Source: Planctomycetota bacterium
Lineage (GTDB): Bacteria; Planctomycetota; UBA11346
Direction of reading: 5' to 3'
DNA: 64,000 nucleotides
Assembly: GCA_013816485.1 (NCBI GenBank)
Contig: JACDEI010000002.1
Location: 34,322 to 98,321 of the forward strand
The notes under the pieces were generated by a model, which did not search any database, was not told where the DNA came from, and saw only the letters and a program-made list of their open reading frames with translations. The number at the start of each line of letters is the position of its first letter. Positions within the stretch are counted from its first letter, which is position 1. Made by a program: the position numbers and the translations under genes. Positions 1 to 64,000 of this stretch are shown here, piece by piece.

Positions 1-5
1 ATTCC

Positions 6-1319
6 ATGCGCTACTCCATCCTGCTTCTAATCATTGCTGTCACCGCCGCGTTGGCCGAACAGTCGCCGTACGAGGTTTTCCCGCCGGCGGAGCCGCCGTA
101 CCACCGCGTCCGCTACGTGGCTTCGACCATCCCTGGCGAACTGATCTTTGCGGTGAATTTCACCGCGTGGATTCCGCCCGGCGTCACGACGCTGCGAGGG
201 GTCATCGTTCATCAGCACGGCTGTGGTGAAGGTTCGTGCAAATCAGGGCTCACCGGCGCGTTCGATCTGCACTGGCAGGCGCTGGCGAAAAAACACGACT
301 GCGTGTTGCTGTCACCGGCCTACGAACAACCAGACAAAGCCAATTGCCAGATGTGGTGCGATCCGCGTAACGGCTCGGATGCTGCGTTTCGCCGTGCCTT
401 GGCCGACTTGGCCGCGCAGAGCAAACATTCCGAACTCACCAGTGTCCCGTGGGCACTGTGGGGCCATAGCGGTGGCGGTCATTGGGCCGGCGGCATGCTC
501 TTCCTCCATCCGGAACGCGTGGTTGCTGCGTGGTTGCGTTCGGGTGTGCCCGCGCTCCAGGCGGCGGACAACAAACCGAAACCCTATTCCATCCCGGATG
601 CGGCGTTGGCCGTGCCGATCATGTGCAATCTCGGCACCAAGGAGGGTGTCACGGTCAAGGATGGTCGCTTCGCCGGTGTGTGGCTGGGAGTCGAATCGTA
701 TTTCACCACCATGCGGGCAAAAGGCGCGCTGGTCAGCGTGTCGGTTGATCCGTTGACGAGCCATGAGTGCGGTAATCAACGATACTTGGCAATCCCCTGG
801 CTCGACGTGTGTCTGTCTGCGCGTCTTCCGGAAAAAATTGGCGAGCCATTGCGACCGATGCCTACTGACGATGTCTGGCTGGCTCCGCTCAATGGAACCG
901 TAGCCGTTTCGGCAGCGACCTTCACCGGCGATCGCGCCACCTCGGTGTGGTTGCCGAATCAGGCGCTGGCGAAAGCCTGGATGCAGTACGTCAACGACAC
1001 CGCCATCGTCGACCTCACGCCACCACCCGCGCCGACGAACTTGCGCGTCGCCGGCAACGAACTGACCTGGGAGGCGGAGGCCGATCTCGAAAGTGGCTTG
1101 GCCGGATTCATCATCGAACGCGATGGTCAGCCGCTGGCCAAGGTCCCTGAGCAGGGAAAAAATCCCTTCGGCCGTCCGCTGTTTCAGAATCTGCAATACA
1201 GCGACACCCCGAGCCAACCGCTGGTGCGGATGCAGTTCACCGACGACATGGCAGAAGCGGGCAAGGTGCACCAGTACCGCATCATCGCAGTCAACACCGT
1301 TGGGCTGACGTCCAAGTAG
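6..1319 (+). CDS. Secreted alpha/beta-hydrolase (esterase, PHB-depolymerase-like) with a C-terminal fibronectin-III-like domain
   Basis: N-terminal signal peptide [17 protein letters not shown]. Nucleophile-elbow motif GHSGG (G-x-S-x-G). The C-terminus ([37 protein letters not shown]) looks FN3-like. Confidence 0.55.
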
Positions 1320-1392
1320 GCCGTCATGGCATCAGCGCGACGGGGATCAGTGCCTCGGCATCAGCGCCTCGGCATCAGCGCCAAAGTCGCGT

Positions 1393-1429
1393 AACCAACA
1401 CAAAACCCCGTGAACCGACGTTCACGGGG
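1393..1429 (-). terminator. Rho-independent terminator downstream of tRNA-Thr
   Basis: Hairpin ccccgtgaa/ttcacgggg (1406-1429). On the minus strand it is followed by a U-tract (ttttgtgttgg). Confidence 0.6.
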
Positions 1430-1437
1430 CTGTGAGA

Positions 1438-1512
1438 TGGTGCCCAAGACAGGACTCGAACCTGCGACCTCCGCTTTACGAAAGCATTGCTCTACCACTG
1501 AGCTACTCGGGC
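1438..1512 (-). tRNA. tRNA-Thr (anticodon CGU)
   Basis: Hand-folded cloverleaf of 75 nt. 7-bp acceptor stem GCCCGAG/CUUGGGC. D-arm GCUC-AGUGGUA-GAGC. Anticodon loop UU-CGU-AA. T-arm GCAGG-UUCGAGU-CCUGU. Encoded CCA end. Confidence 0.85.
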
Positions 1513-1558
1513 GCGGAGGGCGGGAAGGTATGAACGACCCTGGGACCCGCAAGCCTCG

Positions 1559-1813
1559 TCAGCTCGCCTCGGCGGCGTGTGCGACGAGCTTCGGTCCTGG
1601 GCTGACCAGGGCCTGCATCCGTCGGCTGCCGCAGGTCGCCCGCTTGGGCGTGACCGTCAGGTAGTTGTTGGCGATCAGTTCGGCCATCGCCAGGGTCGCG
1701 CTGCGTTCGTCCAGGTGCAGGGTCTGGCGCAGGTGCTCGCGGATTTCTTCCTGTCCGACATCGAGGTCGAACTGATAGAAATCATTGATGGCCTTGATGA
1801 GGCTGACATCCAT
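1559..1813 (-). CDS. Small hypothetical protein (84 aa)
   Basis: ORF with plausible codon usage upstream of tRNA-Thr. No recognisable motif. Confidence 0.3.
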   Translation of the reverse strand: MDVSLIKAINDFYQFDLDVGQEEIREHLRQTLHLDERSATLAMAELIANNYLTVTPKRATCGSRRMQALVSPGPKLVAHAAEAS

Positions 1814-1992
1814 GTCGTGCTCCGGTCAGAGGGTTGGATGTCGACTCTAGCCAACGCGGGAGCGTAAGTGAAGTCCCAGAATGGTGCCCTGAGATGGCTC
1901 GGGGCCACAAACGATGGGGGCCGGGCAGCCGCTACCACAAGATGCGGTTGCCAACGAGCGATGAAACCGTGCAACGATCGTTCACTCGTCGA

Positions 1993-2454
1993 TCAGAGGG
2001 CGATCTTGAACACCAGTTTGCGGTACGAGACCGACGCCTCGCCGGGATTGCAACACGGCTTGTGTGCGTCTTCGGGCCAGAAGATCGCGAACTCCTGAGG
2101 GCGCACGACCAGCCGCGTCGGGATCGACACCGGCTGCTCAAAGAAACAGATGTCGTTGTCGGGTTTGAAATCCTCGAACAACGTGAGCGCGGCGCGCGGC
2201 ATCCACTCCATGATCTCGGGGCCTTTGAGATTGATCTGGATGTCGATGTAGCGGCGGTGCGATTCGAAACGCTTAAGCTGCGAGGCGATGGTCGGACCTG
2301 TTTCGACGATGACGAACAGCGCATCGCCCTGGAGCGCGTAACGACCATCCGGCTTGGCGAGGTTCCCAGGTTCCTGACACCAAGCGAAGGCGGCAGGGAA
2401 ACGCGGATGCAGACCGGTGTAGCGTTTGGCGTTGGCCAAGGAGTCGTGGATCAT
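1993..2454 (-). CDS. YhcH/YjgK/YiaL (DUF386, TabA/NanQ-like cupin) family protein
   Basis: Size and sequence are characteristic of the ~150-aa DUF386 beta-sandwich family. Its start (ATG ending at 2454) overlaps the ACP stop (2451), which suggests translational coupling. Confidence 0.7.
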   Translation of the reverse strand: MIHDSLANAKRYTGLHPRFPAAFAWCQEPGNLAKPDGRYALQGDALFVIVETGPTIASQLKRFESHRRYIDIQINLKGPEIMEWMPRAALTLFEDFKPDNDICFFEQPVSIPTRLVVRPQEFAIFWPEDAHKPCCNPGEASVSYRKLVFKIAL

Positions 2455-2723
2455 GAGGCGTTGGCGGCGGTGGGCGGCTGCGCGCGGATGAAGCTATCGA
2501 GCGCGGCGACGCTGGCGAACGCCTGCTTGCCGACCTCCATGTTGGGAATGCGCACGCCGTATTGGCGTTCGACGATCACCGCGAGTTCGAGCGCATCGAT
2601 GCTGTCGAGGCCAAGGCCTTCGCCGAACAGCGGAGCCTGCGGGTCGATGTCGGCTGGCGTGATGTCCTCAAGATTCAGACCGCTGATGAGGTGCTGGGCT
2701 AGACGCTGCTGGCTCTCGTTCAT
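2451..2723 (-). CDS. Acyl carrier protein
   Basis: 90 aa with the phosphopantetheine-attachment motif GLGLDSIDALEL. It is the C-terminal part of the long spurious ORF 2451..3521. The start ATG is at 2721-2723. Confidence 0.8.
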   Translation of the reverse strand: MNESQQRLAQHLISGLNLEDITPADIDPQAPLFGEGLGLDSIDALELAVIVERQYGVRIPNMEVGKQAFASVAALDSFIRAQPPTAANAS

Positions 2724-2799
2724 CGCGGCCACGGTAGTGCAGGACGGTTGCGCGCAAGGGCGGCAGAGGTCGAGCCATGACCAACCAGGGGCACTACGC

Positions 2800-4368
2800 T
2801 CAACCGGTCCACCATTCGGCATGTGCGGTATGCGGCGGACGGTCGGCCTCGATCCAGGCGACGAGTACGCCGGGGATCCCATCACGCAACAGGTCGTAGA
2901 CGAGTTCCCGCACCGCCTGGGGATCGGCACCATGCACACTGAACCCAGGGCCGCGCACACCCAGGCGGATACTGGCTTCACCGATGGGCGTGGTGGGCAG
3001 GGTGTAGGGGAACCGCTGGGGATCGACCGCGCCGACGCCCACCGCCTGATCGTGTAGGCGATCGGAGGCGGCCGAACCACTGGCGGTCGCCAACACGATC
3101 GCGCTGGCGCTCGGCAGGGGGCCAAGCAGATGTCCCAGTGCGACCAGCGCCCGGCAGGACAGGTCCATGCGTCCCCAGGTGGCATCGACGTGACCGAGCA
3201 CGCAGCGGGCGGATAGCCGTGGCAGCGTGTCGCCCTCACCTGGCTCGTTCCACGTACCGTTCTCCGCGCTGCCGTCGGCACGTTCACGCCGCCAGCCGCG
3301 GCCATCGAGCCGAACCCAGCTTGCCCGTCGTGGTGTCGTCGTCGACGACGATGGCTTTGCGGGAAGGTCACCCAACACCACGGCACCGTTGAGGCCGCCG
3401 AAGCCGGCGTTGGCGAGCAGCAGCGGACCAGCCGCGAGCGTATGCACACCCGGAGGCAGCACGGTGATCGCGCCGGCACATCCCGCTTGTTGCAGATTGG
3501 CGCAGCCGGGTGTGCGACCACGCCGCCGGATCACGCTCGCGAGCGCGAATTCGGCGATGCCGCAGGCGCCGAGGCTGTGCCCGAGCAGTCCCTTGAACGC
3601 GGTCACCGGCGTCGCGGGACAGACGCTGCGGTAGGCAAGGCTTTCGCTGTCGTCATTGTAGCGGGTGCCGGTGCCATGGGCGATCACCAGGGCGGGTTGT
3701 GCTGCGGCGGCGCGTGCCAGCGCAGCGTGCAACGTGCGTGCGAGTCCGCTGCCATCGCGGGTCGGCCCGGTGAGGTGATTAGCGTCCATGCCGCCCGCCC
3801 AACCCTGAAGGAAGAGGCCGTCACGGATTTCAGCGGTTTCGAGCACCACCGCGGCGACGAGTTCGCCCAGGCGCAGTCCGGCCCGGTGGGCATCGAAGGG
3901 ACGACACCGTGCGGGGTCGATGGCGCGCAAGGCGGCGAAGCCCTCGCTGATGAAATCGTCGATGCGATCGGCCCCGATCACCAGCACCCGGCGCCAGCGT
4001 CTAGCGAGGATGCCTCGCGCCGCCACGCCAAGCGCCAATGGTCCACTCGCGCATGCAGCGCTGACGGCGAAGCCTGGACAGGCGAAGGCCGCGGCGATGT
4101 GGGAGGCCAACCATGCGGGACCGCCAGCGCCCGTTCCGGTGGAGGCCCGCAGGTCAGCGCGCCAGCGCGGCAGATCGCCCTTGGTGGTGGCGAGGATCAC
4201 CTGGTCAGGTGAGTCCCCGCTCAGTGCTGCGCGCGCGACATGCAGTGCCGCGGTCAGCGGATCGCCCAGCAGTGGAGCGGGATCGCCGTTGCCGCCATCG
4301 AGTGCCGTTACGGTGCTTTCCAGGTCTCCATGCCCACTCAGTAGTGCTGTTCCAGCGATGCGCGGCAT
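2800..4368 (-). CDS. Beta-ketoacyl-ACP synthase family protein, atypical: short KS core plus a C-terminal extension of ~190 aa resembling a Cys-less KS N-terminal half
   Basis: KS catalytic motifs ACASG (Cys), HGTGT (His) and GHSLGACG (His). The C-terminal KS-end motif FGGLNGAVVLG lies near residue 325. The remainder contains GVRGPGFSV-HGAD, which resembles the KS segment that precedes the active-site Cys but lacks the Cys. Confidence 0.65.
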   Translation of the reverse strand: MPRIAGTALLSGHGDLESTVTALDGGNGDPAPLLGDPLTAALHVARAALSGDSPDQVILATTKGDLPRWRADLRASTGTGAGGPAWLASHIAAAFACPGFAVSAACASGPLALGVAARGILARRWRRVLVIGADRIDDFISEGFAALRAIDPARCRPFDAHRAGLRLGELVAAVVLETAEIRDGLFLQGWAGGMDANHLTGPTRDGSGLARTLHAALARAAAAQPALVIAHGTGTRYNDDSESLAYRSVCPATPVTAFKGLLGHSLGACGIAEFALASVIRRRGRTPGCANLQQAGCAGAITVLPPGVHTLAAGPLLLANAGFGGLNGAVVLGDLPAKPSSSTTTPRRASWVRLDGRGWRRERADGSAENGTWNEPGEGDTLPRLSARCVLGHVDATWGRMDLSCRALVALGHLLGPLPSASAIVLATASGSAASDRLHDQAVGVGAVDPQRFPYTLPTTPIGEASIRLGVRGPGFSVHGADPQAVRELVYDLLRDGIPGVLVAWIEADRPPHTAHAEWWTG

Positions 4369-4480
4369 CGCCGCAGGGTCGTGTCACCAGCGCTGGTCGC
4401 AAGCCGTCCTTGCCCGCTGTCGCTGTCTAGCACGGTGCGCCATCGCCTTTTGCCACGAGAATGGTAGCACCCAGGACCAC

Positions 4481-6064
4481 ATGAGCGTGCCCGAGCCCTC
4501 CACCAGCGATATCGCGGCCCCAGTCGCACCGGGCACCGCGCCGGTGATCGCCTGGCGCGCTGGACCGGCGCTTCCCGTCACCCGCGCGACCACCGTTCCG
4601 TCCTTGATGGCGGAATGCCTGCATCGTTTCCCCACCGCGACGGTCATCAACGACGGTGGGCGTTCAGCGACCTGGCGTGAACTCGACGAATGGTCCGCAC
4701 GTCTGGCATCGGCCTGGGCCAAGGATCTGCCGCGTGGCGGCCGGTGTGCGATCCTGGTGGGCAATGGACTGCCGCACTTGCTCGCCGAACTCGCCTGCTG
4801 GCGTCTGGGAGCGATCGCCGCACCGATCTTCCACGGCTTCGGTCCTCAGCGGATCGCCGCCTTGCTCGCACGCCTGGAACCGCAGGTGACGCTGGTCGAT
4901 GATCCGGCCCTGGCGCACAGCGCTGCGGGTGGAGTGCGGCAGGAAACCTCGAGCGAACTCTGGCATCATGCGACAACGCATGCGGTGGATCACCGCGAGC
5001 GTGCGGTCACGGGCAGCGATGCCTGCCTGATCCAGTTCACCAGCGGCAGCACCGGCATGCCCCGTGGCGTGGTGTTGACGCATGACAACCTCGCCAGCCA
5101 GCAAGCGGCCTTCGCGCTGCAATGGCCAGAGGTCGGGCCGGGCGATCGGCTCGCGGCCTACCTGCCATGGCATCACAGCTTCGGCGGTCTGGCGGAGCGC
5201 CTGTGGTCGTTGTGCCGTGGTGCTGAGCTGACGGTGGTGCCGGGAGGTGGCCGCGATCGCCAGCACCTGCTCGCCACCGTTCGTGCGGTCAAGCCAACCG
5301 TTTTTCTCAGCGTGCCCAAGATCCATGCCGTGATGGTGGAGGAACGCCTGTTCCATCGCGATACGGTGCGCTGGGTGTTCACCGCGGGCGCGCCGTTGTC
5401 GGACGACCTGCGGACGTGGTACGCGGCCGCCGGGATTCCTGTGTGCGAAGGTTGGGGGCTGACCGAGACCAGTCCAAGCTGCACGCTTACGCGCCCTGGA
5501 CGTGCGACTTCCGGCGTGGTCGGTCATCCGATCGCCGGCGTCAGCGTCGGCGTGCGGCGCAGCGATGGACACATCCTGGTGCGTGGCCCCAACGTCATGG
5601 CTGGATATTTCCGTCAGCCGACCACGACCTTGTGCGACGGCGTGCTCGACACCGGTGATCTGGGAACGTGGAGCGAAGACGGTCTGTGCCTACGTGGGCG
5701 CTCGGACCATCAGCTCAAACTCGCCAACGGCGAGAAGCTCGGCGCGGCAGAGATCGAAGCCGCTCTGCTCGCCCATCCGGCAATCCTGCATGCGGTAGTC
5801 GGAGCCGAACCGGAATTGCTGGTGATCGTGGAGGTGCGTGACGGCACCTGTCGCGATGAGGTGCTGGCGGTTGTTGATGCCGTGAACGCGTCGCAGGCGG
5901 TACCTTATCAACGCATCCGCGGCATCTACGCCATCGCGCAGCGCATGTGCGTCGAGGACGGACACCTGACTGCGTCGCTCAAAGTCTCGCGTGGACAGGT
6001 GCTGGAGAGCTTCCGCCGCTGGCGCACTGAGGGTGGATCGCAGTTCGTTTGCTACCGCGGTTGA
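4481..6064 (+). CDS. AMP-dependent synthetase/ligase (fatty-acyl-AMP/CoA ligase family)
   Basis: AMP-binding motif FTSGSTGMPRGV, plus GWGLTET and the usual downstream Gly-rich signature. True start is MSVPEP at 4481. The ORF-track N-terminal extension back to 3920 overlaps the KS gene on the opposite strand and is spurious. Confidence 0.8.
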   Translation: MSVPEPSTSDIAAPVAPGTAPVIAWRAGPALPVTRATTVPSLMAECLHRFPTATVINDGGRSATWRELDEWSARLASAWAKDLPRGGRCAILVGNGLPHLLAELACWRLGAIAAPIFHGFGPQRIAALLARLEPQVTLVDDPALAHSAAGGVRQETSSELWHHATTHAVDHRERAVTGSDACLIQFTSGSTGMPRGVVLTHDNLASQQAAFALQWPEVGPGDRLAAYLPWHHSFGGLAERLWSLCRGAELTVVPGGGRDRQHLLATVRAVKPTVFLSVPKIHAVMVEERLFHRDTVRWVFTAGAPLSDDLRTWYAAAGIPVCEGWGLTETSPSCTLTRPGRATSGVVGHPIAGVSVGVRRSDGHILVRGPNVMAGYFRQPTTTLCDGVLDTGDLGTWSEDGLCLRGRSDHQLKLANGEKLGAAEIEAALLAHPAILHAVVGAEPELLVIVEVRDGTCRDEVLAVVDAVNASQAVPYQRIRGIYAIAQRMCVEDGHLTASLKVSRGQVLESFRRWRTEGGSQFVCYRG

Positions 6065-6119
6065 GCGATTTCGACGACCCGGAATGCCGACCAATGAAAC
6101 CTGCTCACCGTAACGGGAC

Positions 6120-6193
6120 TGGAGCGGGTGAAGGGAATCGAACCCTCGTATGTTGGATGGGAACCAACCGCTCTACCATTGAGCTACACCCGC
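6120..6193 (-). tRNA. tRNA-Gly (anticodon CCC)
   Basis: Hand-folded 74-nt cloverleaf. Acceptor GCGGGUG/CACCCGC. Anticodon stem GUUGG/CCAAC with loop UU-CCC-AU. T-loop UUCGAUU. Discriminator U then CCA. Confidence 0.85.
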
Positions 6194-6325
6194 ATGAGAT
6201 CGCGTTCTGGAAGCGAAAGCGTTCATCGATGATCCGCTGGCGGATCTGAACCGACAGTCGAAGCCTGTGGCTTGTTTTCAATCACCAGCCACCGCGTTGC
6301 GGTGGCTGGTGTCAGATGAGGGAAA

Positions 6326-6403
6326 TGGTCGGGGCGACAGGATTTGAACCTGCGACCTCTGCGTCCCGAACGCAACGCTCTAGCCAAGCTGAGCTACGCC
6401 CCG
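6326..6403 (-). tRNA. tRNA-Pro (anticodon CGG)
   Basis: Hand-folded 78-nt cloverleaf. Acceptor CGGGGCG/CGCCCCG; the C1:G72 pair is typical of bacterial tRNA-Pro. Anticodon loop UU-CGG-GA. T-loop UUCAAAU. Discriminator A then CCA. Confidence 0.85.
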
Positions 6404-6480
6404 ATAGGATCATGTATACGGTTGGAGCTGACGGACTTAGAGCCGACCCAAGCATTCCTTCCGCGGCCATGCGCGAGGGG

Positions 6481-6801
6481 TCACTTGGTATCAGTGGCCC
6501 TGAGCTTGTCAATTGCAGGCAACGGCGGCGGCGCGATCTCACCCGGAGTGGCGTACTTCAAGCGCTCGCGCGCGACCAACTCGACAACGTAGGGATCCTT
6601 GCGGCGCAGACCATCGAGCACGGCTTCCTGCTGTGCGATGTCGTGCTCCAGGCGCACGGTTTCCTGACGCTCCTGCTGCGCGGTCTGCTTGACCAGGGCG
6701 ACTTCGCTTTCGCGTTCGCGCAGATGCATCGAAAAGCTGATCACCACCACGGTGGCGAACACCGCATGCACCACGACCAGGGGACCACGCGCGAGGTTCA
6801 T
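6481..6801 (-). CDS. ftsB: Septum formation initiator FtsB/DivIC family protein
   Basis: N-terminal TM helix, coiled coil, and the conserved DPYVVELVARERLKYATPGEI motif. Confidence 0.7.
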   Translation of the reverse strand: MNLARGPLVVVHAVFATVVVISFSMHLRERESEVALVKQTAQQERQETVRLEHDIAQQEAVLDGLRRKDPYVVELVARERLKYATPGEIAPPPLPAIDKLRATDTK

Positions 6802-8312
6802 GAACGGGCCTCCACCGCGCTGAGTTTGTCGTCGAACGCCGCCGCTGCCGCTTGTGGCATGCGGGCGAGCACCGGAGCGAGGGCTTGATAGACCTCGGTG
6901 GCGGCTTTACGCGGCTGATAGGCGATCCGCTGACCGACCATCTTCGAGCACGCTTCTGGCACGTTCTTGTAAAGACCGACCGAAGAACTGGCGAGAATCG
7001 CCGCGCCCGTCGCGGCGCATTCGGCGCCTGGCACCGCGAAGATCTGCCGGTCGAGCGCGTCCGCGAGGATCTGGCACCACAGGGTGTTGCCGGCACCGGA
7101 ACCGACCACCAGCACCTGTTCGGGTTCGCGCTTCATGTCACTCAGGGCATCGAGGGCGGAGCGTAGCGACATCGCGCCGCTTTCGAGCACAGCACGCACC
7201 AGGTGGCCACGTCCGTGTTGCCGGCCCAATCCAACAAAGCCGGCCATCTTGGGCGACACGCGGGACTGGAGGTGGAGCAGTCCTTCGGATCCCGGTGGGA
7301 TTTCCGCAGCGAGTTCGGCGAGCGGCTCCAACGGATCACGCTGTGCGCGTTTCGCCTGCATGACTTCGCTGGCGAACACGTGCTGCTGCAACCAGTCGAG
7401 CGGCTCTGGCCCGGCGAGATCGGACTGCGCCAATGCCCAGGTGCCAGCAAGCGTGTGGCAGGTGGAGATGAGGCGGTTGCTCGGGTCGCGCACGGCATCG
7501 CCGGTTGGTGCGAAGATGCCGCCAACACCACCGAGTTCAGCCATCACGCCACCCGGAGCAAGCACGCCCGCCGCCACGGCTGCGGATGAAGCGTGACCGC
7601 CACCGGTGATCACGGGAGTTCCCGACTGCAAACCGGCTTCTCGCGCGGCGGTGCTGGTGACGCGACCGCTGATCAGTTGTCCGCTGCTGATGGTCGGCAA
7701 CCACGCGGGATTGATGTCGAGCAGGCTGAGCAGTTGCTTCGACCACGCGCGGGTCTTGGGATTGAACAGCAAGGTGGCAGCGGCGTCGGAAGCGTCGGTG
7801 ACCAGGGTTTCGCACAGGCGGAAGCGCAGGAAATCCTTGGGGCTGAGCACCACCCCGAGATCATGCCACACGCGTTTCTCATTCTCGCGCAACCACAGGA
7901 GCTTCACCGCGGTTGCGCCGCCATGCGCGACACCGCTTGCGAGATTCAGCAGATTACGCGCACCGACCGTGCGATTGAGCAGGTCGATCTGCGATTCAGC
8001 TCGTGGATCGGTCCCCAGGCTGCTGGTGCACAGGACCTTGCCATCCTTGGACAGCGCCACCATGCCGTCGCTGTCACCGGTGACGCCGATGCAGCGGATC
8101 TGATCGGCTTTCAATTCAGCGCGACGCAGGATCTCCTTGATGCCGGTGCGGGCCGCCCGCCACCAATCCTGGGGATCGAACAATTGATCGGTCCCGCCAC
8201 CATAGGCGCGGTGCAACGACGCGACTTGTTGGCCGTCACCAGAAAGTACGACTAAACCCAAGCCGGTGCGGGCGACGTCGATACCAAGAAAGTAGGCTGT
8301 AGGTGAGGGCAT
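6798..8312 (-). CDS. FGGY-family carbohydrate kinase (xylulokinase/glycerol-kinase-like)
   Basis: N-terminal FGGY signature YFLGIDVARTGLGLVVL and overall architecture of about 500 aa. The 4-nt overlap with ftsB points to an operon. Confidence 0.7.
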   Translation of the reverse strand: MPSPTAYFLGIDVARTGLGLVVLSGDGQQVASLHRAYGGGTDQLFDPQDWWRAARTGIKEILRRAELKADQIRCIGVTGDSDGMVALSKDGKVLCTSSLGTDPRAESQIDLLNRTVGARNLLNLASGVAHGGATAVKLLWLRENEKRVWHDLGVVLSPKDFLRFRLCETLVTDASDAAATLLFNPKTRAWSKQLLSLLDINPAWLPTISSGQLISGRVTSTAAREAGLQSGTPVITGGGHASSAAVAAGVLAPGGVMAELGGVGGIFAPTGDAVRDPSNRLISTCHTLAGTWALAQSDLAGPEPLDWLQQHVFASEVMQAKRAQRDPLEPLAELAAEIPPGSEGLLHLQSRVSPKMAGFVGLGRQHGRGHLVRAVLESGAMSLRSALDALSDMKREPEQVLVVGSGAGNTLWCQILADALDRQIFAVPGAECAATGAAILASSSVGLYKNVPEACSKMVGQRIAYQPRKAATEVYQALAPVLARMPQAAAAAFDDKLSAVEARS

Positions 8313-8438
8313 TTTGGATAATTAGCTGGTTACCCTAGGGGCGATTGTTACAACCGTCAAGCACAACGATGATGGATTTGGTTCCTGGTGTTTGGCCTAA
8401 AGCCAGCGCCGGCAATACCCTCGACCGGGAGATGTGCC

Positions 8439-9338
8439 ATGAGCAGCGTCCGACGTGCGTGGTTGATCCCAATGTTTTTCCTGGCGGCCTGTTCCTGGGA
8501 CTTGCTCCCCGGTGACGAGTTGTACCTGACCGATGGTCGAGTCATCGAAGGCGAGATCATCTCCGCCGCCGACGCCGACGTCATCGACATCAGGGTCGGC
8601 ACTGCAGGGCTGGTGGCGATCCAGCATTTTCCCAGGGCCAAGGTCCAGCGGGTGGTGCATCGGGTCTCTGCACGCCAGACCGCGATGAACGAAGTGCAGC
8701 AGCAGATCGATGCGCTGAGCGCAAAGCCTGATGCCACCGCTGCGGAGTGGTGGACCTTGACGCGCAAATTGCAGGAGCGCGGTGAATCGGCGACCGCCAG
8801 GGATCTCGCGACGCGGGTGGTGGTACTCGATCGCCATCACGCGGAAGCACGCAAGATCCTCGGCATGGTGCGCCACCACGGCGTATGGATGCGGGCAAAC
8901 GAGATCGCCACCGCGCGTGGCGAGGTGTTCTTCCGCGGTGCCTGGGTGACCTGGGCCGCACAGGAGGACGCCCTCGCCGATGAAGCCCGGAAGCGCGAAG
9001 AGCTGGCGGCGCACCGTAAGGAGCGCGAGGAAAACCGGCGCCAGGCGCGCATCGCCGCCGCTGAGAGCGCGGCTGCCATGCAGGAGACCTACGTCAGCAA
9101 CTACTACCGTTCACCCTACTACAACCCCTACGGCGGGTCGTTCTACGGTGGGTCGTATTACCAGAACGGGTTCTACGGGAGCAGCGGGCACTACGGCTAT
9201 CGTCCCGGTTACCGGCCGGGCTTTCCGGTGGTCGCCCAGCCTTGGTGTGCTCCAGGGGGATGGCACATCGGAGCCACTGGCAGGGGCAGCAACCACGCGT
9301 GGGCCTTCCGCTGGAACGGTTCTGGCGTCTTCCCCTGA
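8439..9338 (+). CDS. Secreted/lipoprotein-like hypothetical protein with charged coiled-coil middle and Tyr/Gly-rich C-terminal tail
   Basis: Signal peptide MSSVRRAWLIPMFFLAACSW. Charged helical region (EARKREELAAHRKEREENRRQ). Low-complexity tail YYRSPYYNPYGGSFYGGSYYQNGFYGSSGHYGYRPGYRPG. Confidence 0.5.
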   Translation: MSSVRRAWLIPMFFLAACSWDLLPGDELYLTDGRVIEGEIISAADADVIDIRVGTAGLVAIQHFPRAKVQRVVHRVSARQTAMNEVQQQIDALSAKPDATAAEWWTLTRKLQERGESATARDLATRVVVLDRHHAEARKILGMVRHHGVWMRANEIATARGEVFFRGAWVTWAAQEDALADEARKREELAAHRKEREENRRQARIAAAESAAAMQETYVSNYYRSPYYNPYGGSFYGGSYYQNGFYGSSGHYGYRPGYRPGFPVVAQPWCAPGGWHIGATGRGSNHAWAFRWNGSGVFP

Positions 9339-9469
9339 GGGCATGGCGGCATTCCCAGAGCATACGGGAGCCCCGGACTTGACGGAAGCCCGGTCGCCAT
9401 AGAGTCCTGCCCTCCGCGAAACCGGGTGCGCCGGCAGGCGGTCTAATCAACTTCTGGAGATACGTTTCA

Positions 9470-9865
9470 ATGGCTGGCAAGGAATACATCTGGGGTCTCG
9501 GTCGTCGTAAGACCAGTGTCGCCCGCGTTCGCATCGCTCCTGGCAATGGCTTGGTGCTGATCAACGACCGCAAGATCGAGGAATACTTCCCGGTCGACCG
9601 TCTGCAGAAGATGGCGCGCAAGCCCTTGGAAGTGACCGAGACTGCCGCGCGTTTCGACGTGTTCGTCAACGTCGACGGCGGTGGCATGACCGGTCAGGTC
9701 GGTGCGTGCATGCTCGGCATCTCGCGCGCTCTGGCCAAGGCCGAGCCGGCCACTGAAGCCGCTCTCCGTCGCCACGGTCTGATGACCCGCGACAGCCGTA
9801 TGGTCGAGCGCAAGAAGTACGGTCTGCGCAAGGCCCGCCGCGGTTGCCAGTTCAGCAAACGCTGA
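9470..9865 (+). CDS. rpsI: 30S ribosomal protein S9
   Basis: Full-length S9 with the conserved C-terminus KKYGLRKARRGCQFSKR. Confidence 0.95.
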   Translation: MAGKEYIWGLGRRKTSVARVRIAPGNGLVLINDRKIEEYFPVDRLQKMARKPLEVTETAARFDVFVNVDGGGMTGQVGACMLGISRALAKAEPATEAALRRHGLMTRDSRMVERKKYGLRKARRGCQFSKR

Positions 9866-9890
9866 ATCGGCATCGAGGTTGGACTCACGG

Positions 9891-9921
9891 CACCCAGGGC
9901 ATCGCCCTGGGTGTTTCCGTT
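9891..9921 (+). terminator. Rho-independent terminator after rpsI
   Basis: Perfect 10-bp hairpin cacccagggc-atc-gccctgggtg followed by tttccgtt. Confidence 0.6.
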
Positions 9922-10038
9922 GGTGGCGCCGTCATCCCGCCTCATCACCGAAGCGCCCTCCAACTGGATGCAGAATTTTTCCGCGTGTGGGGAGGGGGCC
10001 GGCTTGCGCCCTGCCGGGTGGATTTACCATCTCCGCCC

Positions 10039-10761
10039 ATGGCTGCCTCCACCCTGCGTCCGCGTCTGCTCAAACTCTCAGGCGAGGCGCTCCAGGCACG
10101 CGAGGGCATCCTCGACTGGCACATCGTGGAACGGGTGTGCAGCGAACTACTCAGCGGTCTGCCACGTGGCCCGGTCGCGGTGGTGGTCGGCGGCGGCAAC
10201 ATCATGCGTGGTGCCGAGATGCGCGGTCGAGGAGCCGGCGATCCCACGCGCGGCGACTACATGGGCATGCTTGCGACGCTGATCAACAGCCTGGCGCTCA
10301 AGGAAGGCATCGAACGGCAAGGGGGGCGGTGTGAAGTGGTCGCTCCCCATCACATCCCCAATGTCTGTCACCAGTACAATCGCGCACAGGTCATGGCTTG
10401 GCTCGCCGCTGGTACCGTGGTGGTCTTTGGTGGCGGCACTGGTCATCCTTTTTTTACCACCGACACCACTGCGGCGCTGCGCGCAACCGAGATCGGCGCA
10501 GCAGAGTTGCTCAAAGGGAGCAAGGTCGACGGCATCTACACCGCGGATCCGAAGAAGGTCACCGACGCCAAGCGCTTCGATTTCCTGACCTTCGATCAAG
10601 CGGTAGAAGGTCGTTACGCGGTGATGGATGCCACGGCCTTTCCCATCTGTCGTGACCATCGCATCACCATCCGCGTATTCGACATGACCGTGGCGGGAGC
10701 GATCGCCGCCGCCCTGGGGCCGAATCCTCCAGGCACGCTGGTTGGTGACCAACCACGTTGA
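10039..10761 (+). CDS. pyrH: UMP kinase
   Basis: 241 aa with the UMP-kinase signature (VVVGGGN, GDYMGMLATLINSLAL). Start is MAASTLRP at 10039. The ORF-track extension back to 9844 is spurious. Confidence 0.9.
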   Translation: MAASTLRPRLLKLSGEALQAREGILDWHIVERVCSELLSGLPRGPVAVVVGGGNIMRGAEMRGRGAGDPTRGDYMGMLATLINSLALKEGIERQGGRCEVVAPHHIPNVCHQYNRAQVMAWLAAGTVVVFGGGTGHPFFTTDTTAALRATEIGAAELLKGSKVDGIYTADPKKVTDAKRFDFLTFDQAVEGRYAVMDATAFPICRDHRITIRVFDMTVAGAIAAALGPNPPGTLVGDQPR

Positions 10762-10822
10762 TTCCGTTTCCCGCTTCCTCGTCTTTCGTTTCCACACCCC
10801 AGGCACCACGCCAGGAGCACCG

Positions 10823-11383
10823 ATGAGCTTTGAGACTGAGATCAAGGACTGCAGCGCCAAGTTTGACAAGGCGCTGGGTTCACTCGCCCATGACTTCAAG
10901 CACATCCGCACCGGACGTGCGAGCGTGGCGATGATCGAACACGTCCAGGTCGATGCCTATGGCAGCCGTATGCCGATCGCCCAGTGCGCTGGCCTGTCGA
11001 TTCCAGAACCGGCGCAGATCCTGATCAAGCCGTGGGACAAGGGCCTGATCAAGGCCATCGAAAAAGGTCTGACCGAGGCTCAACTCGGCATGATGCCGCA
11101 GAGCGATGGTGTGGTCATCCGGCTGCAGGTGCCGGCGCTGTCCAGCGAGCGCCGCAAGCAATTGGCGTCTGAAGCCAAGGAAGCGACCGAGAAGTGCAAA
11201 GTAGCGATGCGCAACCTGCGCCGCGATGTGATCAAGGCGATCGAGACCAAGGGCAAGGCCGACAACCTGCCCGAGGACGCGACCAAGAAGGCGAGCGAGA
11301 AGATCAGCGAACTGCTCAAGCAGTACGAAACCAAGGCCGAGTCGTCGTTGAAGGAAAAGACCGACGACATTCTCAAGTTCTGA
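10823..11383 (+). CDS. frr: Ribosome recycling factor
   Basis: 186 aa. Matches RRF throughout, and the pyrH-frr order is conserved. Start MSFETEIKD at 10823. Confidence 0.9.
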   Translation: MSFETEIKDCSAKFDKALGSLAHDFKHIRTGRASVAMIEHVQVDAYGSRMPIAQCAGLSIPEPAQILIKPWDKGLIKAIEKGLTEAQLGMMPQSDGVVIRLQVPALSSERRKQLASEAKEATEKCKVAMRNLRRDVIKAIETKGKADNLPEDATKKASEKISELLKQYETKAESSLKEKTDDILKF

Positions 11384-11537
11384 ACCATTACGGCGATCAG
11401 CGTGGGGCTAGGGATTCGGGGCTAGGGCTAGGGTAGTGGATTGTTTGCGGCCGGTGGTGCCGTACGCGTCGGTAACGTCTGCGCACCGACCCTAATCCCT
11501 GATCCCTAACCCCTTTCGCTCTCGCTCCTGAGAAAAA

Positions 11538-11578
11538 CAAACGAGGCGGAGGATTTCCTCCGCCTCGTTCAGTTTTTC
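11538..11578. terminator. Bidirectional rho-independent terminator between frr (+) and the coiled-coil gene (-)
   Basis: Perfect stem aacgaggcggagg/cctccgcctcgtt with an A-run on the 5' side (gagaaaaacaa) and a T-run on the 3' side (cagtttttcc). Confidence 0.7.
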
Positions 11579-11597
11579 CAGCGAAGGCAGGTAAACG

Positions 11598-14500
11598 TCA
11601 GACGGTCTTGAAGCCGCCCGAAGGTCCGCCGCTGGCGTTGTTGTCGGTCAGGCGGCGGATGCGGGCCTTCAGGCCGGCATTCTCCTCCTTCAGCTTGCGG
11701 TTGTCGTCGCGCACGGTCGCGGCGGCATCGCGCAGTTCGACCATCTCCTTCTGGACCTTCTCCTTCGAGTTGCCGACATCCTTGCGCTTCTCGTCGAGCT
11801 GGGACTTGAGCTGGGCGGTCATGCTGTTGGCGTCGGCCAGATCGGCTTCGATCTGCCGCAGCTTCTCGCGCAGGCTGTCGCGTTCGCCGTGCAGGTGCTT
11901 CAGCTCGCGCGCCAGGTCGGTGGTCTTGGCGGTGGCTCCGGCATGGGCACCGAAGACTGTCTCCAGTTCCTTGATGCGATCGTTGGCTTGGCTGATCTCC
12001 TTGGTCAGTGCCGATACCTGCGCTTCTAGTCCCTTGCTGTCGGCGCGCTGTTCGGCGAGATCCTTGAGTTCGCTATCCTTCTTGTCGATCACCTGATCGC
12101 GTTCGGCCAAGCGCTTGGTCAACTCATCGCGTTGGGCCTTGAGCCGTGCGTCGGCCGCCTGGGCACGTTCCAGGGCCTCGCTGAGCTGGCTTTCGATCTC
12201 GGCGCGGTTCGCCCGTTCCTTCTCAATCTCTTGGCGCAGGCGATCGATGTCGCTGCTCATATGGCCGGAAGAGGCACCATCGCGCGCCTGGTAATCCGCC
12301 ACCTCGGCCTGGGCCAGACGCAATTGCTCGCGCAGTTGCTTGAGCTCGGCCATGGCATCGTCGCGGTTGCGGCGTTGTTCCATCACTTGGTTGAGCAGTT
12401 CCGACTGCTCGGCCTTAGCCTTCTCGATGCCGTCAGCGAGGTTCTGAAGCTGATGGTCGCGATCGACCACCGCAGCGCGCAAGGCAGCAAGTTCGTTGTT
12501 GAGGGCGTCCTCGCTGCGTTTGGTCGCAGACAGTTCGCCACGAGCCTGTTCCATGTGTTCGGCCAAGGTCTGGAGACGGTCCTTGAGCGCGTGAACGTAG
12601 GCTTGGCCAGCACTGGCGAGCTGCTCCGGGCCAGCCGCACGGGCGAGGTCGAGCTTCTGCCCGGCTTTACTCAGCGGATCAGCCTGATCGGCATCGGTCA
12701 GTGCGCGGGCGACGGTGGGCGAGGCGTCCTGACGGTTGGTCAGTGAGCGCAAGGCCTGGACCAACTGCGTCTGGGTGTGCTCCGCGGCGTCGCCACGCTG
12801 ATGTTGTTCGCCCAGTTCGCGCAGCAGGCGTTCCTGTTCGCGTTGGGCCTCGACCAGTTTGGTGCTGGTCTGTTGCAGCCGGCGATCTTGTTCCTCGACG
12901 CGCTGGGCGGCGACATCGAGTTCGGCCTTGATGCTCGCGACCTCGCCGCGGGTGTTGGTGAGCTCCTGCACCTTAGCTGACAGGTCCTTGCCCTGCATGG
13001 TGAGTTCGTGGCGCACAGCCTTGACTTCGGCCTGGCTGCTGCGCAACGACGCTTGTTGTTCGTCGACGTGCTTCTGTGCGGTGGCGACCTCGCCGCGGAG
13101 TTTTTCGAGCTGGCCCTTGAGCGAATCCTGGTCCTCCTGCGCGCGCTTGAAGCTGGTGGTCATCTGCGCACGGCGGGCGAGCAAGGCCTCGGCGAGCTTC
13201 CGTCCGCTTTCGGCGAGTTGCAGGCTGAGGTTCTCGGGAATGCTGACCGCGTCCTCGCCTTCGTCCGGCAGTTGCGACAGCGCCAGTTCCAGGTCGACGC
13301 GTTTGTCTTCGACTTCTCCGGTGTGTTGGTCCTTCTCCATTGAGGCGAGGGTCGAGAGTGCTTCGGCCAGTTGGCGGTTGGCGGTCTCGGCGGACAGCGT
13401 GCGGCCCTGCAAACGTGTAAGCAGCGCCTCGTTTTCGCCGGAGCTGCGCTTGATCGCTTCCAGTTCCTGGACGGTGCGCTCCTTCTGCTGCGTCAGGAGG
13501 TTGATGACCTCCTTGCCGCTGGCAGCCATCTCGTCGCGTTCGCCTTCAAGGGTGACGGCGCGTTCGTTGGCTTCCTTGAGCTGCCACTTGAGCGCGTTGG
13601 TATCCTGCTGCAGTCGTTCAGCCTGCTGTGCCAATGCCTGACGGCGCTGGGCGAGCTGGGCGACGCCGGCGGCGACTTGACGGCTGACGGTCGCAGGATC
13701 GACCGGCTGGTTGCTGGACGGGGTGTCTTCCAGCGACAAGGCGAGGTCCGCGATGGTTTCGGCCAGTTCAGGGTCGTCCTTGGCGGCGCTCACCAGTTCG
13801 GTGGCGACCGCACGGTCGGCTTCGCTCTGCGCCGTCGCCGCGGCGCTCAACGCTGCGTGTTCGCCGCGGGTCTTGGCCAGATCGGCATCAGCATCGCGCA
13901 GACGCTGTTCCATGGTGGTGAGCTGCGAGAAGGCCTTGCCACGTTCCGCTTCGAGCACGGTGCGCCGGCTGTTGGCTTCCTGCGCCTGGTTGCGCATGAG
14001 GTCGAGGTCGGTGCGCGCACGGCTGAGATCGCGTTCCAGTTCCTGGACGTTCTGCTGGGCCTCGGTGAGGCTCTTGCTGAGCTTCTGCTGTTCGCCGTGC
14101 AGATTGGCGCCACGCGTTTCGGCTTCCTGCGCCTTGGAGCGCAGACCGTCAAGTTCGCCGCGCAGGCGTTTGTTCTCTTCGTCGAGATCCTGTTTGCGGC
14201 GTGATAGTCCGGTCACGGCTTCGCGCAGCGCCGGTACCAGATTGTCATCGTCGCCGGCATCGCTGGCGAGAGCGAGGTCGGTCACCGAATCGGCGAGTTG
14301 GTCATCGCCCTTGGCGGCACGTACCACTTCCTGCGCCATCTCGCGTTCGGCGCGGCGTTGGGCTTCGCCACGCGCTTGGACGGCGGCGACTTCACCCTTG
14401 GCCTTGGCGACGTCATCCTCGAGCGAGCGGATCTTCTGCTGGGCTTGGCCGATCTGACTGGCGAGACGACCGCGTTCCTCATCGAGACGCTTGAGATCGG

Positions 14501-16217
14501 TCTGCGAGGGGGCCTTGGCCAACTGCTCGCGCAGGTGCTGGATGACCTGCTGGGTGGCATTGCCGACCTGCGCCGGTTCCTGTGCGTCATCGAGGGCGCG
14601 GTTGAGTTGCACCACGCTGGCGTCGAACTTCTCGTCGCCTTGTTGTTCGGGAGAAATGTCGGCGCGGGTTTTTGCCAGCGCACGGACCTCTTCAGCCACC
14701 GCCTTCTCACGCCCCTGGGCGGCGGTGAGGGCCTGCGATTTCTCCTTCATCAGACGCGCGAGTGCCGCGCTGTCCTCGCGCAGACGGGCGATCAGCGCTT
14801 CGTCGGTGGAATCCTTCGCTGGCGGGGCCATGCGCACGCCAGCCTCGTCACCGAGCAGACGATCCATCAGGACGAGTTGCTCGCTGATGATCGGCTTCAC
14901 GTCGCCGCCACCCTTGATGTTCTTGATGATCTCATCTGCCTTGGCGGTGCTTTCCGCAAGCGGCGCGTCTTCGTCCACCAGCGCGGTGGGCACGTGTTGC
15001 TTGTCGGCCTTCGCGCGTTCGGCGATGGTTCCGAGCACCTGCATGTAGGCTTTGCGCACCTCGCCGAGTTCCTCCTCGGCGGTGTTGCGCGCTTCGTCGG
15101 CCTGGTCGGCCATCTCCTTGAGCGCGACCATACGCTGACGGCCACGCGCCAACACCGCGGCGAGTTCGCGTGCCACGCTGGTGGTGCCGGCGATGACTTC
15201 GGCGGGAGCTCCGCTCTCGGTCGAAGGAACGGCGGAGATGGCATCCTCGCGGCCGGCGGCGACGCCGAGCGCCTGTTTGCCGGTATGTTCGAGCTGTTGT
15301 GCTTCGCTGCGCGCGCCGTTCATCGCTTCGACCAGTCCTTCGACCGGTTCGGCGACGTCCACGGCGGCAAGGCTGCCGCCCTTGAGCTGTTCGAGCAGGG
15401 CGAGATCGCCTTCCAGCAGGTTCATGCGTGGATCGGTGGCCAAACGCTCGGTCTGCTTCTGCGCGCTCTGGGCGATGCCGCGCAGACGCTGCAAGTCGTT
15501 CGACAGGGTGTCGATAACCTTCGCGCCGACATCGTAGTCGTGATAAAATTGTTCTTCATCCGGCGCGTCTTCGGGAACCGGATTCTCGTCGACATGGCGT
15601 CCGCCGTAGAGCTGGCTGTCCAAACCGAGCACGCCCTCGACCAGGGTGTTGGCACGCAGCATGTAGTTCTTCAGCGCCTGCTTGTGCTTGTCGGCCAGTT
15701 CCTCCTTCTCGGCGAGGGTGGTGCTGGCGAGTGCGCGGTTGTTGGCGAGCTGGTCTTCGATCTCGTATTTGTCCTGCTGCAACTCTTCGATCATCTGCTC
15801 GCGTTCGGCGAGCGCTTTCTTGAGGCTGTCGATCGCTTCAGTGGCTTGTTCGGCGCTGGCGGCGCTCGACTGGGACTCGGCGACCTTGGCCATGGCCTTG
15901 TCGAGGTCGGCCTTCATACGGTCGCGCTCGCCCTGGGTGTCCTGCTCGCGCTTGATGCGTTTGGCCAGCTCTTCCTGAACCTTCTTCAGCATCTCCTCTT
16001 TTTCTTTGTCGCTGATGCTGTCGACCTTGCCCGCCATGTGGCGGGTGATCACCGTATTCACCCAATCCATCAGCTGCTTCTCGGTGATGACCTTGAGCTT
16101 CTTGCTCTGGCCCTTCGTTCGCACCAGTTCCGCGGCGGTGGTGCTTTCGCCCAGGCCCGCCAGGGATTGCGACAGGTCTTCCATCGGCTGCTCGGGTTTC
16201 ATCGGCTTCGCAGGCAT
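11598..16217 (-). CDS. Giant (1539 aa) coiled-coil protein with no recognisable enzymatic domain
   Basis: One uninterrupted ORF of 4.6 kb. The composition is dominated by E/A/L/R/Q/K heptad-like repeats after a short globular N-terminal region of about 60 aa. No TM helix and no Walker motifs. Confidence 0.8.
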   Translation of the reverse strand: MPAKPMKPEQPMEDLSQSLAGLGESTTAAELVRTKGQSKKLKVITEKQLMDWVNTVITRHMAGKVDSISDKEKEEMLKKVQEELAKRIKREQDTQGERDRMKADLDKAMAKVAESQSSAASAEQATEAIDSLKKALAEREQMIEELQQDKYEIEDQLANNRALASTTLAEKEELADKHKQALKNYMLRANTLVEGVLGLDSQLYGGRHVDENPVPEDAPDEEQFYHDYDVGAKVIDTLSNDLQRLRGIAQSAQKQTERLATDPRMNLLEGDLALLEQLKGGSLAAVDVAEPVEGLVEAMNGARSEAQQLEHTGKQALGVAAGREDAISAVPSTESGAPAEVIAGTTSVARELAAVLARGRQRMVALKEMADQADEARNTAEEELGEVRKAYMQVLGTIAERAKADKQHVPTALVDEDAPLAESTAKADEIIKNIKGGGDVKPIISEQLVLMDRLLGDEAGVRMAPPAKDSTDEALIARLREDSAALARLMKEKSQALTAAQGREKAVAEEVRALAKTRADISPEQQGDEKFDASVVQLNRALDDAQEPAQVGNATQQVIQHLREQLAKAPSQTDLKRLDEERGRLASQIGQAQQKIRSLEDDVAKAKGEVAAVQARGEAQRRAEREMAQEVVRAAKGDDQLADSVTDLALASDAGDDDNLVPALREAVTGLSRRKQDLDEENKRLRGELDGLRSKAQEAETRGANLHGEQQKLSKSLTEAQQNVQELERDLSRARTDLDLMRNQAQEANSRRTVLEAERGKAFSQLTTMEQRLRDADADLAKTRGEHAALSAAATAQSEADRAVATELVSAAKDDPELAETIADLALSLEDTPSSNQPVDPATVSRQVAAGVAQLAQRRQALAQQAERLQQDTNALKWQLKEANERAVTLEGERDEMAASGKEVINLLTQQKERTVQELEAIKRSSGENEALLTRLQGRTLSAETANRQLAEALSTLASMEKDQHTGEVEDKRVDLELALSQLPDEGEDAVSIPENLSLQLAESGRKLAEALLARRAQMTTSFKRAQEDQDSLKGQLEKLRGEVATAQKHVDEQQASLRSSQAEVKAVRHELTMQGKDLSAKVQELTNTRGEVASIKAELDVAAQRVEEQDRRLQQTSTKLVEAQREQERLLRELGEQHQRGDAAEHTQTQLVQALRSLTNRQDASPTVARALTDADQADPLSKAGQKLDLARAAGPEQLASAGQAYVHALKDRLQTLAEHMEQARGELSATKRSEDALNNELAALRAAVVDRDHQLQNLADGIEKAKAEQSELLNQVMEQRRNRDDAMAELKQLREQLRLAQAEVADYQARDGASSGHMSSDIDRLRQEIEKERANRAEIESQLSEALERAQAADARLKAQRDELTKRLAERDQVIDKKDSELKDLAEQRADSKGLEAQVSALTKEISQANDRIKELETVFGAHAGATAKTTDLARELKHLHGERDSLREKLRQIEADLADANSMTAQLKSQLDEKRKDVGNSKEKVQKEMVELRDAAATVRDDNRKLKEENAGLKARIRRLTDNNASGGPSGGFKTV

Positions 16218-16469
16218 AGCAACTCCTTGAAGGGACCGGCGCTAAGGGATAGCTGGGGTCCGCTCGGTATGACATGGGCCACGATGGACCGCGGGCCGTG
16301 AAGGGCAGCCACGCCGGGCGTCCGGCGGGGGCTCTTTGTGATACACGGGACGAGTGCGAGGTGCGAGGTGCGGTGTTTCCCCGCGCGCCGTTCAGGCCGA
16401 TCAGTCGGTTGGGCCATTGACCTTCGGCATCCCCCGTACGAGGGCACCTCGCACCTCGCACCTCGCACC

Positions 16470-16508
16470 GACCCAACAAAAGCACCCCGGCGGGAATCCG
16501 CCGGGGTG
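16470..16508 (-). terminator. Rho-independent terminator after the peroxiredoxin gene
   Basis: Hairpin caccccggcgg-gaat-ccgccggggtg. On the minus strand it is followed by gcttttgttggg. Confidence 0.6.
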
Positions 16509-16539
16509 CGCACGTCGTGACCCGAAAGCTCCGGACGGT

Positions 16540-17130
16540 TTACTTGTTGGCCGAGGTGAAGTAAGTCTTCGAGCCCTTGGGGTCGGCCTTCATGGTGGCC
16601 TTGCCTTCGGTCCAGTTGGCTGGGCACACTTCGCCGTGCTTGGCAACGTACTGGAAGGCTTTGATGACGCGCAGGGCCTCATCGACGTTACGACCGACCG
16701 GCAGATCGTGGACGATCGCGGCGCTGACGACGCCTTCCGGGTTGATCAGGAACAGGCCGCGCAGCGCGATGCCAGCATCTTCGATCAGCACGCCGTAATC
16801 ACGGGCGATCGACTTGTTGAGGTCGGCCACCAGCGGGTAGCCCAGGTCGCCCAGACCGCCGTCTTTGCGCGGGGTGTTGCGCCAGGCGAGGTGGGTGAAC
16901 TGGCTGTCGACCGAGACGCCAATGACTTCCGCGCCGAGGGCGTGGAAATCCTTGATGCGATCGCTGAAGGCGATGATTTCGGTCGGGCAAACGAAGGTGA
17001 AGTCGAGCGGGTAGAAGAACAACGCGACCCACTTGCCCTTGTAGTCTGTGAGCTGGACTTCCTTGATGGTGCCGTCGGCGAGGACCGCCTGGGCCTTGAA
17101 GTTGGGGGCTTTCTTCTGGACGAGGGACAT
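16540..17130 (-). CDS. 2-Cys peroxiredoxin (AhpC/Tsa family)
   Basis: Peroxidatic-Cys motif FTFVCPTEI and resolving-Cys region GEVCPANW. 196 aa. Confidence 0.9.
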
Positions 17131-17418
17131 GATGCGCTCCGTTGAATGATTGGGGTGAAAACCAAGGTTTGCGTGGCCCGTCAGGTGACGGGGACCACGG
17201 CGGGACGGGCATGCTGCCCCCGACCGTACGCTGTCAATCGGAGCCTGGGGCGGTTGGCGGCGCGTCGCGTTCCTGATGCAGCCCGCCGCCGCACGGATAT
17301 CCGCCGAACCATCCCTTTACCCCATGGTGCGGCCACGCTACATCCCCTCCGAGCCGGCACGGACGCCGTCGATCGCCAAGGAAGGGGTCGCCACTGCCTT
17401 ATGCGTGATCGAGGTCCC

Positions 17419-18615
17419 ATGGACATCCTGGTGGTCGATGATGATGCGTTGTCGCTACGCCTCCTGATCGCCCTGGTCGAGAAACTCGGACACCATCCGA
17501 TCAGCGCCACGGACGGGCTGAGCGCCTGGGAGTTGTACCGCAAACACGATTGCCGGGTGGTGATCAGCGATTGGAACATGCCTGGGCTCGACGGCATCGA
17601 ACTGCTGACGCGCATTCGTTCGCTGCCCGGTCTGGGCTACACCTATTTCATCATGCTGACCTCGCGCAGCGATCGTGAGGATGTCACCGCCGGCATGGCC
17701 GCCGGTGCCGACGACCTGCTGATCAAACCGGTCAGCCGTGATGATCTGGATGCGCGGCTGAATGTTGCGCGGCGCATCGTCTCGCTCCAGCAGGAGGTGT
17801 CGCAGCGCAATCAGGAATTGTCGGCGGTGAACGAGCGGATGCGCCAGGATCTGCAGGCCGCGGTGCGGGTGCAGGAGGCGTTGTTGCCGGTGCATCTGCC
17901 GCGCATCGCGGGCCTGGAGTTTGCCTGGCTCTACCGGCCGTGTGACCAGTTGGGTGGCGATACGCTCAACCTCTACCGCCTGGACGAGCACCACCTCGGG
18001 TTCTACGTCCTCGATGTCAGTGGTCACGGCGTGTCGTCGGCCTTGCTGGCGGTGCAGGTCAGCCGCTTCCTGTCGCCGTTGATCGCTGCCGGGGCCTTGC
18101 CCAAACGGGCGATCGAGCAGGTGCCGGGTTACCGCCTAGCCGCGCCGTTGGAGGTGGTGCGTGAATTGAACGAACTGTTTCCGATGAGCGATGCGGCGAT
18201 GCAATATTTCACCATCATCTACGGCCACTACCACATCCCGAGCCACACCATCCATCTGGCCTCGGCGGGACATCCAGGCCCGATCGTCACCCATCGCGAT
18301 ATTCCTGCCACGGTGTACGACCTATCGAGCAATCCGATCGGTTTCTTCCCCAACGACAGCGCACAGTTCGCCGAGGCCAGCATCGCCATCGCTCCCGGCG
18401 ATCGCATCCACTTCATCAGCGATGGGGTGGTGGAGACCATGAGCGAGACGCGGGAGATCCTCGGACTCGAGCGCTTGGCCTCACTTTTGACCACGGTGGC
18501 GGGCGAACCGGTGGCGGTCGCCCAGGAACACCTGGTCGAGGCCCTGACACGGTGGCGTGGTGCGACGCCGCCGACCGACGATGTGTCGATCGTCACCATT
18601 GAGCGTCGTGGCTGA
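17419..18615 (+). CDS. Response-regulator receiver domain fused to a PP2C/SpoIIE-type Ser phosphatase
   Basis: Receiver region MDILVVDDD...DWNMPGLDG...DDLLIKP followed by the PP2C region (GGDTLNLY, VLDVSGHGVSSA, ASAGHP, ISDGVVE). An alternative start at 17401 (MRDRGP) is possible. Confidence 0.8.
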   Translation: MDILVVDDDALSLRLLIALVEKLGHHPISATDGLSAWELYRKHDCRVVISDWNMPGLDGIELLTRIRSLPGLGYTYFIMLTSRSDREDVTAGMAAGADDLLIKPVSRDDLDARLNVARRIVSLQQEVSQRNQELSAVNERMRQDLQAAVRVQEALLPVHLPRIAGLEFAWLYRPCDQLGGDTLNLYRLDEHHLGFYVLDVSGHGVSSALLAVQVSRFLSPLIAAGALPKRAIEQVPGYRLAAPLEVVRELNELFPMSDAAMQYFTIIYGHYHIPSHTIHLASAGHPGPIVTHRDIPATVYDLSSNPIGFFPNDSAQFAEASIAIAPGDRIHFISDGVVETMSETREILGLERLASLLTTVAGEPVAVAQEHLVEALTRWRGATPPTDDVSIVTIERRG

Positions 18616-18662
18616 GCGCCCACTCAGACACCGCCCGCTGAAGCAGGTGCACGTGGGACGGG

Positions 18663-20042
18663 ATGGACAGGCGGGCAGTGCTGGGATACTCCCCGGCCCG
18701 CACGCCCAGGACCTCGCCCGTGTCGATCTTGCCTCCACTTGAAGTTTCGCGCCGCTCACCGCTGTGGCCGGCCGTGCTCGTCACCATCCTCACCGGGATG
18801 GGATTCGCCGGGCTTAAATTCGTCCTGATTGGTGAGATCGCCTTGGGATTTGATCCCGCTCATCCACCGATCATGCCGTTCAAGTGGTTGGATGACGTGC
18901 TGCACAGCGCCATCGCCAAAGGGACGTTGAAAGAGGCCATTACGCAGGGATTGGCCGCCGTTCTCACACTGGGGGTGTTGATCGGCTATCTGGTGAACGC
19001 ACCGCTGGCCGGAGCCTGGCGAGTGGCGTGGTTGTTTGTCTTATCGTCCGCCGGCGTCGGCCTCGGTGCCTTGTTGACGCTGTGGTTCAATCCGTGGCTG
19101 ACGTCGTTGTTTGTTGGGCTTGCCTATGGCACGGCCTGTGCCGCACGCGGCAAAGTGGTGCCGCTCATCGCGGCTGCGAGCGGTCGTTCCAACACTCTGG
19201 TGATGGGCGTCATCAACGCATCCCTGGTCATCAGCCTTTTGGCCGGAACGGTCATGGGCACACTCCTCAATGAGAAGATCGACAGCGCGACAACGCGCCA
19301 TGTGGCACTCTTTCTGTTCGCTGTCCTGGCGACCGTGGTTGGGTTAAAAGTTAATCCGCCGGAAGGTCCAGCCATTCCGTTCGCGGTGGGCATGCGCGAT
19401 CTGGTGATGGGCACTGCCGTGATGGTGCGCGACCGTTGGGCGCTGATCGTGGGCGGTGGCTTGGCCTGGGGCATCGCATCTGCCGCGGTACTGGCGGCCT
19501 TCATCGATGCGATCGAACGCCTTAACATGAAACCGGAACATGCGGTCATTCTGGTTATTTTCCCGGCTATTGGCGCTATTATCGGCAACCTCGCTTCCTA
19601 CCGCATGGATCGCAACGTGCATGTGGTCGTTGCCTACGTTGCCCTTGGCGCGCTGATTGCCGGGTACCAGATCCTGGTCCAAGGCTTTCTCTCAGGTGCT
19701 TTTTCGTTGGTGTTCTTGGGCGCTCTGTTCGCCGCGCCCACCAACGTGTTGGATGCGAAGTTGATGGCGTTTGCCGCGGCACAGGGCAATCCAGGACGTG
19801 GCTCGACCGTGATGAGTCTGGTGCACAACTTCTTCATTCTGGTCATCGGAAGTGGTTTGGCGATTGCACTCTTTCTGGGGTGGATGCGCCCGGTGGACCA
19901 GTTCTATTCCTTGGCCGGGGTCGCCATCATCACCGCCATCGTCACGATCTGGGCGCACCTGGATGACGCCGACCCATCGGTCAAGCCATTCGAGGGGTCC
20001 GAGGAAATGGGGAAGTCCGAGAAGGCCGCTGCCCAGATGTAA
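18663..20042 (+). CDS. Polytopic membrane protein, possibly an MFS-type transporter
   Basis: About 12 predicted hydrophobic helices. It lies 48 nt downstream of the RR-PP2C gene on the same strand. Exact start is uncertain. Confidence 0.45.
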   Translation: MDRRAVLGYSPARTPRTSPVSILPPLEVSRRSPLWPAVLVTILTGMGFAGLKFVLIGEIALGFDPAHPPIMPFKWLDDVLHSAIAKGTLKEAITQGLAAVLTLGVLIGYLVNAPLAGAWRVAWLFVLSSAGVGLGALLTLWFNPWLTSLFVGLAYGTACAARGKVVPLIAAASGRSNTLVMGVINASLVISLLAGTVMGTLLNEKIDSATTRHVALFLFAVLATVVGLKVNPPEGPAIPFAVGMRDLVMGTAVMVRDRWALIVGGGLAWGIASAAVLAAFIDAIERLNMKPEHAVILVIFPAIGAIIGNLASYRMDRNVHVVVAYVALGALIAGYQILVQGFLSGAFSLVFLGALFAAPTNVLDAKLMAFAAAQGNPGRGSTVMSLVHNFFILVIGSGLAIALFLGWMRPVDQFYSLAGVAIITAIVTIWAHLDDADPSVKPFEGSEEMGKSEKAAAQM

Positions 20043-20208
20043 GAAGCTGTCTTGTAAGACCGAAATTCACATGGAGGACCGGAGAACCGGAGAGAGGCGA
20101 GAAACGAAGTGTCGGTGAACATCCGAGGTTCCGCAGCTCTGTCTTCCTCCGGTCCTCCGGTCCTCCATGTCCGCCTTGCCTTTCAAGACAGCTTCTAAGG
20201 CGGAGGTT

Positions 20209-20781
20209 TCAGTCGGTGGCTGCCAGCTCGGCGTATTCCGCCGGCAGGGTCACCGACACCGACGTCCCCAGCAGTTCCAGATTCACCACCAGTTCAAATT
20301 CGTGGCTGCGTCGGGCGATCACGCCGTTGCAGCCGGCGAAGGTGCCGCTGGTAATGGCGATGCGTTTGCCCGGCACCAGTTCGGGTCGTACCACCAGCGG
20401 AGTGGTGCTGGCGGTGACTAGGGTGATGAGGTGGCGCAGGTCGGCGGTGAGTTCCTGCGGTCTAGGTACATCGATGATGCGCACGACGCGGCGGGTGTCG
20501 TAGATCGCCTGGTATTCAGCGCGCCCACCCGCGACGAAGAGGTAGCCGGCGATGAGCGGCACCAGGCTCTCCTGCGTGCCTTTGCCTGGGTAATGCCGCA
20601 GGCGCCGCTCGAAGAACGCGAGGCCGGGAAGATTGCGCGCGCGCAGCGCGGCGATGACCTGTTTTTCCTGGCGTGGATAGGCATGCACCACCAGCCAGTG
20701 GTCCTGCGGCAAGGCGGCGCTGAAGCCCGCCGGCCAATCCTGCACCACCCCGATGGAGGTCACCTTCACCTGCTGGGCCAC
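20209..20781 (-). CDS. NusG-paralog transcription antiterminator (UpxY/RfaH/LoaP-like: NGN + KOW)
   Basis: NGN-like region HWLVVHAYPRQEKQVIAALRARNLPGLAFFE...PLIAGYLFV. KOW motif GKRIAITSGTFAGCNGVIARR. Confidence 0.6.
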   Translation of the reverse strand: MAQQVKVTSIGVVQDWPAGFSAALPQDHWLVVHAYPRQEKQVIAALRARNLPGLAFFERRLRHYPGKGTQESLVPLIAGYLFVAGGRAEYQAIYDTRRVVRIIDVPRPQELTADLRHLITLVTASTTPLVVRPELVPGKRIAITSGTFAGCNGVIARRSHEFELVVNLELLGTSVSVTLPAEYAELAATD

Positions 20782-20915
20782 ATCGCCTCCACGTCCACCG
20801 TGACGCTGCCATCACCTGCCATCGGCTCAAGCAGCGAGCCGCCGTCGCGGGCACGTGCGGACTTGCGACAGCGCAGCGCGATCGATAACCACGCGCCCCG
20901 CCGTCTGGAGGATTC

Positions 20916-21881
20916 ATGCTGCATCAGCTCACCGTGCCTGCGCAGGCCGCCGGCCAACGGTTGGACGTGTGGCTGGAATCCGTGCTCGACGGTTGCACCC
21001 GCAGCCTGATCAGCCGCTTGATCAAGGACGGTCGTTGCGTGGTCGAGCCCGGGGTGTCCAAGGCAGGTCATTTCCTCAAGGGCGGTGAACGGGTGGCTTT
21101 GGAAGTCCCCGAGATCGAGCCGATGGAGGCGCTGCCGGAAAACATCCCGCTGACCATTCTGCACGAAGACCGGCATCTGATCGCCATCGACAAACCACCG
21201 CGCATGGTGGTGCACCCGGCGATCGGTCATCAGCGTGGAACACTGGTGAACGCAGTCCTCGGCCGTTATGGCAGCGTGTTGCCAAACCCCGACGGCAGTG
21301 ATGGCGCTTGGCGCCCAGGCATCGTCCATCGGCTCGATCAGGATACGAGCGGCGTGATCCTGGTCGCACGCACCACGGCGGCGTTGACCTTTCTGCAGGA
21401 CGCCTTCAAGGCGCGCGAGGTGAACAAGCGCTACCTGGCGTTGGTCGCGGGCAAACCGCGGGCGGATTTCATGGAGCACGCCGGGTGGCTGGGGCGGCAC
21501 CCACGCGATTTCCGCAAACGTGCGGTGCTGCCAGACGGCAGCGCCGACGCGAAGGAAGCCTACACCAGCGTGGTCGTGCTTGAGCGACGTACGGGTTACA
21601 GCGTGGTCGAAGCCAGACCCAAGACCGGGCGTACGCACCAGGTGCGCGTCCATCTGGCGGCGCTTGGCCATGCGGTGCTGGCCGATCCGACTTACGGTCG
21701 CAGCGCCACGTGGCCGCTGGTGCCGGTGGAAGGGCAGCCAGCACTCCGCCGGCATGCGCTGCATGCGTGGACGCTCGATGTGCCGCATCCCGATGGTGGA
21801 CGGCTGAAGCTCCAGGCACCGCTGCCGGTGGATTTCGTGCCGTGGGTCAGCGCCGGGTTGTCGCCACGTGCGGTGCGCTGA
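20916..21881 (+). CDS. RluA-family 23S rRNA pseudouridine synthase (RluD/RluC-like, with S4 domain)
   Basis: S4-like N-terminus (RLDVWL). Catalytic motif HRLDQDTSGVILVA. 321 aa. Confidence 0.85.
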   Translation: MLHQLTVPAQAAGQRLDVWLESVLDGCTRSLISRLIKDGRCVVEPGVSKAGHFLKGGERVALEVPEIEPMEALPENIPLTILHEDRHLIAIDKPPRMVVHPAIGHQRGTLVNAVLGRYGSVLPNPDGSDGAWRPGIVHRLDQDTSGVILVARTTAALTFLQDAFKAREVNKRYLALVAGKPRADFMEHAGWLGRHPRDFRKRAVLPDGSADAKEAYTSVVVLERRTGYSVVEARPKTGRTHQVRVHLAALGHAVLADPTYGRSATWPLVPVEGQPALRRHALHAWTLDVPHPDGGRLKLQAPLPVDFVPWVSAGLSPRAVR

Positions 21882-21893
21882 CACGCGGGCAGA

Positions 21894-22919
21894 TCACGGG
21901 ACCGTGGCGGGTGCCGGGGCCGGCGTTTTGCCGTCGTTGGCGAGCGTCGCCGCCAGTTTCTTGACCGACTGGTAATACGCTAGCGTGGTAGCCAGATCCG
22001 CGCGTTCGGTCTTGCTCTTGGCGATCGCCCGCTCCTGCCACGCGATCGCCTGATCCATCAGTCCCAGGCAGGCGAACAGGCGCGCCTTGGTGTCGAAGAA
22101 TCCTGGATGGTCGGGTTCGAGCGTCAGCGCGTGATTGACCAGGGTCATGGCCACGTCGAGGTGGCGGTTGGCCAGTTCGGGATCGGTCGCGCGCGCGAAC
22201 GCCAGGCTATTGGCAAATTCGGCCGGCAGTTCCTTGAGTGGCAGGCGAGTGAGGGTCTCGCGGATCAGTTGCGGATCCTCCTCGTATTTGCCGATCGCCA
22301 GACGCACGGAAATGGCCTGCGTATTCACCGCATCGAGCGCGAGGAGCTCGTCGATCTTCTTGAGCGCCTGCGCGATGTCAGGAGCACGGCCTTGGAGCAG
22401 GCGTTGGAGTTCGCTTTCGGCCGTGGCGATCGCGCCGGCCTTCTTCGCGTCGAAGGTGCCGCTGACCACCTGGGCGAGGACGGCGTCCATCGACGAAGGA
22501 TGGCCGCGCCAGACCACCATGCCGCCGGCATCGACCACGAACGCGTGCGGGATGCCATCGATCCCTTCCATGTATGATCCGTACGTCATCACATCGGCGA
22601 TGCCGACATGGTAATCCATCTTGGCGCCCATCTCGGCGATGAACGGTTTGACGGTGTCGGCGTCCTCGTTGCTGATGCCGACGATGCGGACCTTGTCCTG
22701 ATACTTCTTCTGCAGTTCGCTCAGGTGCGGGATGCTGGTGCGGCACGGGCCACACCAGGTGGCCCAGAATTCCACCACCGTGATGGCGGTCCCGGTCTCG
22801 ACCGCCGCGCCCTTCATCCAGGTGACCTTGGCCAGCGAGGGGGCCTTCTGACCGACCTCCAGGGCGACAGCCTGACCCAGCACGACGAACAGCAGGGCAA
22901 GGATGGTGAACGGGCGCAT
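21894..22919 (-). CDS. Thioredoxin-like thiol:disulfide oxidoreductase (TlpA/ResA-like) with a C-terminal helical/TPR-like domain
   Basis: Signal peptide MRPFTILALLFVVLGQAVA. Active-site motif WATWCGPC. Start at the ATG ending 22919; the ORF-track extension is spurious. Confidence 0.7.
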   Translation of the reverse strand: MRPFTILALLFVVLGQAVALEVGQKAPSLAKVTWMKGAAVETGTAITVVEFWATWCGPCRTSIPHLSELQKKYQDKVRIVGISNEDADTVKPFIAEMGAKMDYHVGIADVMTYGSYMEGIDGIPHAFVVDAGGMVVWRGHPSSMDAVLAQVVSGTFDAKKAGAIATAESELQRLLQGRAPDIAQALKKIDELLALDAVNTQAISVRLAIGKYEEDPQLIRETLTRLPLKELPAEFANSLAFARATDPELANRHLDVAMTLVNHALTLEPDHPGFFDTKARLFACLGLMDQAIAWQERAIAKSKTERADLATTLAYYQSVKKLAATLANDGKTPAPAPATVP

Positions 22920-23104
22920 GGCAGGCTCCTGAAGCTGGATGGAGAAAGCTGGATGGAGAACCCGTCGGGACCATTTCCCGGCAGATGTCGGTTTCGGTCT
23001 ACGTCTGGAAAATCCCCGCGACAAGGCGAATCGCAGAGGGTCAAACGTCCTGTGGCAGGCGGGTGCCGGCTTTATCCGGCGAAGGTTCTGCGCACGATGC
23101 GGCC

Positions 23105-23764
23105 ATGCGCGTGGTCCTTGGCATCGGCAATCCCGGCTCGGCCTACGAGCGTACGCGGCACAACTGCGGATTCTTGGTGCTCAACGAACTGGCCCGCCGG
23201 CATCGCTTGGCGGGTTGGAGCAAACGCTGGAGCGCCCTGGTCTGCGACTGGCACGTCTCTGAGTCCCTGGGCAACGGTCGCGCGCTGTTGGTGAAGCCGC
23301 AGACCTTCGTCAATCTAAGCGGCGAAAGCGCGCAGGCGGTCCTGGCCTTCCATAAACTGGCCGCGAGCGAGATGCTGGTGGTGGTCGACGACATCAATCT
23401 GCCGCTCGGTCATCTGCGTCTGCGGCCTGATGGTTCGGCCGGTGGGCACAACGGCTTGAAGGATATCGAGGCGCGCCTCGGCAAAACCTATCCGCGCCTG
23501 CGCGTGGGCATCGGACGACCGGCCAACGATCAGGTAGATCACGTGCTTGGTGCATTCACCGAAGCGGAGCGCGAGGACCTCTCCGCCATGATCGCCAAGG
23601 CCGCCGATTGCGTCGAAGGATGGCTGCGTGACGGCGTCAGTGTGGCCTGTCGTTTCAATGGACCATCCCGGCCACCGGCAGCGCCACCAGCGGCAAAGCC
23701 ACCAGCGGCAGCGCCAGGCACTGGTACGATCCCGAGAACACCGAGCGCCGACCCCAGGACATGA
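23105..23764 (+). CDS. pth: Peptidyl-tRNA hydrolase
   Basis: MRVVLGIGNPG...HNCGF...GHNGLKDI signature. Pro/Ala-rich C-terminal tail. Confidence 0.9.
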   Translation: MRVVLGIGNPGSAYERTRHNCGFLVLNELARRHRLAGWSKRWSALVCDWHVSESLGNGRALLVKPQTFVNLSGESAQAVLAFHKLAASEMLVVVDDINLPLGHLRLRPDGSAGGHNGLKDIEARLGKTYPRLRVGIGRPANDQVDHVLGAFTEAEREDLSAMIAKAADCVEGWLRDGVSVACRFNGPSRPPAAPPAAKPPAAAPGTGTIPRTPSADPRT

Positions 23765-23860
23765 CGCACCCCCGCCGAATGGCGAGGGTGTGTTGCTGAG
23801 CGGAGGGGAGCGACGCGGATTGCCCCAGCGACACTCCGATCACGACTTGCTGGGTTCTGC

Positions 23861-24043
23861 TTACTTAGGCGCGACCTTCTTACCCTTGCCCTTGCTCGCG
23901 AGGCTGCGGTTGTGCTTGGCCTTGCCGTTCGCACGGCGGCGCTGGCGGTTGAGAATGATACGACCGGCCTTGGTCTTCATGCGACGGCGGAAACCGTTCA
24001 TCTTGCGGCGCTTGGTCGAACTATTGCGGATCTTCAGGTGCAT
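23861..24043 (-). CDS. rpmH: 50S ribosomal protein L34 with a Lys-rich C-terminal extension
   Basis: MHLKIRNSSTKRRKMNGFRRRMKTKAGRIILNRQRRRANGKAK aligns with L34 (MKRTFQPS..KRKRTHGFRARMATKNGR). An extra ~15 aa (SLASKGKGKKVAPK) follows. No rnpA downstream. Confidence 0.75.
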   Translation of the reverse strand: MHLKIRNSSTKRRKMNGFRRRMKTKAGRIILNRQRRRANGKAKHNRSLASKGKGKKVAPK

Positions 24044-24124
24044 AAACGGCTCCGTTGGAAGGGCGGGGAGAATGGCGCGGAGGTCACCCAAGTCAAGCTG
24101 CGCGCAGCGGATCCTGCCGGGCTT

Positions 24125-24946
24125 TCAGCGTTGGCAGCGACGGCACCAGGTGGTGCCGCGTCCACCGACCACGGCACCGGTCAAGCACGTGCCGCAGACC
24201 GCACAGGGTTGGCCCGCGCGATCGTAGACCTGGAAGTGGTGCTGGAAGTAACCGCCATCGCCGCCCGCTTGGCGGAAATCGCTGATGGTCGAGCCGCCGG
24301 CGGCGATCGCCTCGGCTAGTACGGTACGGATGTGTCCAACCAGCACGATCGCCTCCGCACGTTTCATCCGACCCGCGGCACGGGTCGGACGGATGCCGGC
24401 GCGAAACAGCGCCTCCTGGGCATAGATGTTGCCCACGCCGACCACCACCTGCTGATCCATGATCACCGGTTTGAGCGCCTGTCGGCGTCCGCGACAACTC
24501 GCCAGCAGGTGGTCAACGGTGAAGCCCGTTTCGTCGAGCGGTTCCGGCCCCAGATCCTTCAGCCGCGGGTGGCTCGCTTCGCTGCCGGGTTGCACCAAAT
24601 CGAGCAGGCCGAAACGGCGGGGATCGCGAAACGCCAAGCGGCGTCCATCAGCCAAGTGCAGGTAACAATGATCGTGTGAGCGTTCATCACCCGGTGGGGC
24701 TAGACGCCAGGTACCGGTCATCCCCAGGTGACTGAGCAAGATGCCCTGCGTGGTGTCGAAGAGCAGGTACTTCGCACGGCGGCGGATGCCGGTGATGGTC
24801 GCTCCGCGCAAGGTCTGCGGCAGTTCACGTGGGATCGGCGCGCGCAGATCACCACGTTGCAACACCAGTTCACGGATCACCACTCCTTGCCCGAGCAGCA
24901 GTTCCAGACCGGCGCGGACGGTTTCGACTTCCGGCAGTTCGGGCAT
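24125..24946 (-). CDS. mutM: Formamidopyrimidine-DNA glycosylase
   Basis: N-terminal catalytic PELPEVE. C-terminal zinc finger CxxC...CxxC. 273 aa. Confidence 0.9.
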   Translation of the reverse strand: MPELPEVETVRAGLELLLGQGVVIRELVLQRGDLRAPIPRELPQTLRGATITGIRRRAKYLLFDTTQGILLSHLGMTGTWRLAPPGDERSHDHCYLHLADGRRLAFRDPRRFGLLDLVQPGSEASHPRLKDLGPEPLDETGFTVDHLLASCRGRRQALKPVIMDQQVVVGVGNIYAQEALFRAGIRPTRAAGRMKRAEAIVLVGHIRTVLAEAIAAGGSTISDFRQAGGDGGYFQHHFQVYDRAGQPCAVCGTCLTGAVVGGRGTTWCRRCQR

Positions 24947-25041
24947 AGGACGCCACCCGTGCCGTCGCGCTTGCTCCCCGTCAAGGGCTGATGGTTACCG
25001 GCCCTGTACCAGGGACGACATCGTCAGCCCCGCGGGGGATC

Positions 25042-26376
25042 ATGTGGAAGCCCCTGGTCCTTGCGTGCGCTCTGCTTACCGTCACCGCCATGCCGCTGCA
25101 CCTTGCAGGACGTTCTGCCGCCGTCGCTGGTCGTCACCTGACCATCACGCGGGGGAAACCGTTCGTCATCCGTACCAAGACCACCAACCACTCGGGTGAG
25201 GTGCAGGTGGTGTTCAGCGAGGGCAGCTACCGCCTCGACAACCGTTCGCACATGCGCTGTCGCATCAATGGCACCGAGCAGCATCAGGCGATCCTGGCGG
25301 ACGGCGACCTGCTGGAGATCGGCAAGGACCAGTTCGCGGTCACCATCGAACCCGACACCCGCTCGATCACCCAGACGCCAGCGGACGACCAGGACGCCAG
25401 CGACACCCAATCATTGTCGCCGGTCACGCTCGATGAGCACCCGCCGACCGCGTTGGAGGTGCCGGTGGTGTGCGCGGTGTGCGATGCGCGCATCCCCAGC
25501 GGTTCCCGCGGCAGTGGTTCGTGGAGCGATGGCGAGCGACACATCTGCGCCCGCTGTCTGGCCAAGGGCGTCAAACCCGACCATCTGCCCCGTCCGTTCG
25601 CCGTGACCTCGCCATCGGCGATCACGCCGATGGCCGGCTCACCGGTGCTGTCGGACGATGTCGCCGCAGCGGTGGTCGTGGATGCACGTACCGCATCGCC
25701 AGCGCAGATGCTCGCCGGTGTCCCCGATCCGGCCTCCGACTCCACCGCCGAGATCAAGTCGCCCGCGGCGGCTTCCGAACCCGCACCAGCAAGCACCGAG
25801 TCAGACCGTCAGCGGCAATCCCGGCGCATCAGCGCATCGCGCTTGTCGGCGGTCGAACCGGCCCAGCGCGAAGGTCTGTTCAGCAAGGTCGGCAAGGTCT
25901 TCGGTCGTCGTGATGAACGGCATCAACGCCTCGCCAATCTCGAAGCCGACCGCGCGGCGCTACTCGCTGAGGCTGGTCGTCATGCGCTCGGCCATGGCGG
26001 CAGCCTTGGTCTGCCGGAGAAGACCGTCGCTGCGCTGCTGGCCGGTGGCACGGTCACGGTCGCCAGCAACGACCTCTCGCAGGCCGACCTGGAGCGCTGG
26101 CGCGCCCAACGTCAGCGCATGGTGCTGCTCGATGCGGAGATCGCCGCGCTGCGCAAGGCGCTGGGACTGGGATCCGATCCACAGATGCACCAGCAGTCCT
26201 CGCCGACCCTGCGCCCCGATCAGAAGGCCATGCAGGATCGGGCCTTCGCTACTTTGGATGGCCTGTCGACCGATGAGCTCGCACGCCCGGAAGCGAAAGC
26301 GCCGGAAGGAGCGATCGTGGTCAAGACCGGTGTATCCGGCCGGCAGCGTCCGACGCCGGCACGCCGTCGCCGCTGA
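25042..26376 (+). CDS. FHA-domain protein with signal peptide/TM, a Cys4 zinc-ribbon-like motif and a long disordered C-terminal region
   Basis: FHA-like core YRLDNRSHMRCRINGTEQHQAILADGDLLEIGKDQFAV. Zinc-ribbon-like CAVCDARIP...HICARCL. Likely start MWKPLVLACALL at 25042. Confidence 0.55.
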   Translation: MWKPLVLACALLTVTAMPLHLAGRSAAVAGRHLTITRGKPFVIRTKTTNHSGEVQVVFSEGSYRLDNRSHMRCRINGTEQHQAILADGDLLEIGKDQFAVTIEPDTRSITQTPADDQDASDTQSLSPVTLDEHPPTALEVPVVCAVCDARIPSGSRGSGSWSDGERHICARCLAKGVKPDHLPRPFAVTSPSAITPMAGSPVLSDDVAAAVVVDARTASPAQMLAGVPDPASDSTAEIKSPAAASEPAPASTESDRQRQSRRISASRLSAVEPAQREGLFSKVGKVFGRRDERHQRLANLEADRAALLAEAGRHALGHGGSLGLPEKTVAALLAGGTVTVASNDLSQADLERWRAQRQRMVLLDAEIAALRKALGLGSDPQMHQQSSPTLRPDQKAMQDRAFATLDGLSTDELARPEAKAPEGAIVVKTGVSGRQRPTPARRRR

Positions 26377-26577
26377 GGCCGCTGGGCCGCTTGGCTGCTT
26401 GGCCAACCGAGGTCATACCGCGTAGAGACCTGCCCGACCCACGTAGCTCACGGCGCCAGCGTGTGGTAACCTAGCGAATCGTCGGGAAAGATCGCTAGTA
26501 GCTTCCCCGTCCAAACCTAAGACGACGCCCACAAGTCATCGGCGCCCGCCGGCCGAAGCCTGCTGCAAGGACCACCC

Positions 26578-28575
<1,998 letters not shown>

Positions 28576-28597
28576 TCGCCTCGGTGTTGGTTATCAC

Positions 28598-28637
28598 AAC
28601 GCGAACAACCCTGCCGGATGGCAGGGCTGTTCGCGTT
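28598..28637. terminator. Inverted repeat (about 18-bp stem) between convergent ftsH and the LplT-Aas gene; putative bidirectional terminator
   Basis: aacgcgaacaaccctgcc-ggat-ggcagggctgttcgcgtt (one mismatch). No clear U-tract. Confidence 0.45.
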
Positions 28638-28650
28638 GCTCGACGACCAA

Positions 28651-31600
28651 TTAACCAGCGGCGAGTTTCTTGAGTCCCGCGAGATCGCGTTTGCCGGTGC
28701 CGAGTTTGGGGATCGCTTCGACCTGACGCACATCGCGCGAACGCGGACGCCACAGCGCTGGCAGATGTTCCAGGCTGGCGAGCAACGTCTCCCAATCGCC
28801 GGTGAAGCCGGTGTGCAGGACGATCAGGCGTTCACCACGTGCTTCATCGGTCACCGAGGCGACGGCAATCTCGATCGCGGCATCGTTGCCGACGATGGTG
28901 AGTACCGCCTGATGGACCGCCTGTTCGACATTGTCAAGCGGCACCATCTCACCGCCGATCTTGGCGAACCGTGCGAGACGACCGGTGATGTGGATGAAAC
29001 CATCCTCATCGACCTTGCCCACGTCACCGGTGTTGTAGCCGCCGTGGACGAAGGCTTTCTCGGTCAGATCCGGGCGATCAAGGTAGCCGCGCATGCGTGA
29101 TGGGCTCTGCACCACCAGCAAGCCTTCTTGTCCGGCGGGTAGACGCTCGTTGGTCTCCGGGTTGATGGTGAAGACGTTGAGGCCGGGCAGCGGACGACCG
29201 ACGGTGCCTTCACGCGCTCGGATCTCGGTTTCGCCGCTGCGTTTGATTGGCAGCAGATTGAGCGCCACCGTCGGCGCGAGTTCGGTGCAGCCGTATCCTT
29301 CCAGCAGTTCAGCGCCGTAACGCTCACGGAACGCCTGTTTGAGATCCGGCGGGCAACGCTCCGCTCCGACCACGGCGAAACGCAGGGTTTTGAACGGTTC
29401 CGGTTCGATGCGGCGCAGGTAGCCGCGCACGAAGGTCGGTGTGCTGATGAGGAAGGTCACTCCGCTCGCCTGGGCCAAGGCACCAAGCGCCTTCGCGTCC
29501 GTCGGATCTGGATGCGCGGCGCTCGGCATGCCGAGCACCACCCCGAGCCAGAATCCAGGCACCAAACCGAAACTGTGGAACAACGGCAGCGGGCTGAGCA
29601 GTACGTCGCGCTCCGTCAGCTCCAATGCTTCGGACACGGCAGTGATGTTGGCCAGCACCTGACGATGGGTCAGCTCCACACCTTTGGGATCGCCGGTCGA
29701 ACCGGAGCTGAAGATGATTGCGGCGACATCGTCCGCCTTGGCGCGCACCAGCAGGCTGGTGGGCAGCAGGAACGCCGCGAGGGCGGCACCGAGCACGGAG
29801 AGCGCGGAGGTGGACTTCATCACCTCATCGAGTTGGACCATGCGCGCGGACAACCCCGGATCGCCGATGCGTTTGAGGTAGGGCGTCGCACTGATGATCG
29901 TCCGGATGCCGGCCATCTCGCACATGCGTTTGAGTTGGACCGGACCAGAGGTGTGGTTGAGATTCACCGCCGTGCGCCCCAGGAGTGCCAAGGCGAGGTT
30001 GGCCATCGCGCCGCCGCGTCCGGGCGGCATCAGCAAACCGACGCAGCGTTCGTCCGTGGCAAGCCCCAGGCGTTTGGCCAGGATGCGCGCCAGCGCGATC
30101 AGTTTCCAGCAGGTCAGCACACCGCCGGCATCGCGGACCGCCGGACGCAGCGGGTGACGACGCATGCGCGCCAGGGCCACTCCGGCGAGTGTGCGTTGAT
30201 CGCGATCGGCACGGGCTTGGGCGGATTCGTAACTGAGGGCCATGACGTGTGCTCGGGCCTGGGCGGCGGTGGTGGTGGACGGGAGGGGTGCGCCGATGCG
30301 CAGCGATACCGGACGCCACGGACGCGGAAACGACCACTTCGGCGCGCGGCTGGAGACGGTACCCCACAGGCCATCGAGATGGGCCGGCACCACCGGTACG
30401 CCGGCGCGTGTGGCGATGCGCTCCAGACCGGAGCGAAAGACATCCATCTGGCCGCTGGCGGTCAGCTTGCCTTCGGGAAAAATCACCACGACCTCGCCGG
30501 CTTTTGCTGCCTCGATCGCGGCATCGATGGAAGCGAGCAGTGCGCGGCGTGAATCCTCCGCCGCCACCGGGATGACACCGGCGGCGCGCAGAAACAAGCC
30601 GACGCCCGGCATCTCGACGTAACGGCGGTAGACCAGAAAGCGGCCCTGACGCGGCAAGTGGGCTCCCAGGATCAGCCCATCGCTGTAACTCACGTGGTTG
30701 CACACCACCAAGCATCCGCCGGTGGCTGGCAGGTTTTCCGCACCGCTGACGCGTACGCGGTAGGTGGTGTTGATCACCAGCGTCATCAGCCAGCCAGCGC
30801 ACTGCCGGCGGTAGTGCCATATCAGCGCGATCGCCAGGACGACGGTGAAAGCACCACAAACCATGAAGGCCTGCGCGGTGGTGAGGCCACTCGCGGTCAG
30901 CGCGTGGAACGCACCAGCGGCAATGAAGGTGCCGAACGATCCCAGTACGGTTACCGCCGCCATCACTAGGTTTCGCTGGCCGGCAGTCGCCCGCTCCTGA
31001 AGCAGCACGGTCACCGGAACTTCCCACAGGCCCGCGCCGACACCGGTCATGAACAACCAGAAGATCACGGTTTTTATCGAGGTGGTATCGGACTGAATGG
31101 ATTCAACAGCAAGTCCGTTCGCGACCGCGTTGCTGAGAGCCACGCCGTGTTCGTGTGCCGTCCAGCCCATGGCGATGAACGAGACACCAGCCAGCAGTGC
31201 ACCGATCAAGGGAAGGCCCGCTGGGAAGGCGCGCGCGATCAGCACGGGGGCCAACGCCGAGCCGATCACCATGCCCACTACCAACGAGAGGAAGATTCCG
31301 ACCGTGCCGGTCACACCCAGGCCGTACGTCACTTGCCCCAAGGACGACAATCCAGCGAAGGCGGCACCACCGAGCGCCCAGAAACCAGCGAGTGCCAACG
31401 CGGCTGACCACGTGCCCGGATTGTTGTTCAGTGACTTCACCTGCCGCCAGACCGCCCACGGCATCGCGATCGGAGTGTGTGGCGCCTGCGCCGGTAGTGC
31501 TGGAATACGATAGGCACCGATGATGCCGATCAGGCAGAGCACACCGGCGACGAGCGACAACGAGATCACCGCGCTGTAGGCCGGCAGACTGACACCCAGT

Positions 31601-32199
31601 TTCTCGGCGATCCAGCCGAGAGCTGCCGCATCAGTGCATACTGCTAAGCAGGTGCCGGCCAGGATCGCCACCACCGTCGCCGCAGCGATCAAGGCGTTGG
31701 CTTTGCTCAACCTTTCCGGCGTCACCAGTTCAGGGATGACGGCGAGCTTCGTCGGCGCGAAGAACGCGCTGGCGATCGCCAACAGCGTAAGCGCACTGAG
31801 CATCAGTTCCGGACTCGATACCGCGAAACCCCAGATGCCGAGTACCGCAATCGGCACGTCGGCAAGACGCGCTGCGCGGATGATGCGGTGTTTGGGCAGA
31901 CGATCGCCCAGGCTTCCCGCGAGGGGGGCGAGGATGATGAACGGCGCGCTGAAAAGCATCAGCGCCCAGGCACCGTATGCCGCTGCCGCCTTGCCCGCCT
32001 TATCTGGATCGTCGGGAAACGCTGTGATGGCGGCCGCTCCGAGTGCGACGATCGCCACTTGACGGAAGAGATTGTCCAGGCCAGCGCCGATGACGCAGGC
32101 GGTGACATGTCCGGCAAGTCCGCGACGTGGCGTGGTGGTGCTCGTGCTTGCAGGCAGCCCGGCTGTCTTGGCATCGGAGGTCATGGTCGAGGCATCCAT
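28651..32199 (-). CDS. Tri-domain fusion: LplT-like MFS lysophospholipid transporter + PlsC-type acyltransferase + acyl-ACP synthetase (Aas-like)
   Basis: About 420 N-terminal aa with about 12 TM helices. Acyltransferase motif VVCNHVSYSDGL (HX4D) and FPEG. C-terminal AMP-binding domain (IFSSGSTGDPKGVELTH, GYGCTE, GDVG...DEDGF). Confidence 0.8.
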   Translation of the reverse strand: MDASTMTSDAKTAGLPASTSTTTPRRGLAGHVTACVIGAGLDNLFRQVAIVALGAAAITAFPDDPDKAGKAAAAYGAWALMLFSAPFIILAPLAGSLGDRLPKHRIIRAARLADVPIAVLGIWGFAVSSPELMLSALTLLAIASAFFAPTKLAVIPELVTPERLSKANALIAAATVVAILAGTCLAVCTDAAALGWIAEKLGVSLPAYSAVISLSLVAGVLCLIGIIGAYRIPALPAQAPHTPIAMPWAVWRQVKSLNNNPGTWSAALALAGFWALGGAAFAGLSSLGQVTYGLGVTGTVGIFLSLVVGMVIGSALAPVLIARAFPAGLPLIGALLAGVSFIAMGWTAHEHGVALSNAVANGLAVESIQSDTTSIKTVIFWLFMTGVGAGLWEVPVTVLLQERATAGQRNLVMAAVTVLGSFGTFIAAGAFHALTASGLTTAQAFMVCGAFTVVLAIALIWHYRRQCAGWLMTLVINTTYRVRVSGAENLPATGGCLVVCNHVSYSDGLILGAHLPRQGRFLVYRRYVEMPGVGLFLRAAGVIPVAAEDSRRALLASIDAAIEAAKAGEVVVIFPEGKLTASGQMDVFRSGLERIATRAGVPVVPAHLDGLWGTVSSRAPKWSFPRPWRPVSLRIGAPLPSTTTAAQARAHVMALSYESAQARADRDQRTLAGVALARMRRHPLRPAVRDAGGVLTCWKLIALARILAKRLGLATDERCVGLLMPPGRGGAMANLALALLGRTAVNLNHTSGPVQLKRMCEMAGIRTIISATPYLKRIGDPGLSARMVQLDEVMKSTSALSVLGAALAAFLLPTSLLVRAKADDVAAIIFSSGSTGDPKGVELTHRQVLANITAVSEALELTERDVLLSPLPLFHSFGLVPGFWLGVVLGMPSAAHPDPTDAKALGALAQASGVTFLISTPTFVRGYLRRIEPEPFKTLRFAVVGAERCPPDLKQAFRERYGAELLEGYGCTELAPTVALNLLPIKRSGETEIRAREGTVGRPLPGLNVFTINPETNERLPAGQEGLLVVQSPSRMRGYLDRPDLTEKAFVHGGYNTGDVGKVDEDGFIHITGRLARFAKIGGEMVPLDNVEQAVHQAVLTIVGNDAAIEIAVASVTDEARGERLIVLHTGFTGDWETLLASLEHLPALWRPRSRDVRQVEAIPKLGTGKRDLAGLKKLAAG

Positions 32200-32352
32200 C
32201 GGTAGGCACTCCTTTGGTCAGGATGCCGAAAGATAACAAACGATAACATTACAGTCAAGCGCTCATTCCATGTGCTGTGCCTGGACCGACACCCAGGAAG
32301 GAGATAGACATCCATCCATCTGAGGGAGCGACCGGACTGCCACGGCGCGACC

Positions 32353-32688
32353 TTGCGAGGAACGGCATTCATGCAAGTCCATGAACAGAATCAGGTCACC
32401 ATCATCACCATCCTCAACGAGGAGTGCGGTGCCCTGCTCAAGACGGTCGAGCCGCTGCTTGAAAAAGGTCGGCTGCGTTACGTCTTCGATCTGTCGCAGG
32501 CGACCTTTCTCAACTCGGTGAACATCGCCGCCATCATCGCCACGCGTAATCGCATCGTCGCCACCGGCGGCAAGGTCGCGGTCTCGAATCTGGCGGACAA
32601 CATCAAGGCGGTCTTCCGCATCCTGAAATTGGAGCGCCTGTTCGATCTCAATTTCGATCTGGACCAGGCACTCGCGGCGTTGCGCTGA
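32353..32688 (+). CDS. STAS-domain anti-sigma-factor antagonist (SpoIIAA/RsbV-like)
   Basis: About 105 aa with the STAS fold pattern (VTIITILNEECGALL...YVFDLSQATFLNSVNIAAII...VAVSNL). Likely start MQVHEQ. Confidence 0.65.
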   Translation: MRGTAFMQVHEQNQVTIITILNEECGALLKTVEPLLEKGRLRYVFDLSQATFLNSVNIAAIIATRNRIVATGGKVAVSNLADNIKAVFRILKLERLFDLNFDLDQALAALR

Positions 32689-32868
32689 GCACGCACACCT
32701 GCTGGTGCGGTACTGGTGCGCCCCAGCGGCCTGACCGCCCGATCCCTGGTTGCCCAACCCGCTAGAAGCCGCTATCAGGATGGACCGGGTTCCGTCCGTG
32801 AATGCGGAAACCTCGCGCTGGATTTGCTATGGTGCTTTGGGGACAGGCCTTGTATATCAGCCGTCAGC

Positions 32869-33657
32869 ATGCGGCGAATCGCGATCATCAGCGACATCCA
32901 TAGCAACATGCCCGCCCTCAATGCTGTGATGGCGGACATCGACCAGCAGCGCGTGGATGCCATCTACTGCCTGGGCGATGTCGTTGGCTATGGACCCGAA
33001 CCGGTGGATGCCATGCGCACCATCCTCGACATTTGCGAGGAGGGCAAGGTCATCGCCGGCAACCATGACCATGCGGCAATCCATGAACCGATCGGCTTCA
33101 ATGCTGAAGCCCGTGCGGCGGCCCTCTGGACCAACCAGAAGATCCGCGCTGGGATGCTCTCGTGGTTCGGTAAGCGGAAACGCTACAAGTGGCTGCGTGA
33201 TCTGCCCACGAGTTTCAGCGAAGGCGACGTGCTCTACGTGCACGCCAGCCCGCGAAACCACCTGGAAGAATACATCCTCGAAGAGCACACCCTTGGGCGC
33301 ACCTTCCTGGGCGAAGACCCTAAGCAGCTGCTCGATGAGAACTTCGCCCTGGTTCAGCACACCTGTTTCATCGGCCACACCCATCGTCCAGGCGTGGTAA
33401 CCGGAGACGACATGGTCTGGCACGGCATCAAGGGCCTGGACTACCGTTGGACGATGGATCCGCGCAAGACCATCATCAACGTCGGCAGTGTCGGCCAGCC
33501 GCGCGACGGTGACCCGCGTTCCTGCTACGTGATCTTCGATGGTGAATCGGTCGAATGGCGCCGGGTGGTCTACGACATCGAAAAGACCCGGAAGATGATC
33601 CTCGACGTGCCGCAACTCGGTCAGCACCTGGGCGATCGACTGCTCGTAGGCCGCTGA
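32869..33657 (+). CDS. Metallophosphoesterase (calcineurin-like, YfcE/MJ0936 family)
   Basis: Motifs ISDIHSN, CLGDVVGYGP, GNHD, GHTH. Start MRRIAII at 32869. Confidence 0.75.
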   Translation: MRRIAIISDIHSNMPALNAVMADIDQQRVDAIYCLGDVVGYGPEPVDAMRTILDICEEGKVIAGNHDHAAIHEPIGFNAEARAAALWTNQKIRAGMLSWFGKRKRYKWLRDLPTSFSEGDVLYVHASPRNHLEEYILEEHTLGRTFLGEDPKQLLDENFALVQHTCFIGHTHRPGVVTGDDMVWHGIKGLDYRWTMDPRKTIINVGSVGQPRDGDPRSCYVIFDGESVEWRRVVYDIEKTRKMILDVPQLGQHLGDRLLVGR

Positions 33658-33811
33658 GTCAGCCTCTGAGCTGGCTACGAGTCAGCCGCTAAGCCGGTCG
33701 CTGAAACGACCTTCCGGCCATTCGGGTCGGCCAACCCGGTACTTGCAAGTATCTCAGGCGCACTATCTTCCGCGCTCCCCAATTGAGGCCGTACCGGTCA
33801 AGGATGTTGTC

Positions 33812-34018
33812 ATGCCCAAGATGAAGAGCCACAAAGCCTCCAAGCGCCGTCTGCGTATCACCCCGACGGGCAAGGTTCTGCGTACCCAGTGCGGCGTGCG
33901 CCACCTGCTGACCCACCGCAGCCCGAAGCGTCGTCGTAACCTCGCCAAGAAGGCCACCACCACGACCGCCGGCTACGTCCGTCGTGCGCGTTACGCCCTG
34001 CTCATGGGCCAGCCGTAA
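33812..34018 (+). CDS. rpmI: 50S ribosomal protein L35
   Basis: MPKMKSHKASKRRLRITPTGKVLR... matches the L35 family. Start at 33812. Confidence 0.8.
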   Translation: MPKMKSHKASKRRLRITPTGKVLRTQCGVRHLLTHRSPKRRRNLAKKATTTTAGYVRRARYALLMGQP

Positions 34019-34167
34019 AAAAATCACCCCTGTCGCGATCGTCGGTCTTTTGACCGTTCACGCGACGGTTTTGAATCACCCCAAGTAGGCGAACAGCCTC
34101 TCCGGTAGCCAACAGCCGCTCGCTAAAAAACAGCAGCGCGGCACCGGGCAGTTATGAAAGATATGCC

Positions 34168-34842
34168 ATGCGTGCCACCAATGGTGCAGCTCGTCATCGT
34201 TCCAAAGCCCGCGTCCTAAAGGCCGCCAAGGGTTTCTACAGCGGTCGTCGCAAGATGTACACCGTCGCCTGCGAAGCAGTGATGCGCGCGGAGCAGATGG
34301 GCTTCCGCGGCCGCAAAGAGAAGAAGCGCGACTTCCGCCGTCTGTGGATCCGCCGTATCAGCATCGCGTCGCGTGGTCTCGGTGAAGAAGGCGTCTCCTA
34401 CAGCCGTCTGATCGCTGGCCTCCAGCTCGCCGACATCCGTCTCGACCGCAAGCAGCTCAGCGAGCTGGCCATCCACCAGCCCGCGGCATTCGCCGATGTG
34501 GTCAAGCAGGCCAAGGCCGCGCTTGCCGCTGCGCCGACCAGCCAGGGTGCTGGCGCGTTCGGCTACCGTCCGCAGAAGGCCGGCATCGACAACCTCACGA
34601 TCGTCGAGGGCATCGGCCCCAAGATCACCGAACTGTTCCGCGCCAACGGCATCGACACCTTCGCCAAGCTGGCGGCGGCCGATCCGGCGAAACTCGAGCA
34701 GATCCTCAAGTCTGGCGGCTCGCACTACAACACTGCCCAGCCCAGCACCTGGCCGAAGCAGGCCGACTTGGTCGTCAAGGGCCAGTGGGCCGCGCTGCGC
34801 AAGTGGCAGGACGAACTCGACGGCGGCATCAAGCGTATTTGA
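34168..34842 (+). CDS. rplT: 50S ribosomal protein L20 with a C-terminal helix-hairpin-helix extension of about 100 aa
   Basis: The N-terminal ~118 aa are canonical L20 (RATNGAARHRSKARVLKAAKGFYSGRRKMYTVA..RRLWIRRI). The extension contains HhH-like GIGPKITELFRANGIDTFAKLAAADPAKLEQILK. Confidence 0.85.
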   Translation: MRATNGAARHRSKARVLKAAKGFYSGRRKMYTVACEAVMRAEQMGFRGRKEKKRDFRRLWIRRISIASRGLGEEGVSYSRLIAGLQLADIRLDRKQLSELAIHQPAAFADVVKQAKAALAAAPTSQGAGAFGYRPQKAGIDNLTIVEGIGPKITELFRANGIDTFAKLAAADPAKLEQILKSGGSHYNTAQPSTWPKQADLVVKGQWAALRKWQDELDGGIKRI

Positions 34843-34981
34843 GCCAGCACGCGTTGAGCGGCTTCATGACACCCATCCGCTGTGCGGGTGGGTGTCGTCG
34901 TTTCTACGCTGCTGGGCAGTGCGAGGTTAAAGCGCGAAACGCAACCGCACTCCGCACCAGCGACGTGACCGCACGATGGAT

Positions 34982-35722
34982 TTATCCGGTGAGCAGGGCC
35001 TTCAGCCGACGTTGGCACTCGCCGGTGGCGAAGGGCAGCGAGAACATGTGCGCTCCAGTGAGTGGATCGATGCGGCCGTGACGCGCGAGACGCAGTGAGC
35101 GGATCGCTTGCACCGCGGAGGTGTTGTAGTCGCTCATCTCTTCAGCTAGGTCAGCAACCTGCTGCTCGTCGGTGACGATGCGATCGAGCAGACGTACCCG
35201 CAGCGATTGCCCGGCACCGAGCACGGCGCCCTGGAGGAACAACTCCGAGGAGAACCGTTCGCTCACGCGGCACGCCAGGCGCCGCAGGCCACCCATGCAC
35301 GGGACCAGCGCCCACGCCAGTCCAGGCAGGCCGACACGCACATCCGGCGTGGCAGTGAGCACATCGCAGCCAAGGGCCAGTTCCAGGCCGGCTCCCAACG
35401 CGTAGCCGGAGAGGTGGGCGATGGTGACCCCGGGCCAGGCTTCGAGCGCCTCGATCACCCGATGGCCGAGCTGACTGTAGAGCTCGGCCTGATCGGCGGT
35501 GAGGGATGCCAGTTCGTTGATATCGGCACCGACCGAAAACAGTTCGGATTTCCCGCTCAGGACCAAGGGCACCGCTTCATGGCGCGCGCGATCGAGTTGG
35601 CTGGCGAGCCCACGCAGGGTGGCGCTGTCGATGGCGTTGTAGCGGTCAGGGCGGCTCAGGCTGACGCTGAGGTAGCGGGCGTGGCGTTCGACCCGGATGC
35701 GACGGATGCTGACAGTGGCCAT
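34982..35722 (-). CDS. Enoyl-CoA hydratase/isomerase (crotonase) family protein
   Basis: Crotonase fold motifs (YNAIDSATL, SGKSELFSVGADI, GYALGAGLELALGCD). Start MATVSIRR. Confidence 0.7.
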   Translation of the reverse strand: MATVSIRRIRVERHARYLSVSLSRPDRYNAIDSATLRGLASQLDRARHEAVPLVLSGKSELFSVGADINELASLTADQAELYSQLGHRVIEALEAWPGVTIAHLSGYALGAGLELALGCDVLTATPDVRVGLPGLAWALVPCMGGLRRLACRVSERFSSELFLQGAVLGAGQSLRVRLLDRIVTDEQQVADLAEEMSDYNTSAVQAIRSLRLARHGRIDPLTGAHMFSLPFATGECQRRLKALLTG

Positions 35723-35913
35723 CGGGACCTTCCTCACGTTCCCCCGCGTCCATGCGTCAGGTGGTGACAGGGATGGATACCCCACGCACGCAGCCCCAGG
35801 ACCAGGTGTCGGACAAGCTTGTACATCGATGAAGGCCACCCTGGAGCACCTCCTCCGCATCGCTGCCGCGTGTGGTTGCGCCCTTGGGCCGTCGCTCTAA
35901 GGTCCTGCCCTAC

Positions 35914-36966
35914 ATGAGCTGGGTTGATCGTTTTATCGGAATGTTCAGCCTCGACCTGGGCATCGACCTCGGCACGGCGAACACGCTGGTAGCGGTCCAG
36001 GGCCGTGGGGTGGTGATCTCCGAACCGAGCGTGGTGGCGGTCAAGAAGGGCACCAAGCAGGTGATGATGGACGGCAATGCCGTCGGCGAGCAGGCCAAGA
36101 TCATGCTCGGCAAGAATCCCGGCCACATCGAAGTCATCCGTCCGATGAAGGACGGCGTGATCGCCGACTTCGAGATCACCGAGGCGATGCTGCGTTATTT
36201 CATCCGCCGGACGCATGGCCGTCGTGGTCCGTTCCGACCGCGCGTAGTCATCGCCGTGCCGTCGGGCATCAACGAGGTCGAGAAGCGCGCGGTGACCAAC
36301 AGCGCTATGAACGCGGGTGCGCGTCAGGTGTTCCTCATCCCCGAGCCGATGGCATCCGCAATCGGTGCCGGACTGCCGTTTGCCGATCCGGTCGGTTCGA
36401 TGATCGTCGACATCGGTGGCGGCACGACCGAGGTCGCGGTGATTTCGCTCGCCGGCATCGTCGCCTCGGAATCGGTGCGGGTCGCCGGTGACGAACTGTC
36501 GATGTCGATCGTCAAATACCTCAAGACCGAATACAACGTCGTCATCGGCGAGAACACCGCCGAGATGGTGAAACATCAGATCGGCTGCGCCATCGCCCCG
36601 GCGGAAGAGACGCGCATGTCGATCCGTGGGCGCGACATGCGCACCGGCATGCCGCGGGCGATCGAGGTCACTGCCAACGAGGTCCACGAGGCGCTCAAGC
36701 CTCAGCTCATGGCGATCGTCAACTCGGTGAAGATGGTGCTCGAACGCACCCAGCCCGAACTCGCTGCCGATCTGATGGAACGTGGCATCTGCCTGGCTGG
36801 CGGCACGGCATTGCTCAAGGGCCTGCCAGAACTGCTGTCGCGTGAAACCGGCTTGCCCGTGCGCATGGCGCAGGATCCGATGACCTGCGTCGCACGTGGG
36901 TGCGCCGCGTTGCTCGACGATCTCGACGCGGTCAAACAGATCCTGGAACTGGGTATGGACCAGTGA
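35914..36966 (+). CDS. mreB: Rod shape-determining actin homologue MreB
   Basis: MSWVDRFIGMFSLDLGIDLGTANTLVAV... aligns with MreB throughout. No mreCD downstream. Confidence 0.9.
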   Translation: MSWVDRFIGMFSLDLGIDLGTANTLVAVQGRGVVISEPSVVAVKKGTKQVMMDGNAVGEQAKIMLGKNPGHIEVIRPMKDGVIADFEITEAMLRYFIRRTHGRRGPFRPRVVIAVPSGINEVEKRAVTNSAMNAGARQVFLIPEPMASAIGAGLPFADPVGSMIVDIGGGTTEVAVISLAGIVASESVRVAGDELSMSIVKYLKTEYNVVIGENTAEMVKHQIGCAIAPAEETRMSIRGRDMRTGMPRAIEVTANEVHEALKPQLMAIVNSVKMVLERTQPELAADLMERGICLAGGTALLKGLPELLSRETGLPVRMAQDPMTCVARGCAALLDDLDAVKQILELGMDQ

Positions 36967-36979
36967 AGGTAACTCCTGC

Positions 36980-39169
36980 ATGCCGCTGAATCCCGATACG
37001 ATCGCGGCATTGCTGGAAGCACGGGTCCAGGATCCGTTCTCACTGCTCGGTCTGCATCGTGAGGGTGAGGCCCTGTGGGCACGTGTCTGGCTGCGGCACA
37101 CCGAGGAGATCACGCTGATTCCCGTGGATGGCGGCACACCGGTGCCGCTCACCCGCATCGCGGCGGAGGGATTGTTCGAAGCGCGCATTCCTGGGCGCAA
37201 AGAACACTTCGCTTACGAGCTTCAGGTGCGCTTCCAGGGTGCGAAATCGTCGCATCGCGTGCGTGACGTCTATTCGTTCTGGCCACAGCTCCCGGAGTTC
37301 GACCTCGGTCTGTTCCAGGCTGGTCATCATCTGCACCTGGGTGACCTCCTCGGTGCGCACGTGGTCACCATCGATGGCGTCGAAGGCGTGCGTTTCGCGG
37401 TGTGGGCCCCGAACGCCGAACGCGTGTCGGTGGTCGGCGACTGGAACGACTTCGATGGCCGTTGGCATCCGATGCGGCCGCGCAAGCCGTCCGGCGTCTG
37501 GGAACTCTTCATTCCCGGCCTGACGGCGGGCATGCGCTACAAATACGAAGTGCGCGCCAAGAGCGGCGAACTGCGGGTGAAGTCCGATCCCTTCGCCGCC
37601 ACCGCTGAAATGCCGCCGGCCACTGCCAGCATCGTCGCGCCGCCGGACACCTTCCGTTGGAGTGACGCCAAGTGGATCGCCGATCGTCGCACCAAGCCGC
37701 ACCTGGAACGGCCGATGGCGGTGTACGAATGCCATCTCGGCAGTTGGCAGCGTGGCCCCGAGCCGGGTGACACCTGGCCGAACTACACGGTGCTGGCCGA
37801 TCGTCTAATCGCCCACTGCAAACGCTTCAACTTCACCCATCTCGAACTCCTGCCGGTTGCGCAGCATCCCTACGAGGGCTCGTGGGGGTATCAGGTCACC
37901 GGCCAGTTCGCGCCCAACAGCCGCCACGGCACCCCGGACGATTTCCGCGCCTTCATCGATCGTTGCCATCAGGCCGGCATCGGCGTGATCATCGACTTCG
38001 TCCCTGGCCACTTCCCCAAGGACGACTTCGCACTCGCGCGTTTCGACGGCTCCGCCTGCTACGAGTACGAGGACCCGCGCGAAGGCGAACACCGCACCTG
38101 GGGCACCCACGTCTTCAACTTCCGCCGGCCGGAGGTGCGCAACTTCCTGGTCGCTGCCGCCCTGCACTGGATCCGCCGTTTCCACATCGACGCCCTGCGT
38201 GTCGATGCGGTGTCGTCGATGCTCTACCGCAACTACGACCGCGAAGAGGGCGAGTGGGTCGCCAACGAACAGGGTGGCATCGCCAACCTTGAAGCGGTGA
38301 GCTTCCTGCAGGAACTCACCAGCACCGTGCACCGCGAACACGCGGGTGTATTGATGATCGCCGAGGAGAGCACCGCGTGGCAGGGGGTGACCGCACCCAC
38401 CGAACTGCAAGGTCTCGGCTTCGATCTCAAATGGAACATGGGCTGGATGCACGACACTCTGCGCTACCTCGCGGAGGATCCGCTGATGCGCGCCGGTTGC
38501 CACGACTGGATCACCTTCCATCAGTGGTACGCCTACGACGACAAGTGGGTGCTGCCGTTGTCGCACGATGAAGTGGTACACGGCAAGAAGTCGCTCGCCG
38601 ACAAGATGACCGGTGACTGGTGGCGGCGTCTGGCCGGGCTGCGTCTGCTCTACGGTTATCAGGCGACCATCCCTGGGCGGCCGCTGCTGTTCCAGGGCGC
38701 GGAGTTCGCCCAGGGCCGTGAGTGGGGGTGGCAGCGCAGCGTCGATTGGGATGAAGCGCAGGAACCGGAGCGTGCCGCGCTCGGGGTGTTCCTCAGTGAG
38801 GCGCTACGCCTCTATGTCAGCGAGGCGGCACTCCATGTGCGCGACGACCACCGCGACGGCTTCCAGTGGGTCGACTGCGAGAATCGTGCGGAATCGGTGC
38901 TCGCCTACCTGCGCAAGGCACCCGGTGCACCGGACATCCTGGTGGCCTGCAACTTCACCCCGGTGCCGCGCTATGAGTATGCGCTCGGCGTCCCGAAGCG
39001 TGGCCCCTGGAGCGTGCTGCTGGATTCCGACGACCACCGCTTCGGCGGCAGCGGTGTGGTCAATGGTCGGACGCTGACGGCAAGCGGCGAACAACGCGGG
39101 GTATTCGCTGCGACGCTGCGCGTGACGCTGCCACCGCTGGGTATCGTGGTGTTGCGCGCGCCGGCCTGA
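36980..39169 (+). CDS. glgB: 1,4-alpha-glucan branching enzyme
   Basis: 729 aa, GH13 branching-enzyme pattern (N-terminal CBM48-like region, catalytic DFVPGHFPKD, DALRVDAV, EESTAW). Confidence 0.9.
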   Translation: MPLNPDTIAALLEARVQDPFSLLGLHREGEALWARVWLRHTEEITLIPVDGGTPVPLTRIAAEGLFEARIPGRKEHFAYELQVRFQGAKSSHRVRDVYSFWPQLPEFDLGLFQAGHHLHLGDLLGAHVVTIDGVEGVRFAVWAPNAERVSVVGDWNDFDGRWHPMRPRKPSGVWELFIPGLTAGMRYKYEVRAKSGELRVKSDPFAATAEMPPATASIVAPPDTFRWSDAKWIADRRTKPHLERPMAVYECHLGSWQRGPEPGDTWPNYTVLADRLIAHCKRFNFTHLELLPVAQHPYEGSWGYQVTGQFAPNSRHGTPDDFRAFIDRCHQAGIGVIIDFVPGHFPKDDFALARFDGSACYEYEDPREGEHRTWGTHVFNFRRPEVRNFLVAAALHWIRRFHIDALRVDAVSSMLYRNYDREEGEWVANEQGGIANLEAVSFLQELTSTVHREHAGVLMIAEESTAWQGVTAPTELQGLGFDLKWNMGWMHDTLRYLAEDPLMRAGCHDWITFHQWYAYDDKWVLPLSHDEVVHGKKSLADKMTGDWWRRLAGLRLLYGYQATIPGRPLLFQGAEFAQGREWGWQRSVDWDEAQEPERAALGVFLSEALRLYVSEAALHVRDDHRDGFQWVDCENRAESVLAYLRKAPGAPDILVACNFTPVPRYEYALGVPKRGPWSVLLDSDDHRFGGSGVVNGRTLTASGEQRGVFAATLRVTLPPLGIVVLRAPA

Positions 39170-39209
39170 ACACTGCGGAAGCTCTGGGCTTCCACGGTGC
39201 AGTTGTGGT

Positions 39210-40355
39210 TCAGCCGTGACCGAAACAGGCCATCAGGATCTCTTCCGCGATCCACGCCATGATCGCGCTCGCGGGCAGCGTCAGCACCCAGGCGACCAGG
39301 ATATTGACCGCGGTGCCCCAGCGGATCGCGGCGAGGCCTTTGATCAGGCCGGCCCCCATGATGCTGGCGGTGATGCAATGCGTGGTCGATACCGGGATGC
39401 CGAGCACGCTCGCGGCGATAATGGTGCCGGTGCCGCTGGTCTGCGCGGCGAAACCCTGGAGCGGCGAGATCTTGATGATCTTGGTGCCCATGGTCTTGAT
39501 GATCTTCTTGCCGCCGGCCATGGTTCCGAAGCACATGGCCAAGGCACAGGCGACGATCACCCACACGGGGATGTCGGTGGTCGACTTGCCCTTGGCGTCG
39601 ATGTGCGCGGTCGGCAGCAGATGGGCGTGATGGTCCTTGATGATCGCCGGTAAGGTTGAGCCGGCCACCACCTCAGCGTGTATGGCGACCTGTTCCGGGG
39701 TCACGCCGGTGGTCACCAACGGCATCACCTGATGCGAAGCCATGAAGGCGATCAGCGCCATGGTGATCACGCCCATGACTTTCTGTGCATCATTCATGCC
39801 GTGGGCGAAAGACAGGGTGCAGGCCGACACCAATTGCAGACCACGTGAGCCGGTGTTGACCGTGTTGGGCCGCCATCGCCGGACGATCCACAACGATGCG
39901 ATCATCAACAGGAACGCGATCGACAGGCCGATCAGCGGGGACAGGATCAGCGGGATGGCGACCTTGGCCATGACGCCGCCCCATTCGACGAAGGCGAAAC
40001 CCTTGGAGGCGATGACGGCACCACACAGACCGCCGACCAGGGCGTGCGACGACGACGAGGGAATGCCCCACCACCAGGTGATGAGATTCCAGGCACTCGC
40101 GCCGATGAGTGCTGCCAGCACCACCAATTGTGTGACATTTGCAGGATCAGCGATGCCCTTGGCGATGAACGCGGCGACAGCGGTACCGGCGAAAGCACCG
40201 ACGAAATTGAAGATACCCGACACTACCACGGCAGTGCGCACCGACATCACGCCGGTCGACACGCTGGTGGCGATGGCATTGGCCGCGTCATGGAAACCGT
40301 TGATGAAGTCGAAGATCAGCGCGACGACGACGACCAGGATCAGCAGTTCAAGCAT
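39210..40355 (-). CDS. pitA: Inorganic phosphate transporter, PiT family
   Basis: Duplicated signature GFHDAANAIATSV and AFAHGMNDAQK. 381 aa polytopic membrane protein. Confidence 0.85.
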   Translation of the reverse strand: MLELLILVVVVALIFDFINGFHDAANAIATSVSTGVMSVRTAVVVSGIFNFVGAFAGTAVAAFIAKGIADPANVTQLVVLAALIGASAWNLITWWWGIPSSSSHALVGGLCGAVIASKGFAFVEWGGVMAKVAIPLILSPLIGLSIAFLLMIASLWIVRRWRPNTVNTGSRGLQLVSACTLSFAHGMNDAQKVMGVITMALIAFMASHQVMPLVTTGVTPEQVAIHAEVVAGSTLPAIIKDHHAHLLPTAHIDAKGKSTTDIPVWVIVACALAMCFGTMAGGKKIIKTMGTKIIKISPLQGFAAQTSGTGTIIAASVLGIPVSTTHCITASIMGAGLIKGLAAIRWGTAVNILVAWVLTLPASAIMAWIAEEILMACFGHG

Positions 40356-40995
40356 GCTTCACGGCGATGGAGGTGAGCGCATCGGCCACCTGTTCACAAC
40401 GGTTGATGGCCTTCTCCAGATCGTCGAGCACTTCCTTCTCGCGCAGGATGTTCTTGGCGTCGATCGACGGATCGTGGAATAGCTTGCTGATGGCGTCGCG
40501 GAACACCGCGTCGCCATCCTTTTCGAGTTGGATGACCTCTTGGACACCGGCCTTCACCTGATCGTAGGCATGATGGCGCAGCAGTGGGACGGTGCGATCG
40601 ATGATCGCCGTCGAGGCTTCGAGTTTCTCGATCAGCAGGCACATCGGCGGGGTCGGCTTGTCGACACCGAACAGCACGCACGCCCGTGCCGCGGCATTGG
40701 CCATGTCGGTGATGTCATCGAGGCGTTTGCACAGCTTCTGCAGATCGTCGCGGTCAATCGGTGTCGCGAAGGTGCGTCCGAGCGCATCGAGCATCTCATG
40801 CAGGATCGCGTCCCCCTGGTGCTCAAGTTCCTGCACCGTCGCGCGGATCTCGCCTGCCGCTCCGCCAGTGGTCAGACGTTTGAGCGCCACCGCCGCTTGG
40901 TGGGCGACCTTGGCCTGACGTTCCAGGTGATCGTAGAAATGGTCTTCCTTCGGAAGGATCCAGCGCAGGAAGGCAGAAAATGGCATGGGCGGCAT
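40348..40995 (-). CDS. DUF47 (PhoU-like) Pit accessory protein
   Basis: About 215-aa helical protein immediately upstream of the PiT gene and overlapping it. This is the conserved DUF47-PiT gene pair. Confidence 0.75.
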   Translation of the reverse strand: MPPMPFSAFLRWILPKEDHFYDHLERQAKVAHQAAVALKRLTTGGAAGEIRATVQELEHQGDAILHEMLDALGRTFATPIDRDDLQKLCKRLDDITDMANAAARACVLFGVDKPTPPMCLLIEKLEASTAIIDRTVPLLRHHAYDQVKAGVQEVIQLEKDGDAVFRDAISKLFHDPSIDAKNILREKEVLDDLEKAINRCEQVADALTSIAVKHA

Positions 40996-41106
40996 CCCAT
41001 GGCAGATGAAGGAATGGTCAAGGAAAGATGAAGATCAGACCTGCCGAGCCCGATCGGCCTACGTAACGCCTTGCCCAGGAACAAGTCGCAACCTATCGTC
41101 CGAACC

Positions 41107-42270
41107 ATGAAGCCGGCCAGCAAACTGGAACTGAAGGTCGGCATGCTGATCGTCGGCGGCATCATCGCGACGGTGGCGCTGGTCCTGCTGACCGACCGCA
41201 TCCGTTTCGACAGTTACTACACGGTCAACGCCTACCTGGCCGATGCGGCAGGCTTGCGCCAGGGTTCACCGGTCACGCTCGACGGCGTGCGCATCGGCGA
41301 GGTCGATCTGGTCACCGTGGTGGGCGACGCACGGGGAAACATCCTGGTCAAGCTGCGCGTCAATGAACGTCATCCGATTCCTGGCGATTCAAAATTGACG
41401 CTCGCCAGCAGCGGCATCTTCGGCGACAGTTTCATGGCCTTCTCGGGCTCGGTCGATCCCAACGCGCCACCATTGCCGATGGATGATACGGCGGCGGTGC
41501 AGGCCTCGCGTGGTTTCTTCGACAAAGCCAGTCAACAGGCGGAGATGATCCTCTCCGGCTTCAGTGACCTGCTGGCTGGCGAAACCCGCAATGACATCAA
41601 ACGGCTGATCAAGGGTGCGGCTGATCTGGCCGAATCGGGCAAACGTCTGACGGACAATCTCGATGCGCAGAACAAGGCACTCGGCGACACGCTGGCGTCG
41701 GTGAAAAGCCTGAGTGATGACTTGCGCGTGACCGTAGCCGAATTGCAGACCAAGGTCGATAACACGCTCACGCGTGTTGATGGCGTGTTGTCGACGGTCG
41801 ATGCGCAGGCGAAGAACCTTGGTGACAAGGCCGCCGGCACCATCGCGCGGGTCGATGGTTTGGTGCAGAAGGCCACCACCGTGCTCGACCAGTCCGGCCC
41901 CGAGTTGACGCAGACCCTGGTCTCGGCACGTGAATTGTCGCAGAAGATCCAACGCATCGCCGACGCCTTGGCGGCGGGCGAGGGGGTCGCCGGCCAATTG
42001 TTGGTTAATCGCCAGCTTGCCCAGGACCTCAACAACACCGCGATCGACCTCAGCCGCACCGCGGCCCTGATCGCGGATCACCCCGAGGCTCTGGTATTTG
42101 GAATGTCGAAAGAAGAGTCCGCCGCCCAGCGGGCCCGGCGTGAGCGCGAGAAGCAGCGGCGGTCGTTTCAGGAGGGCTACGGCAGCGGCATCCCGGTGAC
42201 CGTCGAAAGCCCGGCTCCGGCTCCGGCTCCGACACCAGCTCCGACACCAGTGCCATCAGATAAGCCCTGA
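41107..42270 (+). CDS. MCE/MlaD-domain protein with long helical C-terminal region
   Basis: N-terminal TM helix (LKVGMLIVGGIIATVALVLL) followed by an MCE domain (YYTVNAYLADAAGLRQGSPVTLDGVRIGEV). Coiled-coil C-terminus and a Pro/Ala tail. No mlaE/mlaF nearby. Confidence 0.7.
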   Translation: MKPASKLELKVGMLIVGGIIATVALVLLTDRIRFDSYYTVNAYLADAAGLRQGSPVTLDGVRIGEVDLVTVVGDARGNILVKLRVNERHPIPGDSKLTLASSGIFGDSFMAFSGSVDPNAPPLPMDDTAAVQASRGFFDKASQQAEMILSGFSDLLAGETRNDIKRLIKGAADLAESGKRLTDNLDAQNKALGDTLASVKSLSDDLRVTVAELQTKVDNTLTRVDGVLSTVDAQAKNLGDKAAGTIARVDGLVQKATTVLDQSGPELTQTLVSARELSQKIQRIADALAAGEGVAGQLLVNRQLAQDLNNTAIDLSRTAALIADHPEALVFGMSKEESAAQRARREREKQRRSFQEGYGSGIPVTVESPAPAPAPTPAPTPVPSDKP

Positions 42271-42464
42271 CCTGATAATCGGTTGGAAGTCATCCTGAAC
42301 CTGATGGCAGACTGCTGCACGGGGCAAACCCGGTGCAAGATTTCGCTGTCAGTTGAGGATATACTAGTGCAAAAGGGGCACCGACTAGCCATGACGCAGA
42401 TCATCCGTCCCAGCCCGTCGCCTGTAACAATCCACCCCCAGCCCACGTTGATCTGAGGAATTTC

Positions 42465-43982
42465 ATGACCAACGCCAACGATCCTCTCAAGACCCGTGCT
42501 GACGGTGCGACCACGTCCACCGGGGGTCTGGCGGATCTTACGGGCAGCCGCCTGGGCGACTTCCAACTCATCAGACGCATCGGTGCGGGTGCGATGGGTG
42601 ATGTCTACCTGGGCAAACATGTCACCAGTGGCGAGTCGGTGGCGATCAAGCTGATCCTCGACAAACACTGCCAGGACGACGCCTTCATCAAGCGTTTCAA
42701 ACGTGAGATCGATGTGCTGATGGGACTCAACCATCCGAATATCGCCCGTGCGATCGGCTATGGTGCCGAACAGAACCGTTCGTTCCTGGCCTTGGAGTAC
42801 ATCCAGGGCCCCAATCTCTCCGACGTGCTGCATGAACGCGGTGCGTTGTTCGAGCAGGATGCCCTGACCATCGCCATCCATGTCGCACGTGGCCTGGCTT
42901 CGGCTTATAATGAAGCGGGTCTGGTTCACCGCGACATCAAGCCGATGAACCTGCTGGTGAAGCAACAGCGCGTGGGCGCACGTGCCGGCCTCTTCATGGA
43001 GGAGGGGGACAAGGTCAAGATCATCGATTTCGGTCTGGCCAAGCCGACCGACTCCGACGATCAGCGGTTGACCATGACCGGCTTCGTCATGGGCACGCCG
43101 GCCTACATGTCACCAGAACAGATCCGTTGCGAGTCGACCCTCGATTTTCACGCCGACATGTACGCGCTCGGCGCGACGATGTTCCACCTACTCACCGGTC
43201 GCGTTCCCTATCCGGGCAACGCGCCGGCGATCATCATGACCGGTCACTTGACCCAGCCGGTGCCGGATCCGGGCGACTTGGTGCCGAGCATCAGCCAGAA
43301 CACCCGCAAGATCGTGATGACTGCGATGGCCAAGCTGCCGCGTGGTCGTTTCAGTGATTTCCGCGCGATGATCAGTGCCTGTGAAAAAGCATTCAAGGAA
43401 CTCTCCACCACCGCGCCTGGCACCATCCGCATGTTGCGTAAGCCGATGGTGCGCGGCGGCACCCAGTCCGATCAGTCCAAGTCGTCGACCTCGCAGCAAA
43501 GCGAGGAGACCATGGACTTCCAGGCGTTGCCGGGCGACAAGGAAGCCGGTCGCCAGCAGCAGAAACAGGATCCGGCGGCTAAGGTCACCTCCTCGCACCG
43601 TCGCCAGCCACCATCGGTCACCACCAGCCAGATATTCAAGGCCAGTCCCAACATCGGCGGAGCCGAGGCGCTGGAGGCCAAGAATCCGCAGACCGCGCGT
43701 CTCACGGCCAAGCCGCTACCGACCAGTGCCGACGCAGGGAGCGATGCGCTGCGCAAGGTCCTGACCGAAAAGATCGAGAAGGCCCGCACCACCGCCCGCA
43801 TCCGCAGGCAAGAAAAACACATGCAGGCGCTCGACCTCGAAGCGCGCGGTGGTTCGGTGACGTTGGCGGGTACCGCATCGTTGCCACTCGGTGCGCACCT
43901 GATTGCCCTGTTGCCCGGATTCTCCGTCCTGCTGATCCTGGCGATCCTAATGGTGTGGTTCGTGTTCCAGCAGTCGGGGTGA
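42465..43982 (+). CDS. Ser/Thr protein kinase (Hanks type) with C-terminal TM anchor
   Basis: Motifs GAGAMGDVY (Gly loop), AIK (Lys), HRDIKPMNLLV (catalytic loop), DFGLA, SPEQ. C-terminal hydrophobic segment LIALLPGFSVLLILAILMVWFVF. Confidence 0.85.
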   Translation: MTNANDPLKTRADGATTSTGGLADLTGSRLGDFQLIRRIGAGAMGDVYLGKHVTSGESVAIKLILDKHCQDDAFIKRFKREIDVLMGLNHPNIARAIGYGAEQNRSFLALEYIQGPNLSDVLHERGALFEQDALTIAIHVARGLASAYNEAGLVHRDIKPMNLLVKQQRVGARAGLFMEEGDKVKIIDFGLAKPTDSDDQRLTMTGFVMGTPAYMSPEQIRCESTLDFHADMYALGATMFHLLTGRVPYPGNAPAIIMTGHLTQPVPDPGDLVPSISQNTRKIVMTAMAKLPRGRFSDFRAMISACEKAFKELSTTAPGTIRMLRKPMVRGGTQSDQSKSSTSQQSEETMDFQALPGDKEAGRQQQKQDPAAKVTSSHRRQPPSVTTSQIFKASPNIGGAEALEAKNPQTARLTAKPLPTSADAGSDALRKVLTEKIEKARTTARIRRQEKHMQALDLEARGGSVTLAGTASLPLGAHLIALLPGFSVLLILAILMVWFVFQQSG

Positions 43983-43986
43983 CGAT

Positions 43987-44277
43987 CTAACCGTCGGGAT
44001 TGTCCAGGCTGTCACGAAAGTCATTCCAGGTGAAAGTGATCGGCCCGGCACCCTGCACTACAAACCAGAAGATGTAGCTGAAATAAGTTTCGGAGTGGTA
44101 CATGCATCGCAGGTGTGGATGGAATACCACGCTGAGGCCATCATCGAGCCACGTTGGCACTAGGTCGTGGTGCGCGGCCTTGCCCCACAAAAAAACGATC
44201 GGTCCGAAGCTGACGCAGTACAAAACGAGCAGCGCGCTCAGCGCCCCACTGGCAATGATCATGTGGCGACGACCCAT
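43987..44277 (-). CDS. Small hypothetical membrane protein (96 aa)
   Basis: Two hydrophobic helices. It lies 9 nt downstream of the BatA-like gene on the same strand. Confidence 0.3.
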   Translation of the reverse strand: MGRRHMIIASGALSALLVLYCVSFGPIVFLWGKAAHHDLVPTWLDDGLSVVFHPHLRCMYHSETYFSYIFWFVVQGAGPITFTWNDFRDSLDNPDG

Positions 44278-44285
44278 GCGGGATC

Positions 44286-47200
44286 CTAACGCCGTTTGCG
44301 CAGCTGCCGGAGTGCTTCATGTAGCCCATCGTCCGGCGGTGGCACGCCGGATGGATCAGATGGAACTGCGACCACGACGGGAGTCTCAGCCGACGGCGAC
44401 GGCGACGGAGCAGTGACGCTGACCTGATCACTAGCCGGTGCCGCCCTCACCGTACGGATGCGGAACAATGTGAGTTGCAATCTACGCACCAGGATTTCTC
44501 CAAGCGCCAAGACCAGCGCAAGGATCAGCAGCAACGGCGCAGCCTCGACCAAGGTTCCTGGACTGGGTGGATTGTCGAAAACATCCAGTAGATCGCGCCG
44601 CACCGCTCCGCCACTGTCGCGTGCGATCGCGGCCATCACCTCGGCGCCAGGCTGACGACCGAACCGTGGCTCGGCTTCCGGTGAATAGGGCAGCCGCACC
44701 GCCGGTCCGACCAGCGCGTGGCGATCGATGGTGACGGCGGGCACCAGGGCGCGTTCGTCCTCAAGCGCCACCACTACTTCGTAACGACCAGTGTCGATGG
44801 CCTGCATCGGCACCTGACGGGCGTCGCTGATCTCACCGTCGCGCGCCAACACCACCGACGGTGGGATGAGCGGCCACTGGTCGCGTTTCGCCGGATCGAG
44901 TTCGAGGCGTACGGTGAGGCTGCGTCCAGCCCGTTCCGCGGTCAGTTGCCCAGGCCCCGCTTCGCCGCCGCCGCCGGCCCAGCGCACGATGCCGGCGATC
45001 AGCGGAGCATAGCCGTTCCATTGCAGCAGCGCCTCCGATTTGGGGTCGTCGAGGTCGATGCACACCGCCACGCTGCGCCCGCCGCCGATGTGCCAAGCGG
45101 CCAAGGCCGGCGCGGCCGGATCACCTTGGGCCATGGCCCACACCTGCGCACGTTCACGGGCGTAGGTCAGGTTGTAGCCGGCCACGCTCGGCCACGGTCC
45201 GTTGAAGGCCGTCTCATTACCGAGGTCCACGCCGATGCGTGCTTTCGCCTGCAACGGACTGGGATCGCCAATCCACGAGCTACGTGCCACCAGCATGGTC
45301 TCCTGCGCGAACAGCCGCGGCAGGTCCTCCGGCACTTCGGCGAAGGCGATGCGGCCGTTGCCACGCCGCGCGACATCCTCCAGGAACTTGGCGTCGGAGT
45401 CGTTGGCGCTGCCCATCGCTACCACCGAGGTGGTGATGCCGACCTTGGCATATTGGTCTAGCAAGTTGATGTAGTCGCCCGGTTCCTCGGCATCCGCTGC
45501 GTCAGCGAACAACACCAAGTGGCGCGTGCCGGCGTTGGCATCCACCAGTTCCTTTCCGGCAGCCAGCAACGCCTGGTAGACGTAGATACCGCCGCCACTG
45601 CTCTCGATGCCGAGCACCTTGTTGATGAGCGGTTTCGGATCGACGACCCGGGTGAGCGGCAGGATCACGTGTGGTGCGGAATCGACCGCATGCACCGCCA
45701 CCTCGTCGCGTGGGCCGAGCAGGCCGATCACCGAGGCCGCGCCTTCGTTCGCCAGATCCATCTTGGTGCGACCATCCGCCACCGGCGCCATCATCGAACC
45801 GGAACGGTCGAGTGTGATCGCCATCGCCACAGATAATTTCCGATGTTCATCGCGCAGTTCCATGGTCACCGGCAGTACCCGTTCGACCGGGCTCTTGTGA
45901 TAGCCACCAGACCCGAACGAGCGGCGACCACCGGTCAGCACCAGCCCACCGCCCAGGTGTTCGACCCAGCGCGCGATCGCTTCCATGCCCGGCAGTTTCA
46001 AGCGATCCGCCGGCACCTGGTCGAGCACGAGCACCCGGTAGGCCAGTAAATCTTCGAGCCCGAGCGTGCCCTCCGGTTTCACGTCCACGGCCATGCCAGC
46101 GGAACGCAGCGCCCGGGCAAGATTGCCATCGCTGCCATCAGCGCTCATCACCAACACGCGTTCGCCGCCGGAAATGCGCAGCACCGCTTTGGCGCTGTTG
46201 TTGAGTGGTTGACGATCGCGTTCGACCACCGGCTCATCGAGCACCTGGCGGATCTGCCGCTCCAGCAGGGTGCCCAGTGCCGGTCCCATTCTGCTGTTCA
46301 CCTCGCCCATGAGCTTGGCCACGGCGGCGTCGCGCTCGGGCCCGGGTTCGCTGAGCTTGCGCAGCGCCTCCTGGCCGGCGGGTGTCGCCACCAGGGCATC
46401 GAAGGCGGTGAGGAAACGTTCGGCATCACCGGTGTTTGCTCCGGGCACACCCGCCGCCAACTGACGGATCAGGCCGCGCAGGCGTTCGACGATACGCCCG
46501 GCATCGGCGCCTGACCCCAGGGAGATGTCGTAGGTCAGCACGCCGGCGCGCGGTGGACGATCGGCGAAAGTCACGGTCGTCGGGCGGAAGGGGAACAGGT
46601 GTTCGCTACCGCTGGCGATGGTGCGGCCATCGCGCGTGATGCTCCAGGTCCGCACTTCATCGGCATCGCTGATCAGGCGCACCGCACCGATGAAACTTTC
46701 GCCCAACCGCAGATCGCCCGGCAGTTCGACATCGAGGATGGCGGCATCGGGAGTCGCTGGACGGACCTCCACCAGGACGTCGACCGGGATGTTGCCCAGG
46801 CCCAGGCGGGTCGCGGCGGCACGCGGATCAATCCCGGTCGCTTCACCATCCGAATGAATGATCACCCGTGCGCTGCGCCCTGGCGACAACAGGGAGGCCG
46901 CCTGATCAAGGGCGCCGGCGACATCGCTGCCACTATCGCGCACCGGATAATCGCTCAGCAGCGGGACGCCGGTGCGTTGTGGTCCCTGGGCGATCACCGG
47001 ACCATCGCCGAGCAAGACCACGCCGAGACGATCGCCGGTGCTGCGTTGTTCACCGACCAACCGGAGCATCTCGCCATGTTGCTGCCGCGCCTCGCCCAGG
47101 CTGGCGGAACGGTCGAGCACCACCACCACGTCGCTACCGCCGCGTTCCCACGCCAGCTCCGGTCGGGCGGCGGCGAAGACCAACAGCAGCAGCACCGTCA

Positions 47201-47309
47201 GCCGCAGCCAGCGGCCGTAGCCCTGTCTGGCCCACAACCACCACGCGGTCAGCGCCGGCAACACCAGTGCCAGGGCGTACGGTTCGAGCAGGTGGATATC
47301 CGGGCTCAT
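44286..47309 (-). CDS. Giant BatA/VWA-domain membrane protein (aerotolerance-operon-like, 1007 aa)
   Basis: N-terminal double-TM BatA-type domain (LLEPYALALVLPALTAWWLWARQ). VWA-like segments (VVVVLDRSASLG, LVLFADAADAEEPGD). Pro-rich tail and C-terminal TM. Its start overlaps the stop of the upstream paralog by 4 nt. Confidence 0.6.
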   Translation of the reverse strand: MSPDIHLLEPYALALVLPALTAWWLWARQGYGRWLRLTVLLLLVFAAARPELAWERGGSDVVVVLDRSASLGEARQQHGEMLRLVGEQRSTGDRLGVVLLGDGPVIAQGPQRTGVPLLSDYPVRDSGSDVAGALDQAASLLSPGRSARVIIHSDGEATGIDPRAAATRLGLGNIPVDVLVEVRPATPDAAILDVELPGDLRLGESFIGAVRLISDADEVRTWSITRDGRTIASGSEHLFPFRPTTVTFADRPPRAGVLTYDISLGSGADAGRIVERLRGLIRQLAAGVPGANTGDAERFLTAFDALVATPAGQEALRKLSEPGPERDAAVAKLMGEVNSRMGPALGTLLERQIRQVLDEPVVERDRQPLNNSAKAVLRISGGERVLVMSADGSDGNLARALRSAGMAVDVKPEGTLGLEDLLAYRVLVLDQVPADRLKLPGMEAIARWVEHLGGGLVLTGGRRSFGSGGYHKSPVERVLPVTMELRDEHRKLSVAMAITLDRSGSMMAPVADGRTKMDLANEGAASVIGLLGPRDEVAVHAVDSAPHVILPLTRVVDPKPLINKVLGIESSGGGIYVYQALLAAGKELVDANAGTRHLVLFADAADAEEPGDYINLLDQYAKVGITTSVVAMGSANDSDAKFLEDVARRGNGRIAFAEVPEDLPRLFAQETMLVARSSWIGDPSPLQAKARIGVDLGNETAFNGPWPSVAGYNLTYARERAQVWAMAQGDPAAPALAAWHIGGGRSVAVCIDLDDPKSEALLQWNGYAPLIAGIVRWAGGGGEAGPGQLTAERAGRSLTVRLELDPAKRDQWPLIPPSVVLARDGEISDARQVPMQAIDTGRYEVVVALEDERALVPAVTIDRHALVGPAVRLPYSPEAEPRFGRQPGAEVMAAIARDSGGAVRRDLLDVFDNPPSPGTLVEAAPLLLILALVLALGEILVRRLQLTLFRIRTVRAAPASDQVSVTAPSPSPSAETPVVVAVPSDPSGVPPPDDGLHEALRQLRKRR

Positions 47310-49087
47310 GGAGCGCGGCCTTCTTCACGGGTAAAGGTGAACCAACCGGCCAGGGCGACGAGCGCCGCCGCGATGATTGGCAGCAGGTGGGCGAGCATCG
47401 GACGTTTGCGCTCGACCAAGCCACGCCCATCGGTGGTGGCGTCACGGCTGGTGGTTTCCGCGTGGCGCAGATCGGCCTGACGTGCATCGCAGGGCAAGAT
47501 GTTGAGATGGCCCCACACCGCGGTCTCGTCATCGAGCAACAGGCGGTGCAGGCCGTGCCGCAGGAGTCCAGGCACCAGCACCGTGCCGTCACCATCAGCG
47601 TTCAGGCGCGACTCGCGACCGTCGGGATCGATCACGCGCAGGGAGTTCCGTCCCACCGGCAAGGTCACCAACTGCTCCTGGCCCGGCAGCAGATTGGGTT
47701 GCCGCACACCAGGGAGAGTCGCGCGTCTGGCCGCGACCAGGTTGGCGATCAGTGACGGCCACGCCGGATGATTGGTCAGACCGCTGGTCGCCAGATCGGC
47801 ATGCAGGGTGAGGATGCGATCGCGGCCCTGGCGTTCTTCGCTCACCAAGATGGTGCCACCGGCCTCCATCAGCGCCGAGGCATCCCACGCGGCCGTGGGT
47901 GCCGGCAGACCACCGGTCCACAACACGCCGGTAAAATCGATGCCGCCCAACACCGGATGACCACGGCGGGTGAGAAACGGTCCGAGCACCGGCTTGGCCT
48001 CACCGGCGACGAAACGCAGCGACCAGGTTCCCGCTCCCGGCGTTCCGGCATTGCCGAGGTGCAGATGCACTGCGGTCAACGGGTCCTCGACGATGCGCAC
48101 ACCAGGGACCACGCCCAGGGCGCGGCGCAGATGTTTGGTCAGCGGTGCCTGCGGATCATCCGCGAGGCGCGCGAGCACCACGGACGGCGGCGGCGGAATC
48201 AGCGGGATAAAATCGTCGGTGGGCAACGGATCCTCCCCGAGCAGCGCCACGCTCACGGTGTCGACGATGTCGCTCGGCAACGGAAAAACCACGGTGGTGG
48301 GCACGCCATCCACCAGACGCAGGTCCTGCGCCGACACCACGCGCTCGCCCAGGCGCAGTTCCAACCGTCGTGTCGCCGCCGCACCCTGGGCAAGGATGCG
48401 CGCCACCACACGGCGACCATCGGCGTCATCGTACCAACGGGCATCCGCCACGCCGACCGTCGCAAGCGCCTGTCCGGCGGTCAGGAGGGCGATGCCGGGG
48501 ATCGCCGTTTGCGGTGGACGATCGCTGACCAGCAGCACCGTCGCACCCTGGTCGGCGAGCGAACGTCCCAAGGTCAGTGCGCCCTCCAGGTCATGCCAGG
48601 GTTGCTGCGGTCGCCAGGCATCGAGTTTGGCCAGTGCTTCGGCTGGACGCGCTGCCGGACCGCTGGTGACCACCGGGGCGGCACCGCTGGTCACCAGGGT
48701 GACGCGGTCTTCGGGGTGCAGGGCGGCGATGCGCTGTGCCGTCAGCGCACGGAGCGCTGCATCGACGCTGCCGACGGCGGTGTTGGCCGCGACCCGCCAG
48801 CGGCTGTCGAGCACCACCACCACGTGCCGTGATTGCTGCCGTTCATCGAGGTGCGGATCGCTCAGGTACCAAGTCAGCGCCAACGCCGCGAGCAGTTCCA
48901 TCAGCAGGCTCGTGCGCCACAGCAGCTGTTGGCGTTTGCGCCCCGCCGCGACCGTGCGCACCGTCGGACCATAGAGGAACAGCCCGGTCACTGGTCGCGG
49001 ATGGAAGCGCCGTCGGAAGAGATGAATGGCGATGATGGCGGGAATCGCCAGGAGTCCGAGGAGGCCCCAGGGGTTGAACAGGATCAT
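47306..49087 (-). CDS. BatA/VWA-domain membrane protein (594 aa)
   Basis: BatA-type N-terminus MILFNPWGLLGLLAIPAIIAIHLFRRRF. VWA-like HVVVVLDSRWRV. C-terminal TM helix. Start taken at MILFNPW (49087), not the ORF-track 49252. Confidence 0.6.
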   Translation of the reverse strand: MILFNPWGLLGLLAIPAIIAIHLFRRRFHPRPVTGLFLYGPTVRTVAAGRKRQQLLWRTSLLMELLAALALTWYLSDPHLDERQQSRHVVVVLDSRWRVAANTAVGSVDAALRALTAQRIAALHPEDRVTLVTSGAAPVVTSGPAARPAEALAKLDAWRPQQPWHDLEGALTLGRSLADQGATVLLVSDRPPQTAIPGIALLTAGQALATVGVADARWYDDADGRRVVARILAQGAAATRRLELRLGERVVSAQDLRLVDGVPTTVVFPLPSDIVDTVSVALLGEDPLPTDDFIPLIPPPPSVVLARLADDPQAPLTKHLRRALGVVPGVRIVEDPLTAVHLHLGNAGTPGAGTWSLRFVAGEAKPVLGPFLTRRGHPVLGGIDFTGVLWTGGLPAPTAAWDASALMEAGGTILVSEERQGRDRILTLHADLATSGLTNHPAWPSLIANLVAARRATLPGVRQPNLLPGQEQLVTLPVGRNSLRVIDPDGRESRLNADGDGTVLVPGLLRHGLHRLLLDDETAVWGHLNILPCDARQADLRHAETTSRDATTDGRGLVERKRPMLAHLLPIIAAALVALAGWFTFTREEGRAP

Positions 49088-49250
49088 CGGCTCCACCAGC
49101 GGCGCATGTGGCAAAGGATGGCGCGCCGGCAGCGCTTCGGAAGGGTGGAGGTGGGGATGGGAGCAATCCCCACGCAGACGCTGGCAAGCCGCTGAATTGC
49201 AGCGGACTTCCTGACTTCCTGACTTCCTGACTTCCGCGACACTCCCCAGC

Positions 49251-49868
49251 ATGCTGCGTACGCGTCCCTACACCCTTGCTGATCTGCCTGGCCTGCTGCT
49301 GATCCAGCGTGAGTGTTTCCCGCCGCCGTTCCCGCCAGAGCTGTGGTGGCAGCCAGACCAGATCGCCACCCACGTGCGGCTGTTCCCGGCAGGAGCCTTG
49401 TGCGCCGAGGACGAGGGCGAACTCGTCGGCTCCGCCACGGCGCACGTCCTGCGCTGGGAGCCTGAGGAACCGGCGCACACCTGGGCGGAGGCGTCGGACA
49501 ACGGCTGGCTGCGCAACCACGATCCCGCCGGCAACACGCTCTATGGGGTCGATATCGCGGTGCGACCGGCGTGGCGTGGGCGTGGAGTGGCGCGGGCGCT
49601 CTACCAGGCGCGCTACGACCTCGTGCGCGCGCTGAAGCTCAAACGCTTCCTCGCCGGCAGCCGGTTGTCTGGGTACTGTTCACATCGTGACCGTATGACA
49701 CCCGAACAGTACGCCGACGCGGTGGTGCGCGGCGACCTCAGCGATCCGGTCATCACGCCGCAGTTACGCTCCGGTTTGCGCCCGGTGCGGGTCGTGCGGG
49801 GATACCTGCCGGACGAGGAATCCGGCGACAACGCGCTGCTGATGGAGTGGCGCAATCCGGAGCTGTGA
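49251..49868 (+). CDS. GNAT-family N-acetyltransferase
   Basis: About 205 aa with a GNAT acetyl-CoA-binding region (VDIAVRPAWRGRGVARALY). Confidence 0.65.
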   Translation: MLRTRPYTLADLPGLLLIQRECFPPPFPPELWWQPDQIATHVRLFPAGALCAEDEGELVGSATAHVLRWEPEEPAHTWAEASDNGWLRNHDPAGNTLYGVDIAVRPAWRGRGVARALYQARYDLVRALKLKRFLAGSRLSGYCSHRDRMTPEQYADAVVRGDLSDPVITPQLRSGLRPVRVVRGYLPDEESGDNALLMEWRNPEL

Positions 49869-50084
49869 TCTTCAGGGTATGCGCATGCCGGTGACAGCGC
49901 TATCCGCCGGTGTTCACACAAAATTCATGGCGAAGCCGATAGTCGGCTACCATCCATCAAGAGGTCTGGTGTCCGGTGCGCTCGTTAGGGGTTCCGCTGA
50001 ATGCCGTTACCAGCGCTGTGCCATTCCTCATGATGCCACTCTCGCCGGCTCGACCGGCTTTCTGTCTGGAGACGACGGGTAACC

Positions 50085-51164
50085 ATGACAAGTATGCTGG
50101 AGCCAAACCCCGCGTCTGCGCACATACCCCTGGTGGCAGAGGCGACTATCAGCGACAAGCAGGAGCGCAGTGGCGCGGAACTGGTAAAAGCGTCGCAACA
50201 ATTCCAGGCTGAGAACCGCTGGACGAGTTGGCGCCTGTTGCTCGAGACCCTGGTCGTTCTCGGCACCGGTCTGTGGTTGGTATTCCACTTCCAGTCGTGG
50301 CCACTCCAGGTGGTGGCCGGACTGCTGATCGGCCTGGTCCAGATTCGCTTGTTCATCTTCTATCACGACACCCTGCATGGCGCGCTGTTCAGTCGCGACC
50401 CGTTGGCGCAGGCATTGATGTCGCTGGTTGGCATCTACCTATTGACCATCCGTTCGGTGTGGAAAGAGACCCACGACCATCATCACCAGAACAACGCCCG
50501 CCAACTCGGCTCGATGATCGGCACCTTCCCCATCATCACGGTGGCGATGGCTGGACGGTTGTCGCCAGCAGCGCGTCGCCGTTACCGTATGGCCCGTCAT
50601 GGCCTGACCATGCTGGCCGGATACCTGACCGTGATGCTGGGTGGCATGATCGGCTCGGCCTTCATCCGTCAGCCGCGTCGTCACTGGGGAGCGTTGGTCA
50701 CCGTCCTCCTCCATGTCCTGGTGTTCATCACCGTGGCTTGGCATTGGGGGTGGGTGACGGCGTTGTGCGCGCAGGTTGTGCCCAGTGTCCTATCGATGGC
50801 GCTGGGGTCGTACATGTTCTACGCCCAGCATAATTTTCCTGCACTCAAACTTCCGCGGCGCGACGATTGGACCTACGCTGGTGCCGCCCTGGAGTCATCG
50901 AGCATGTTCGACATGAGCCCGATGATGCACTGGTTCACCGGCAGCATCGGGTACCACCACGTCCATCACCTCAATCACCGCATCCCGTTCTATCGTCTGC
51001 GCGAAGCGATGGAGGCGATGCCCGAACTGCAGAATCCCGGGCGAACGTCCTGGCGTCTGCGCGACATACGCGCCTGCCTCAATCTCTACCTGTGGGATCC
51101 GCGGCAGAACCGCATGCTGACCTACGCGGAAGTGCTGAAGCCCGCACCGGCCCAGGCCGCTTAG
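50085..51164 (+). CDS. Membrane fatty-acid desaturase family protein (three His boxes)
   Basis: His boxes HDTLHG, HDHHHQ and HHVHHLNH. Multiple TM helices. Confidence 0.8.
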   Translation: MTSMLEPNPASAHIPLVAEATISDKQERSGAELVKASQQFQAENRWTSWRLLLETLVVLGTGLWLVFHFQSWPLQVVAGLLIGLVQIRLFIFYHDTLHGALFSRDPLAQALMSLVGIYLLTIRSVWKETHDHHHQNNARQLGSMIGTFPIITVAMAGRLSPAARRRYRMARHGLTMLAGYLTVMLGGMIGSAFIRQPRRHWGALVTVLLHVLVFITVAWHWGWVTALCAQVVPSVLSMALGSYMFYAQHNFPALKLPRRDDWTYAGAALESSSMFDMSPMMHWFTGSIGYHHVHHLNHRIPFYRLREAMEAMPELQNPGRTSWRLRDIRACLNLYLWDPRQNRMLTYAEVLKPAPAQAA

Positions 51165-51946
51165 GTTTTCTGCGCGACGTGCAGGCACACGCCGCCGTTG
51201 AGCTTGGGTGACTCATAGCTGACGGTGAAGCCAGTGGCGGTCATATCCGCCGCCAACTGCTTGAGCGTGACGAAGTGCGCGATCGACCGGCTGATGTAGC
51301 CGTAAACCTCCGGCTCACCGTGCCACAGCCAGCCGTACACGTCGCCCATCGTTTTGAGGTAGGTGAGGTACAGCCACCGCCATGCACCGGGTTCGGGCAA
51401 TGCAAAGTCGAGGTTGGCCAAGGTGCCGCCAGGTTTCAGCACGCGGTGAATCTCACGCAGGGCGACGCGGTGATCAGGTACGTTGCGCAGACCGTAGCCG
51501 ATGGTGACCACGTCCTGCGACTCGTCCGGCAGGTCGAGCCGCATCATGTCACCGACATCGAAGCGCAGGTTGCCGATCCCCTGACCACGTTCCTTGGCGC
51601 AGGTGATCATGGTCGGCGCAGCGTCGATGCCGTGCACGCGACCATCCGGCACCAGACGTGCGAGCGCAGCCGCAAGATCGCCCGTGCCACAGGCGAGGTC
51701 GAGCACGTGTGCGTCGGTGCGCAAGGTCGGACGGATGTGCGCCAGCAACTCGTTCTTCCACGCCACGTCCATCCCGAACGAGAACGCACGCGTGAAGCGG
51801 TCGTACTTCGGCGCGATCATCTCGAACATGGTGGTGACGTACTGCTGCTTGATCGCCGGCGTGCGCAGGTGCGTCTCCACATCGAGACCGCGCAGCGTGG
51901 GGGCGGCAAGGGCGGGAGGGACGGAATGGGCGGAAGGCTCGCTCAT
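51161..51946 (-). CDS. Class I SAM-dependent methyltransferase, UbiE/MenG-like
   Basis: Matches the UbiE/COQ5 family (FEMIAPKYDRFTRAFSFGMD, VLDLACGTGDLA, LKPGG). Its start overlaps the stop of the upstream gene; last gene of the PKS operon. Confidence 0.75.
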   Translation of the reverse strand: MSEPSAHSVPPALAAPTLRGLDVETHLRTPAIKQQYVTTMFEMIAPKYDRFTRAFSFGMDVAWKNELLAHIRPTLRTDAHVLDLACGTGDLAAALARLVPDGRVHGIDAAPTMITCAKERGQGIGNLRFDVGDMMRLDLPDESQDVVTIGYGLRNVPDHRVALREIHRVLKPGGTLANLDFALPEPGAWRWLYLTYLKTMGDVYGWLWHGEPEVYGYISRSIAHFVTLKQLAADMTATGFTVSYESPKLNGGVCLHVAQKT

Positions 51947-52533
51947 GGCGTGGGCCTCTTGTCGGTCTTGGGGTTGATCGGCTTGGCGTCTGTGAGTGGC
52001 GGATCCGGCACGATGCCCAGGAACCCCAGCGCAGTGGTGAGGCTCGCCGCGGTCGGCAGCCCGCCGGTGCGGCCGATGACTACACCCTGTGCATCGGTGG
52101 CGACGATCACCGCCTGCTCGACCGTGCCACCGAGTTGTTTGCGCAGCGCTCCGGTCCAGTCCATCAAGAACACCACGTCGGTACCAGCAAGCGCCTTGGT
52201 CACGCGTTCCAATAGGCGTGGCCGGTCGCTCTCGCGCACTGCGCCGGCATCCATGATGCGCACCAACGGACGGTCCTTGGGCAAATGTGGCGTCAGCCGT
52301 TCATCCCACGCCTTGCCATCAACGCGCGATTCGATGGCGAAGAGTATCACCAACCGGTTGGCGGTCTCCGCTGTCAGGACGTGCGGCCGGCCGAGGTGGT
52401 CGTCGAGCGTCACGCCAGCGAACGGCGATTCCCCGGCAGCCAGCGACATCCACGTCAGCACCAGCAGCAGGACGGAGCCCCATCCGCCAATCGTGACGTG
52501 GTGGCGAGGTAGCGGTTTACCAACCGGTGTCAT
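51943..52533 (-). CDS. Hypothetical membrane-anchored protein (196 aa) in the PKS-MMPL operon
   Basis: Start MTPVGKPL... has a single N-terminal TM/signal helix (GWGSVLLLVLTWMSLAAG). The ATG at 52531-52533 overlaps the MMPL stop (ATGA). The ORF-track upstream extension is spurious. Confidence 0.4.
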   Translation of the reverse strand: MTPVGKPLPRHHVTIGGWGSVLLLVLTWMSLAAGESPFAGVTLDDHLGRPHVLTAETANRLVILFAIESRVDGKAWDERLTPHLPKDRPLVRIMDAGAVRESDRPRLLERVTKALAGTDVVFLMDWTGALRKQLGGTVEQAVIVATDAQGVVIGRTGGLPTAASLTTALGFLGIVPDPPLTDAKPINPKTDKRPTP

Positions 52534-54743
52534 GCGGACCTCCGACGAAACACTGCCACCAACGCCGGCGCTAACGTCAGGTTGACCACCAACCCGAGGA
52601 CGAACGCCAAGCCGAGCAGCGCACCGAAGTGCCGCGTATAACTGAATCCACCGAATAGGCACGCCAGGAACGCTCCCGCCAACGCCAGGCACGTGTTAAA
52701 TAGCACCGGCCCGACCAAACCGGCGGCGGCTTCCTCGTTGGTGGTGCGGCTGAACGCGGCGCTCATGTGGATGCTGTCGTCCATGATGATGCCGAGCGCG
52801 ATGCAGGCGATCATCGACACACCGATGTCGAGGTGCCAACCAAGCGGCGGCAGGATGGCGTAGGTGAACAACAGCGGCAGGCCAGCTACCGGGATGGCGA
52901 TCAGCGCGAGCCGCCATGAACGCAGGAAGATCAGCAGCAGCACGCCGATGGCGGGCAATGCCAGTCCCAGGCTCCAGGCGACGGACGGCACCAGCCGCTG
53001 TGAGGTCGCGTCAAGTAGCAGGCAGCCGCTGGCGGCGTAGACGGTCGCCGTGGGAAACGCCGCGCGGGCGCGGGCCATCGCTGCCTGGGCCGCCGCCGCG
53101 TTGGTGGCGACGCTACCGTCGTGTTGGCGGGCGATCAGCCGCACGGAGTGGTCCAGGCCACCATCCGCTCCGCTACCGACCAGCCGTTTCCAGACCGCCG
53201 CCGCGCCCAGTCGCAGATCGGCGAGGGGGTCATCGCTGAGCGGTTGCTTGGCTGTTGCCGCCCGCTGGTGCACCAGCGTCACCACGTCGTTCACCCCGAT
53301 GGCATAGGCGATGGTGGGATCCTGACGCAGCGCGCTGATCTGTGCATCCAAGCGCGGCAGATCGCTGATGGTCAGCGGACGTCCCAGGTCGAGCACCAGA
53401 TCAAGTGGCAGGCTGCCGGTCAGGTCGTTATCGATGCGTTCGTGCGCCAGTCGCACGGGATTGTCCGGTGGCAACGCATGCAAAAAATCTGCATCGGCGG
53501 TGATACGCGTCAGTGCCCCAACGCTGATGGCGGTCAGCAGCACATACACGCCGAGCACCACGACACGCTGGCGCGCACACCACGCGGCGATGTTTCCCAG
53601 GCGCTGGCCGAGCGGTTCACCGAATGGTCCGTGCAGCAAGCGGGTACCGGCGCGTTGTGGCAACCAACGTGCGAGCGCCCACACCCACAGGTAAGCCGAC
53701 AGCGCGGCGAACAGCACACCCGCGGCACCGAACGGCGCGAACCGCCGCACCGCCTCCACCGGACCCCACCACAGGCCGCCGACGCCGGCAATGGTGGTGA
53801 GCGTCGCCAACACCAACGGCATGGTCACCGAACGCATGGCGGTGTGCAGCGGGTGCGGCTCCTGCCGCTCCCACGCCCGTGTCAGCGCATAAAGTAGGTG
53901 GAGTGTCGTCGCCACCGCGATTCCCATCACCAGCGGCGGAAGCAGACCGAGGATGGCGTCGAGCGGTTGCCCACTCACCGCCACCAGAGCATAGGTCCAC
54001 ACTACCGCGCTCACCAGGCTGGCGAGGGGGACCAGCACCAGCAGCGGATGGCGCAGGACCATCAGCAGCAGCACCGCCAGCAGCGCGACGGTTAGCGGCA
54101 CGGTCAACCGCTGATCGTCGGCCACCACCTGGTTGATCGCCTGTTTCTGCGCCGGCAGCCCACCAAGGACAACCTCGCCGCCTGCGGGTGGCGGATGCGC
54201 GGCGAGCACTGCAGCGATGCGGGTTTCCATCAGTGCTGAGCCAGCTTCATCAAGGTGATGCGCCAGATCGACGACGATCGCCGCTGCACGCCCATCGCCG
54301 GCCACCAGCAGGTCGCGGTAGAGCGGATGGGTGAGCACGCGCGTGCGTTGCTCCACGTCCAGCGTTGCTGTCGGAATGAGTTTCGCCGGTGCCGGACCGA
54401 ACTCATCGACCGTGACGTCTTCAGCGTTGGTCAGCGCCAGAATACGCCCGGCATCTGGGAGTGTTGCGAGGTCGTCGACCACTGCCGCTTGCCAGGCGAG
54501 CACATCCGGTGCAAGCACGTCGGGCGAGAAAAAACCGATGACAAAACCCTCATCGCGCCCGAAACGCTGCTCCAGCACCTGCATCGCCGCCCACGCCGGA
54601 CCGGTGCGATCAACCCACGCTTCGTTGCCGGAGGAGATCTCCAACCGCGTCAGCAGCGGAAGCGCAGCACACGTCAAGATCAGCGCGATCAACAGGCGCA
54701 CGACGTGGCTCCGTTCATCGGCACCGTTCGACCACCAGTGCAT
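52530..54743 (-). CDS. MMPL/RND-superfamily lipid exporter (HpnN/MmpL-like)
   Basis: 737 aa with two 6-TM bundles separated by periplasmic domains. Typical RND/MMPL pattern. Its start overlaps the 3' end of the type III PKS gene by 29 nt. Confidence 0.8.
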   Translation of the reverse strand: MHWWSNGADERSHVVRLLIALILTCAALPLLTRLEISSGNEAWVDRTGPAWAAMQVLEQRFGRDEGFVIGFFSPDVLAPDVLAWQAAVVDDLATLPDAGRILALTNAEDVTVDEFGPAPAKLIPTATLDVEQRTRVLTHPLYRDLLVAGDGRAAAIVVDLAHHLDEAGSALMETRIAAVLAAHPPPAGGEVVLGGLPAQKQAINQVVADDQRLTVPLTVALLAVLLLMVLRHPLLVLVPLASLVSAVVWTYALVAVSGQPLDAILGLLPPLVMGIAVATTLHLLYALTRAWERQEPHPLHTAMRSVTMPLVLATLTTIAGVGGLWWGPVEAVRRFAPFGAAGVLFAALSAYLWVWALARWLPQRAGTRLLHGPFGEPLGQRLGNIAAWCARQRVVVLGVYVLLTAISVGALTRITADADFLHALPPDNPVRLAHERIDNDLTGSLPLDLVLDLGRPLTISDLPRLDAQISALRQDPTIAYAIGVNDVVTLVHQRAATAKQPLSDDPLADLRLGAAAVWKRLVGSGADGGLDHSVRLIARQHDGSVATNAAAAQAAMARARAAFPTATVYAASGCLLLDATSQRLVPSVAWSLGLALPAIGVLLLIFLRSWRLALIAIPVAGLPLLFTYAILPPLGWHLDIGVSMIACIALGIIMDDSIHMSAAFSRTTNEEAAAGLVGPVLFNTCLALAGAFLACLFGGFSYTRHFGALLGLAFVLGLVVNLTLAPALVAVFRRRSA

Positions 54744-55782
54744 CGGCGGTCAACCCAGGACCAAACGCCACCAGCGCGATGTCGCCACGCCAGTCACTGC
54801 GCAGTTCGCGTTCGAGGATGGTCATGATCGTCGCAGATGAACGGTTGCCGCCTTCGGCCAAGGCCGAGCGACTGTTGGCCAGAGCTCCATCGGCGAGTCC
54901 GAGTTTGCGCTCCACCGATTCGATGATGCGTGGTCCGCCTGGATGGACCGCCCAGCGCACCGAGTCCACCGCGCGGCCAGCGCCGAGCAGTTTCTCGGCG
55001 AATGGTTTGATGTCGTGGCCGATCGAGCCGTGGACCTTGGGCGAGATAGTCAGCGAGAATCCATCATGGCTCGCCTGCCACGTCATCTGGTCCTCGCTGT
55101 CCGGCAGCAGTGCGCTCCCGTCACTCGCGATGCGCAAGCCGAGGCCGACCGGCTTGGGCGCGGACTCGACCACCGCCACGCTCGCCCCATCGGCGAACAA
55201 CAGGGCAGCGACCAACTTGTCGTCTTCGGGTCCGGCCTTCAGGTGCAACGTGCTGAGTTCGCAACAGACCACGAGCACACGTGCGGTCGGTTCCGCCCGG
55301 CACGTATACCACGCCGTGCGCAGCGCCGGGATGGCGGCGTAACAGCCCATGAAGGTGATGCAGGTGCGGCGGATGTCGCTGCGCAAGCCCAACGCCTTGG
55401 CCAACTGGATATCGAGCCCAGGAGCGACCGCGCCGGTGCAGGTGGCGACCACGATGTGGGTGATGTCGCCTAAACCTTCCGGGCAGGCATTGGCCACCGC
55501 CGCGAGTGACAACGGCAGCGCCTTGGCATCAAACGCCCGGCTGCGCACGCCCATGTCCGCCGCCGGCGCATCACCGAGGGGATAGAACGCCGCGCCCTCC
55601 GCCCCATGGATGTCGAGCACCGAGTGGCGGAAACTGATCCCGGAACGTTCGGCGAAACGCAGGAAACGTTCGTGGTTCGACCCTGGGCGTAAGCGTGGCT
55701 CCATCCAGCGGACGGTTTCCTCCTGCGGCACCGGGCGTCCAGGGAAGGCATGGCCAAGATGGCTGATCCAGACTTCTCGCAT
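54715..55782 (-). CDS. Type III polyketide synthase (chalcone/stilbene-synthase family)
   Basis: Active-site Cys context FMGCYAA. GFGPG-type loop (VAFGPGLT). HPGGPRI and GNRSSAT motifs (His/Asn of the catalytic triad). 355 aa from MREVWISH. Confidence 0.85.
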   Translation of the reverse strand: MREVWISHLGHAFPGRPVPQEETVRWMEPRLRPGSNHERFLRFAERSGISFRHSVLDIHGAEGAAFYPLGDAPAADMGVRSRAFDAKALPLSLAAVANACPEGLGDITHIVVATCTGAVAPGLDIQLAKALGLRSDIRRTCITFMGCYAAIPALRTAWYTCRAEPTARVLVVCCELSTLHLKAGPEDDKLVAALLFADGASVAVVESAPKPVGLGLRIASDGSALLPDSEDQMTWQASHDGFSLTISPKVHGSIGHDIKPFAEKLLGAGRAVDSVRWAVHPGGPRIIESVERKLGLADGALANSRSALAEGGNRSSATIMTILERELRSDWRGDIALVAFGPGLTADALVVERCR

Positions 55783-55957
55783 GCGGGCTCCTGGGACGAA
55801 ACCTAGGCTGGAAGCCTCCTTCCATAAGGGGGCTTCCGTACCCGGAGGACCGCCGGCCCCGGGCCCATACGTACCCCGCATGCCGCGGCTGTACGCATGC
55901 GTATGTAGCAATGATGAGGGGGGCGATAGTTTCCCCACTCACACCTGCGAGACCGCC

Positions 55958-57727
55958 ATGACTCCGCCCATCACTGCTCCGACGCCCAAAAAGCCCCTGT
56001 CCACCGTGGTGGAGCAGGAACTGGCCAAGTACAAGTCGACCCTCGACGCGCTGCATGCTGGCGCCATCGACCCGGACAAGGTCTTCAAGCCCTTCCGTCT
56101 GGTGCAGGGCGTCTACGGCCAGCGCCAGGGCGGCGAGAACCAGATGGTGCGCATCAAGCTGAAGTACGGCGTGGTCACGCCGGAACAGATGCGCGGTCTG
56201 GCTGACACGTCGGAAAAATACACCAACGGCATCAGCCACATCACCACCCGTCAGGCGATCCAGTTCCACTACATCCCGCTCGACAACACGCCGATGCTGC
56301 TGCGCGACCTCGAAGAGGTCGGCCTGACCTGCCGCGAAGCCTGCGGCAACGCCGTGCGCGCGGTATGTGGCAGCCCCAACGCCGGCACGCTGCTCGACGA
56401 GCCGTTCGACATCGACCCCTACAGCGACGCGGTGTTCTACCACTTCCTGCGTGGACCGCTCTCGGCCAGCCTGCCGCGCAAGTTCAAGATCAGCTTCGGC
56501 TCGTCGGACAAGGATCCGCTGCAGCAGATCAACATTCAGGACATCGGCGTGATGGCCGTGACGGTCGACGGCAAGCAGGGCTTCCGCATCGTCGCCGCTG
56601 GTGGCCTCGGCTCCATGCCGGTCGCGCCGCTCAAGCTCTACGACTGCCTGCCCAAGGATCAGCTCATCCCGGTGTGCGAAGCCCTGGTGCGCGTGCACCA
56701 CAAGTACGGCGACCGCACCAATCGCGCCAAGGCGCGCCTGAAGTTCGTGCTCAAAGCCAAGGGGCCGGAAGGTTTCCGCGCGCTGTTCGAGGAACAGCTC
56801 GCCGCGGCGATCGCGGATGGCATCAAGGGCCAGGCGTTCCCCGATACGCTCAAGCCCGCCAATCCCACAGCGATTCCCGTCGTGGACGGTGAAGAAGGCG
56901 CGTGGCGCAAAGCCAACGTCCGTCCGCACCGCGAAGCCGGCTTGGCCGTCGTCTCGCTGCGCATCCCGCGCGGTGACGTCCCGGCGCGCGAGATGCGCGT
57001 GCTGGCCGATCTCTGCGAGTGGTTCAGCGACGGCGACGCGCGCACCACCAACGACCAGAACATTCTGTTCCGGCGGGTGAAGCACGAGCACTTGTCCAAG
57101 CTCTACGCCGAACTGAAGAAGCTCGGCTACCACGATCCGGCCCACGGCATCCTCGACGTGGTCAGCTGCCCAGGCGCCAGCACCTGCATGCTCGGCATCT
57201 GCCTGTCGAAGAACATGGCCACCGAACTGGAGAAGGCCCTCGCTCCGCTCGGTGCCAAGGTCAGCCTCAACGGTTCGCGCATCAACGTCAGCGGCTGCCC
57301 GAATTCCTGCGGTCAGCACCACATCGGCACCATCGGCCTGCACGGCGCGGCGTCGAAGATCGGCGACAAGCTGATCCCACACTACGTGCTGTTCGTCGGC
57401 GGTGGTGATGAAGGCGATGCGATCCACCACGGCACCATGATCGCGCGCATCCCGGCGCGGAAGGCCGCCGAGACCATCACCACGTTGGCCGGTTGGTTCG
57501 AGACCGAGCGCACGGGCACCGAGACCTTCGCCCAATACCTGCGTCGCCTGGTCGGCGCGGGTGCGGACAAGGACGTCGCGAAGGCGGCCAAGGCCGCGCT
57601 CAAGGAACGCCTGACCCCGATCTTCGCCCTCGCCGAAGGCCAGATCACCGAGGCGCACCTGCACGACTACGGCAGCGACAAGCTCTTCAGCCTCGACGAA
57701 CTCGGCGCTGGCGAGTGCATGGCCTGA
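55958..57727 (+). CDS. Ferredoxin-dependent sulfite/nitrite reductase hemoprotein (siroheme + 4Fe-4S)
   Basis: Duplicated NIR/SIR domains. Cys clusters CPGASTCMLGIC and VSGCPNSCGQHH. Start MTPPITAP at 55958; the ORF-track extension is spurious. Confidence 0.85.
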   Translation: MTPPITAPTPKKPLSTVVEQELAKYKSTLDALHAGAIDPDKVFKPFRLVQGVYGQRQGGENQMVRIKLKYGVVTPEQMRGLADTSEKYTNGISHITTRQAIQFHYIPLDNTPMLLRDLEEVGLTCREACGNAVRAVCGSPNAGTLLDEPFDIDPYSDAVFYHFLRGPLSASLPRKFKISFGSSDKDPLQQINIQDIGVMAVTVDGKQGFRIVAAGGLGSMPVAPLKLYDCLPKDQLIPVCEALVRVHHKYGDRTNRAKARLKFVLKAKGPEGFRALFEEQLAAAIADGIKGQAFPDTLKPANPTAIPVVDGEEGAWRKANVRPHREAGLAVVSLRIPRGDVPAREMRVLADLCEWFSDGDARTTNDQNILFRRVKHEHLSKLYAELKKLGYHDPAHGILDVVSCPGASTCMLGICLSKNMATELEKALAPLGAKVSLNGSRINVSGCPNSCGQHHIGTIGLHGAASKIGDKLIPHYVLFVGGGDEGDAIHHGTMIARIPARKAAETITTLAGWFETERTGTETFAQYLRRLVGAGADKDVAKAAKAALKERLTPIFALAEGQITEAHLHDYGSDKLFSLDELGAGECMA

Positions 57728-57823
57728 GCAGGCATCGCCTGCCCACCAGGACGATCACCGCGTAGCGGTGGCCGTCCTGGTCACGTATCGCCCTGCGCTC
57801 AGTCGATCCAAGGACTGGATCCC

Positions 57824-59821
57824 TTACAAAACTATCGCTCGTGTTCCGGCTGCAGCGGCATCCGCGGTGGCGGTGATGTCTGCCAAGTGCTGGGCATCCG
57901 GGCGATCGCGGCCGATCTTCACCGTGTAGGTTCCTGGGGCGAACACCGGTGGCTGGTAACGTGGTCCCGTAACTCGCACGCTGTAGAGCATCTCGCCGGT
58001 GGTGTCGTTGATGACCTGGACTACCGCGCTGGACGCGCCGGTGAAAGTCAGCTCTGGCAGCCACGCCACTGGTTTTCGTCCGTCGTTAGCATCCATCGGG
58101 ACGGTGATCGGCCAGCCTGGGAACTGCGCCACATTCCCATGTTTGGCGTCAGAGAATCGCGGCCAGCATTCAAAGGTCACGGTGCGAGCGGATTTGCTGA
58201 AGCGTACGATGCCATAGCCGTCGGCGCGCTGCCGTTCGTTGGCGATGTCGGGCGGATTAGCGTACGCCAGCATCGACAGCTTGTTGCCCAGCCCATCAAG
58301 AAAGTCCCCGGTCCACGGCAGTGGGCTGCCCGGCACCGGATTGGGGCCTGCCTTTTCATCGAGCGGATGCCACCAGCGTCCGTAGATGGTGTTGACCAGG
58401 GCCGGACTGGTGAAGCTGTAGGGACCATCGCCGAAACCGTCGAGGCCGTGTTTGGTCACCACGGCCAAGTGTTGGTCACCGCACAGATGGACCGCACGGG
58501 CGCGGCGGATCGCTTCGACGGCGCGACGGCGTGGTGTCTGTGGCCAGCCGTTACAGTCGAGGTCGGCGAGCAAACGACTGTTGCGGCCCCCGTGCATGTG
58601 CACCGCGCCACAGAAGGCGGTCTGCGACAAGACCACCTTGAGGTCAGCACCTTGCCAGTCCTCGGCCCAGGACGCGAGGAAACGTTCCTGTCGCTGACCG
58701 AGCAGTTCCAGCCCCGGCAGATCGATGGTCGTCGGATCATACGTGGGATCATTGATGTGATCCGGTCGCGGGCCCATCTTGGGGATCTTGCCCGCTGGCC
58801 CACTTTTGAATTTGCGGTCTTCGAGAATGGCGAAGTCGATGCCGCCGACCCGCAGGCGAGTGAAATACACCGAGATGCCACGCTCGATCGGAGTGGGATC
58901 CACCGGGTCGGGCAGATTCCAACTTTGTTGGCGCTGCACCATGTTGACGTACTCGACCGGATAGAAGTAACCGCCGTCGGAGTTGTCCTTGGCCACCGAG
59001 CGTTTGCCGTTTTCGCCCCACAGGTTCGGGTGACCGACATCGTGGTCGTCGGGAATGCTGATGGTTGGACGGTCGCGCATGACATCGCGGAACTGCAGAC
59101 CGAACTCGATCCAGCCGGCGGTGTGTTCGGTATGGCGATAGGTTTGGTCACCGGCGAAAAACAGCAGATCGGGATCGTGTGCCAACAGGTGTTCGACGAT
59201 CTCTGGCCGACCGCCGGTCGTGCGACTGGAATTGCACGACATGTTGGCGACCACGATGATGTCCTGGTCGAGCGGATCGCGGCGAATACGTCCGCTGAAC
59301 AGCGCCTGCTCACCGTGGCGCACGCGATAAGGGACGTCCTTGGTGGCATCCCATCCTTCCATACGAAAATGAGCGCTCCAGCCGGGCATGGTCACCGGCA
59401 CGGTGGCGACCATCGTCCACACGCCGCCCTGTTCCAACTCCAGGCGCACGTCACGTGATTCGTTCGGCTTCAACGGATAAAGTTGGGCAGTCAGTTTGAG
59501 CACACCGTGGTCGTGGGTGTAGAGCGCGAACGCCACCACCTGATCGCGCGGGACATCCATCGTCGGGGGTGGATTTTGTTTTGGCGGCATGGCCAACCAC
59601 CACTCACCGGTGGCGAGCGAATCCAGGCGTGGGAATTCGGCACCAAACACGCTCGCGCTGGTGACTCCAGCATTGGCAGCTTCCGCTGCCTGCATGAGCG
59701 ATTGTACCGGCGTCAGGGCCAAGGTGCTGAGGGTGGCGGCGGTGGCTTTGAGCGCATCCCGGCGGGTGATGCCAGCGGTGGATCCAGGAACCTGCGTTGA
59801 AGTGTGCGGCGGTATGGTCAT
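57824..59821 (-). CDS. PhoD-like alkaline phosphatase/phosphodiesterase, Tat-secreted
   Basis: Twin-arginine signal TRRDALKATAATLSTLAL. Metallophosphatase motifs (FFAGDQTY, DDHDVGHPN). About 665 aa. Confidence 0.8.
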   Translation of the reverse strand: MTIPPHTSTQVPGSTAGITRRDALKATAATLSTLALTPVQSLMQAAEAANAGVTSASVFGAEFPRLDSLATGEWWLAMPPKQNPPPTMDVPRDQVVAFALYTHDHGVLKLTAQLYPLKPNESRDVRLELEQGGVWTMVATVPVTMPGWSAHFRMEGWDATKDVPYRVRHGEQALFSGRIRRDPLDQDIIVVANMSCNSSRTTGGRPEIVEHLLAHDPDLLFFAGDQTYRHTEHTAGWIEFGLQFRDVMRDRPTISIPDDHDVGHPNLWGENGKRSVAKDNSDGGYFYPVEYVNMVQRQQSWNLPDPVDPTPIERGISVYFTRLRVGGIDFAILEDRKFKSGPAGKIPKMGPRPDHINDPTYDPTTIDLPGLELLGQRQERFLASWAEDWQGADLKVVLSQTAFCGAVHMHGGRNSRLLADLDCNGWPQTPRRRAVEAIRRARAVHLCGDQHLAVVTKHGLDGFGDGPYSFTSPALVNTIYGRWWHPLDEKAGPNPVPGSPLPWTGDFLDGLGNKLSMLAYANPPDIANERQRADGYGIVRFSKSARTVTFECWPRFSDAKHGNVAQFPGWPITVPMDANDGRKPVAWLPELTFTGASSAVVQVINDTTGEMLYSVRVTGPRYQPPVFAPGTYTVKIGRDRPDAQHLADITATADAAAAGTRAIVL

Positions 59822-60230
59822 GCGGAAACTCCAGGAGCATGAGGTATGGCAAACCGGAGCGGATCTTTCACGCAAATCGCCGATTAGAGCATGGACCTCC
59901 CATGTTGCCGTGAGGACCTTTGCACACGCCGGACAAGGAAACCTGACGGCAGGCGGAGCCGCTTCGTTCGGCAGGCCACAGGCTCGGCTTGAACACCGTC
60001 CGCTGGTGCGGTTGGACGGCCTCCCGTGCCACATGTGCGGAGAGAACGGACCTGGCGTGACTCCGCGACCATGGAGGACTGCAGGGCGAGCATGCGGGTG
60101 TAACGGTATTTCTGTCTCAGATTTCTGTCAGGTCCGATGTGCGACGCCGCCAGATGTCGGCACAACTTCCAGCTTGCCGGCCCGTATGGTTTGCCTGTGC
60201 TACCGCACGTTGACCCATCGGAGTCCGACC

Positions 60231-61466
60231 ATGTCCATTCGCGCGATCCTATCCCTCACCGTCTGTGCCGCATTCGTGGTGGCACCGGCCGCCGACTGGC
60301 CGCAGTACCGTGGCCCGAATGGCGACGGCAAGACCGATGAGAAGATCCTCACCACCTGGCCGGCTGACGGCCCCAAGGTGGCCTGGAAGATCCCGATGGG
60401 CGAAGGTTTCGGTGTGGTGGCGGTGGTGGGCGATCGCGGCTACGTCTTCGCGGAGCGCAACAAGGAAGAGGCCTGCATCGCCCTCGACATCGCCACCGGC
60501 AAGGAAGTGTGGGCAACGCCACTCGGCAAGACCATCTTCGAAGGCAATGGCAACGGCCCGCGTTCGACCCCGACCATCGTCGGCGACCATGTGTATGTGC
60601 TCGGCACCTACCTGCGCCTGAGCTGCCTGTCGGCCAAGGACGGCAAGGTGGTGTGGAGCCACGACATCCAGGCGGAAAACAGCGGCCAGAACGACACCAA
60701 GGGCATCAAGTCGTGGGGCAATTCGATGTCGCCAGTGGTCGAAGGTGACGTGGTCATGGTCGCCGGTGGTGGCAGCGGGCAGACCTTCCTCTTTTTCGAC
60801 CGCAAGACCGGCAAGGTGCTGGGCAAACACGGTGATGAAAAGATCACCCACGCCTCGCCGACCCCGACCGAGATCGCTGGCCAGCGCCAAGTGATCTTCT
60901 TTACCCAGCAGGGCCTGACTAGCCTCGACGCCAAAGCCGGTGCATTATTGTGGCATGCGGACTTCCCGTGGAGCGTCTCAACCGCGGCCGGTGCCGTGGT
61001 CGATGGCGACATCGTCTACTGCTCAGCCGGCTACGGTGTCGGTGCCGGAGCCTTCAAGATCACCAAGCAGGGCGGCAGCTGGAAATCGAGCGAGATCTGG
61101 CGCAAGAAGGAACTACCCAGCCACTGGTCGACGCCAGTCGCGCACAAGGGTCACCTCTACGGCCTGTTCGGCTTCAAGGAGTTTAAGACCGAGCCGCTCA
61201 AGTGTGTCGACATCACCACCGGCAAGGAACTGTGGGCGGAATCCGGCTTCGGTCAGGGCGGCAGCATCCTGGTCGGTGACAACGTGTTGACCCAGGGCGA
61301 CCAGGGCCAGTTGGTGTTGTCCAAGGCGACGCCGGAGAAATACGTCGAACTCGCCCGTGCGCAGGTGCTCAGCGGCAAGTGCTGGAATAATCCCTCGGTG
61401 GCGAACGGCCTGGTGTTCTGCCGTAGCACCAAGGAGATCGTCTGTTTGGATCTGCGGGTCAAGTGA
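60231..61466 (+). CDS. PQQ-repeat beta-propeller protein (BamB-like), secreted
   Basis: Signal peptide MSIRAILSLTVCAAFVVAPA. Repeated motifs of the form D..G..W... Confidence 0.7.
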   Translation: MSIRAILSLTVCAAFVVAPAADWPQYRGPNGDGKTDEKILTTWPADGPKVAWKIPMGEGFGVVAVVGDRGYVFAERNKEEACIALDIATGKEVWATPLGKTIFEGNGNGPRSTPTIVGDHVYVLGTYLRLSCLSAKDGKVVWSHDIQAENSGQNDTKGIKSWGNSMSPVVEGDVVMVAGGGSGQTFLFFDRKTGKVLGKHGDEKITHASPTPTEIAGQRQVIFFTQQGLTSLDAKAGALLWHADFPWSVSTAAGAVVDGDIVYCSAGYGVGAGAFKITKQGGSWKSSEIWRKKELPSHWSTPVAHKGHLYGLFGFKEFKTEPLKCVDITTGKELWAESGFGQGGSILVGDNVLTQGDQGQLVLSKATPEKYVELARAQVLSGKCWNNPSVANGLVFCRSTKEIVCLDLRVK

Positions 61467-61473
61467 GCCTGAT

Positions 61474-61824
61474 ATGCGGGGTGTGAACTGGCTTGTCCTC
61501 TGCTGTATTTCTGCCGCGGCATTCAGCGAAGAAGTCTTCCTGATTGACGTACGCGCCGCTGATCCATTGCTGACCCCCAAGGCCAAGGATCAAGTGGTAG
61601 TCATTGGGATCGACAACGGCAAGGACGACGAACTGATCATCGCCGTCCGATATGGTGGGATCTATGAATGGTCCGCAGAGCTCAGGATTGGGCCGCGCAT
61701 CGTACCACTCAAGCCGACGCCCGATCTCTTATACTCAGGGACCAGGATGAAACTGGGCGATGCCTTCACCAAGGAAGATGCAAAGCTCATGACGTTGGTG
61801 ATCACCAGCGGAATCTTCAAATAG
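61474..61824 (+). CDS. Small secreted hypothetical protein (116 aa)
   Basis: Signal peptide MRGVNWLVLCCISAAAFS. Lies 8 nt after the propeller gene. Confidence 0.4.
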   Translation: MRGVNWLVLCCISAAAFSEEVFLIDVRAADPLLTPKAKDQVVVIGIDNGKDDELIIAVRYGGIYEWSAELRIGPRIVPLKPTPDLLYSGTRMKLGDAFTKEDAKLMTLVITSGIFK

Positions 61825-61845
61825 AGCGCTGATTGTCGCCGCGAT

Positions 61846-62268
61846 TCACTTCCGCTTCAACACCACCTTCGCCAACGGATTCGACACCGGCGTCAACTCC
61901 ATGCCGCCATCGATCAGGCGGATGAGGCTGCGTTCCTTCGCGCCTTCGGCGCTAGTGCTTTCGGTGGTGATGGTGTCACCGTCGATCGCGATGATGACGT
62001 AGGCCTCCTCTTGTTTCATGCCGCTCACCAGGGTGGTGACGCGGTTCTCGGTGAAGGTCCACACCATGCCGGCGGCCTGGGTGACGAACGCCGCCTTGGC
62101 GATCTTGGCGGTCTCGGGTGGCAGGGCCTTCATCTCCGGTAGGCCCTGGAGTTTCGTCCAGGTGGACTCGACATCGATGGTCCAGTCACCGACCAGATCC
62201 TTGGCCGCGGCGGCGGCGAGGGGGAGAGAACAGGTCACAAGGAGCAAGGCGACGATGGCGAGACGCAT
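61846..62268 (-). CDS. Small secreted hypothetical protein (140 aa)
   Basis: Signal peptide MRLAIVALLLVTCSLPLAAAAA. No known motif. Confidence 0.45.
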   Translation of the reverse strand: MRLAIVALLLVTCSLPLAAAAAKDLVGDWTIDVESTWTKLQGLPEMKALPPETAKIAKAAFVTQAAGMVWTFTENRVTTLVSGMKQEEAYVIIAIDGDTITTESTSAEGAKERSLIRLIDGGMELTPVSNPLAKVVLKRK

Positions 62269-62413
62269 GGGTACTCCAGAAGTCCCGGCACGGGATCACC
62301 TGTCCCGGTGGGTGCAAGCAGCGGGCGGATTGCCGACGTGCGAGGGGTGCTGACCGTGGTATGTCGTTACCGTCCTGCCACCGTATCCGCCGCCAACATC
62401 CTGGGAGACGCCC

Positions 62414-63556
62414 ATGTCCCGTTCCTGGTCCGCCATCATCGCCCTGTTCCTCGGTGCCCTGCTGCCGCTGGTTGCAGGCGATGCGCCGAAACTCGTCCCA
62501 GTCTTCGCTGAGCGCACCTTCGAACGTCCGCTCGGGCTCTACCAGCCGGGTGACGGCAAACGCATCTACGTGCTCCAGCAGCGCGGCACGGTGTTGGTCT
62601 TCACGCCGAATGGCAGCCCCGACGGCAGCGTCTTCCTGCAGCGCCAGGTGCTGCACAAGGGCAATGAGGAAGGCCTGCTGTCGCTCGCCTTCCATCCGCA
62701 GTTCACGGACAACGGCACCTTCTTCCTCTACTACTGCGCCGCCGATCCACGCCGCACGGTGCTGTCACGTATGAAGGTCATGGCTGGCGACCCGACGAAG
62801 GCCGACCTCGCCAGCGAGCAGGTGCTGCTCACCGCGGATCAACCATTCGAGAACCACAACGGCGGCACGCTGCTGTTCGGTCCGGATGGTAAACTCTACC
62901 TCAGCCTGGGCGACGGGGGAGCCGCCGGTGATCCGCAGGACAACAGCCAGAAGACCAGCACGCTGCTGGGCAAGGTGCTGCGCATCGATGTGGATCAGGC
63001 GGATGCCGGACTGGCTTACGGCATTCCCAAGGACAACCCCTTCGTCGGCAAGGACGGCTGGCGGCCAGAGATCTGGGCCCTCGGCCTGCGCAATCCCTGG
63101 CGCATGTCGTTCGATCGCAAGACCGGCGACCTATGGGCTGGTGATGTGGGCCAGAACTATTGGGAAGAGATCGACGTGATCATCCGCGGTGGCAACTACG
63201 GCTGGAAGAACCACGAAGCCAAACAGCCGTTCGAGAAACGTCCCGCCATCCCAGGTGCCATCGATCCGGTCTTCGCCTACGCCCGCGGAGAAGGCCAGTC
63301 GATCACCGGCGGCTACGTCTACCGTGGCAAGCGGCTGAAGGATCTGGTCGGCGACTATGTCTTCGGCGACTTCAACACCGGCCGTATCTGGGCACTGCGA
63401 CGGAAGGGGGATGCGGTGGAGAACCGTTTGCTCATCCAACTGGCCAAGGGTCAGCAGGTGGCCTCGTTTGCTGAGGACGCGGCAGGGGAATTGTACCTCT
63501 GCACCTTCGAAGGCGCCAATGGCAATCAGGGCCGGGTGTACCGTTTTGAACCCTGA
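62414..63556 (+). CDS. PQQ-dependent soluble sugar (glucose/sorbosone) dehydrogenase, YliI-like
   Basis: Signal peptide. GSDH family motifs HNGGTLLFGPDGKLY, RNPWRMSFD, GGNYGW. Confidence 0.8.
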   Translation: MSRSWSAIIALFLGALLPLVAGDAPKLVPVFAERTFERPLGLYQPGDGKRIYVLQQRGTVLVFTPNGSPDGSVFLQRQVLHKGNEEGLLSLAFHPQFTDNGTFFLYYCAADPRRTVLSRMKVMAGDPTKADLASEQVLLTADQPFENHNGGTLLFGPDGKLYLSLGDGGAAGDPQDNSQKTSTLLGKVLRIDVDQADAGLAYGIPKDNPFVGKDGWRPEIWALGLRNPWRMSFDRKTGDLWAGDVGQNYWEEIDVIIRGGNYGWKNHEAKQPFEKRPAIPGAIDPVFAYARGEGQSITGGYVYRGKRLKDLVGDYVFGDFNTGRIWALRRKGDAVENRLLIQLAKGQQVASFAEDAAGELYLCTFEGANGNQGRVYRFEP

Positions 63557-63698
63557 CCAGGGTCTGCCGGTGCGCTGGTAGTGGATGAGGACATTCCTGG
63601 GTGAATTCCGATCATTCGTGCACGCTGGCTGAGATCTGACAGCTTCCGTAGGCGAGTGCGTCACCACGGACAGGTTTGCAGTGTTGCCGGATTCTCCG

Positions 63699-63728
63699 TT
63701 GACGTGTGATCAGCGGTATCGGTATGCT
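63699..63728 (+). promoter_or_regulatory. Possible sigma70-type promoter for hpf
   Basis: TTGACG, an 18-nt spacer, then TATGCT, about 100 nt upstream of the hpf start. Confidence 0.3.
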
Positions 63729-63831
63729 CGCTGCCGTTCCCCCTGGAACATCATCACCCCATGCCCGGACGCGCAGGGGAGCGCCGGACGAACGATGCCC
63801 CCATAAACGCGGGGCAAGAGCGAGGCAACCC

Positions 63832-64000
63832 ATGGTCGATATTCACATCACCGGCGTGCGCTACCAGGTTTCGGACAAGGTGAAGACCTACATCCAGACC
63901 AAACTCGGTTCTCTCAATCGTTTCCATCACGGTCTGCAAAAGGTCCACGTCACCATCCACGAAGCCGAACAGAACACCTACCGCGTCGATGTAGACATGC
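63832..64000 (+). CDS. hpf: Ribosome hibernation promoting factor (HPF/RaiA), N-terminal fragment; gene continues beyond the window
   Basis: MVDIHITGVRYQVSDKVKTYIQTKLGSLNRFHHGLQKVHVTIHEAEQNTYRVDVD matches the HPF N-terminus. Confidence 0.75.
   Translation, partial: MVDIHITGVRYQVSDKVKTYIQTKLGSLNRFHHGLQKVHVTIHEAEQNTYRVDVDM

Follow-up and report, generated by a model that had tools for sequence, protein, structure and literature searches.

A DUF386-linked four-gene cassette in Planctomycetota, possibly a reduced initiation unit of aryl-polyene-type descent

Four neighboring genes in a planctomycete contig encode an adenylate-forming ligase, a ketosynthase (KS) fused to a probable chain-length factor (CLF), an acyl carrier protein (ACP) and a DUF386 (YhcH family) protein. 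The closest known counterparts of the set are aryl polyene (APE) systems, and the genes recur together in other Planctomycetota. We suggest, with a probability of roughly 0.55, that these four genes are a pared-down initiation cassette that descends from an APE gene cluster, a type II polyketide synthase system of the highly reducing kind, and that has recruited the DUF386 gene. The window referred to below is the whole stretch of DNA that was analyzed, 64 kb in length.

Gene content of the locus

All four open reading frames (ORFs) that the initial annotation had placed between 1993 and 6064 were present (Table 1). The ATGA overlap of the ACP and DUF386 genes was also found (ACP stop codon TGA at 2453-2451, DUF386 start codon ATG at 2454-2452), as was the 112-nt gap between the divergent starts of the KS gene (4368) and the ligase gene (4481). 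The ORF of the ligase extends from 3920 to 6064. We set its real start at 4481 (plus strand) because the resulting protein of 527 aa is equal in length to the gene called in a 98%-identical public contig. Compared with an orthologous locus of 77% identity (L007), dN/dS was 0.15 for the ligase, 0.17 for the KS, 0.07 for the ACP and 0.10 for DUF386. Given these low values, the four ORFs are real genes rather than chance ORFs, and all of them are under purifying selection. In the divergent intergenic region, the motif CTTGCGA was observed on the minus strand at 4403-4397, which places it 28 nt ahead of the start codon (ATG) of the KS gene. It was exact or near-exact at the equivalent position in eight orthologous loci. 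A scan of the same region for the sigma-70 consensus gave no match.

Table 1. Coordinates of the cassette features within the window
Feature	Position	Strand	Evidence
DUF386 (YhcH/YjgK/YiaL) gene	1993..2454	-	153 aa, PF04074 E=1.5e-36
ApeE-type 'starter' ACP gene (predicted)	2451..2723	-	90 aa, PP-binding E=9e-10
KS-CLF gene, complete	2800-4368	-	522 aa, ketoacyl-synt N and C domains
Ketosynthase half, residues 1-335	3364..4368	-	Pfam ketoacyl-synt N and C
Linker and half-size CLF-like domain, residues 336-522	2803..3363	-	Profile and structure matches
Divergent intergenic region, 112 nt	4369..4480	.	Between KS and ligase starts
ANL-superfamily adenylate-forming ligase gene	4481..6064	+	527 aa, PF00501 E=1.8e-64

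Identity of the encoded proteins

A dedicated ACP had been claimed for this locus, and our results agree with it. The protein scored 83 bits against the NCBIfam model NF006617 (cut-off 70) and was 60% identical to ApeE of E. coli CFT073 and 35% identical to ApeF. Its phosphopantetheine site is Ser41. The ApeE-specific motifs, taken from PMC12624758, were all found, namely LED (18-20), F33, GEG (34-36), S41, A44 and the N-x-E loop, together with ApeE-type insertions relative to ApeF. By its sequence, it belongs to the 'starter' ACPs of the ApeE type. Experiments have defined ApeE as the starter ACP, which an adenylating enzyme loads, and an ApeE-type ACP of Acinetobacter holds its aromatic starter in a surface pocket (PMC12624758). 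Because the ACP is of this aromatic-carrying type, a plain fatty acid, the substrate supposed in the initial annotation, is disfavored as the starter.

The 'atypical ketosynthase' is indeed a KS and not a FabF, but that label was incomplete, since the protein appears to combine, in one chain, an ApeO-like ketosynthase and a half-size, inactive CLF. The reading as a plain KS had overlooked the second domain, which emerged from profile and structure matches. In the KS half, the catalytic residues Cys106, His231, His264 and Lys259 were invariant in 26 homologues. The best NCBIfam match was PRK09185 (132 bits, cut-off 407). Among the Ape ketosynthases, ApeO was the best match (33% identity and a profile score of 142 bits for E. 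coli ApeO; 29% and 127 bits for ApeR). A housekeeping FabF or FabB was rejected, with 103 bits for TIGR03150 (cut-off 494) and 35 bits for the FabB model (cut-off 630). Genes of the fab type were absent from the 64-kb window, where FabG-, FabD- and AcpP-like sequences were sought by tblastn with Ape/Fab-like queries. It was therefore correct that the KS is not simply a FabF in a broken fab operon.

The CLF-like domain, with its conserved core at residues 373-522, is cysteine-less. No Pfam or NCBIfam model matched the domain, PF13723 included, even at relaxed E-values. Its profile matched the CLF Iga12 (6kxd_B, E=1.5e-7), aligned to the N-terminal thiolase half; 6qsp_B was reached by sequence at E=0.14, and E. 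coli ApeC was not recovered by the profile. When the domain was modelled alone (pLDDT 73), the best PDB match was ApeC 6QSP_B (E=3e-6), followed by 7F28_C/A, chains of 198-203 aa that we take to be A. baumannii ApeC. The profile also matched stand-alone ORFs of about 200-260 aa, which directly follow a KS in APE-like loci from phyla other than Planctomycetota. A half-size CLF of one thiolase fold is the hallmark of ApeC (PMC8358021).

The ligase had been labelled a fatty-acyl-AMP ligase (FAAL). The FAAL structure 3PBK gave 69 bits in a match split in two, behind many CoA ligases, and no FAAL model was among the top NCBIfam matches, so the FAAL identity was rejected. All NCBIfam scores were far under the cut-offs, the top one being a long-chain-fatty-acid-CoA ligase subfamily (170 vs 476 bits). 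The top solved relatives were malonyl-, feruloyl- and oxalyl-CoA ligases, with malonyl-CoA synthetase 4FUQ in first place (103 bits). The part of the 527-aa protein that is bounded by the GWGLTETS and DTGDLG motifs, the presumed site of the FAAL-specific insertion, is compact. An ApeH-type aryl-ACP synthetase was rejected as well, the match to E. coli ApeH being 29 bits (E=0.003) over 74 residues. The protein thus appears to be a generic ANL enzyme, neither FAAL nor ApeH-like. About 115 orthologous ligases in Planctomycetota track the KS family. One of them is fused to an ApeO-like KS (P0313/L087), and the sole ligase of a full APE-like cluster (L086) is 52% identical to ours. Its role is presumed to be that of a starter-acid:ACP ligase. 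Its relatives differ in substrate, as the nearest outgroups are named long-chain acyl-CoA synthetases while the top solved relative is a malonyl-CoA synthetase; this weighs against the aryl-polyene-type reading.

DUF386 scored 126 bits against PF04074 (cut-off 26.5). With the metal-site residues of YjgK as reference (PMC12517248), its E64, H66, D71, Q73, H131 and K150, which include the Glu-His-Asp-His metal site, were invariant in 27 homologues. It is predicted to be a jelly-roll metalloprotein of the YhcH/YjgK/YiaL family with an intact metal site. The subfamily is specific to Planctomycetota, with identities of at least 50% and then a gap to at most 44%. The hint at sugar or sialic-acid handling in the initial annotation had the family name as its sole basis. 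NanQ (N-acetylneuraminate anomerase) was rejected as its identity: the score against the NanQ equivalog NF040884 was 94.5 bits (cut-off 160), and no nan-type genes or sialic-acid operon were found among the DUF386 neighbors. A member of the same subfamily, P0169, is 56% identical and lies in an unrelated context, away from any KS. The link between DUF386 and KS is therefore not obligatory. This context, the low score of the ligase to ApeH and the score of the KS under the PRK09185 cut-off were counted against the main reading.

Conservation, descent and known systems

The synteny of the four genes was confirmed. The divergent ligase and the KS-ACP-DUF386 series were found in 11 loci of Planctomycetota, and a twelfth had KS-DUF386 without the ACP (in L021, the ACP gene is absent and DUF386 directly follows the KS). 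Among these 12 DUF386-linked loci, the identity of the KS ranged from 52 to 98%. In two of the loci (L012 and L015), the cassette was kept with different flanks. In the assembly collection, 120 indexed blocks contain P0160, a variant of the cassette.

Orthologues of the core of ligase and KS, with or without the ACP, were also found at 43-50% identity. They lack DUF386 and lie inside full APE-like clusters, a descent that the initial annotation had overlooked. These clusters carry an ApeO-like KS, a PF13723 ApeC-like protein, ApeQ-, ApeP-, ApeI- and ApeK-like genes, a lipid A-type acyltransferase, a GT2, an MMPL protein and an ApeF-like second ACP. None of the ketoreductase (ApeQ), ApeI/ApeP, ApeR, acyltransferase, glycosyltransferase, MMPL and LolA-like genes was present in the 64-kb window.

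One could argue that the four genes belong to a complete aryl-polyene-like pathway from which they have been displaced. The ApeO/ApeC pair, ketoreductase, dehydratases, acyltransferases and exporter would then sit elsewhere in the genome, the product would be an ordinary outer-membrane lipid of the aryl-polyene type and DUF386 would be a bystander. The 43-50% relatives, which have exactly the cassette core inside full clusters, fit this explanation, and our inspection for other ape-like genes covered the 64-kb window, one neighboring locus of 21.6 kb and the 10-kb flanks of related loci. However, no other ape-like gene turned up in the window or in the 10 kb around any of the 12 DUF386-linked loci, and the loss of ape-like neighbors coincides exactly with the gain of DUF386. 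We consider this explanation unlikely.

The APE systems of E. coli CFT073, Xenorhabdus doucetiae and Acinetobacter baumannii (ApeH, ApeE, ApeO-ApeC) are the nearest known counterparts. The cassette shares with them the ApeE-type ACP with the same motifs, a KS nearest to ApeO, an adenylating enzyme encoded alongside and a predicted half-size, one-thiolase-fold CLF that best matches ApeC in structure. It differs in having KS and CLF on one polypeptide, a CLF half outside PF13723, a ligase from another ANL lineage than ApeH and an extra DUF386 gene, and in having no ketoreductase, dehydratase, thioesterase, acyltransferase, glycosyltransferase, MMPL or LolA-like gene.

The cispentacin/coronafacic-acid set AmcH/B/F/G and 'minimal type' clusters perform a documented single C2 extension on an ACP (PMC10698177). 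Their combination of adenylate-forming ligase, dedicated ACP, KS and reduced CLF-like partner resembles the cassette, but the architecture is only analogous. Membership of this Amc/Cfa type was rejected: the AmcF and AmcB models gave 96 and 33 bits (cut-offs 325 and 80), and no AmcG or AmcH model was among the NCBIfam matches of the cassette proteins. Unlike in Amc, the CLF-like partner is fused to the KS, and nothing pointed to 2-oxoglutarate as the starter or to a five-membered ring for the cassette. The model of the whole KS-CLF protein (pLDDT 94.5, pTM 0.95) best matched PfaC of PUFA synthases (6RIW, TMq 0.76), which also has KS and CLF on one chain as an intramolecular pseudo-dimer. However, the identity is 14%, and PfaC has a full-size CLF within a multidomain megasynthase, whereas the cassette protein stands alone with a half-size one.

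Possible chemistry and the role of DUF386

The scheme proposed initially, in which an acid is activated, loaded on a private ACP and extended by a KS of its own, is in keeping with the homology to APE initiation, although its FAAL part does not hold and its fatty-acid part is disfavored. We infer the following course. The ligase would adenylate a carboxylic acid starter, which is likely to be bulky, aromatic or lipophilic in some other way, and would pass it directly to Ser41 of the ACP. The KS-CLF may then accept the acyl group on Cys106 and condense it, perhaps only once, with malonyl-ACP, presumably supplied by the housekeeping FabD, to give a beta-ketoacyl-ACP. The fused half-size CLF would supply the second wall of the substrate tunnel, in the way that ApeC serves ApeO. 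Because ketoreductase, dehydratase, thioesterase and acyltransferase are all missing from the cassette, we propose two continuations. DUF386 might process or release the beta-keto product by hydrolysis, decarboxylation or cyclization, with the 1,3-dicarbonyl bound to its metal, or the intermediate might be handed to housekeeping fatty-acid enzymes. A release or tailoring role of DUF386 is a tentative proposal, with the odds against it. That it is a new kind of ACP-dependent metalloenzyme, one that hydrolyzes, decarboxylates or cyclizes the beta-ketoacyl-ACP made by KS-CLF, is somewhat more doubtful.

Alternatively, the cassette might act as a separate primer module that feeds housekeeping fatty-acid synthesis. 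FabG, FabZ, FabI and FabF would then elongate its unusual beta-ketoacyl-ACP to omega-substituted fatty acids for envelope lipids, and DUF386 would be unrelated or only accessory. The missing ketoreductase, dehydratase and release enzyme are consistent with this, the nearest outgroups of the ligase carry the name long-chain acyl-CoA synthetases, and the 'unusual envelope lipid' considered initially is a similar idea. On the other hand, ApeE-type ACPs, whose motifs are conserved here, differ from FAS ACPs in a blocked hydrophobic cavity and a surface pocket (PMC12624758), which makes a hand-over less obvious. The tight coupling of DUF386 would also be left without explanation. We regard the primer module as just as unlikely as the displaced pathway.

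DUF386 might instead be a NanQ-like sugar-acid 'openase' or anomerase, either unrelated to the KS cassette or preparing a keto-sugar-acid starter. The only characterized activity in the family is the ring-opening of N-acetylneuraminate (PMC8141875), and our protein shares with NanQ, YjgK and TabA the Pfam family and the fold family, and it has 6/6 metal-site residues of YjgK. The occurrence of P0169 away from any KS and the presence of an FGGY sugar kinase and an aldose epimerase in the wider neighborhood point in the same direction. However, the FGGY gene is found on the far side of the divergent ligase gene and of two tRNA genes, and the score stayed under the NanQ cut-off. There is no adjacent aldolase, transporter or nan gene, unlike the outgroup P0212, which adjoins a gene of the DHDPS/NanA family. 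NanQ belongs to a sialic-acid operon, whereas DUF386 is translationally coupled to the ACP; the ATGA overlap persists, and adjacency to the KS survives a change of flanks or the absence of the ACP. An anomerase of this kind is improbable, more so than the two preceding explanations.

That the cassette is what is left of a lost cluster in decay, without coherent function, is already disfavored and very improbable: the ancestral cluster has indeed lost most of its genes, but dN/dS is 0.07-0.17 in all four genes, catalytic and metal-site residues are invariant, and the cassette is kept down to 52% KS identity and, as P0160, across many assembly blocks.

As for the proposed initiation cassette with a recruited DUF386, no YhcH-family protein is known to have been tied to APE-type polyketide chemistry before. 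If DUF386 is indeed an ACP-dependent release or tailoring enzyme, this would be the first non-sugar function of the YhcH family, and the cassette would make a new small polyketide or lipid, possibly a signal or an envelope component, in a widespread group of uncultured Planctomycetota.

Layout and conservation of the cassette

The initial annotation described four open reading frames, an acyl-AMP ligase diverging from a ketosynthase (KS), an acyl carrier protein (ACP) and a YhcH-type (DUF386) cupin. All four were present at 1993-6064, and both the ATGA overlap of the ACP stop with the DUF386 start (2451-2454, read in the sequence) and the 112-nt divergent gap were seen. The cassette is bracketed by tRNA-Thr on one end and by tRNA-Gly and tRNA-Pro on the other. 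Against the orthologous locus L007 (77-90% amino acid identity across the four genes), dN/dS was 0.15 for the ligase, 0.17 for the KS, 0.07 for the ACP and 0.10 for DUF386. All four genes are under purifying selection.

Coordinates of the cassette, its neighbors and related fusion genes (window positions unless a locus is named)
Feature	Position	Strand	Remark
437-aa protein	6-1319	plus	
tRNA-Thr	1438-1512		
84-aa ORF	1559-1813	minus	179 nt downstream of DUF386
DUF386/YhcH protein, 153 aa	1993-2454	minus	PF04074, E=1.5e-36
Phosphopantetheine-binding protein (ACP), 90 aa	2451-2723	minus	
Ketosynthase, 522 aa	2800-4368	minus	
Divergent gap, 112 nt	4369-4480		between KS start and ligase start
CTTGCGA	4397-4403	minus	about 28 nt upstream of KS start codon
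AMP-binding enzyme (ligase), 527 aa	start 4481	plus	start agrees with the gene annotated in a public contig of 98% identity
tRNA-Gly	6120-6193		
tRNA-Pro	6326-6403		
DivIC/FtsB-like protein, 106 aa	6481-6801	minus	faint Pfam match
FGGY carbohydrate kinase	6798-8312	minus	
1539-aa ORF	11598-16217	minus	
Aas-like protein, 1182 aa	28651-32199	minus	NF006386, 909 bits (cut-off 1221)
Fused KS-CLF genes outside Planctomycetota	L024 294-2219; L025 9755-11575; L065 169-1548		representatives P0357, P0359, P0375, P0386

The grouping of the four genes, which the initial annotation had read as a small cluster, recurred at 12 other loci. Nine of them (L001, L005, L006, L007, L008, L012, L015, L084 and L089; KS identity 52-98%) carried the ligase divergent from KS, ACP and DUF386. 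The other three (L010, L011 and L021) were truncated contigs. L021 had no ACP gene and its DUF386 gene followed the KS by 9 nt. L012 and L015 kept the four genes and were devoid of the FGGY-kinase flank of other loci.

An Rfam scan of the window found the three tRNAs only and no regulatory RNA. A sigma-70 scan revealed no promoter, and terminator matches were at chance level. At the site of the CTTGCGA heptamer, a CTTGC(G/C)(A/C) motif was found in the orthologous intergenic regions of L001, L005-L008, L012, L015 and L089. In the closest relatives, another stretch (GCAAAAGGCGATGG-like) is conserved toward the ligase side. The two may represent promoter or operator elements.

Several neighbors of the cassette were also recorded. 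The 84-aa ORF had no family match; only L007 and L011, the closest relatives, retain it (62-78% identity), and more distant cassettes lack it. A Pfam scan of this ORF and of the protein upstream of an unlinked DUF386 gene in L090 returned nothing useful. The 437-aa protein, conserved beside the cassette in L007, bears what by eye looks like a signal sequence at its N terminus and weakly resembles extracellular esterases of the PHB-depolymerase type (34 bits, far under the cut-off). The DivIC/FtsB-like gene lies downstream of the FGGY kinase gene, overlaps its end by 4 nt, and is conserved with it beside the cassette in several genomes. The 1539-aa ORF is rich in Glu, Ala, Lys and Gln, looks coiled-coil-like by eye and has no Pfam match on record; a strong AT skew of about -0.3 over 11.5-16 kb coincides with it.

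The condensing enzyme and its partners

Pfam and NCBIfam coverage of the KS was restricted to residues ~72-335. The best family was PRK09185 (132 bits, cut-off 407), and the FabF model TIGR03150 reached 103 bits against a cut-off of 494. Thus the KS is not FabF. These equivalog scores and the lack of fab neighbors in the window rule out a FabF left in a broken fab operon. A search of 5.8 billion proteins returned about 110 full-length homologues (~520 aa, identity down to 43%), and all those with a named source were from Planctomycetota. In an alignment of 26 homologues, Cys106, His231, His264 and Lys259 were invariant; these residues make up the active site of a decarboxylating KS. Compared with the aryl-polyene (APE) cluster of E. 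coli CFT073 (L093), the KS was closer to ApeO (33% identity, profile score 142 bits) than to ApeR (29%, 127 bits).

The last ~150 residues were as conserved as the rest, including WGRMD, DPQRFPYTLP, GEASIR and GPG. This C-terminal domain has no cysteine at the active-site position, and it matched no Pfam or NCBIfam family even at relaxed thresholds. Its profile matched the thiolase half at the N terminus of FabF-type enzymes, as well as the chain-length factor (CLF) Iga12 (6kxd_B, E=1.5e-7). For the full-length protein, AlphaFold2 gave a very confident model (pLDDT 94.5, pTM 0.95), and its top PDB match was the PfaC didomain, in which KS and CLF are fused (6RIW, TMq 0.76). When the C-terminal part was modelled alone (pLDDT 73), the top match was ApeC of X. 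doucetiae (6QSP_B, E=3e-6), and the next were chains 7F28_C/A (198-203 aa), from an entry that we take to be ApeO-ApeC of A. baumannii. In APE synthesis, ApeC acts as the CLF and is half-size, with one thiolase fold (PMC8358021). The domain profile also found a few further fused versions, as well as stand-alone ORFs of ~200-260 aa directly downstream of a KS in APE/flexirubin-like loci of other phyla; the sampled stand-alone proteins matched PF00109 in its N-terminal half only. The profile matches, the model matches and these stand-alone counterparts argue that the 522-aa protein is a KS and a half-size CLF in a single chain. A circularly permuted KS, with the C-terminal domain as its displaced N-terminal half, was rejected, as the N-terminal half is present and compact in both alignment and model. 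Proteins that join a KS to a half-size CLF (~460-650 aa) were also seen in groups other than Planctomycetota, such as Spartobacteria and Lentisphaerae, so the fusion may have arisen more than once.

The ACP passed NF006617 (83 bits, cut-off 70) and was 60% identical to ApeE and 35% to ApeF of L093. It shows the ApeE-type insertions relative to ApeF and carries the starter-ACP features described for A. baumannii ApeE (PMC12624758), namely LED 18-20, F33, GEG 34-36, Ser41, A44 and the N-x-E loop. In A. baumannii, an adenylating enzyme attaches p-hydroxybenzoate to ApeE, which keeps it in a surface pocket (PMC12624758).

The ligase is a generic ANL enzyme. Its NCBIfam matches were all far under the cut-offs, and its best solved relatives were malonyl-CoA synthetase (103 bits), then feruloyl-, oxalyl- and succinylbenzoate-CoA ligases. 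The initial label, fatty-acyl-AMP ligase, had to be given up, because the corresponding structure 3PBK matched with only 69 bits and in two pieces. Only a 29-bit local match was found to E. coli ApeH, and the nearest relatives outside Planctomycetota were long-chain acyl-CoA synthetases as named by their sources. The ligase family parallels the KS family in size and divergence, and its gene is the divergent neighbor of the KS gene in most loci with upstream DNA available; in L020 and L088, no ligase gene was seen beside the KS. In one relative (L087/P0313, 904 aa), the ligase and an ApeO-like KS form a single protein. This fusion supports the view that the ligase and the condensing enzyme are directly linked in function. 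The window contains a second, unrelated AMP-binding enzyme, the Aas-like protein, which joins an acyl-[ACP]--phospholipid O-acyltransferase and an acyl-ACP synthetase domain.

The DUF386 protein and a possible reaction route

By its sequence, the DUF386 protein is clearly assigned to PF04074. It fell under the cut-off of NanQ, the N-acetylneuraminate anomerase (94 vs 160 bits), which rules out a NanQ orthologue. Its closest solved relatives were Salmonella YjgK (9JRR) and Haemophilus YhcH. The metal site of YjgK is built from six residues (PMC12517248), and their equivalents E64, H66, D71, Q73, H131 and K150 were all invariant in 27 homologues. Homologues with ≥50% identity make up a discrete subfamily, and the next ones share ≤44%. 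Genomic context was checked for three homologues. P0160, an abundant subfamily member, lies inside the same cassette; P0169, another member (56% identical), lies in an unrelated context; and the outgroup P0212 (42% identical) adjoins a DHDPS/NanA-family gene and transporters, a classical sugar-acid context. The sole established activity of the family is the metal-assisted opening of the N-acetylneuraminate ring (PMC8141875). Our literature search for YhcH, ACP and ketosynthase found no paper joining them, and the DUF386-ACP link appears to be previously unreported.

By analogy with ApeH/ApeE and AmcH/AmcB, the ligase would adenylate a starter acid and load it onto the ApeE-type ACP, a step that the ligase-KS fusion supports. 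The KS-CLF, with its intact active site and ApeC-like half, would then condense the starter with malonyl-ACP. These two steps rest on homology to characterised systems, and the third on elimination. No ketoreductase, dehydratase or thioesterase is encoded in the cassette, and DUF386 is the only remaining conserved, translationally coupled partner; hence it may process or release the beta-keto product through its metal site. Alternatively, the intermediate might be handed to housekeeping enzymes. The "minimal type" AmcH-B-F-G clusters indicate that four-part sets can be complete biosynthetic units with a single extension (PMC10698177). Membership in the Amc/Cfa systems was ruled out by model scores, and they are retained solely as a mechanistic analogy.

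Ancestry and relation to aryl-polyene clusters

No DUF386 gene was found in loci with KS identities of 43-50%. Several of these (L014, L086, L087 and L002) had the ligase-KS(-ACP) core in the middle of a full APE-like cluster, while others (L003 and L088) showed few ape-like genes or none. Such full clusters encode an ApeO-like KS, a PF13723 ApeC-like protein, ApeQ-, ApeP-, ApeI- and ApeK-like genes, a lipid A-type acyltransferase, GT2, MMPL, a methyltransferase and an ApeF-like second ACP. None of these was found within 10 kb of the DUF386-linked cassettes or in the 64-kb window. The clusters at L014 1-12100, L086 2285-9767 and L087 1-12558, all from Planctomycetota MAGs, are complete and have two KS-CLF systems each, an ApeO-like KS with its separate ApeC-like protein and a fused KS-CLF.

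The GC content of the cassette was 0.5-9 points above that of its flanks in nine of nine genomes (genome GC 54-69%). Recent horizontal transfer, to which the tRNA flanks and the higher GC might point, was rejected because the excess occurs regardless of genome GC and the tRNA/FGGY neighborhood is conserved. Therefore, the cassette is a long-established resident rather than a recently acquired island. In L001, a phage-type integrase and small phage-like genes (a DnaB-like helicase and an HTH protein) lie just past the DUF386 end of the cassette (14078-21521), and the tRNA-Thr of the window sits at the equivalent end. This suggests an integration hotspot there, with the tRNA known from the scan of the window.

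The cassette probably works like the initiation part of APE synthesis. It is not an APE cluster: its ligase is of another lineage than ApeH, it has no reductive, transfer or export genes, its KS and CLF are fused, and it includes DUF386 as an extra gene. In the simplest history, an APE-type cluster in an ancestor of this Planctomycetota clade would have lost all but its initiation core and gained DUF386. The anatomy and ancestry of the cassette are now clear.

Few biosynthetic gene clusters of bacteria are as widespread as those of the APE type, and the cassette is an example of such a pathway trimmed to a self-contained starter module, with KS and CLF in one chain. It also ties a DUF386/YhcH protein to carrier-protein chemistry. 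If DUF386 acts on acyl-ACP, it would represent a new enzyme class for polyketide and lipid tailoring. As the cassette is small (~4 kb, four genes), it could be rebuilt directly in vitro or in a heterologous host, which would give access to the metabolism of Planctomycetota that are known from metagenomes alone.

Follow-up and report, generated by a model that had tools for sequence, protein, structure and literature searches.

The locus and its transcription signals

The DNA analyzed here, a stretch of 64 kb referred to below as the window, carries on its minus strand a single 4.6-kb open reading frame (ORF) for a giant coiled-coil protein of 1539 amino acids. The ORF begins with an ATG, as read from the sequence, and is convergent with its neighbor frr; both the single long ORF and the identity of the neighbor agree with the initial annotation of this region. 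The features of the locus are as follows.

10742..11383, frr (PF01765), convergent with the coiled-coil gene
11538..11571, no strand assigned, bidirectional intrinsic terminator common to the convergent frr and coiled-coil genes, with stems of 13 to 15 bp and a T-run on both strands
11598..16217, minus strand, complete coding sequence of the giant coiled-coil protein, 1539 aa plus stop codon, from the ORF list and translation
16223..16228, minus strand, Shine-Dalgarno sequence AAGGAG, 5 nt before the ATG of the coiled-coil gene, read directly from the sequence
16338..16346, minus strand, gene-specific cis motif GTGTATCAC, located 129 nt ahead of the coiled-coil start codon
16345..16480, minus strand, long imperfect palindrome flanked by the ahpC terminator and the cis motif, its arms made of tandem heptamers (GGTGCGA / TCGCACC)
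16482..16509, minus strand, intrinsic terminator of ahpC, a 12-bp stem (11 GC pairs) followed by TTTTGTT
16540..17130, minus strand, ahpC, a typical 2-Cys peroxiredoxin (Pfam AhpC-TSA and 1-cysPrx_C), the upstream neighbor, for which no functional link is claimed

An identical AAGGAG precedes the start codon of the coiled-coil gene in three other loci (L002, L006, and L022). The strong bidirectional terminator and the repeat-rich upstream region that had been ascribed to the gene were both found, the latter as 2.7 tandem copies of GTGCGAG at 16354-16372 and 3.7 copies of its complement at 16444-16469. An equivalent GC hairpin lies 3′ of ahpC in 12 of 12 aligned loci, and the ahpC terminator insulates the coiled-coil gene from its upstream neighbor. 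The gene would be transcribed alone, from a unit bounded by the ahpC terminator on one side and the bidirectional terminator on the other. The palindrome had a fold energy of −79.9 kcal/mol (z = −6.0); it was not kept in the other loci, and Rfam contained no family matching the flanking palindromes or the 5′ region of the gene. The exact GTGTATCAC 9-mer occurs only once in the 64-kb window. All core-clade loci for which upstream DNA is available carry the motif, 77 to 158 nt ahead of the gene and irrespective of the presence of ahpC; more distant relatives lack it in this position. The motif may serve as an operator, as a special type of promoter element, or as an element of the 5′ untranslated region, and it probably controls the expression of the coiled-coil gene.

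Housekeeping genes (rpsI, pyrH, frr, ahpC, pth, fpg, and ftsH) surround the gene; their synteny is conserved, and no phage genes are present among them. Directly upstream and on the same strand, ahpC was found in 13 of 19 informative loci, across GC contents of 48 to 71% and protein identities down to ~39 to 42%. This adjacency could be regional synteny, because FtsH shares contigs with the coiled-coil gene in relatives. No consistent functional partner emerged from genome context, and the signaling genes nearby change between loci. The ORF at 20766..21884 (minus strand) was considered as a conserved neighbor and rejected, being an antisense shadow of a pseudouridine synthase gene.

Conservation of the gene and its family

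The protein is rich in A (15%), L (11%), E (11%), Q (8%), R (8%), D (7.5%), and K (6.6%), in line with the E/A/L/R/Q/K-rich composition first described, and contains no cysteine anywhere in its sequence. As had also been noted, no transmembrane helix was present (maximum Kyte-Doolittle 19-mer score, 1.1), nor was there a signal peptide-like hydrophobic N terminus or anchor; this absence of hydrophobic segments suggests a cytoplasmic location. The protein is 100% identical to a protein of a Planctomycetes metagenome-assembled genome (MAG) (P0001), and MBA3697531.1 falls in the same cluster. Compared to an 85%-identical orthologue in locus L001, the dN/dS ratio was 0.12 for the whole protein and 0.065 for the N-terminal module. 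By its homologues and these dN/dS values, the ORF is a true gene, conserved and strongly constrained.

A profile search, the type of search that the initial annotation had recommended, was run exhaustively against 1.84 billion representatives and returned only 122 relatives. There are about 76 full-length or near full-length homologues of 1005 to 1951 aa, and across the family the total protein length ranged from 761 to 1951 aa. All relatives were unnamed metagenomic proteins which, where an organism label was present, came from Planctomycetota MAGs. A search with FtsH likewise gave nothing but Planctomycetes/Planctomycetota bacterium MAGs, down to 56% FtsH identity. P0029 was seen on more than 40 contigs of freshwater lineages. 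One match labeled Rhodocyclaceae and two loci labeled Ca. Kuenenia (GC content, 68%) look misbinned or misnamed. Many members carry the automatic JGI label "chromosome segregation ATPase." No Pfam domain was found among 55 superfamily representatives in a search for domain fusions, and the protein itself, when scanned against Pfam, NCBIfam, PADLOC, and PHROGs, gave subthreshold coiled-coil matches only, those to PADLOC and PHROGs models being confined to the coil arms. A single-sequence search of the PDB gave no match at 1e-3, the best PDB matches of the N-module profile were coil segments of dynein and GpsB (E value, 0.02), and no relative was found in the PDB by fold. Membership in a known family, for instance as an SMC protein with degenerate heads, had been named as an outcome that would refute the initial interpretation, and the profile searches for it came out negative. 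The protein belongs to a previously undescribed family, seen only in uncultured Planctomycetota.

Anatomy of the protein

Judged by its pattern of conservation, the protein is built in three parts: a conserved N-terminal module of ~415 aa, a rod of variable length, and a conserved C-terminal module of ~240 aa. The corresponding segments of the gene, together with the repeat modules of the rod, are listed below.

14958..16217, minus strand, N-terminal module, residues 1-420, the most conserved part of the family, all alpha in the AF2 model
12348..14957, minus strand, segmented rod, residues 421-1290, canonical heptad stretches split by nonheptad helix-loop modules; the length differences within the family lie here
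14118..14420, minus strand, rod repeat module 1, residues 600-700 (containing AQEVVRAAKGDDQLADSVTDLALASD), hhalign to residues 780-880 with a probability of 99.6% and an E value of 2e-23
13578..13880, minus strand, rod repeat module 2, residues 780-880 (containing ATELVSAAKDDPELAETIADLALSLED), hhalign 99.6% to module 1 and 89.6% to module 3
13128..13430, minus strand, rod repeat module 3, residues 930-1030 (containing ANRQLAEALSTLAS and VDLELALSQLPDEGE), hhalign 89.6% to module 2 and 91.7% to module 4
12528..12830, minus strand, rod repeat module 4, residues 1130-1230 (containing TQLVQALRSLTNRQDA and DPLSKAGQKLDLARAAGPEQLA), hhalign 91.7% to module 3 and 89.7% to residues 470-575
11601..12347, minus strand, C-terminal module, residues 1291-1539, the extreme C terminus of most family members, with invariant charged residues

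The initial annotation had described an almost unbroken heptad coiled coil whose sole globular part was a small region (~60 aa) at the N terminus. Neither part of this description fits the data. The N module, at ~415 aa, was found in nearly all of the 76 matches at 42 to 93% identity. It consists of a conserved peptide at about residues 14 to 45 (LGESTTAAELVRTKGQSKKLKV), modeled with low confidence, a coiled-coil neck at about residues 70 to 188, and a partly nonheptad helical region at residues 190 to 404 with the motifs LVEGVLGLD..LYGGRH, EEQFYHDYDVGAKVI, and AAVDVAEPVEGLVEA. Strong heptad windows covered 44% of residues, compared to 5% in shuffled sequences, in a crude heptad scan which, like the register analysis, was home-made and is not a calibrated predictor. 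Long nonheptad stretches occur at residues 162-231, 263-571, 617-703, 783-851, 892-1005, and 1136-1204. Even so, the protein is predicted to be almost wholly alpha-helical, with 79% helix in an all-alpha AF2 model of residues 1 to 430 (pLDDT, 72; pTM, 0.31) and 86% helix in that of a full-length 1005-aa homologue. The global confidence of these models is low (pTM, 0.27 to 0.31), and therefore the fold of the end modules and the choice between parallel pairing and fold-back remain putative.

In every rod segment, the hydrophobic periodicity (Fourier analysis) peaked at 3.49 to 3.51, and the power at 3.64/3.67 was at background. The heptad positions showed L/V/I at a and L/A at d, with g mostly acidic and e mostly basic, the e/g charge bias being modest. 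At least four homologous nonheptad modules interrupt this canonical heptad rod; they were visible by profile-profile comparison, whereas BLAST self-comparison detected no internal repeats. The rod is thus shown, at the level of profiles, to be built from repeated units of ~150 to 200 aa, the number of which differs between lineages. Indels among family members were restricted to approximately residues 430 to 1300, where they were scattered and unpaired. An extreme example is the 761-aa relative P0084, which has the N and C modules and almost no rod.

The C module contains two long heptad coils, between which lie conserved Gly/Ser-rich breaks (GASSGH at about residues 1314 to 1319 and G-AHAG at 1423 to 1427), and a basic end, KARIRRL. 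In locus L017, a tandem paralogue of 747 aa carries this module by itself, which is consistent with a role of the module in association between family proteins.

Proposed role and comparison with known coiled-coil systems

Because the protein is a large, cytoplasmic, nonenzymatic coiled coil without an ATPase head, the general reading of it as a structural scaffold survives the tests that were run; this much of the role first proposed was upheld, and the analogies named with it, Scy/FilP and AglZ, were not. We assign a probability of about one-half to a cytoplasmic, nonenzymatic structural protein that forms dimers and serves as a scaffold or tether, binding or assembling through its ends. In such a protein, two chains would pair in parallel through their heptad segments and, with the coiled-coil rise of ~0.148 nm per residue, ~1,100 residues would give a rod of up to ~160 nm. 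The nonheptad modules would act as joints, and the conserved end modules would be the working parts, with the rod as their spacer. These ends might link the rods, whether end to end or side by side, into a scaffold, or they might hold two different partners a fixed distance apart.

One sub-case of the scaffold or tether explanation is an intermediate-filament-like polymer of the type of crescentin, FilP, or Scy, in which rods self-assemble via their ends into filaments or a submembrane lattice that shapes or polarizes the cell. The long dimer-type heptad rod, the concentration of the strongest conservation at both ends, and the presence of the C module in the tandem paralogue are all in keeping with such a polymer. 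Moreover, to our knowledge, known Planctomycetota lack FtsZ and divide and take shape without it, so that scaffolds of new kinds are to be expected in this phylum, from which we know of very few structural proteins. However, the protein has zero homology to any intermediate-filament-like family, its rod is three times the length of the intermediate-filament type and is broken by large nonheptad modules, its periodicity differs from the Scy/FilP type, and polymerization is not predictable from coiled-coil content alone (PMC7002697); we regard this sub-case as possible but doubtful. A bolder version would make the protein the core of a new cytoskeletal or polarity apparatus of an uncultured, FtsZ-less planctomycete lineage: parallel dimers of ~100 to 160 nm, connected by way of their N and C modules, would form a polar scaffold or a lattice spanning the cell, the number of rod repeats would tune its dimensions, and a dedicated regulator, possibly tied to the cell cycle, would act at GTGTATCAC. 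This is speculative, and we think it distinctly improbable. A polar or signaling-associated adaptor like HmpF, FrzS/AglZ, or FimV, coupling a motility or secretion machine to a chemosensory or two-component pathway, would account for several neighbors. A REC-PP2C (SpoIIE) gene adjoins ahpC in the window and in L002, L006, and L007 (in L023, the PP2C protein lacks a receiver domain); in L018, the genes directly downstream encode CheD and an HDOD protein, and in L019 an HDOD protein is encoded downstream; a kinase with Hpt and HATPase_c domains is directly upstream of P0137, 3 kb from the family member P0094; and P0145 has a PAS histidine kinase directly upstream and a pilin-like N_methyl protein downstream. 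The distant relative P0121 also carries a precomputed PF28019 (HmpF) match. These neighbors vary by locus, though, and four other distant contexts show no adjoining signaling gene. Planctomycetota genomes are rich in signaling genes, and therefore chance proximity is likely. No precomputed PF28019 match is recorded for any of the 76 members of the family, the search that started from P0121 returned this family only and no cyanobacterial HmpF proteins, and the coiled-coil protein has no receiver domain, all of which makes such an adaptor unlikely.

If the protein worked together with the peroxiredoxin AhpC, perhaps serving the AhpC decamer/chaperone as platform or client during oxidative stress, this functional coupling would explain the 13 of 19 loci with ahpC upstream on the same strand. 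Against it stand the terminator hairpin that follows ahpC in every aligned locus, the retention of GTGTATCAC even at loci without ahpC, and the lack of cysteine in the protein; since the whole region is syntenic in the lineage, the adjacency may be inherited rather than selected, and we consider the coupling very unlikely. The JGI label of many members, the weak matches to SMC, Rad50, LmuB, and JetC models, and conserved ends around a variable middle that superficially resemble the SMC topology might suggest a degenerate SMC/Rad50/MukB-type protein, folded back antiparallel with heads formed from the N and C ends. This explanation is effectively refuted. The matches align to arm positions of the models only and are far under the cutoffs (72 bits versus 567 for SMC_prok_B [TIGR02168], 54 versus 729 for TIGR02169, and 18 to 25 versus 700 to 1087 for Rad50 models). 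The absence of an ATPase head noted earlier was borne out, with Walker A, Walker B, and SMC signature motifs all missing: the Walker A pattern [AG]xxxxGK[ST] was not found in the protein and occurred as one chance string among the 76 relatives, and Walker B and the ABC signature (LSGG) were found neither in the protein nor in any of the 76, the C module being a heptad coiled coil. In addition, the N module is all alpha in AF2, without a beta-sheet ATPase core, a hinge domain is missing, and the rod indels are scattered rather than paired. Membership in the antiphage defense systems of LmuB and JetC is likewise opposed by the coil-only matches and the housekeeping neighborhood. Finally, a long coiled coil with weak PHROGs matches to tape measure and minor head proteins could belong to a secreted or surface fibrillar protein (an M-protein-like adhesin or S-layer anchor) or to a prophage tape measure or fiber protein. 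Those matches involve coils only (E values, 5e-8 to 3e-3), the protein has no signal peptide-like N terminus, transmembrane helix, or anchor, and its neighbors are housekeeping genes in conserved synteny without phage genes, so that we hold this origin to be extremely improbable.

The protein represents a strongly constrained, lineage-specific family without a Pfam match whose anatomy, two conserved ends and a modular spacer, is unusually clear. It offers experimental handles, namely the end modules for interaction screens and GTGTATCAC for finding the regulator, and its description corrects the widespread misannotation as a chromosome segregation ATPase. For now, the family is one more large coiled-coil protein with a putative role.

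By the comparisons made here, the protein is a coiled-coil protein outside the SMC, Scy/FilP, and AglZ families. With SMC, Rad50, MukB, LmuB, and JetC it shares long coiled-coil arms, conserved termini, and the automatic annotation, but not the ATPase head motifs or the hinge, and its profile matches to them are subthreshold and arm-only. AglZ and FrzS of Myxococcus also have a long coiled-coil tail, and response regulator and other signaling genes lie near the gene described here. Unlike them, this protein carries no N-terminal receiver domain: Response_reg gave no match, and the AF2 model of the N-terminal 430 aa is all alpha, without the alpha/beta receiver fold. AglZ therefore fails as a family assignment. 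For the cyanobacterial motility protein HmpF (PF28019), the precomputed match on the distant relative P0121 is the one recorded.

Scy, at ~1,300 aa, is near this protein in size, and Scy/FilP proteins of Streptomyces likewise have a short noncoil N terminus followed by a very long rod and a presumed scaffold function. Their rods are reportedly built, according to Walshaw et al. 2010, on an unusual 51-residue repeat with a nonheptad periodicity of 3.64 to 3.67. The rod examined here is a canonical heptad rod (3.49 to 3.51) with negligible power at 3.64 to 3.67, and it comes from a different phylum and shows no sequence similarity, so that the Scy/FilP analogy does not hold as a family assignment. 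The work of Walshaw et al. 2010 on Scy/FilP rods appears as reference 12 in the reference list of PMC3718342. Crescentin and intermediate filaments resemble the protein in their dimer-type usage of heptad positions a, d, e, and g and in the concentration of conservation at the rod ends. However, their rods are ~310 to 350 aa long with short linkers, compared to ~870 to 1100 aa and at least four large nonheptad modules here, and the Pfam Filament model (PF00038) gave no match to the protein at an E value of ≤1.

The characterized bacterial coiled-coil-rich proteins (CCRPs) have zero sequence relationship to this protein, which differs from them in its end modules of ~415 and ~240 aa and its homologous units of ~150 to 200 aa. 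As a kind, bacterial CCRPs such as those of cyanobacteria (PMC7002697) are, like the protein described here, large, cytoplasmic, dominated by coils, without an enzymatic domain, restricted to a lineage, and labeled as hypothetical or as a chromosome segregation ATPase. The generic features of a CCRP, namely heptad stretches, a period of 3.5, a helical prediction, and no other domain, were all found, and the protein represents a new family of this known kind, probably with a structural role as scaffold or tether.

The gene and its conservation

The 1539-codon reading frame lies exactly where the initial annotation placed it, and its place next to frr, the bidirectional terminator between the two genes, and the repeat-rich upstream region are borne out as well. 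The relevant features are as follows.

10742..11383, frr (PF01765), convergent with the coiled-coil gene
11538-11571, bidirectional hairpin terminator common to frr and the coiled-coil gene
11598..16217, minus strand, coiled-coil coding sequence, uninterrupted translation of 1539 residues
16338-16346, minus strand, (C/G)TGTATCAC motif
16482-16509, terminator 3′ of ahpC
16540..17130, minus strand, ahpC (2-Cys peroxiredoxin), upstream of the coiled-coil gene on the same strand

An AAGGAG sequence precedes the ATG with a spacer of 5 nt. The residue composition computed for the protein (A 15%, L 11%, E 11%, Q 8%, R 8%, D 7.5%, K 6.6%; cysteine absent, Trp present just twice) agrees with that described earlier. 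The highest 19-residue Kyte-Doolittle window scores 1.1, and the protein is therefore without a membrane helix or signal-peptide core; a pattern search found no Walker A, Walker B, or ABC-signature sequence. Thus, the earlier statements that it lacks a transmembrane helix and an ATPase head both hold.

The gene is genuine and well constrained. Among 5.8 billion proteins, a word-indexed search returned 76 relatives, the majority 1400 to 1800 aa long and many aligning end to end, with identities from 100% (a protein from a Planctomycetes MAG, with MBA3697531.1 in the same cluster) down to ~31 to 37%. Compared with the orthologue at locus L001 (85% identical), dN/dS was 0.12 overall: 0.065 for the N-terminal 420 aa, 0.10 for the rod, and 0.26 for the C-terminal 250 aa. 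An exhaustive HMMER search of 1.84 billion cluster representatives with a profile of the N-terminal module found 122 proteins at E ≤ 1e-3, of which 51 were at E ≤ 1e-30, and their source names say nothing beyond "hypothetical" or "chromosome segregation ATPase." Species-representative genomes yielded 16 loci, every one of them in a MAG; the label is Planctomycetota apart from one given simply as "bacterium" and two high-GC records under Ca. Kuenenia, apparently a misnomer. Relatives of the FtsH encoded in the window, down to 56% identity, are likewise all from unclassified Planctomycetota MAGs; the host lineage is therefore uncultured.

Three-part anatomy of the protein

The protein consists of an N module (residues 1 to 420), a rod (421 to 1290), and a C module (1291 to 1539). 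It had been described as a coiled coil almost without interruption, apart from a small globular region at the N terminus, a picture that needs correction: in a simple heptad scan scored against shuffled sequences, 44% of residues fell in windows above the 95th percentile, with long non-heptad stretches at 162-231, 263-571, 617-703, 783-851, 892-1005, and 1136-1204, and conservation in a 31-sequence alignment is maximal at residues ~30 to 400 and ~1290 to 1530. By BLAST, nearly all family members match residues 1 to 420 at their very N terminus and residues 1281 to 1539 at their very C terminus, with total lengths from 1005 to 1951 aa, and module HMMs confirm this layout among later-found representatives. 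A good example is the 761-aa homologue P0084, which comprises an N module (2-417) and a C module (525-761) almost without a rod. More distant relatives have lost the C module and retain parts of the N module (profile positions 5-240, or 166-233 plus 282-400).

In pairwise alignments, the large indels all fall within residues ~430 to 1300. The non-heptad stretches of the rod are mutually homologous by hhalign (600-700 versus 780-880, 99.6%, E 2e-23; 780-880 versus 930-1030, 89.6%; 930-1030 versus 1130-1230, 91.7%; 1130-1230 versus 470-575, 89.7%), which makes the rod a series of ~150- to 200-aa units. Each unit combines a heptad stretch with a helix-loop module (A.ELV.AA.GD..LAD..ADLALA type), and gain and loss of units explain the length variation in the family. 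Periodicity, where present, is canonical and peaks at 3.49 to 3.51 residues in every segment. Registered segments carry L/V/I at a, L/A at d, mainly E/D at g, and mainly R/Q/K at e; the bias is modest, and by general coiled-coil rules this is the pattern expected if the coil is parallel and two-stranded. In the C module, conserved breaks rich in Gly/Ser (GASSGH, G.HAG) divide two long heptad coils, and many charged residues are invariant. AlphaFold2 models built from the family alignment were largely helical, both for residues 1 to 430 (79% helix, pLDDT 72, pTM 0.31; low confidence for the conserved peptide at ~14 to 45, 84 to 93 for residues 290 to 430) and for a complete 1005-aa homologue (86% helix, pLDDT 73, pTM 0.27). 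The low pTM values make the tertiary arrangement in these models tentative.

In two genomes the family gene is accompanied by a shorter tandem paralogue holding the C module only. The L017 copy (12242-14485, directly 3′ of the family gene) encodes 747 aa and shows 47% identity to window residues ~1315 to 1527; its counterpart in L016 is at ~12406-13476. In one genome (L020, GCA_016745075.1, GC 45%), 3 kb separates a full member, P0094 (1556 aa), from a distant paralogue, P0137 (1103 aa). The pair occupies 8001-11312 and 14363-19033, with an Hpt+HATPase_c kinase, an Hpt protein, and an FtsX/ABC pair on its flanks.

Genomic setting and upstream element

The region is a housekeeping one, with genes for an FGGY kinase, rpsI, pyrH, frr, the coiled-coil protein, ahpC, a REC-PP2C (SpoIIE) protein, an MFS-like membrane protein, a NusG-like protein, a pseudouridine synthase, a thioredoxin-like protein, pth, fpg, and ftsH. 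In 13 of 19 informative nonredundant loci, at GC contents of 48 to 71% and identities down to ~40%, ahpC lies directly upstream on the same strand; frr/pyrH follow downstream in several, the PP2C gene adjoins ahpC in five, and FtsH shares contigs with the coiled-coil gene in relatives. Because synteny of the whole region is conserved in the lineage, the ahpC adjacency is weak functional evidence. Signalling genes recur near members and distant relatives (CheD, HDOD proteins, an Hpt-HATPase kinase, a PAS histidine kinase, and REC-PP2C) and vary by locus; in four further contexts none adjoined the family gene.

Among 12 aligned intergenic regions, the spacer between ahpC and the coiled-coil gene is unconserved apart from a GC-rich terminator hairpin 3′ of ahpC (12 of 12) and one element, (C/G)TGTATCAC, with variants GTGGATCAC and GTGTATCAT. 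The element sits 77 to 158 nt 5′ of the start in every core-clade orthologue, whatever the upstream neighbor (for instance, L002 2620-2627, L017 7873-7880, and L022 3413-3420, among others). Each 12- to 20-kb locus has essentially one copy of the exact 8-mer, always upstream of the coiled-coil gene and also where other genes replace ahpC, and the 64-kb window has a single copy of the exact 9-mer; the motif was not found upstream of more distant members. Its uniqueness, fixed place, and restriction to the core clade mark it as a gene-specific cis element rather than a general promoter hexamer. In one lineage (L019/L012 309-5694), a phage-type integrase gene and a type I-E CRISPR-Cas set occupy the ahpC position, which means that mobile DNA can break the synteny while the GTGTATCAC motif stays. 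The element also matches the reverse complement of the DnaA box (TGTGGATAA) at 6 to 7 of 9 positions, a likeness that may be coincidence.

The repeats of the 322-nt upstream intergenic region are tandem heptamers, GTGCGAG (×2.7) and complementary GCACCTC (×3.7), which jointly form a long palindrome (MFE −79.9 kcal/mol, z = −6). Both flanks of the gene (11395-11525 and 16345-16480) carry long imperfect palindromes with arms of short tandem repeats, one pairing GGGCTAG-type repeats with CCCTAAT (×3.6, z = −2.2) and the other pairing GGTGCGA (×3.7) with its complement (z = −6.0). As these had no Rfam match and were unconserved at orthologous loci, the host genome may carry them as REP/MITE-like elements. 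Tandem Repeats Finder detected further octamer arrays at 20073-20093, 20145-20166, and 49205-49235 (GGAGAACC ×2.6, TCCTCCGG ×2.8, and GACTTCCT ×3.9, respectively), the first two just beyond the end of the MFS-like frame (18663-20042); this genome seems prone to short tandem arrays.

Other features of the window were also seen. The ahpC start (17130, minus strand) is 15 nt from the longest-frame start of REC-PP2C (17146, plus strand); because the receiver domain of REC-PP2C does not begin until residue 94, its translation probably starts further downstream. A 372-aa Arg/His-rich frame (20766-21884, minus strand) is the antisense shadow of the pseudouridine synthase gene (20916-21881, plus strand, PF00849), and its apparent tblastn conservation in other loci is an artefact of that overlap. 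A 1182-aa frame (28651-32199, minus strand) that joins MFS transporter, acyltransferase, and AMP-binding domains may be a fused LplT/Aas-like lysophospholipid transporter/acyl-ACP synthetase. Three tRNA genes (1441-1512, 6123-6193, and 6329-6403, minus strand) are the sole Rfam matches in the window.

A probable structural protein and its relation to known families

The best-supported reading is a non-enzymatic structural protein. The data above establish the anatomy; from it we infer dimerization, chain orientation, and the role of the end modules. A dimer would form a segmented rod of up to ~160 nm when extended, assuming a coiled-coil rise of ~0.148 nm per residue. Its conserved end modules would serve to assemble the protein or to bind partners, with the repeat-built rod as a spacer. 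The cytoskeletal scaffold proposed in the initial annotation is compatible with this structural reading and unproven. Known Planctomycetota lack FtsZ, and the family would gain interest if it were shown to build a cytoskeletal or polarity structure in these bacteria.

The profile searches proposed earlier as a check reached no known family, SMC-like proteins included. A Pfam scan of the protein gave only sub-threshold eukaryotic coiled-coil families, and none of 55 tested representatives carried a Pfam domain. NCBIfam models for SMC, Rad50, and ASRP scored 18 to 72 bits against cutoffs of 300 to 1087, with arm positions alone aligned; the matches in PADLOC (LmuB, JetC) and those in PHROGs (tape measure, SbcC) were of the same kind. 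The PDB held no sequence relative, and Foldseek gave no fold match with E < 0.7. One precomputed Pfam match, in a distant relative, is to HmpF, and a tie to the cyanobacterial protein on that basis is not substantiated. The likeness to Scy/FilP and AglZ suggested at first does not extend to membership, since the periodicity (peaks at 3.49 to 3.51) is wrong for the former and the receiver domain of the latter is absent. Similarly, the protein differs from SMC proteins in having no heads and from intermediate filament proteins and crescentin in having no Filament domain and another rod layout. The protein belongs to an undescribed, lineage-restricted family that falls among the coiled-coil-rich proteins of bacteria, a class already known.

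What the first reader, a model, noticed from the sequence alone, without database searches (positions are those of the whole stretch)
51161..55782. Tightly coupled operon: type III PKS - MMPL/RND exporter - small membrane protein - UbiE-like methyltransferase
Four minus-strand genes overlap stop-to-start: PKS and MMPL by 29 nt, MMPL and the membrane protein as ATGA, the membrane protein and the methyltransferase by 4 nt. This looks like one translationally coupled unit. A type III PKS with a methyltransferase matches the known alkylresorcinol/alkylpyrone phenolic-lipid systems (Streptomyces srsABC, Azotobacter ars). Fusing that logic to a dedicated MMPL lipid exporter plus an unannotated membrane partner resembles mycobacterial PKS-MmpL coupling. 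I do not recognise this exact arrangement outside actinobacteria. It would predict an exported methylated phenolic lipid for the envelope.
Basis: partly seen in the sequence, partly recalled or inferred. Interest (0 to 1): 0.72.

Follow-up and report, generated by a model that had tools for sequence, protein, structure and literature searches.

The report
Planctomycete phenolic-lipid operon with built-in exporter
An uncultured planctomycete carries a compact four-gene operon that most likely makes a methylated alkylresorcinol lipid and exports it into the cell envelope, which is a new layout of a known pathway rather than a new kind of system.

Summary
The four minus-strand genes are real and tightly packed. 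Two ATGA start/stop overlaps are confirmed. The claimed 29-nt PKS/MMPL overlap is probably a 13-nt gap, with a GTG start at 54701 behind a GGAG.

The PKS has the Cys147-His280-Asn313 triad. It also has an invariant Trp235 at the position of ArsB Trp281, the residue that directs resorcinol rather than pyrone cyclisation.

The methyltransferase is a canonical MenG/UbiE-type enzyme.

The transporter is an MMPL/HAE3-like RND pump.

The "small membrane protein" is a secreted, cysteine-free thioredoxin-fold protein. It belongs to a rare family that is fused to a YceI lipid-binding domain in sister loci.

The PKS defines a discrete Planctomycetota clade.
- PKS plus a methyltransferase is the conserved core (14 of 15 informative loci).
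- MMPL plus the X domain is an optional cassette (8 complete loci and 2 truncated ones).
- A UbiH-like FAD monooxygenase sits in 7 sister loci but not in this window.

Type III PKS alkylresorcinol clusters are already known in Planctomycetota, and type III PKS clusters with RND transporters are known in cyanobacteria. I therefore call this a new variant of a known kind.

Two points stay open: whether the methyltransferase is dedicated or the housekeeping MenG, and whether export really occurs.

The parts
54715..55782 (-). Type III polyketide synthase, 355 aa, predicted long-chain alkylresorcinol synthase
   Evidence: Pfam Chal_sti_synt_N 84.5 bits and Chal_sti_synt_C 70.2 bits. Cys147/His280/Asn313 are invariant in 35 clade members. 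Trp235 aligns with the ArsC G284W / ArsB W281 site. Best solved relatives are the M. marinum type III PKS 7cb3 and PKS18. AGGAG lies 5 nt before ATG 55782.
52530..54701 (-). MMPL/HAE3-like RND transporter, 723 aa from GTG 54701 (737 aa if ATG 54743 is used)
   Evidence: Pfam MMPL 71.1 bits. TIGR00921 (HAE3) aligns over residues 21-730 at 113 bits, below its cut-off. Start inferred from orthologue N-termini and the GGAG spacing and from the public gene call. The second Asp of the GIIMDDSIH motif in the second half is invariant in 6 orthologues.
51943..52533 (-). X: secreted, cysteine-free thioredoxin-fold protein, 196 aa, presumed periplasmic partner of the transporter
51161..51946 (-). MenG/UbiE-family SAM-dependent methyltransferase, 261 aa
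   Evidence: Pfam Ubie_methyltran 151.1 bits. TIGR01934 scores 186 bits, above its 158.35 cut-off. The best equivalog, NF001244, scores 194 bits, below its 216 cut-off. The ATGA overlap with the X stop was read directly. A UbiE-type MT lies in the PKS cluster in 11 of 15 informative clade loci.
55783..55960 (.). 178-bp divergent intergenic region between the operon and the sulfite/nitrite reductase gene; presumed promoter region (inferred only)
   Evidence: Position read. No sigma-70-like site above the chance level and no Rfam family.

Best explanation
This is a phenolic-lipid biosynthesis-and-export operon of an uncultured Planctomycetota lineage. Only the sequence features are shown. Substrates, products, direction of transport and partner contacts are all inferred.

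Proposed steps:
1. The type III PKS loads a long-chain fatty acyl thioester on Cys147 and adds three malonyl-CoA units. Because Trp235 narrows the cavity as Trp281 does in ArsB, it closes the tetraketide by aldol condensation to a 5-alkylresorcinol. This is inferred from homology and the cavity residue.
2. The MenG/UbiE-type methyltransferase adds a methyl group to the aromatic ring, most likely on carbon. This is inferred from family membership and from the C-methylation reported for a planctomycetal cluster.
3. The proton-driven MMPL/HAE3-like RND pump extracts the lipid from the cytoplasmic membrane to the periplasmic side.
4. The secreted Cys-less thioredoxin-fold protein X works with the pump as a docking or carrier partner. 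In sister loci it is fused to a YceI lipid-binding barrel. The lipid can then reach the outer layers of the envelope. This is inferred from gene order, co-occurrence and the domain fusion.

Sister loci add a UbiH-like FAD monooxygenase and a second methyltransferase, which would take the product on to an alkyl(methoxy)methyl-quinol or quinone. This window lacks them.
For: - Domains and triad.
- Trp235 aligns with the ArsB W281 / ArsC G284W switch. The mutant chain 3vs9 scores 5.8 bits higher than wild-type 3vs8 against this PKS, and the pyrone synthases PKS18 and 7cb3 have Leu there. The role of that residue is taken from the review PMC6274091.
- The PKS belongs to a discrete clade: >=49% identity, then a drop to 42%. 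In genome contigs the clade loci (L003-L013) are Planctomycetota-lineage MAGs apart from one titled only "bacterium".
- Synteny:
  - PKS-MMPL-X-MT in the window, L003, L004 and L090.
  - PKS-MMPL-YceI::X-MT in L087, L089 and L093.
  - PKS-MMPL-YceI::X-FAD in L091.
  - PKS-MT(-MT2-FAD) in L005, L083, L012 and L092.
  - 4-nt start/stop overlaps recur in these loci.
- None of the 69 out-clade PKS loci has an MMPL homologue within 10 kb.
- X is a secreted thioredoxin fold and is fused to YceI in at least 6 strong representatives.
- Planctomycetal type III PKSs make C15/C17 alkylresorcinols, and a co-expressed methyltransferase C-methylates them (PMC10896814).
- The "S. ferox" operon described in that paper also carries a lipid/isoprenoid-binding protein.
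Against: - No experiment bears on this locus.
- The methyltransferase is no closer to PKS-linked copies (50-62% identity) than to copies standing alone in unrelated contexts (55-58%). NJ trees do not separate the two groups. It could be the housekeeping demethylmenaquinone methyltransferase.
- This PKS clade is only about 38-40% identical to the experimentally tested hid-like planctomycetal clade, judged from L048.
- No hydroxylase is present in the 64-kb window.
- The transporter scores far below the curated cut-offs of every named RND subfamily, so its substrate and direction are unknown.
- A thioredoxin fold has no established lipid-carrier role.
Confidence: 0.6

Rival explanations
1. The methyltransferase is the cell's ordinary demethylmenaquinone methyltransferase (MenG) and merely sits at the end of the operon. 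In that case the PKS product is an unmethylated alkylresorcinol, or the only link is shared regulation of membrane quinone and lipid genes.
For: It passes the MenG/UbiE subfamily model TIGR01934 (186 bits against a 158 cut-off). Copies in non-PKS contexts are just as similar (55-58% identity): one next to tatA, one in a heme operon, one elsewhere. The trees are unresolved. No second UbiE-type gene is seen in the 64-kb window.
Against: A UbiE-type methyltransferase lies in the PKS cluster in 11 of 15 informative clade loci. That holds across PKS identity from 94% to 52% and despite varying inserts, often with 4-nt overlaps. PKS and MT identities fall roughly together across the loci. No men or mqn genes are nearby.
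Confidence: 0.2
2. The PKS makes alkylpyrones or another polyketide scaffold rather than alkylresorcinols.
For: Over the full length, the best solved relatives are pyrone-forming mycobacterial enzymes, 7cb3 and PKS18. Product prediction from sequence is unreliable for type III PKSs.
Against: Trp235 is invariant at the ArsB W281 position, whereas PKS18 and 7cb3 carry Leu. Sister loci carry UbiH-like hydroxylases and UbiE/UbiG-like methyltransferases, which act on aromatic rings.
Confidence: 0.12
3. MMPL plus X is not the exporter of the PKS product. It would be a mobile cassette for another envelope lipid or for efflux and self-protection, which inserted between the PKS and MT genes.
For: About half of the clade lacks the cassette. 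The MMPL gene here is only 55% identical to that of L003, although the flanking PKS is 94% and the MT 88% identical, with a sharp break at the PKS stop codon. That suggests the cassette is exchanged independently.
Against: The cassette always sits in the same slot between PKS and MT, and none of the 69 out-clade PKS loci has an MMPL homologue within 10 kb. The X domain is nearly confined to this context: only 14 strong representative clusters exist worldwide. Fusion to the lipid-binding YceI domain fits handling of a hydrophobic product.
Confidence: 0.08

Closest known systems
Planctomycetal mtr-fdo-type III PKS operon and cyanobacterial hidABC (alkylresorcinols, hierridins; Milke et al. 2024, PMC10896814)
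   Same: Same phylum. A type III PKS is paired with a methyltransferase. Long-chain alkylresorcinols are the demonstrated products, and ring C-methylation is reported for the Gimesia maris enzyme.
   Different: The gene order is reversed (MT-oxidoreductase-PKS versus PKS...MT). The example inspected here (L048) has a generic class I methyltransferase with no UbiE-family hit, and its PKS is only 38% identical. No transporter is described for those clusters. This window lacks the oxidoreductase.
srsABC (Streptomyces griseus) and pkqABC (Mycobacterium smegmatis, Streptomyces sp. MNU77) alkylquinone / polyketide-quinone operons (PMC9927152)
   Same: The logic is PKS then methyltransferase then hydroxylase or oxidoreductase, acting on an alkylresorcinol ring. 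Sister loci of this clade have exactly that enzyme set: PKS, UbiE-type MT, a second MT and a FAD_binding_3 monooxygenase.
   Different: The window has no hydroxylase. From my own recollection, not checked here, the actinobacterial methyltransferases belong to a different family. Those operons carry no RND pump or periplasmic partner.
Azotobacter vinelandii ArsB/ArsC (cyst alkylresorcinol and alkylpyrone synthases)
   Same: Long-chain phenolic lipids destined for the envelope. The local sequence around the cyclisation switch is most similar to ArsC among solved structures, and this PKS carries the ArsB-type Trp.
   Different: The ars operon supplies its starter from dedicated type I fatty acid synthases (ArsA/ArsD). 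It has no methyltransferase or MMPL gene.
Mycobacterial PKS-MmpL coupling with MmpS accessory proteins, and the hopanoid transporter HpnN
   Same: An MMPL/HAE-type RND pump is encoded next to the synthase of a hydrophobic envelope lipid, together with a small extracytoplasmic partner. It works like these in outline.
   Different: The synthase is a type III, not a type I, PKS. X has a thioredoxin fold and follows the pump gene, so it is not an MmpS homologue. Scores against the MmpL3 and HpnN equivalog models are negligible (14.9 and 23.8 bits against cut-offs of 1400 and 1100).
Cyanobacterial type III PKS clusters with RND/MFS/ABC transporters (Larsen et al. 2021, PMC8086630)
   Same: A type III PKS gene cluster that encodes RND-family transporters, which the authors read as a sign of an extracellular role.
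   Different: Different PKS clades and accessory genes (hybrid type I/III, cytochrome b5). No UbiE-type methyltransferase and no X or YceI partner is described.
"Saltatorellus ferox" pentacistronic operon: lipoprotein, lipid/isoprenoid-binding protein, two methyltransferases, type III PKS (PMC10896814)
   Same: A type III PKS with methyltransferases and a secreted lipid-binding (YceI-like) protein, as in sister loci L087, L089, L091 and L093.
   Different: No RND pump is reported, the gene order differs, and the X domain is not reported.

Membership tests
Type III polyketide synthase (chalcone synthase superfamily) | N- and C-terminal chalcone/stilbene synthase domains above Pfam gathering scores | tested here: met
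   PF00195 scores 84.5 bits and PF02797 70.2 bits, both against a cut-off of 27.
Type III polyketide synthase (chalcone synthase superfamily) | Cys-His-Asn catalytic triad | tested here: met
   Cys147 (GC), His280 (HPGG) and Asn313 (GNRSS) are invariant in 35 aligned clade members. They align with the triad of PKS18.
Alkylresorcinol synthase (ArsB/SrsA type) | Bulky aromatic residue at the ArsB Trp281 position, which directs aldol cyclisation | tested here: met
   Trp235 aligns with the G284W site of ArsC (3vs9 versus 3vs8). PKS18 and 7cb3 have Leu there. Trp235 is invariant in the clade.
Alkylresorcinol synthase (ArsB/SrsA type) | Long-chain acyl starter tunnel and resorcinol product | not testable with these tools
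   Only a partial mapping on PKS18 was possible: Ser177 at the Cys205 position and Leu181 at the Ala209 position. This is not decisive, and the product needs expression and mass spectrometry.
srsABC / pkqABC / hidABC-type three-gene operon | Methyltransferase gene in the same operon as the PKS | tested here: met
   The MT gene is the last gene of the unit. An MT of some kind is present in 14 of 15 informative clade loci.
srsABC / pkqABC / hidABC-type three-gene operon | Hydroxylase or FAD oxidoreductase gene in the operon | tested here: not met
   tblastn with three clade FAD_binding_3 proteins finds nothing in the 64-kb window. A homologue is present in 7 sister loci: L005, L008, L083, L085, L089, L091 and L092.
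MenG/UbiE C-methyltransferase family | Match to the family models above curated cut-offs | tested here: met
   PF01209 scores 151.1 bits (cut-off 20.1) and TIGR01934 186 bits (cut-off 158.35). The equivalog models are not reached (NF001244: 194 bits against 216).
MenG/UbiE C-methyltransferase family | Acts on demethylmenaquinol or a ubiquinol precursor as the housekeeping enzyme | tested here: inconclusive
   PKS-linked and stand-alone copies are equally similar and are not separated in NJ trees. The whole genome was not available to look for a second copy.
MMPL / HAE3 RND transporters | MMPL domain and full-length RND architecture | tested here: met
   PF03176 scores 71.1 bits (cut-off 20.5). 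The TIGR00921 alignment spans residues 21-730. An RND-type motif with a conserved Asp lies in the second half.
MMPL / HAE3 RND transporters | Membership of a named subfamily (HAE3, HpnN, MmpL3, ActII) | tested here: not met
   Scores are 113 against 351.9, 37 against 752, 14.9 against 1400 and 79 against 875.
MmpS accessory proteins | N-terminal membrane anchor plus MmpS domain, gene next to mmpL | tested here: not met
   X has no Pfam hit, and its predicted fold is thioredoxin-like. Only the adjacency to the pump gene is shared.
TlpA/ResA/DsbE-type extracytoplasmic thioredoxins | Thioredoxin fold | tested here: met
TlpA/ResA/DsbE-type extracytoplasmic thioredoxins | CxxC redox motif | tested here: not met
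   The 196-aa sequence has no cysteine. The motif position reads FAIESR.
YceI-like lipid/polyisoprenoid-binding proteins | YceI domain | tested here: not met
   It is absent from the window protein. It is present N-terminal to the X domain in L087, L089, L091 and L093 and in representatives P0146, P0148, P0155 and P0157.

The most novel reading that the evidence does not exclude
The MMPL/HAE3-like pump, together with the X domain (alone, or fused to a YceI barrel), forms a previously undescribed route that carries polyketide phenolic lipids or quinols from the inner membrane to the outer envelope of a diderm bacterium. It would be comparable to HpnN for hopanoids. The MenG/UbiE-type ring methylation, plus the UbiH-like and UbiG-like enzymes in sister loci, would mean the cargo is a redox-active, ubiquinone-like "polyketide quinone" used outside the cytoplasmic membrane.
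Probability: 0.2. Interest if true: 0.7.

Novelty: new variant of a known kind. Interest (0 to 1): 0.42.

Why it matters
Alkylresorcinols and polyketide quinones are known envelope and respiratory lipids. How diderm bacteria move them out of the cytoplasmic membrane is not known.

This clade offers a compact, testable candidate: a dedicated RND pump plus a rare secreted thioredoxin-fold domain, with a domain fusion to a lipid-binding barrel. It also extends the planctomycetal type III PKS repertoire beyond the published hid-like operon and gives a clear product prediction (Trp235).

Tried and rejected
- **Promoter and terminator scan** of 49.8-56.2 kb: counts were at chance level and told nothing about co-transcription.
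- **Rfam** over 49-58 kb: no family found.
- **Foldseek against afdb50**: the library was not available.
- **Anand et al. 2015** (polyketide quinones): the paper is not held, so the composition of pkqABC was taken from PMC9927152.
- **Methyltransferase trees**: NJ trees of 128 and of 17 sequences were built to separate PKS-linked from stand-alone copies. They gave no clean separation, and support values were not printed.
- **Hydroxylase or YceI gene in the window**: searched for and not found.
- **Is X a redox enzyme?** Rejected, because it has no cysteine.
- **Is X an MmpS homologue?** Rejected on fold.
- **Is the convergent fatty-acid desaturase part of the cluster?** Not supported. It is adjacent only in the two closest relatives, which share the whole neighbourhood.
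- **RppA-like naphthalene-forming PKS feeding a menaquinone-like pathway**: unlikely, since the THN synthase 1u0m is a distant match.
Full report
**Observation**

The region 51161-55782 holds four minus-strand ORFs with coding-type GC3 of 0.73-0.78.
- Direct reading of the sequence confirms the ATGA overlap between the transporter stop and the third gene's start (52533-52530).
- It also confirms the ATGA overlap between the third gene's stop and the methyltransferase start (51946-51943).
- The 29-nt overlap between PKS and transporter exists only if ATG 54743 is the start.
  - Six orthologous transporters begin 3-5 residues before the first transmembrane helix.
  - The matching start here is GTG 54701. 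It lies 13 nt after the PKS stop and has GGAG 7 nt upstream.
  - The public gene call on an identical contig (GCA_020064105.1) uses that start.
- Shine-Dalgarno-like motifs precede all four starts.

So the unit is tightly packed, with two true overlaps and one short gap. Pattern scans for promoters and terminators gave counts at chance level, and no Rfam family is present.

**The four products**

*PKS.* It hits both chalcone/stilbene synthase domains. Cys147, His280 and Asn313 are invariant in an alignment of 35 clade members.
- Over the full length, the closest solved structures are a Mycobacterium marinum type III PKS (7cb3, 151 bits) and PKS18 (142 bits).
- Around the cyclisation pocket, the best solved match is Azotobacter ArsC. 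The ArsC G284W mutant chain (3vs9) scores 5.8 bits higher than the wild type (3vs8), because this PKS has Trp235 at exactly that column: DQMTWQAS against DTMTWVPG in the mutant and DTMTGVPG in the wild type.
- PKS18 and 7cb3 have Leu at that column.
- According to the review PMC6274091, Trp281 of ArsB (Gly284 of ArsC) decides between aldol closure to alkylresorcinols and lactonisation to alkylpyrones.
- Trp235 is invariant in the clade. I therefore predict an alkylresorcinol synthase. This is a prediction from one known determinant, not a demonstration.

*Methyltransferase.* It is a canonical MenG/UbiE-family enzyme: PF01209 at 151 bits, and TIGR01934 at 186 bits against a cut-off of 158.

*Transporter.* It is an MMPL-domain RND protein whose best full-length model is HAE3. 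It scores far below the cut-off of every named subfamily, including HpnN and MmpL3. The second Asp of the GIIMDDSIH motif in its second half is invariant in six orthologues, while the equivalent helix in the first half has no Asp.

*Third protein (X).* It has no Pfam or NCBIfam match.
- It has an N-terminal hydrophobic signal-like segment followed by a conserved domain and a conserved proline-rich tail.
- AlphaFold2 on 22 sequences gives pLDDT 86.
- It has no cysteine at all, so it cannot be a thiol-disulfide enzyme.

**Origin and relatives**

- The PKS is identical to one in a Planctomycetota MAG. X is identical to a protein annotated from a "Planctomycetes bacterium" MAG on a 228-kb contig.
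- The neighbouring genes (BatA/VWA proteins, a PQQ-propeller protein, a Ser/Thr kinase) fit that phylum.
- The PKS search shows a discrete clade of about 80 protein clusters at 49-97% identity. Identity then drops to 42% and below, where hits include Bacteroidota enzymes.
- Among one genome per species for 185,579 species, 11 loci fall in the clade. Ten are titled as Planctomycetota-lineage MAGs (two of them labelled Brocadiaceae or Kuenenia) and one only as "bacterium".

**Synteny**

I combined tblastn of the window's proteins against all fetched loci with gene calls from the encoding contigs. That gives 15 distinct clade loci with enough sequence after the PKS.

| Arrangement | Loci |
|---|---|
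| PKS-MMPL-X-MT | window, L003, L004, L090 |
| PKS-MMPL-YceI::X-MT | L087, L089, L093 |
| PKS-MMPL-YceI::X-FAD monooxygenase, with a convergent second-type MT | L091 |
| PKS-MT, with or without a second MT, a FAD monooxygenase and DUF4337 | L005, L083 (=L006), L012, L092 |
| PKS followed by a different class I MT, with a divergent FAD monooxygenase | L085 (=L009) |
| PKS-YceI, in L011 followed by a class I MT | L007, L011 |
| PKS-MMPL, then the contig ends | L008, L010 |

From this I draw four points.
- PKS plus a methyltransferase is the conserved core (14 of 15 loci; UbiE-type in 11).
- MMPL plus the X domain is an optional cassette that always sits between PKS and MT.
- A UbiH-like FAD monooxygenase accompanies the PKS in 7 loci but has no homologue anywhere in this 64-kb window.
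- None of the 69 PKS loci outside the clade (Alphaproteobacteria, Acidobacteriota, Cytophagales and others) has an MMPL homologue within 10 kb.

Start/stop overlaps of 1-4 nt recur at the same junctions in L083, L085, L087, L089 and L090.

**The X domain**

- An exhaustive profile search of 1.84 billion representative proteins finds only 38 hits at E<=1e-3 and 14 at E<=1e-10.
- At least six of the strong hits carry a YceI domain N-terminal to the X domain.
- In every complete locus that has the MMPL gene, the next gene carries the X domain. It stands alone in four loci and is fused to YceI in four.
- YceI-like proteins are secreted barrels annotated as binding lipids or polyisoprenoids. That is my own knowledge of the family, and Milke et al. 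describe a "lipid/isoprenoid-binding protein" in the "Saltatorellus ferox" type III PKS operon (PMC10896814).
- The fusion and the strict pairing argue that X acts in the periplasm together with the pump on a hydrophobic cargo. The actual role (docking, carrier or other) is inferred.

**Is the methyltransferase dedicated?**

This stays open.
- Its homologues form a smooth continuum at 50-63% identity.
- Copies at 55-58% identity stand in unrelated contexts: next to tatA (L094), inside a heme biosynthesis operon of a Gemmatimonadaceae MAG (L095), and elsewhere (L096).
- PKS-linked copies from the clade are 50-62% identical, which is no closer.
- Neighbour-joining trees do not separate the linked copies from the stand-alone ones.
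- The repeated adjacency to the PKS across wide divergence argues for a functional link.
- The enzyme could still double as, or simply be, the housekeeping MenG.

**Comparison with known systems**

- Type III PKS alkylresorcinol clusters are already established in Planctomycetota.
  - 58 of 96 PKS genes lie in an MT-oxidoreductase-PKS operon related to cyanobacterial hidABC.
  - The PKSs make C15/C17 alkylresorcinols.
  - The Gimesia maris accessory genes add one C-methyl group (PMC10896814).
- I found that arrangement in an Isosphaeraceae MAG (L048). Its methyltransferase has no UbiE-family hit, and its PKS is 38% identical to the one here. The window therefore belongs to a different PKS clade, with a different methyltransferase family and gene order.
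- The actinobacterial srsABC and pkqABC operons (PKS, methyltransferase, oxidoreductase) give alkylbenzoquinones that can serve as electron carriers (PMC9927152). Sister loci of this clade carry the same enzyme logic. This window lacks the oxygenase.
- Type III PKS clusters that encode RND, MFS or ABC transporters have been described in cyanobacteria (PMC8086630). A transporter next to a type III PKS is therefore not confined to actinobacteria.
- A full-text search found no paper that combines a type III PKS, an MmpL-type pump and YceI.

**Verdict**

The system is a new variant of a known kind, not a new kind.
- The new elements are the integrated MMPL/HAE3-like pump and the rare secreted thioredoxin-fold domain, with its fusion to YceI.
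- Confidence in the biosynthesis-plus-export model is about 0.6.
- The main uncertainties are the methyltransferase's role, the real product, and whether the pump and X handle that product.

Noticed in passing
window 52530-54720, compared with L003 and L004: The transporter gene is a mosaic outlier. Nucleotide identity to L003 falls from about 0.85 across the PKS to about 0.58 across the MMPL gene, with a sharp edge at the PKS stop codon, and recovers in X and the MT. At protein level the PKS is 94%, the MT 88% and the MMPL 55% identical. L003 and L004 differ less from each other over the same stretch. This suggests the pump allele was exchanged by recombination or evolves much faster.
   Followed up: partly
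window 50085-51164 (+): A fatty-acid desaturase family gene (PF00487; three His boxes) converges on the methyltransferase gene, and the two stop codons overlap (51161-51164). It is adjacent only in the two closest relatives, which share the whole neighbourhood. A link to the operon, either as supplier of an unsaturated starter or as a substitute oxygenase, is pure speculation.
   Followed up: partly
window 51943-52010 (C-terminus of X): X ends in a strongly conserved proline-rich tail (IVPxPPLxDxxxxNPKTDxxxxP; several invariant residues in 22 sequences). The structure model gives it low confidence. It could be a tether or an interaction motif.
   Followed up: no
L083 10005-12575; also L005, L092: Sister loci without the pump carry PKS, a UbiE-type MT, a second class I MT, a FAD_binding_3 monooxygenase and DUF4337. 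This set mirrors the ubiquinone ring-modifying enzymes UbiE, UbiG and UbiH and points to an alkyl-methoxy-methyl-quinone product.
   Followed up: partly
P0214 (421 aa): One homologue of the methyltransferase (57% identity) is listed with an additional ICMT-type methyltransferase domain (PF04140). From memory, that is the family of the methyltransferases partnered with type III PKSs in Bacillus and Streptomyces. Its genomic context was not examined.
   Followed up: no
window 11601-16241 (-): A 1547-aa ORF with no Pfam domain encodes an Ala/Leu/Glu/Gln/Arg-rich protein that looks like a coiled coil. It explains the strong AT skew (-0.33) at 12-16 kb.
   Followed up: partly
window 28654-32217 (-): An 1188-aa fusion of an MFS transporter, a PlsC-type acyltransferase and an AMP-binding (acyl-activating) domain. 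It resembles an LplT/Aas lysophospholipid recycling fusion. It lies about 20 kb from the operon and no link to it is evident.
   Followed up: no
window 55961-57727 (+): A ferredoxin-type sulfite/nitrite reductase gene lies divergent to the operon. It is 99% identical in L003 over the part present there, and is conserved next to the PKS only in the closest relatives.
   Followed up: no
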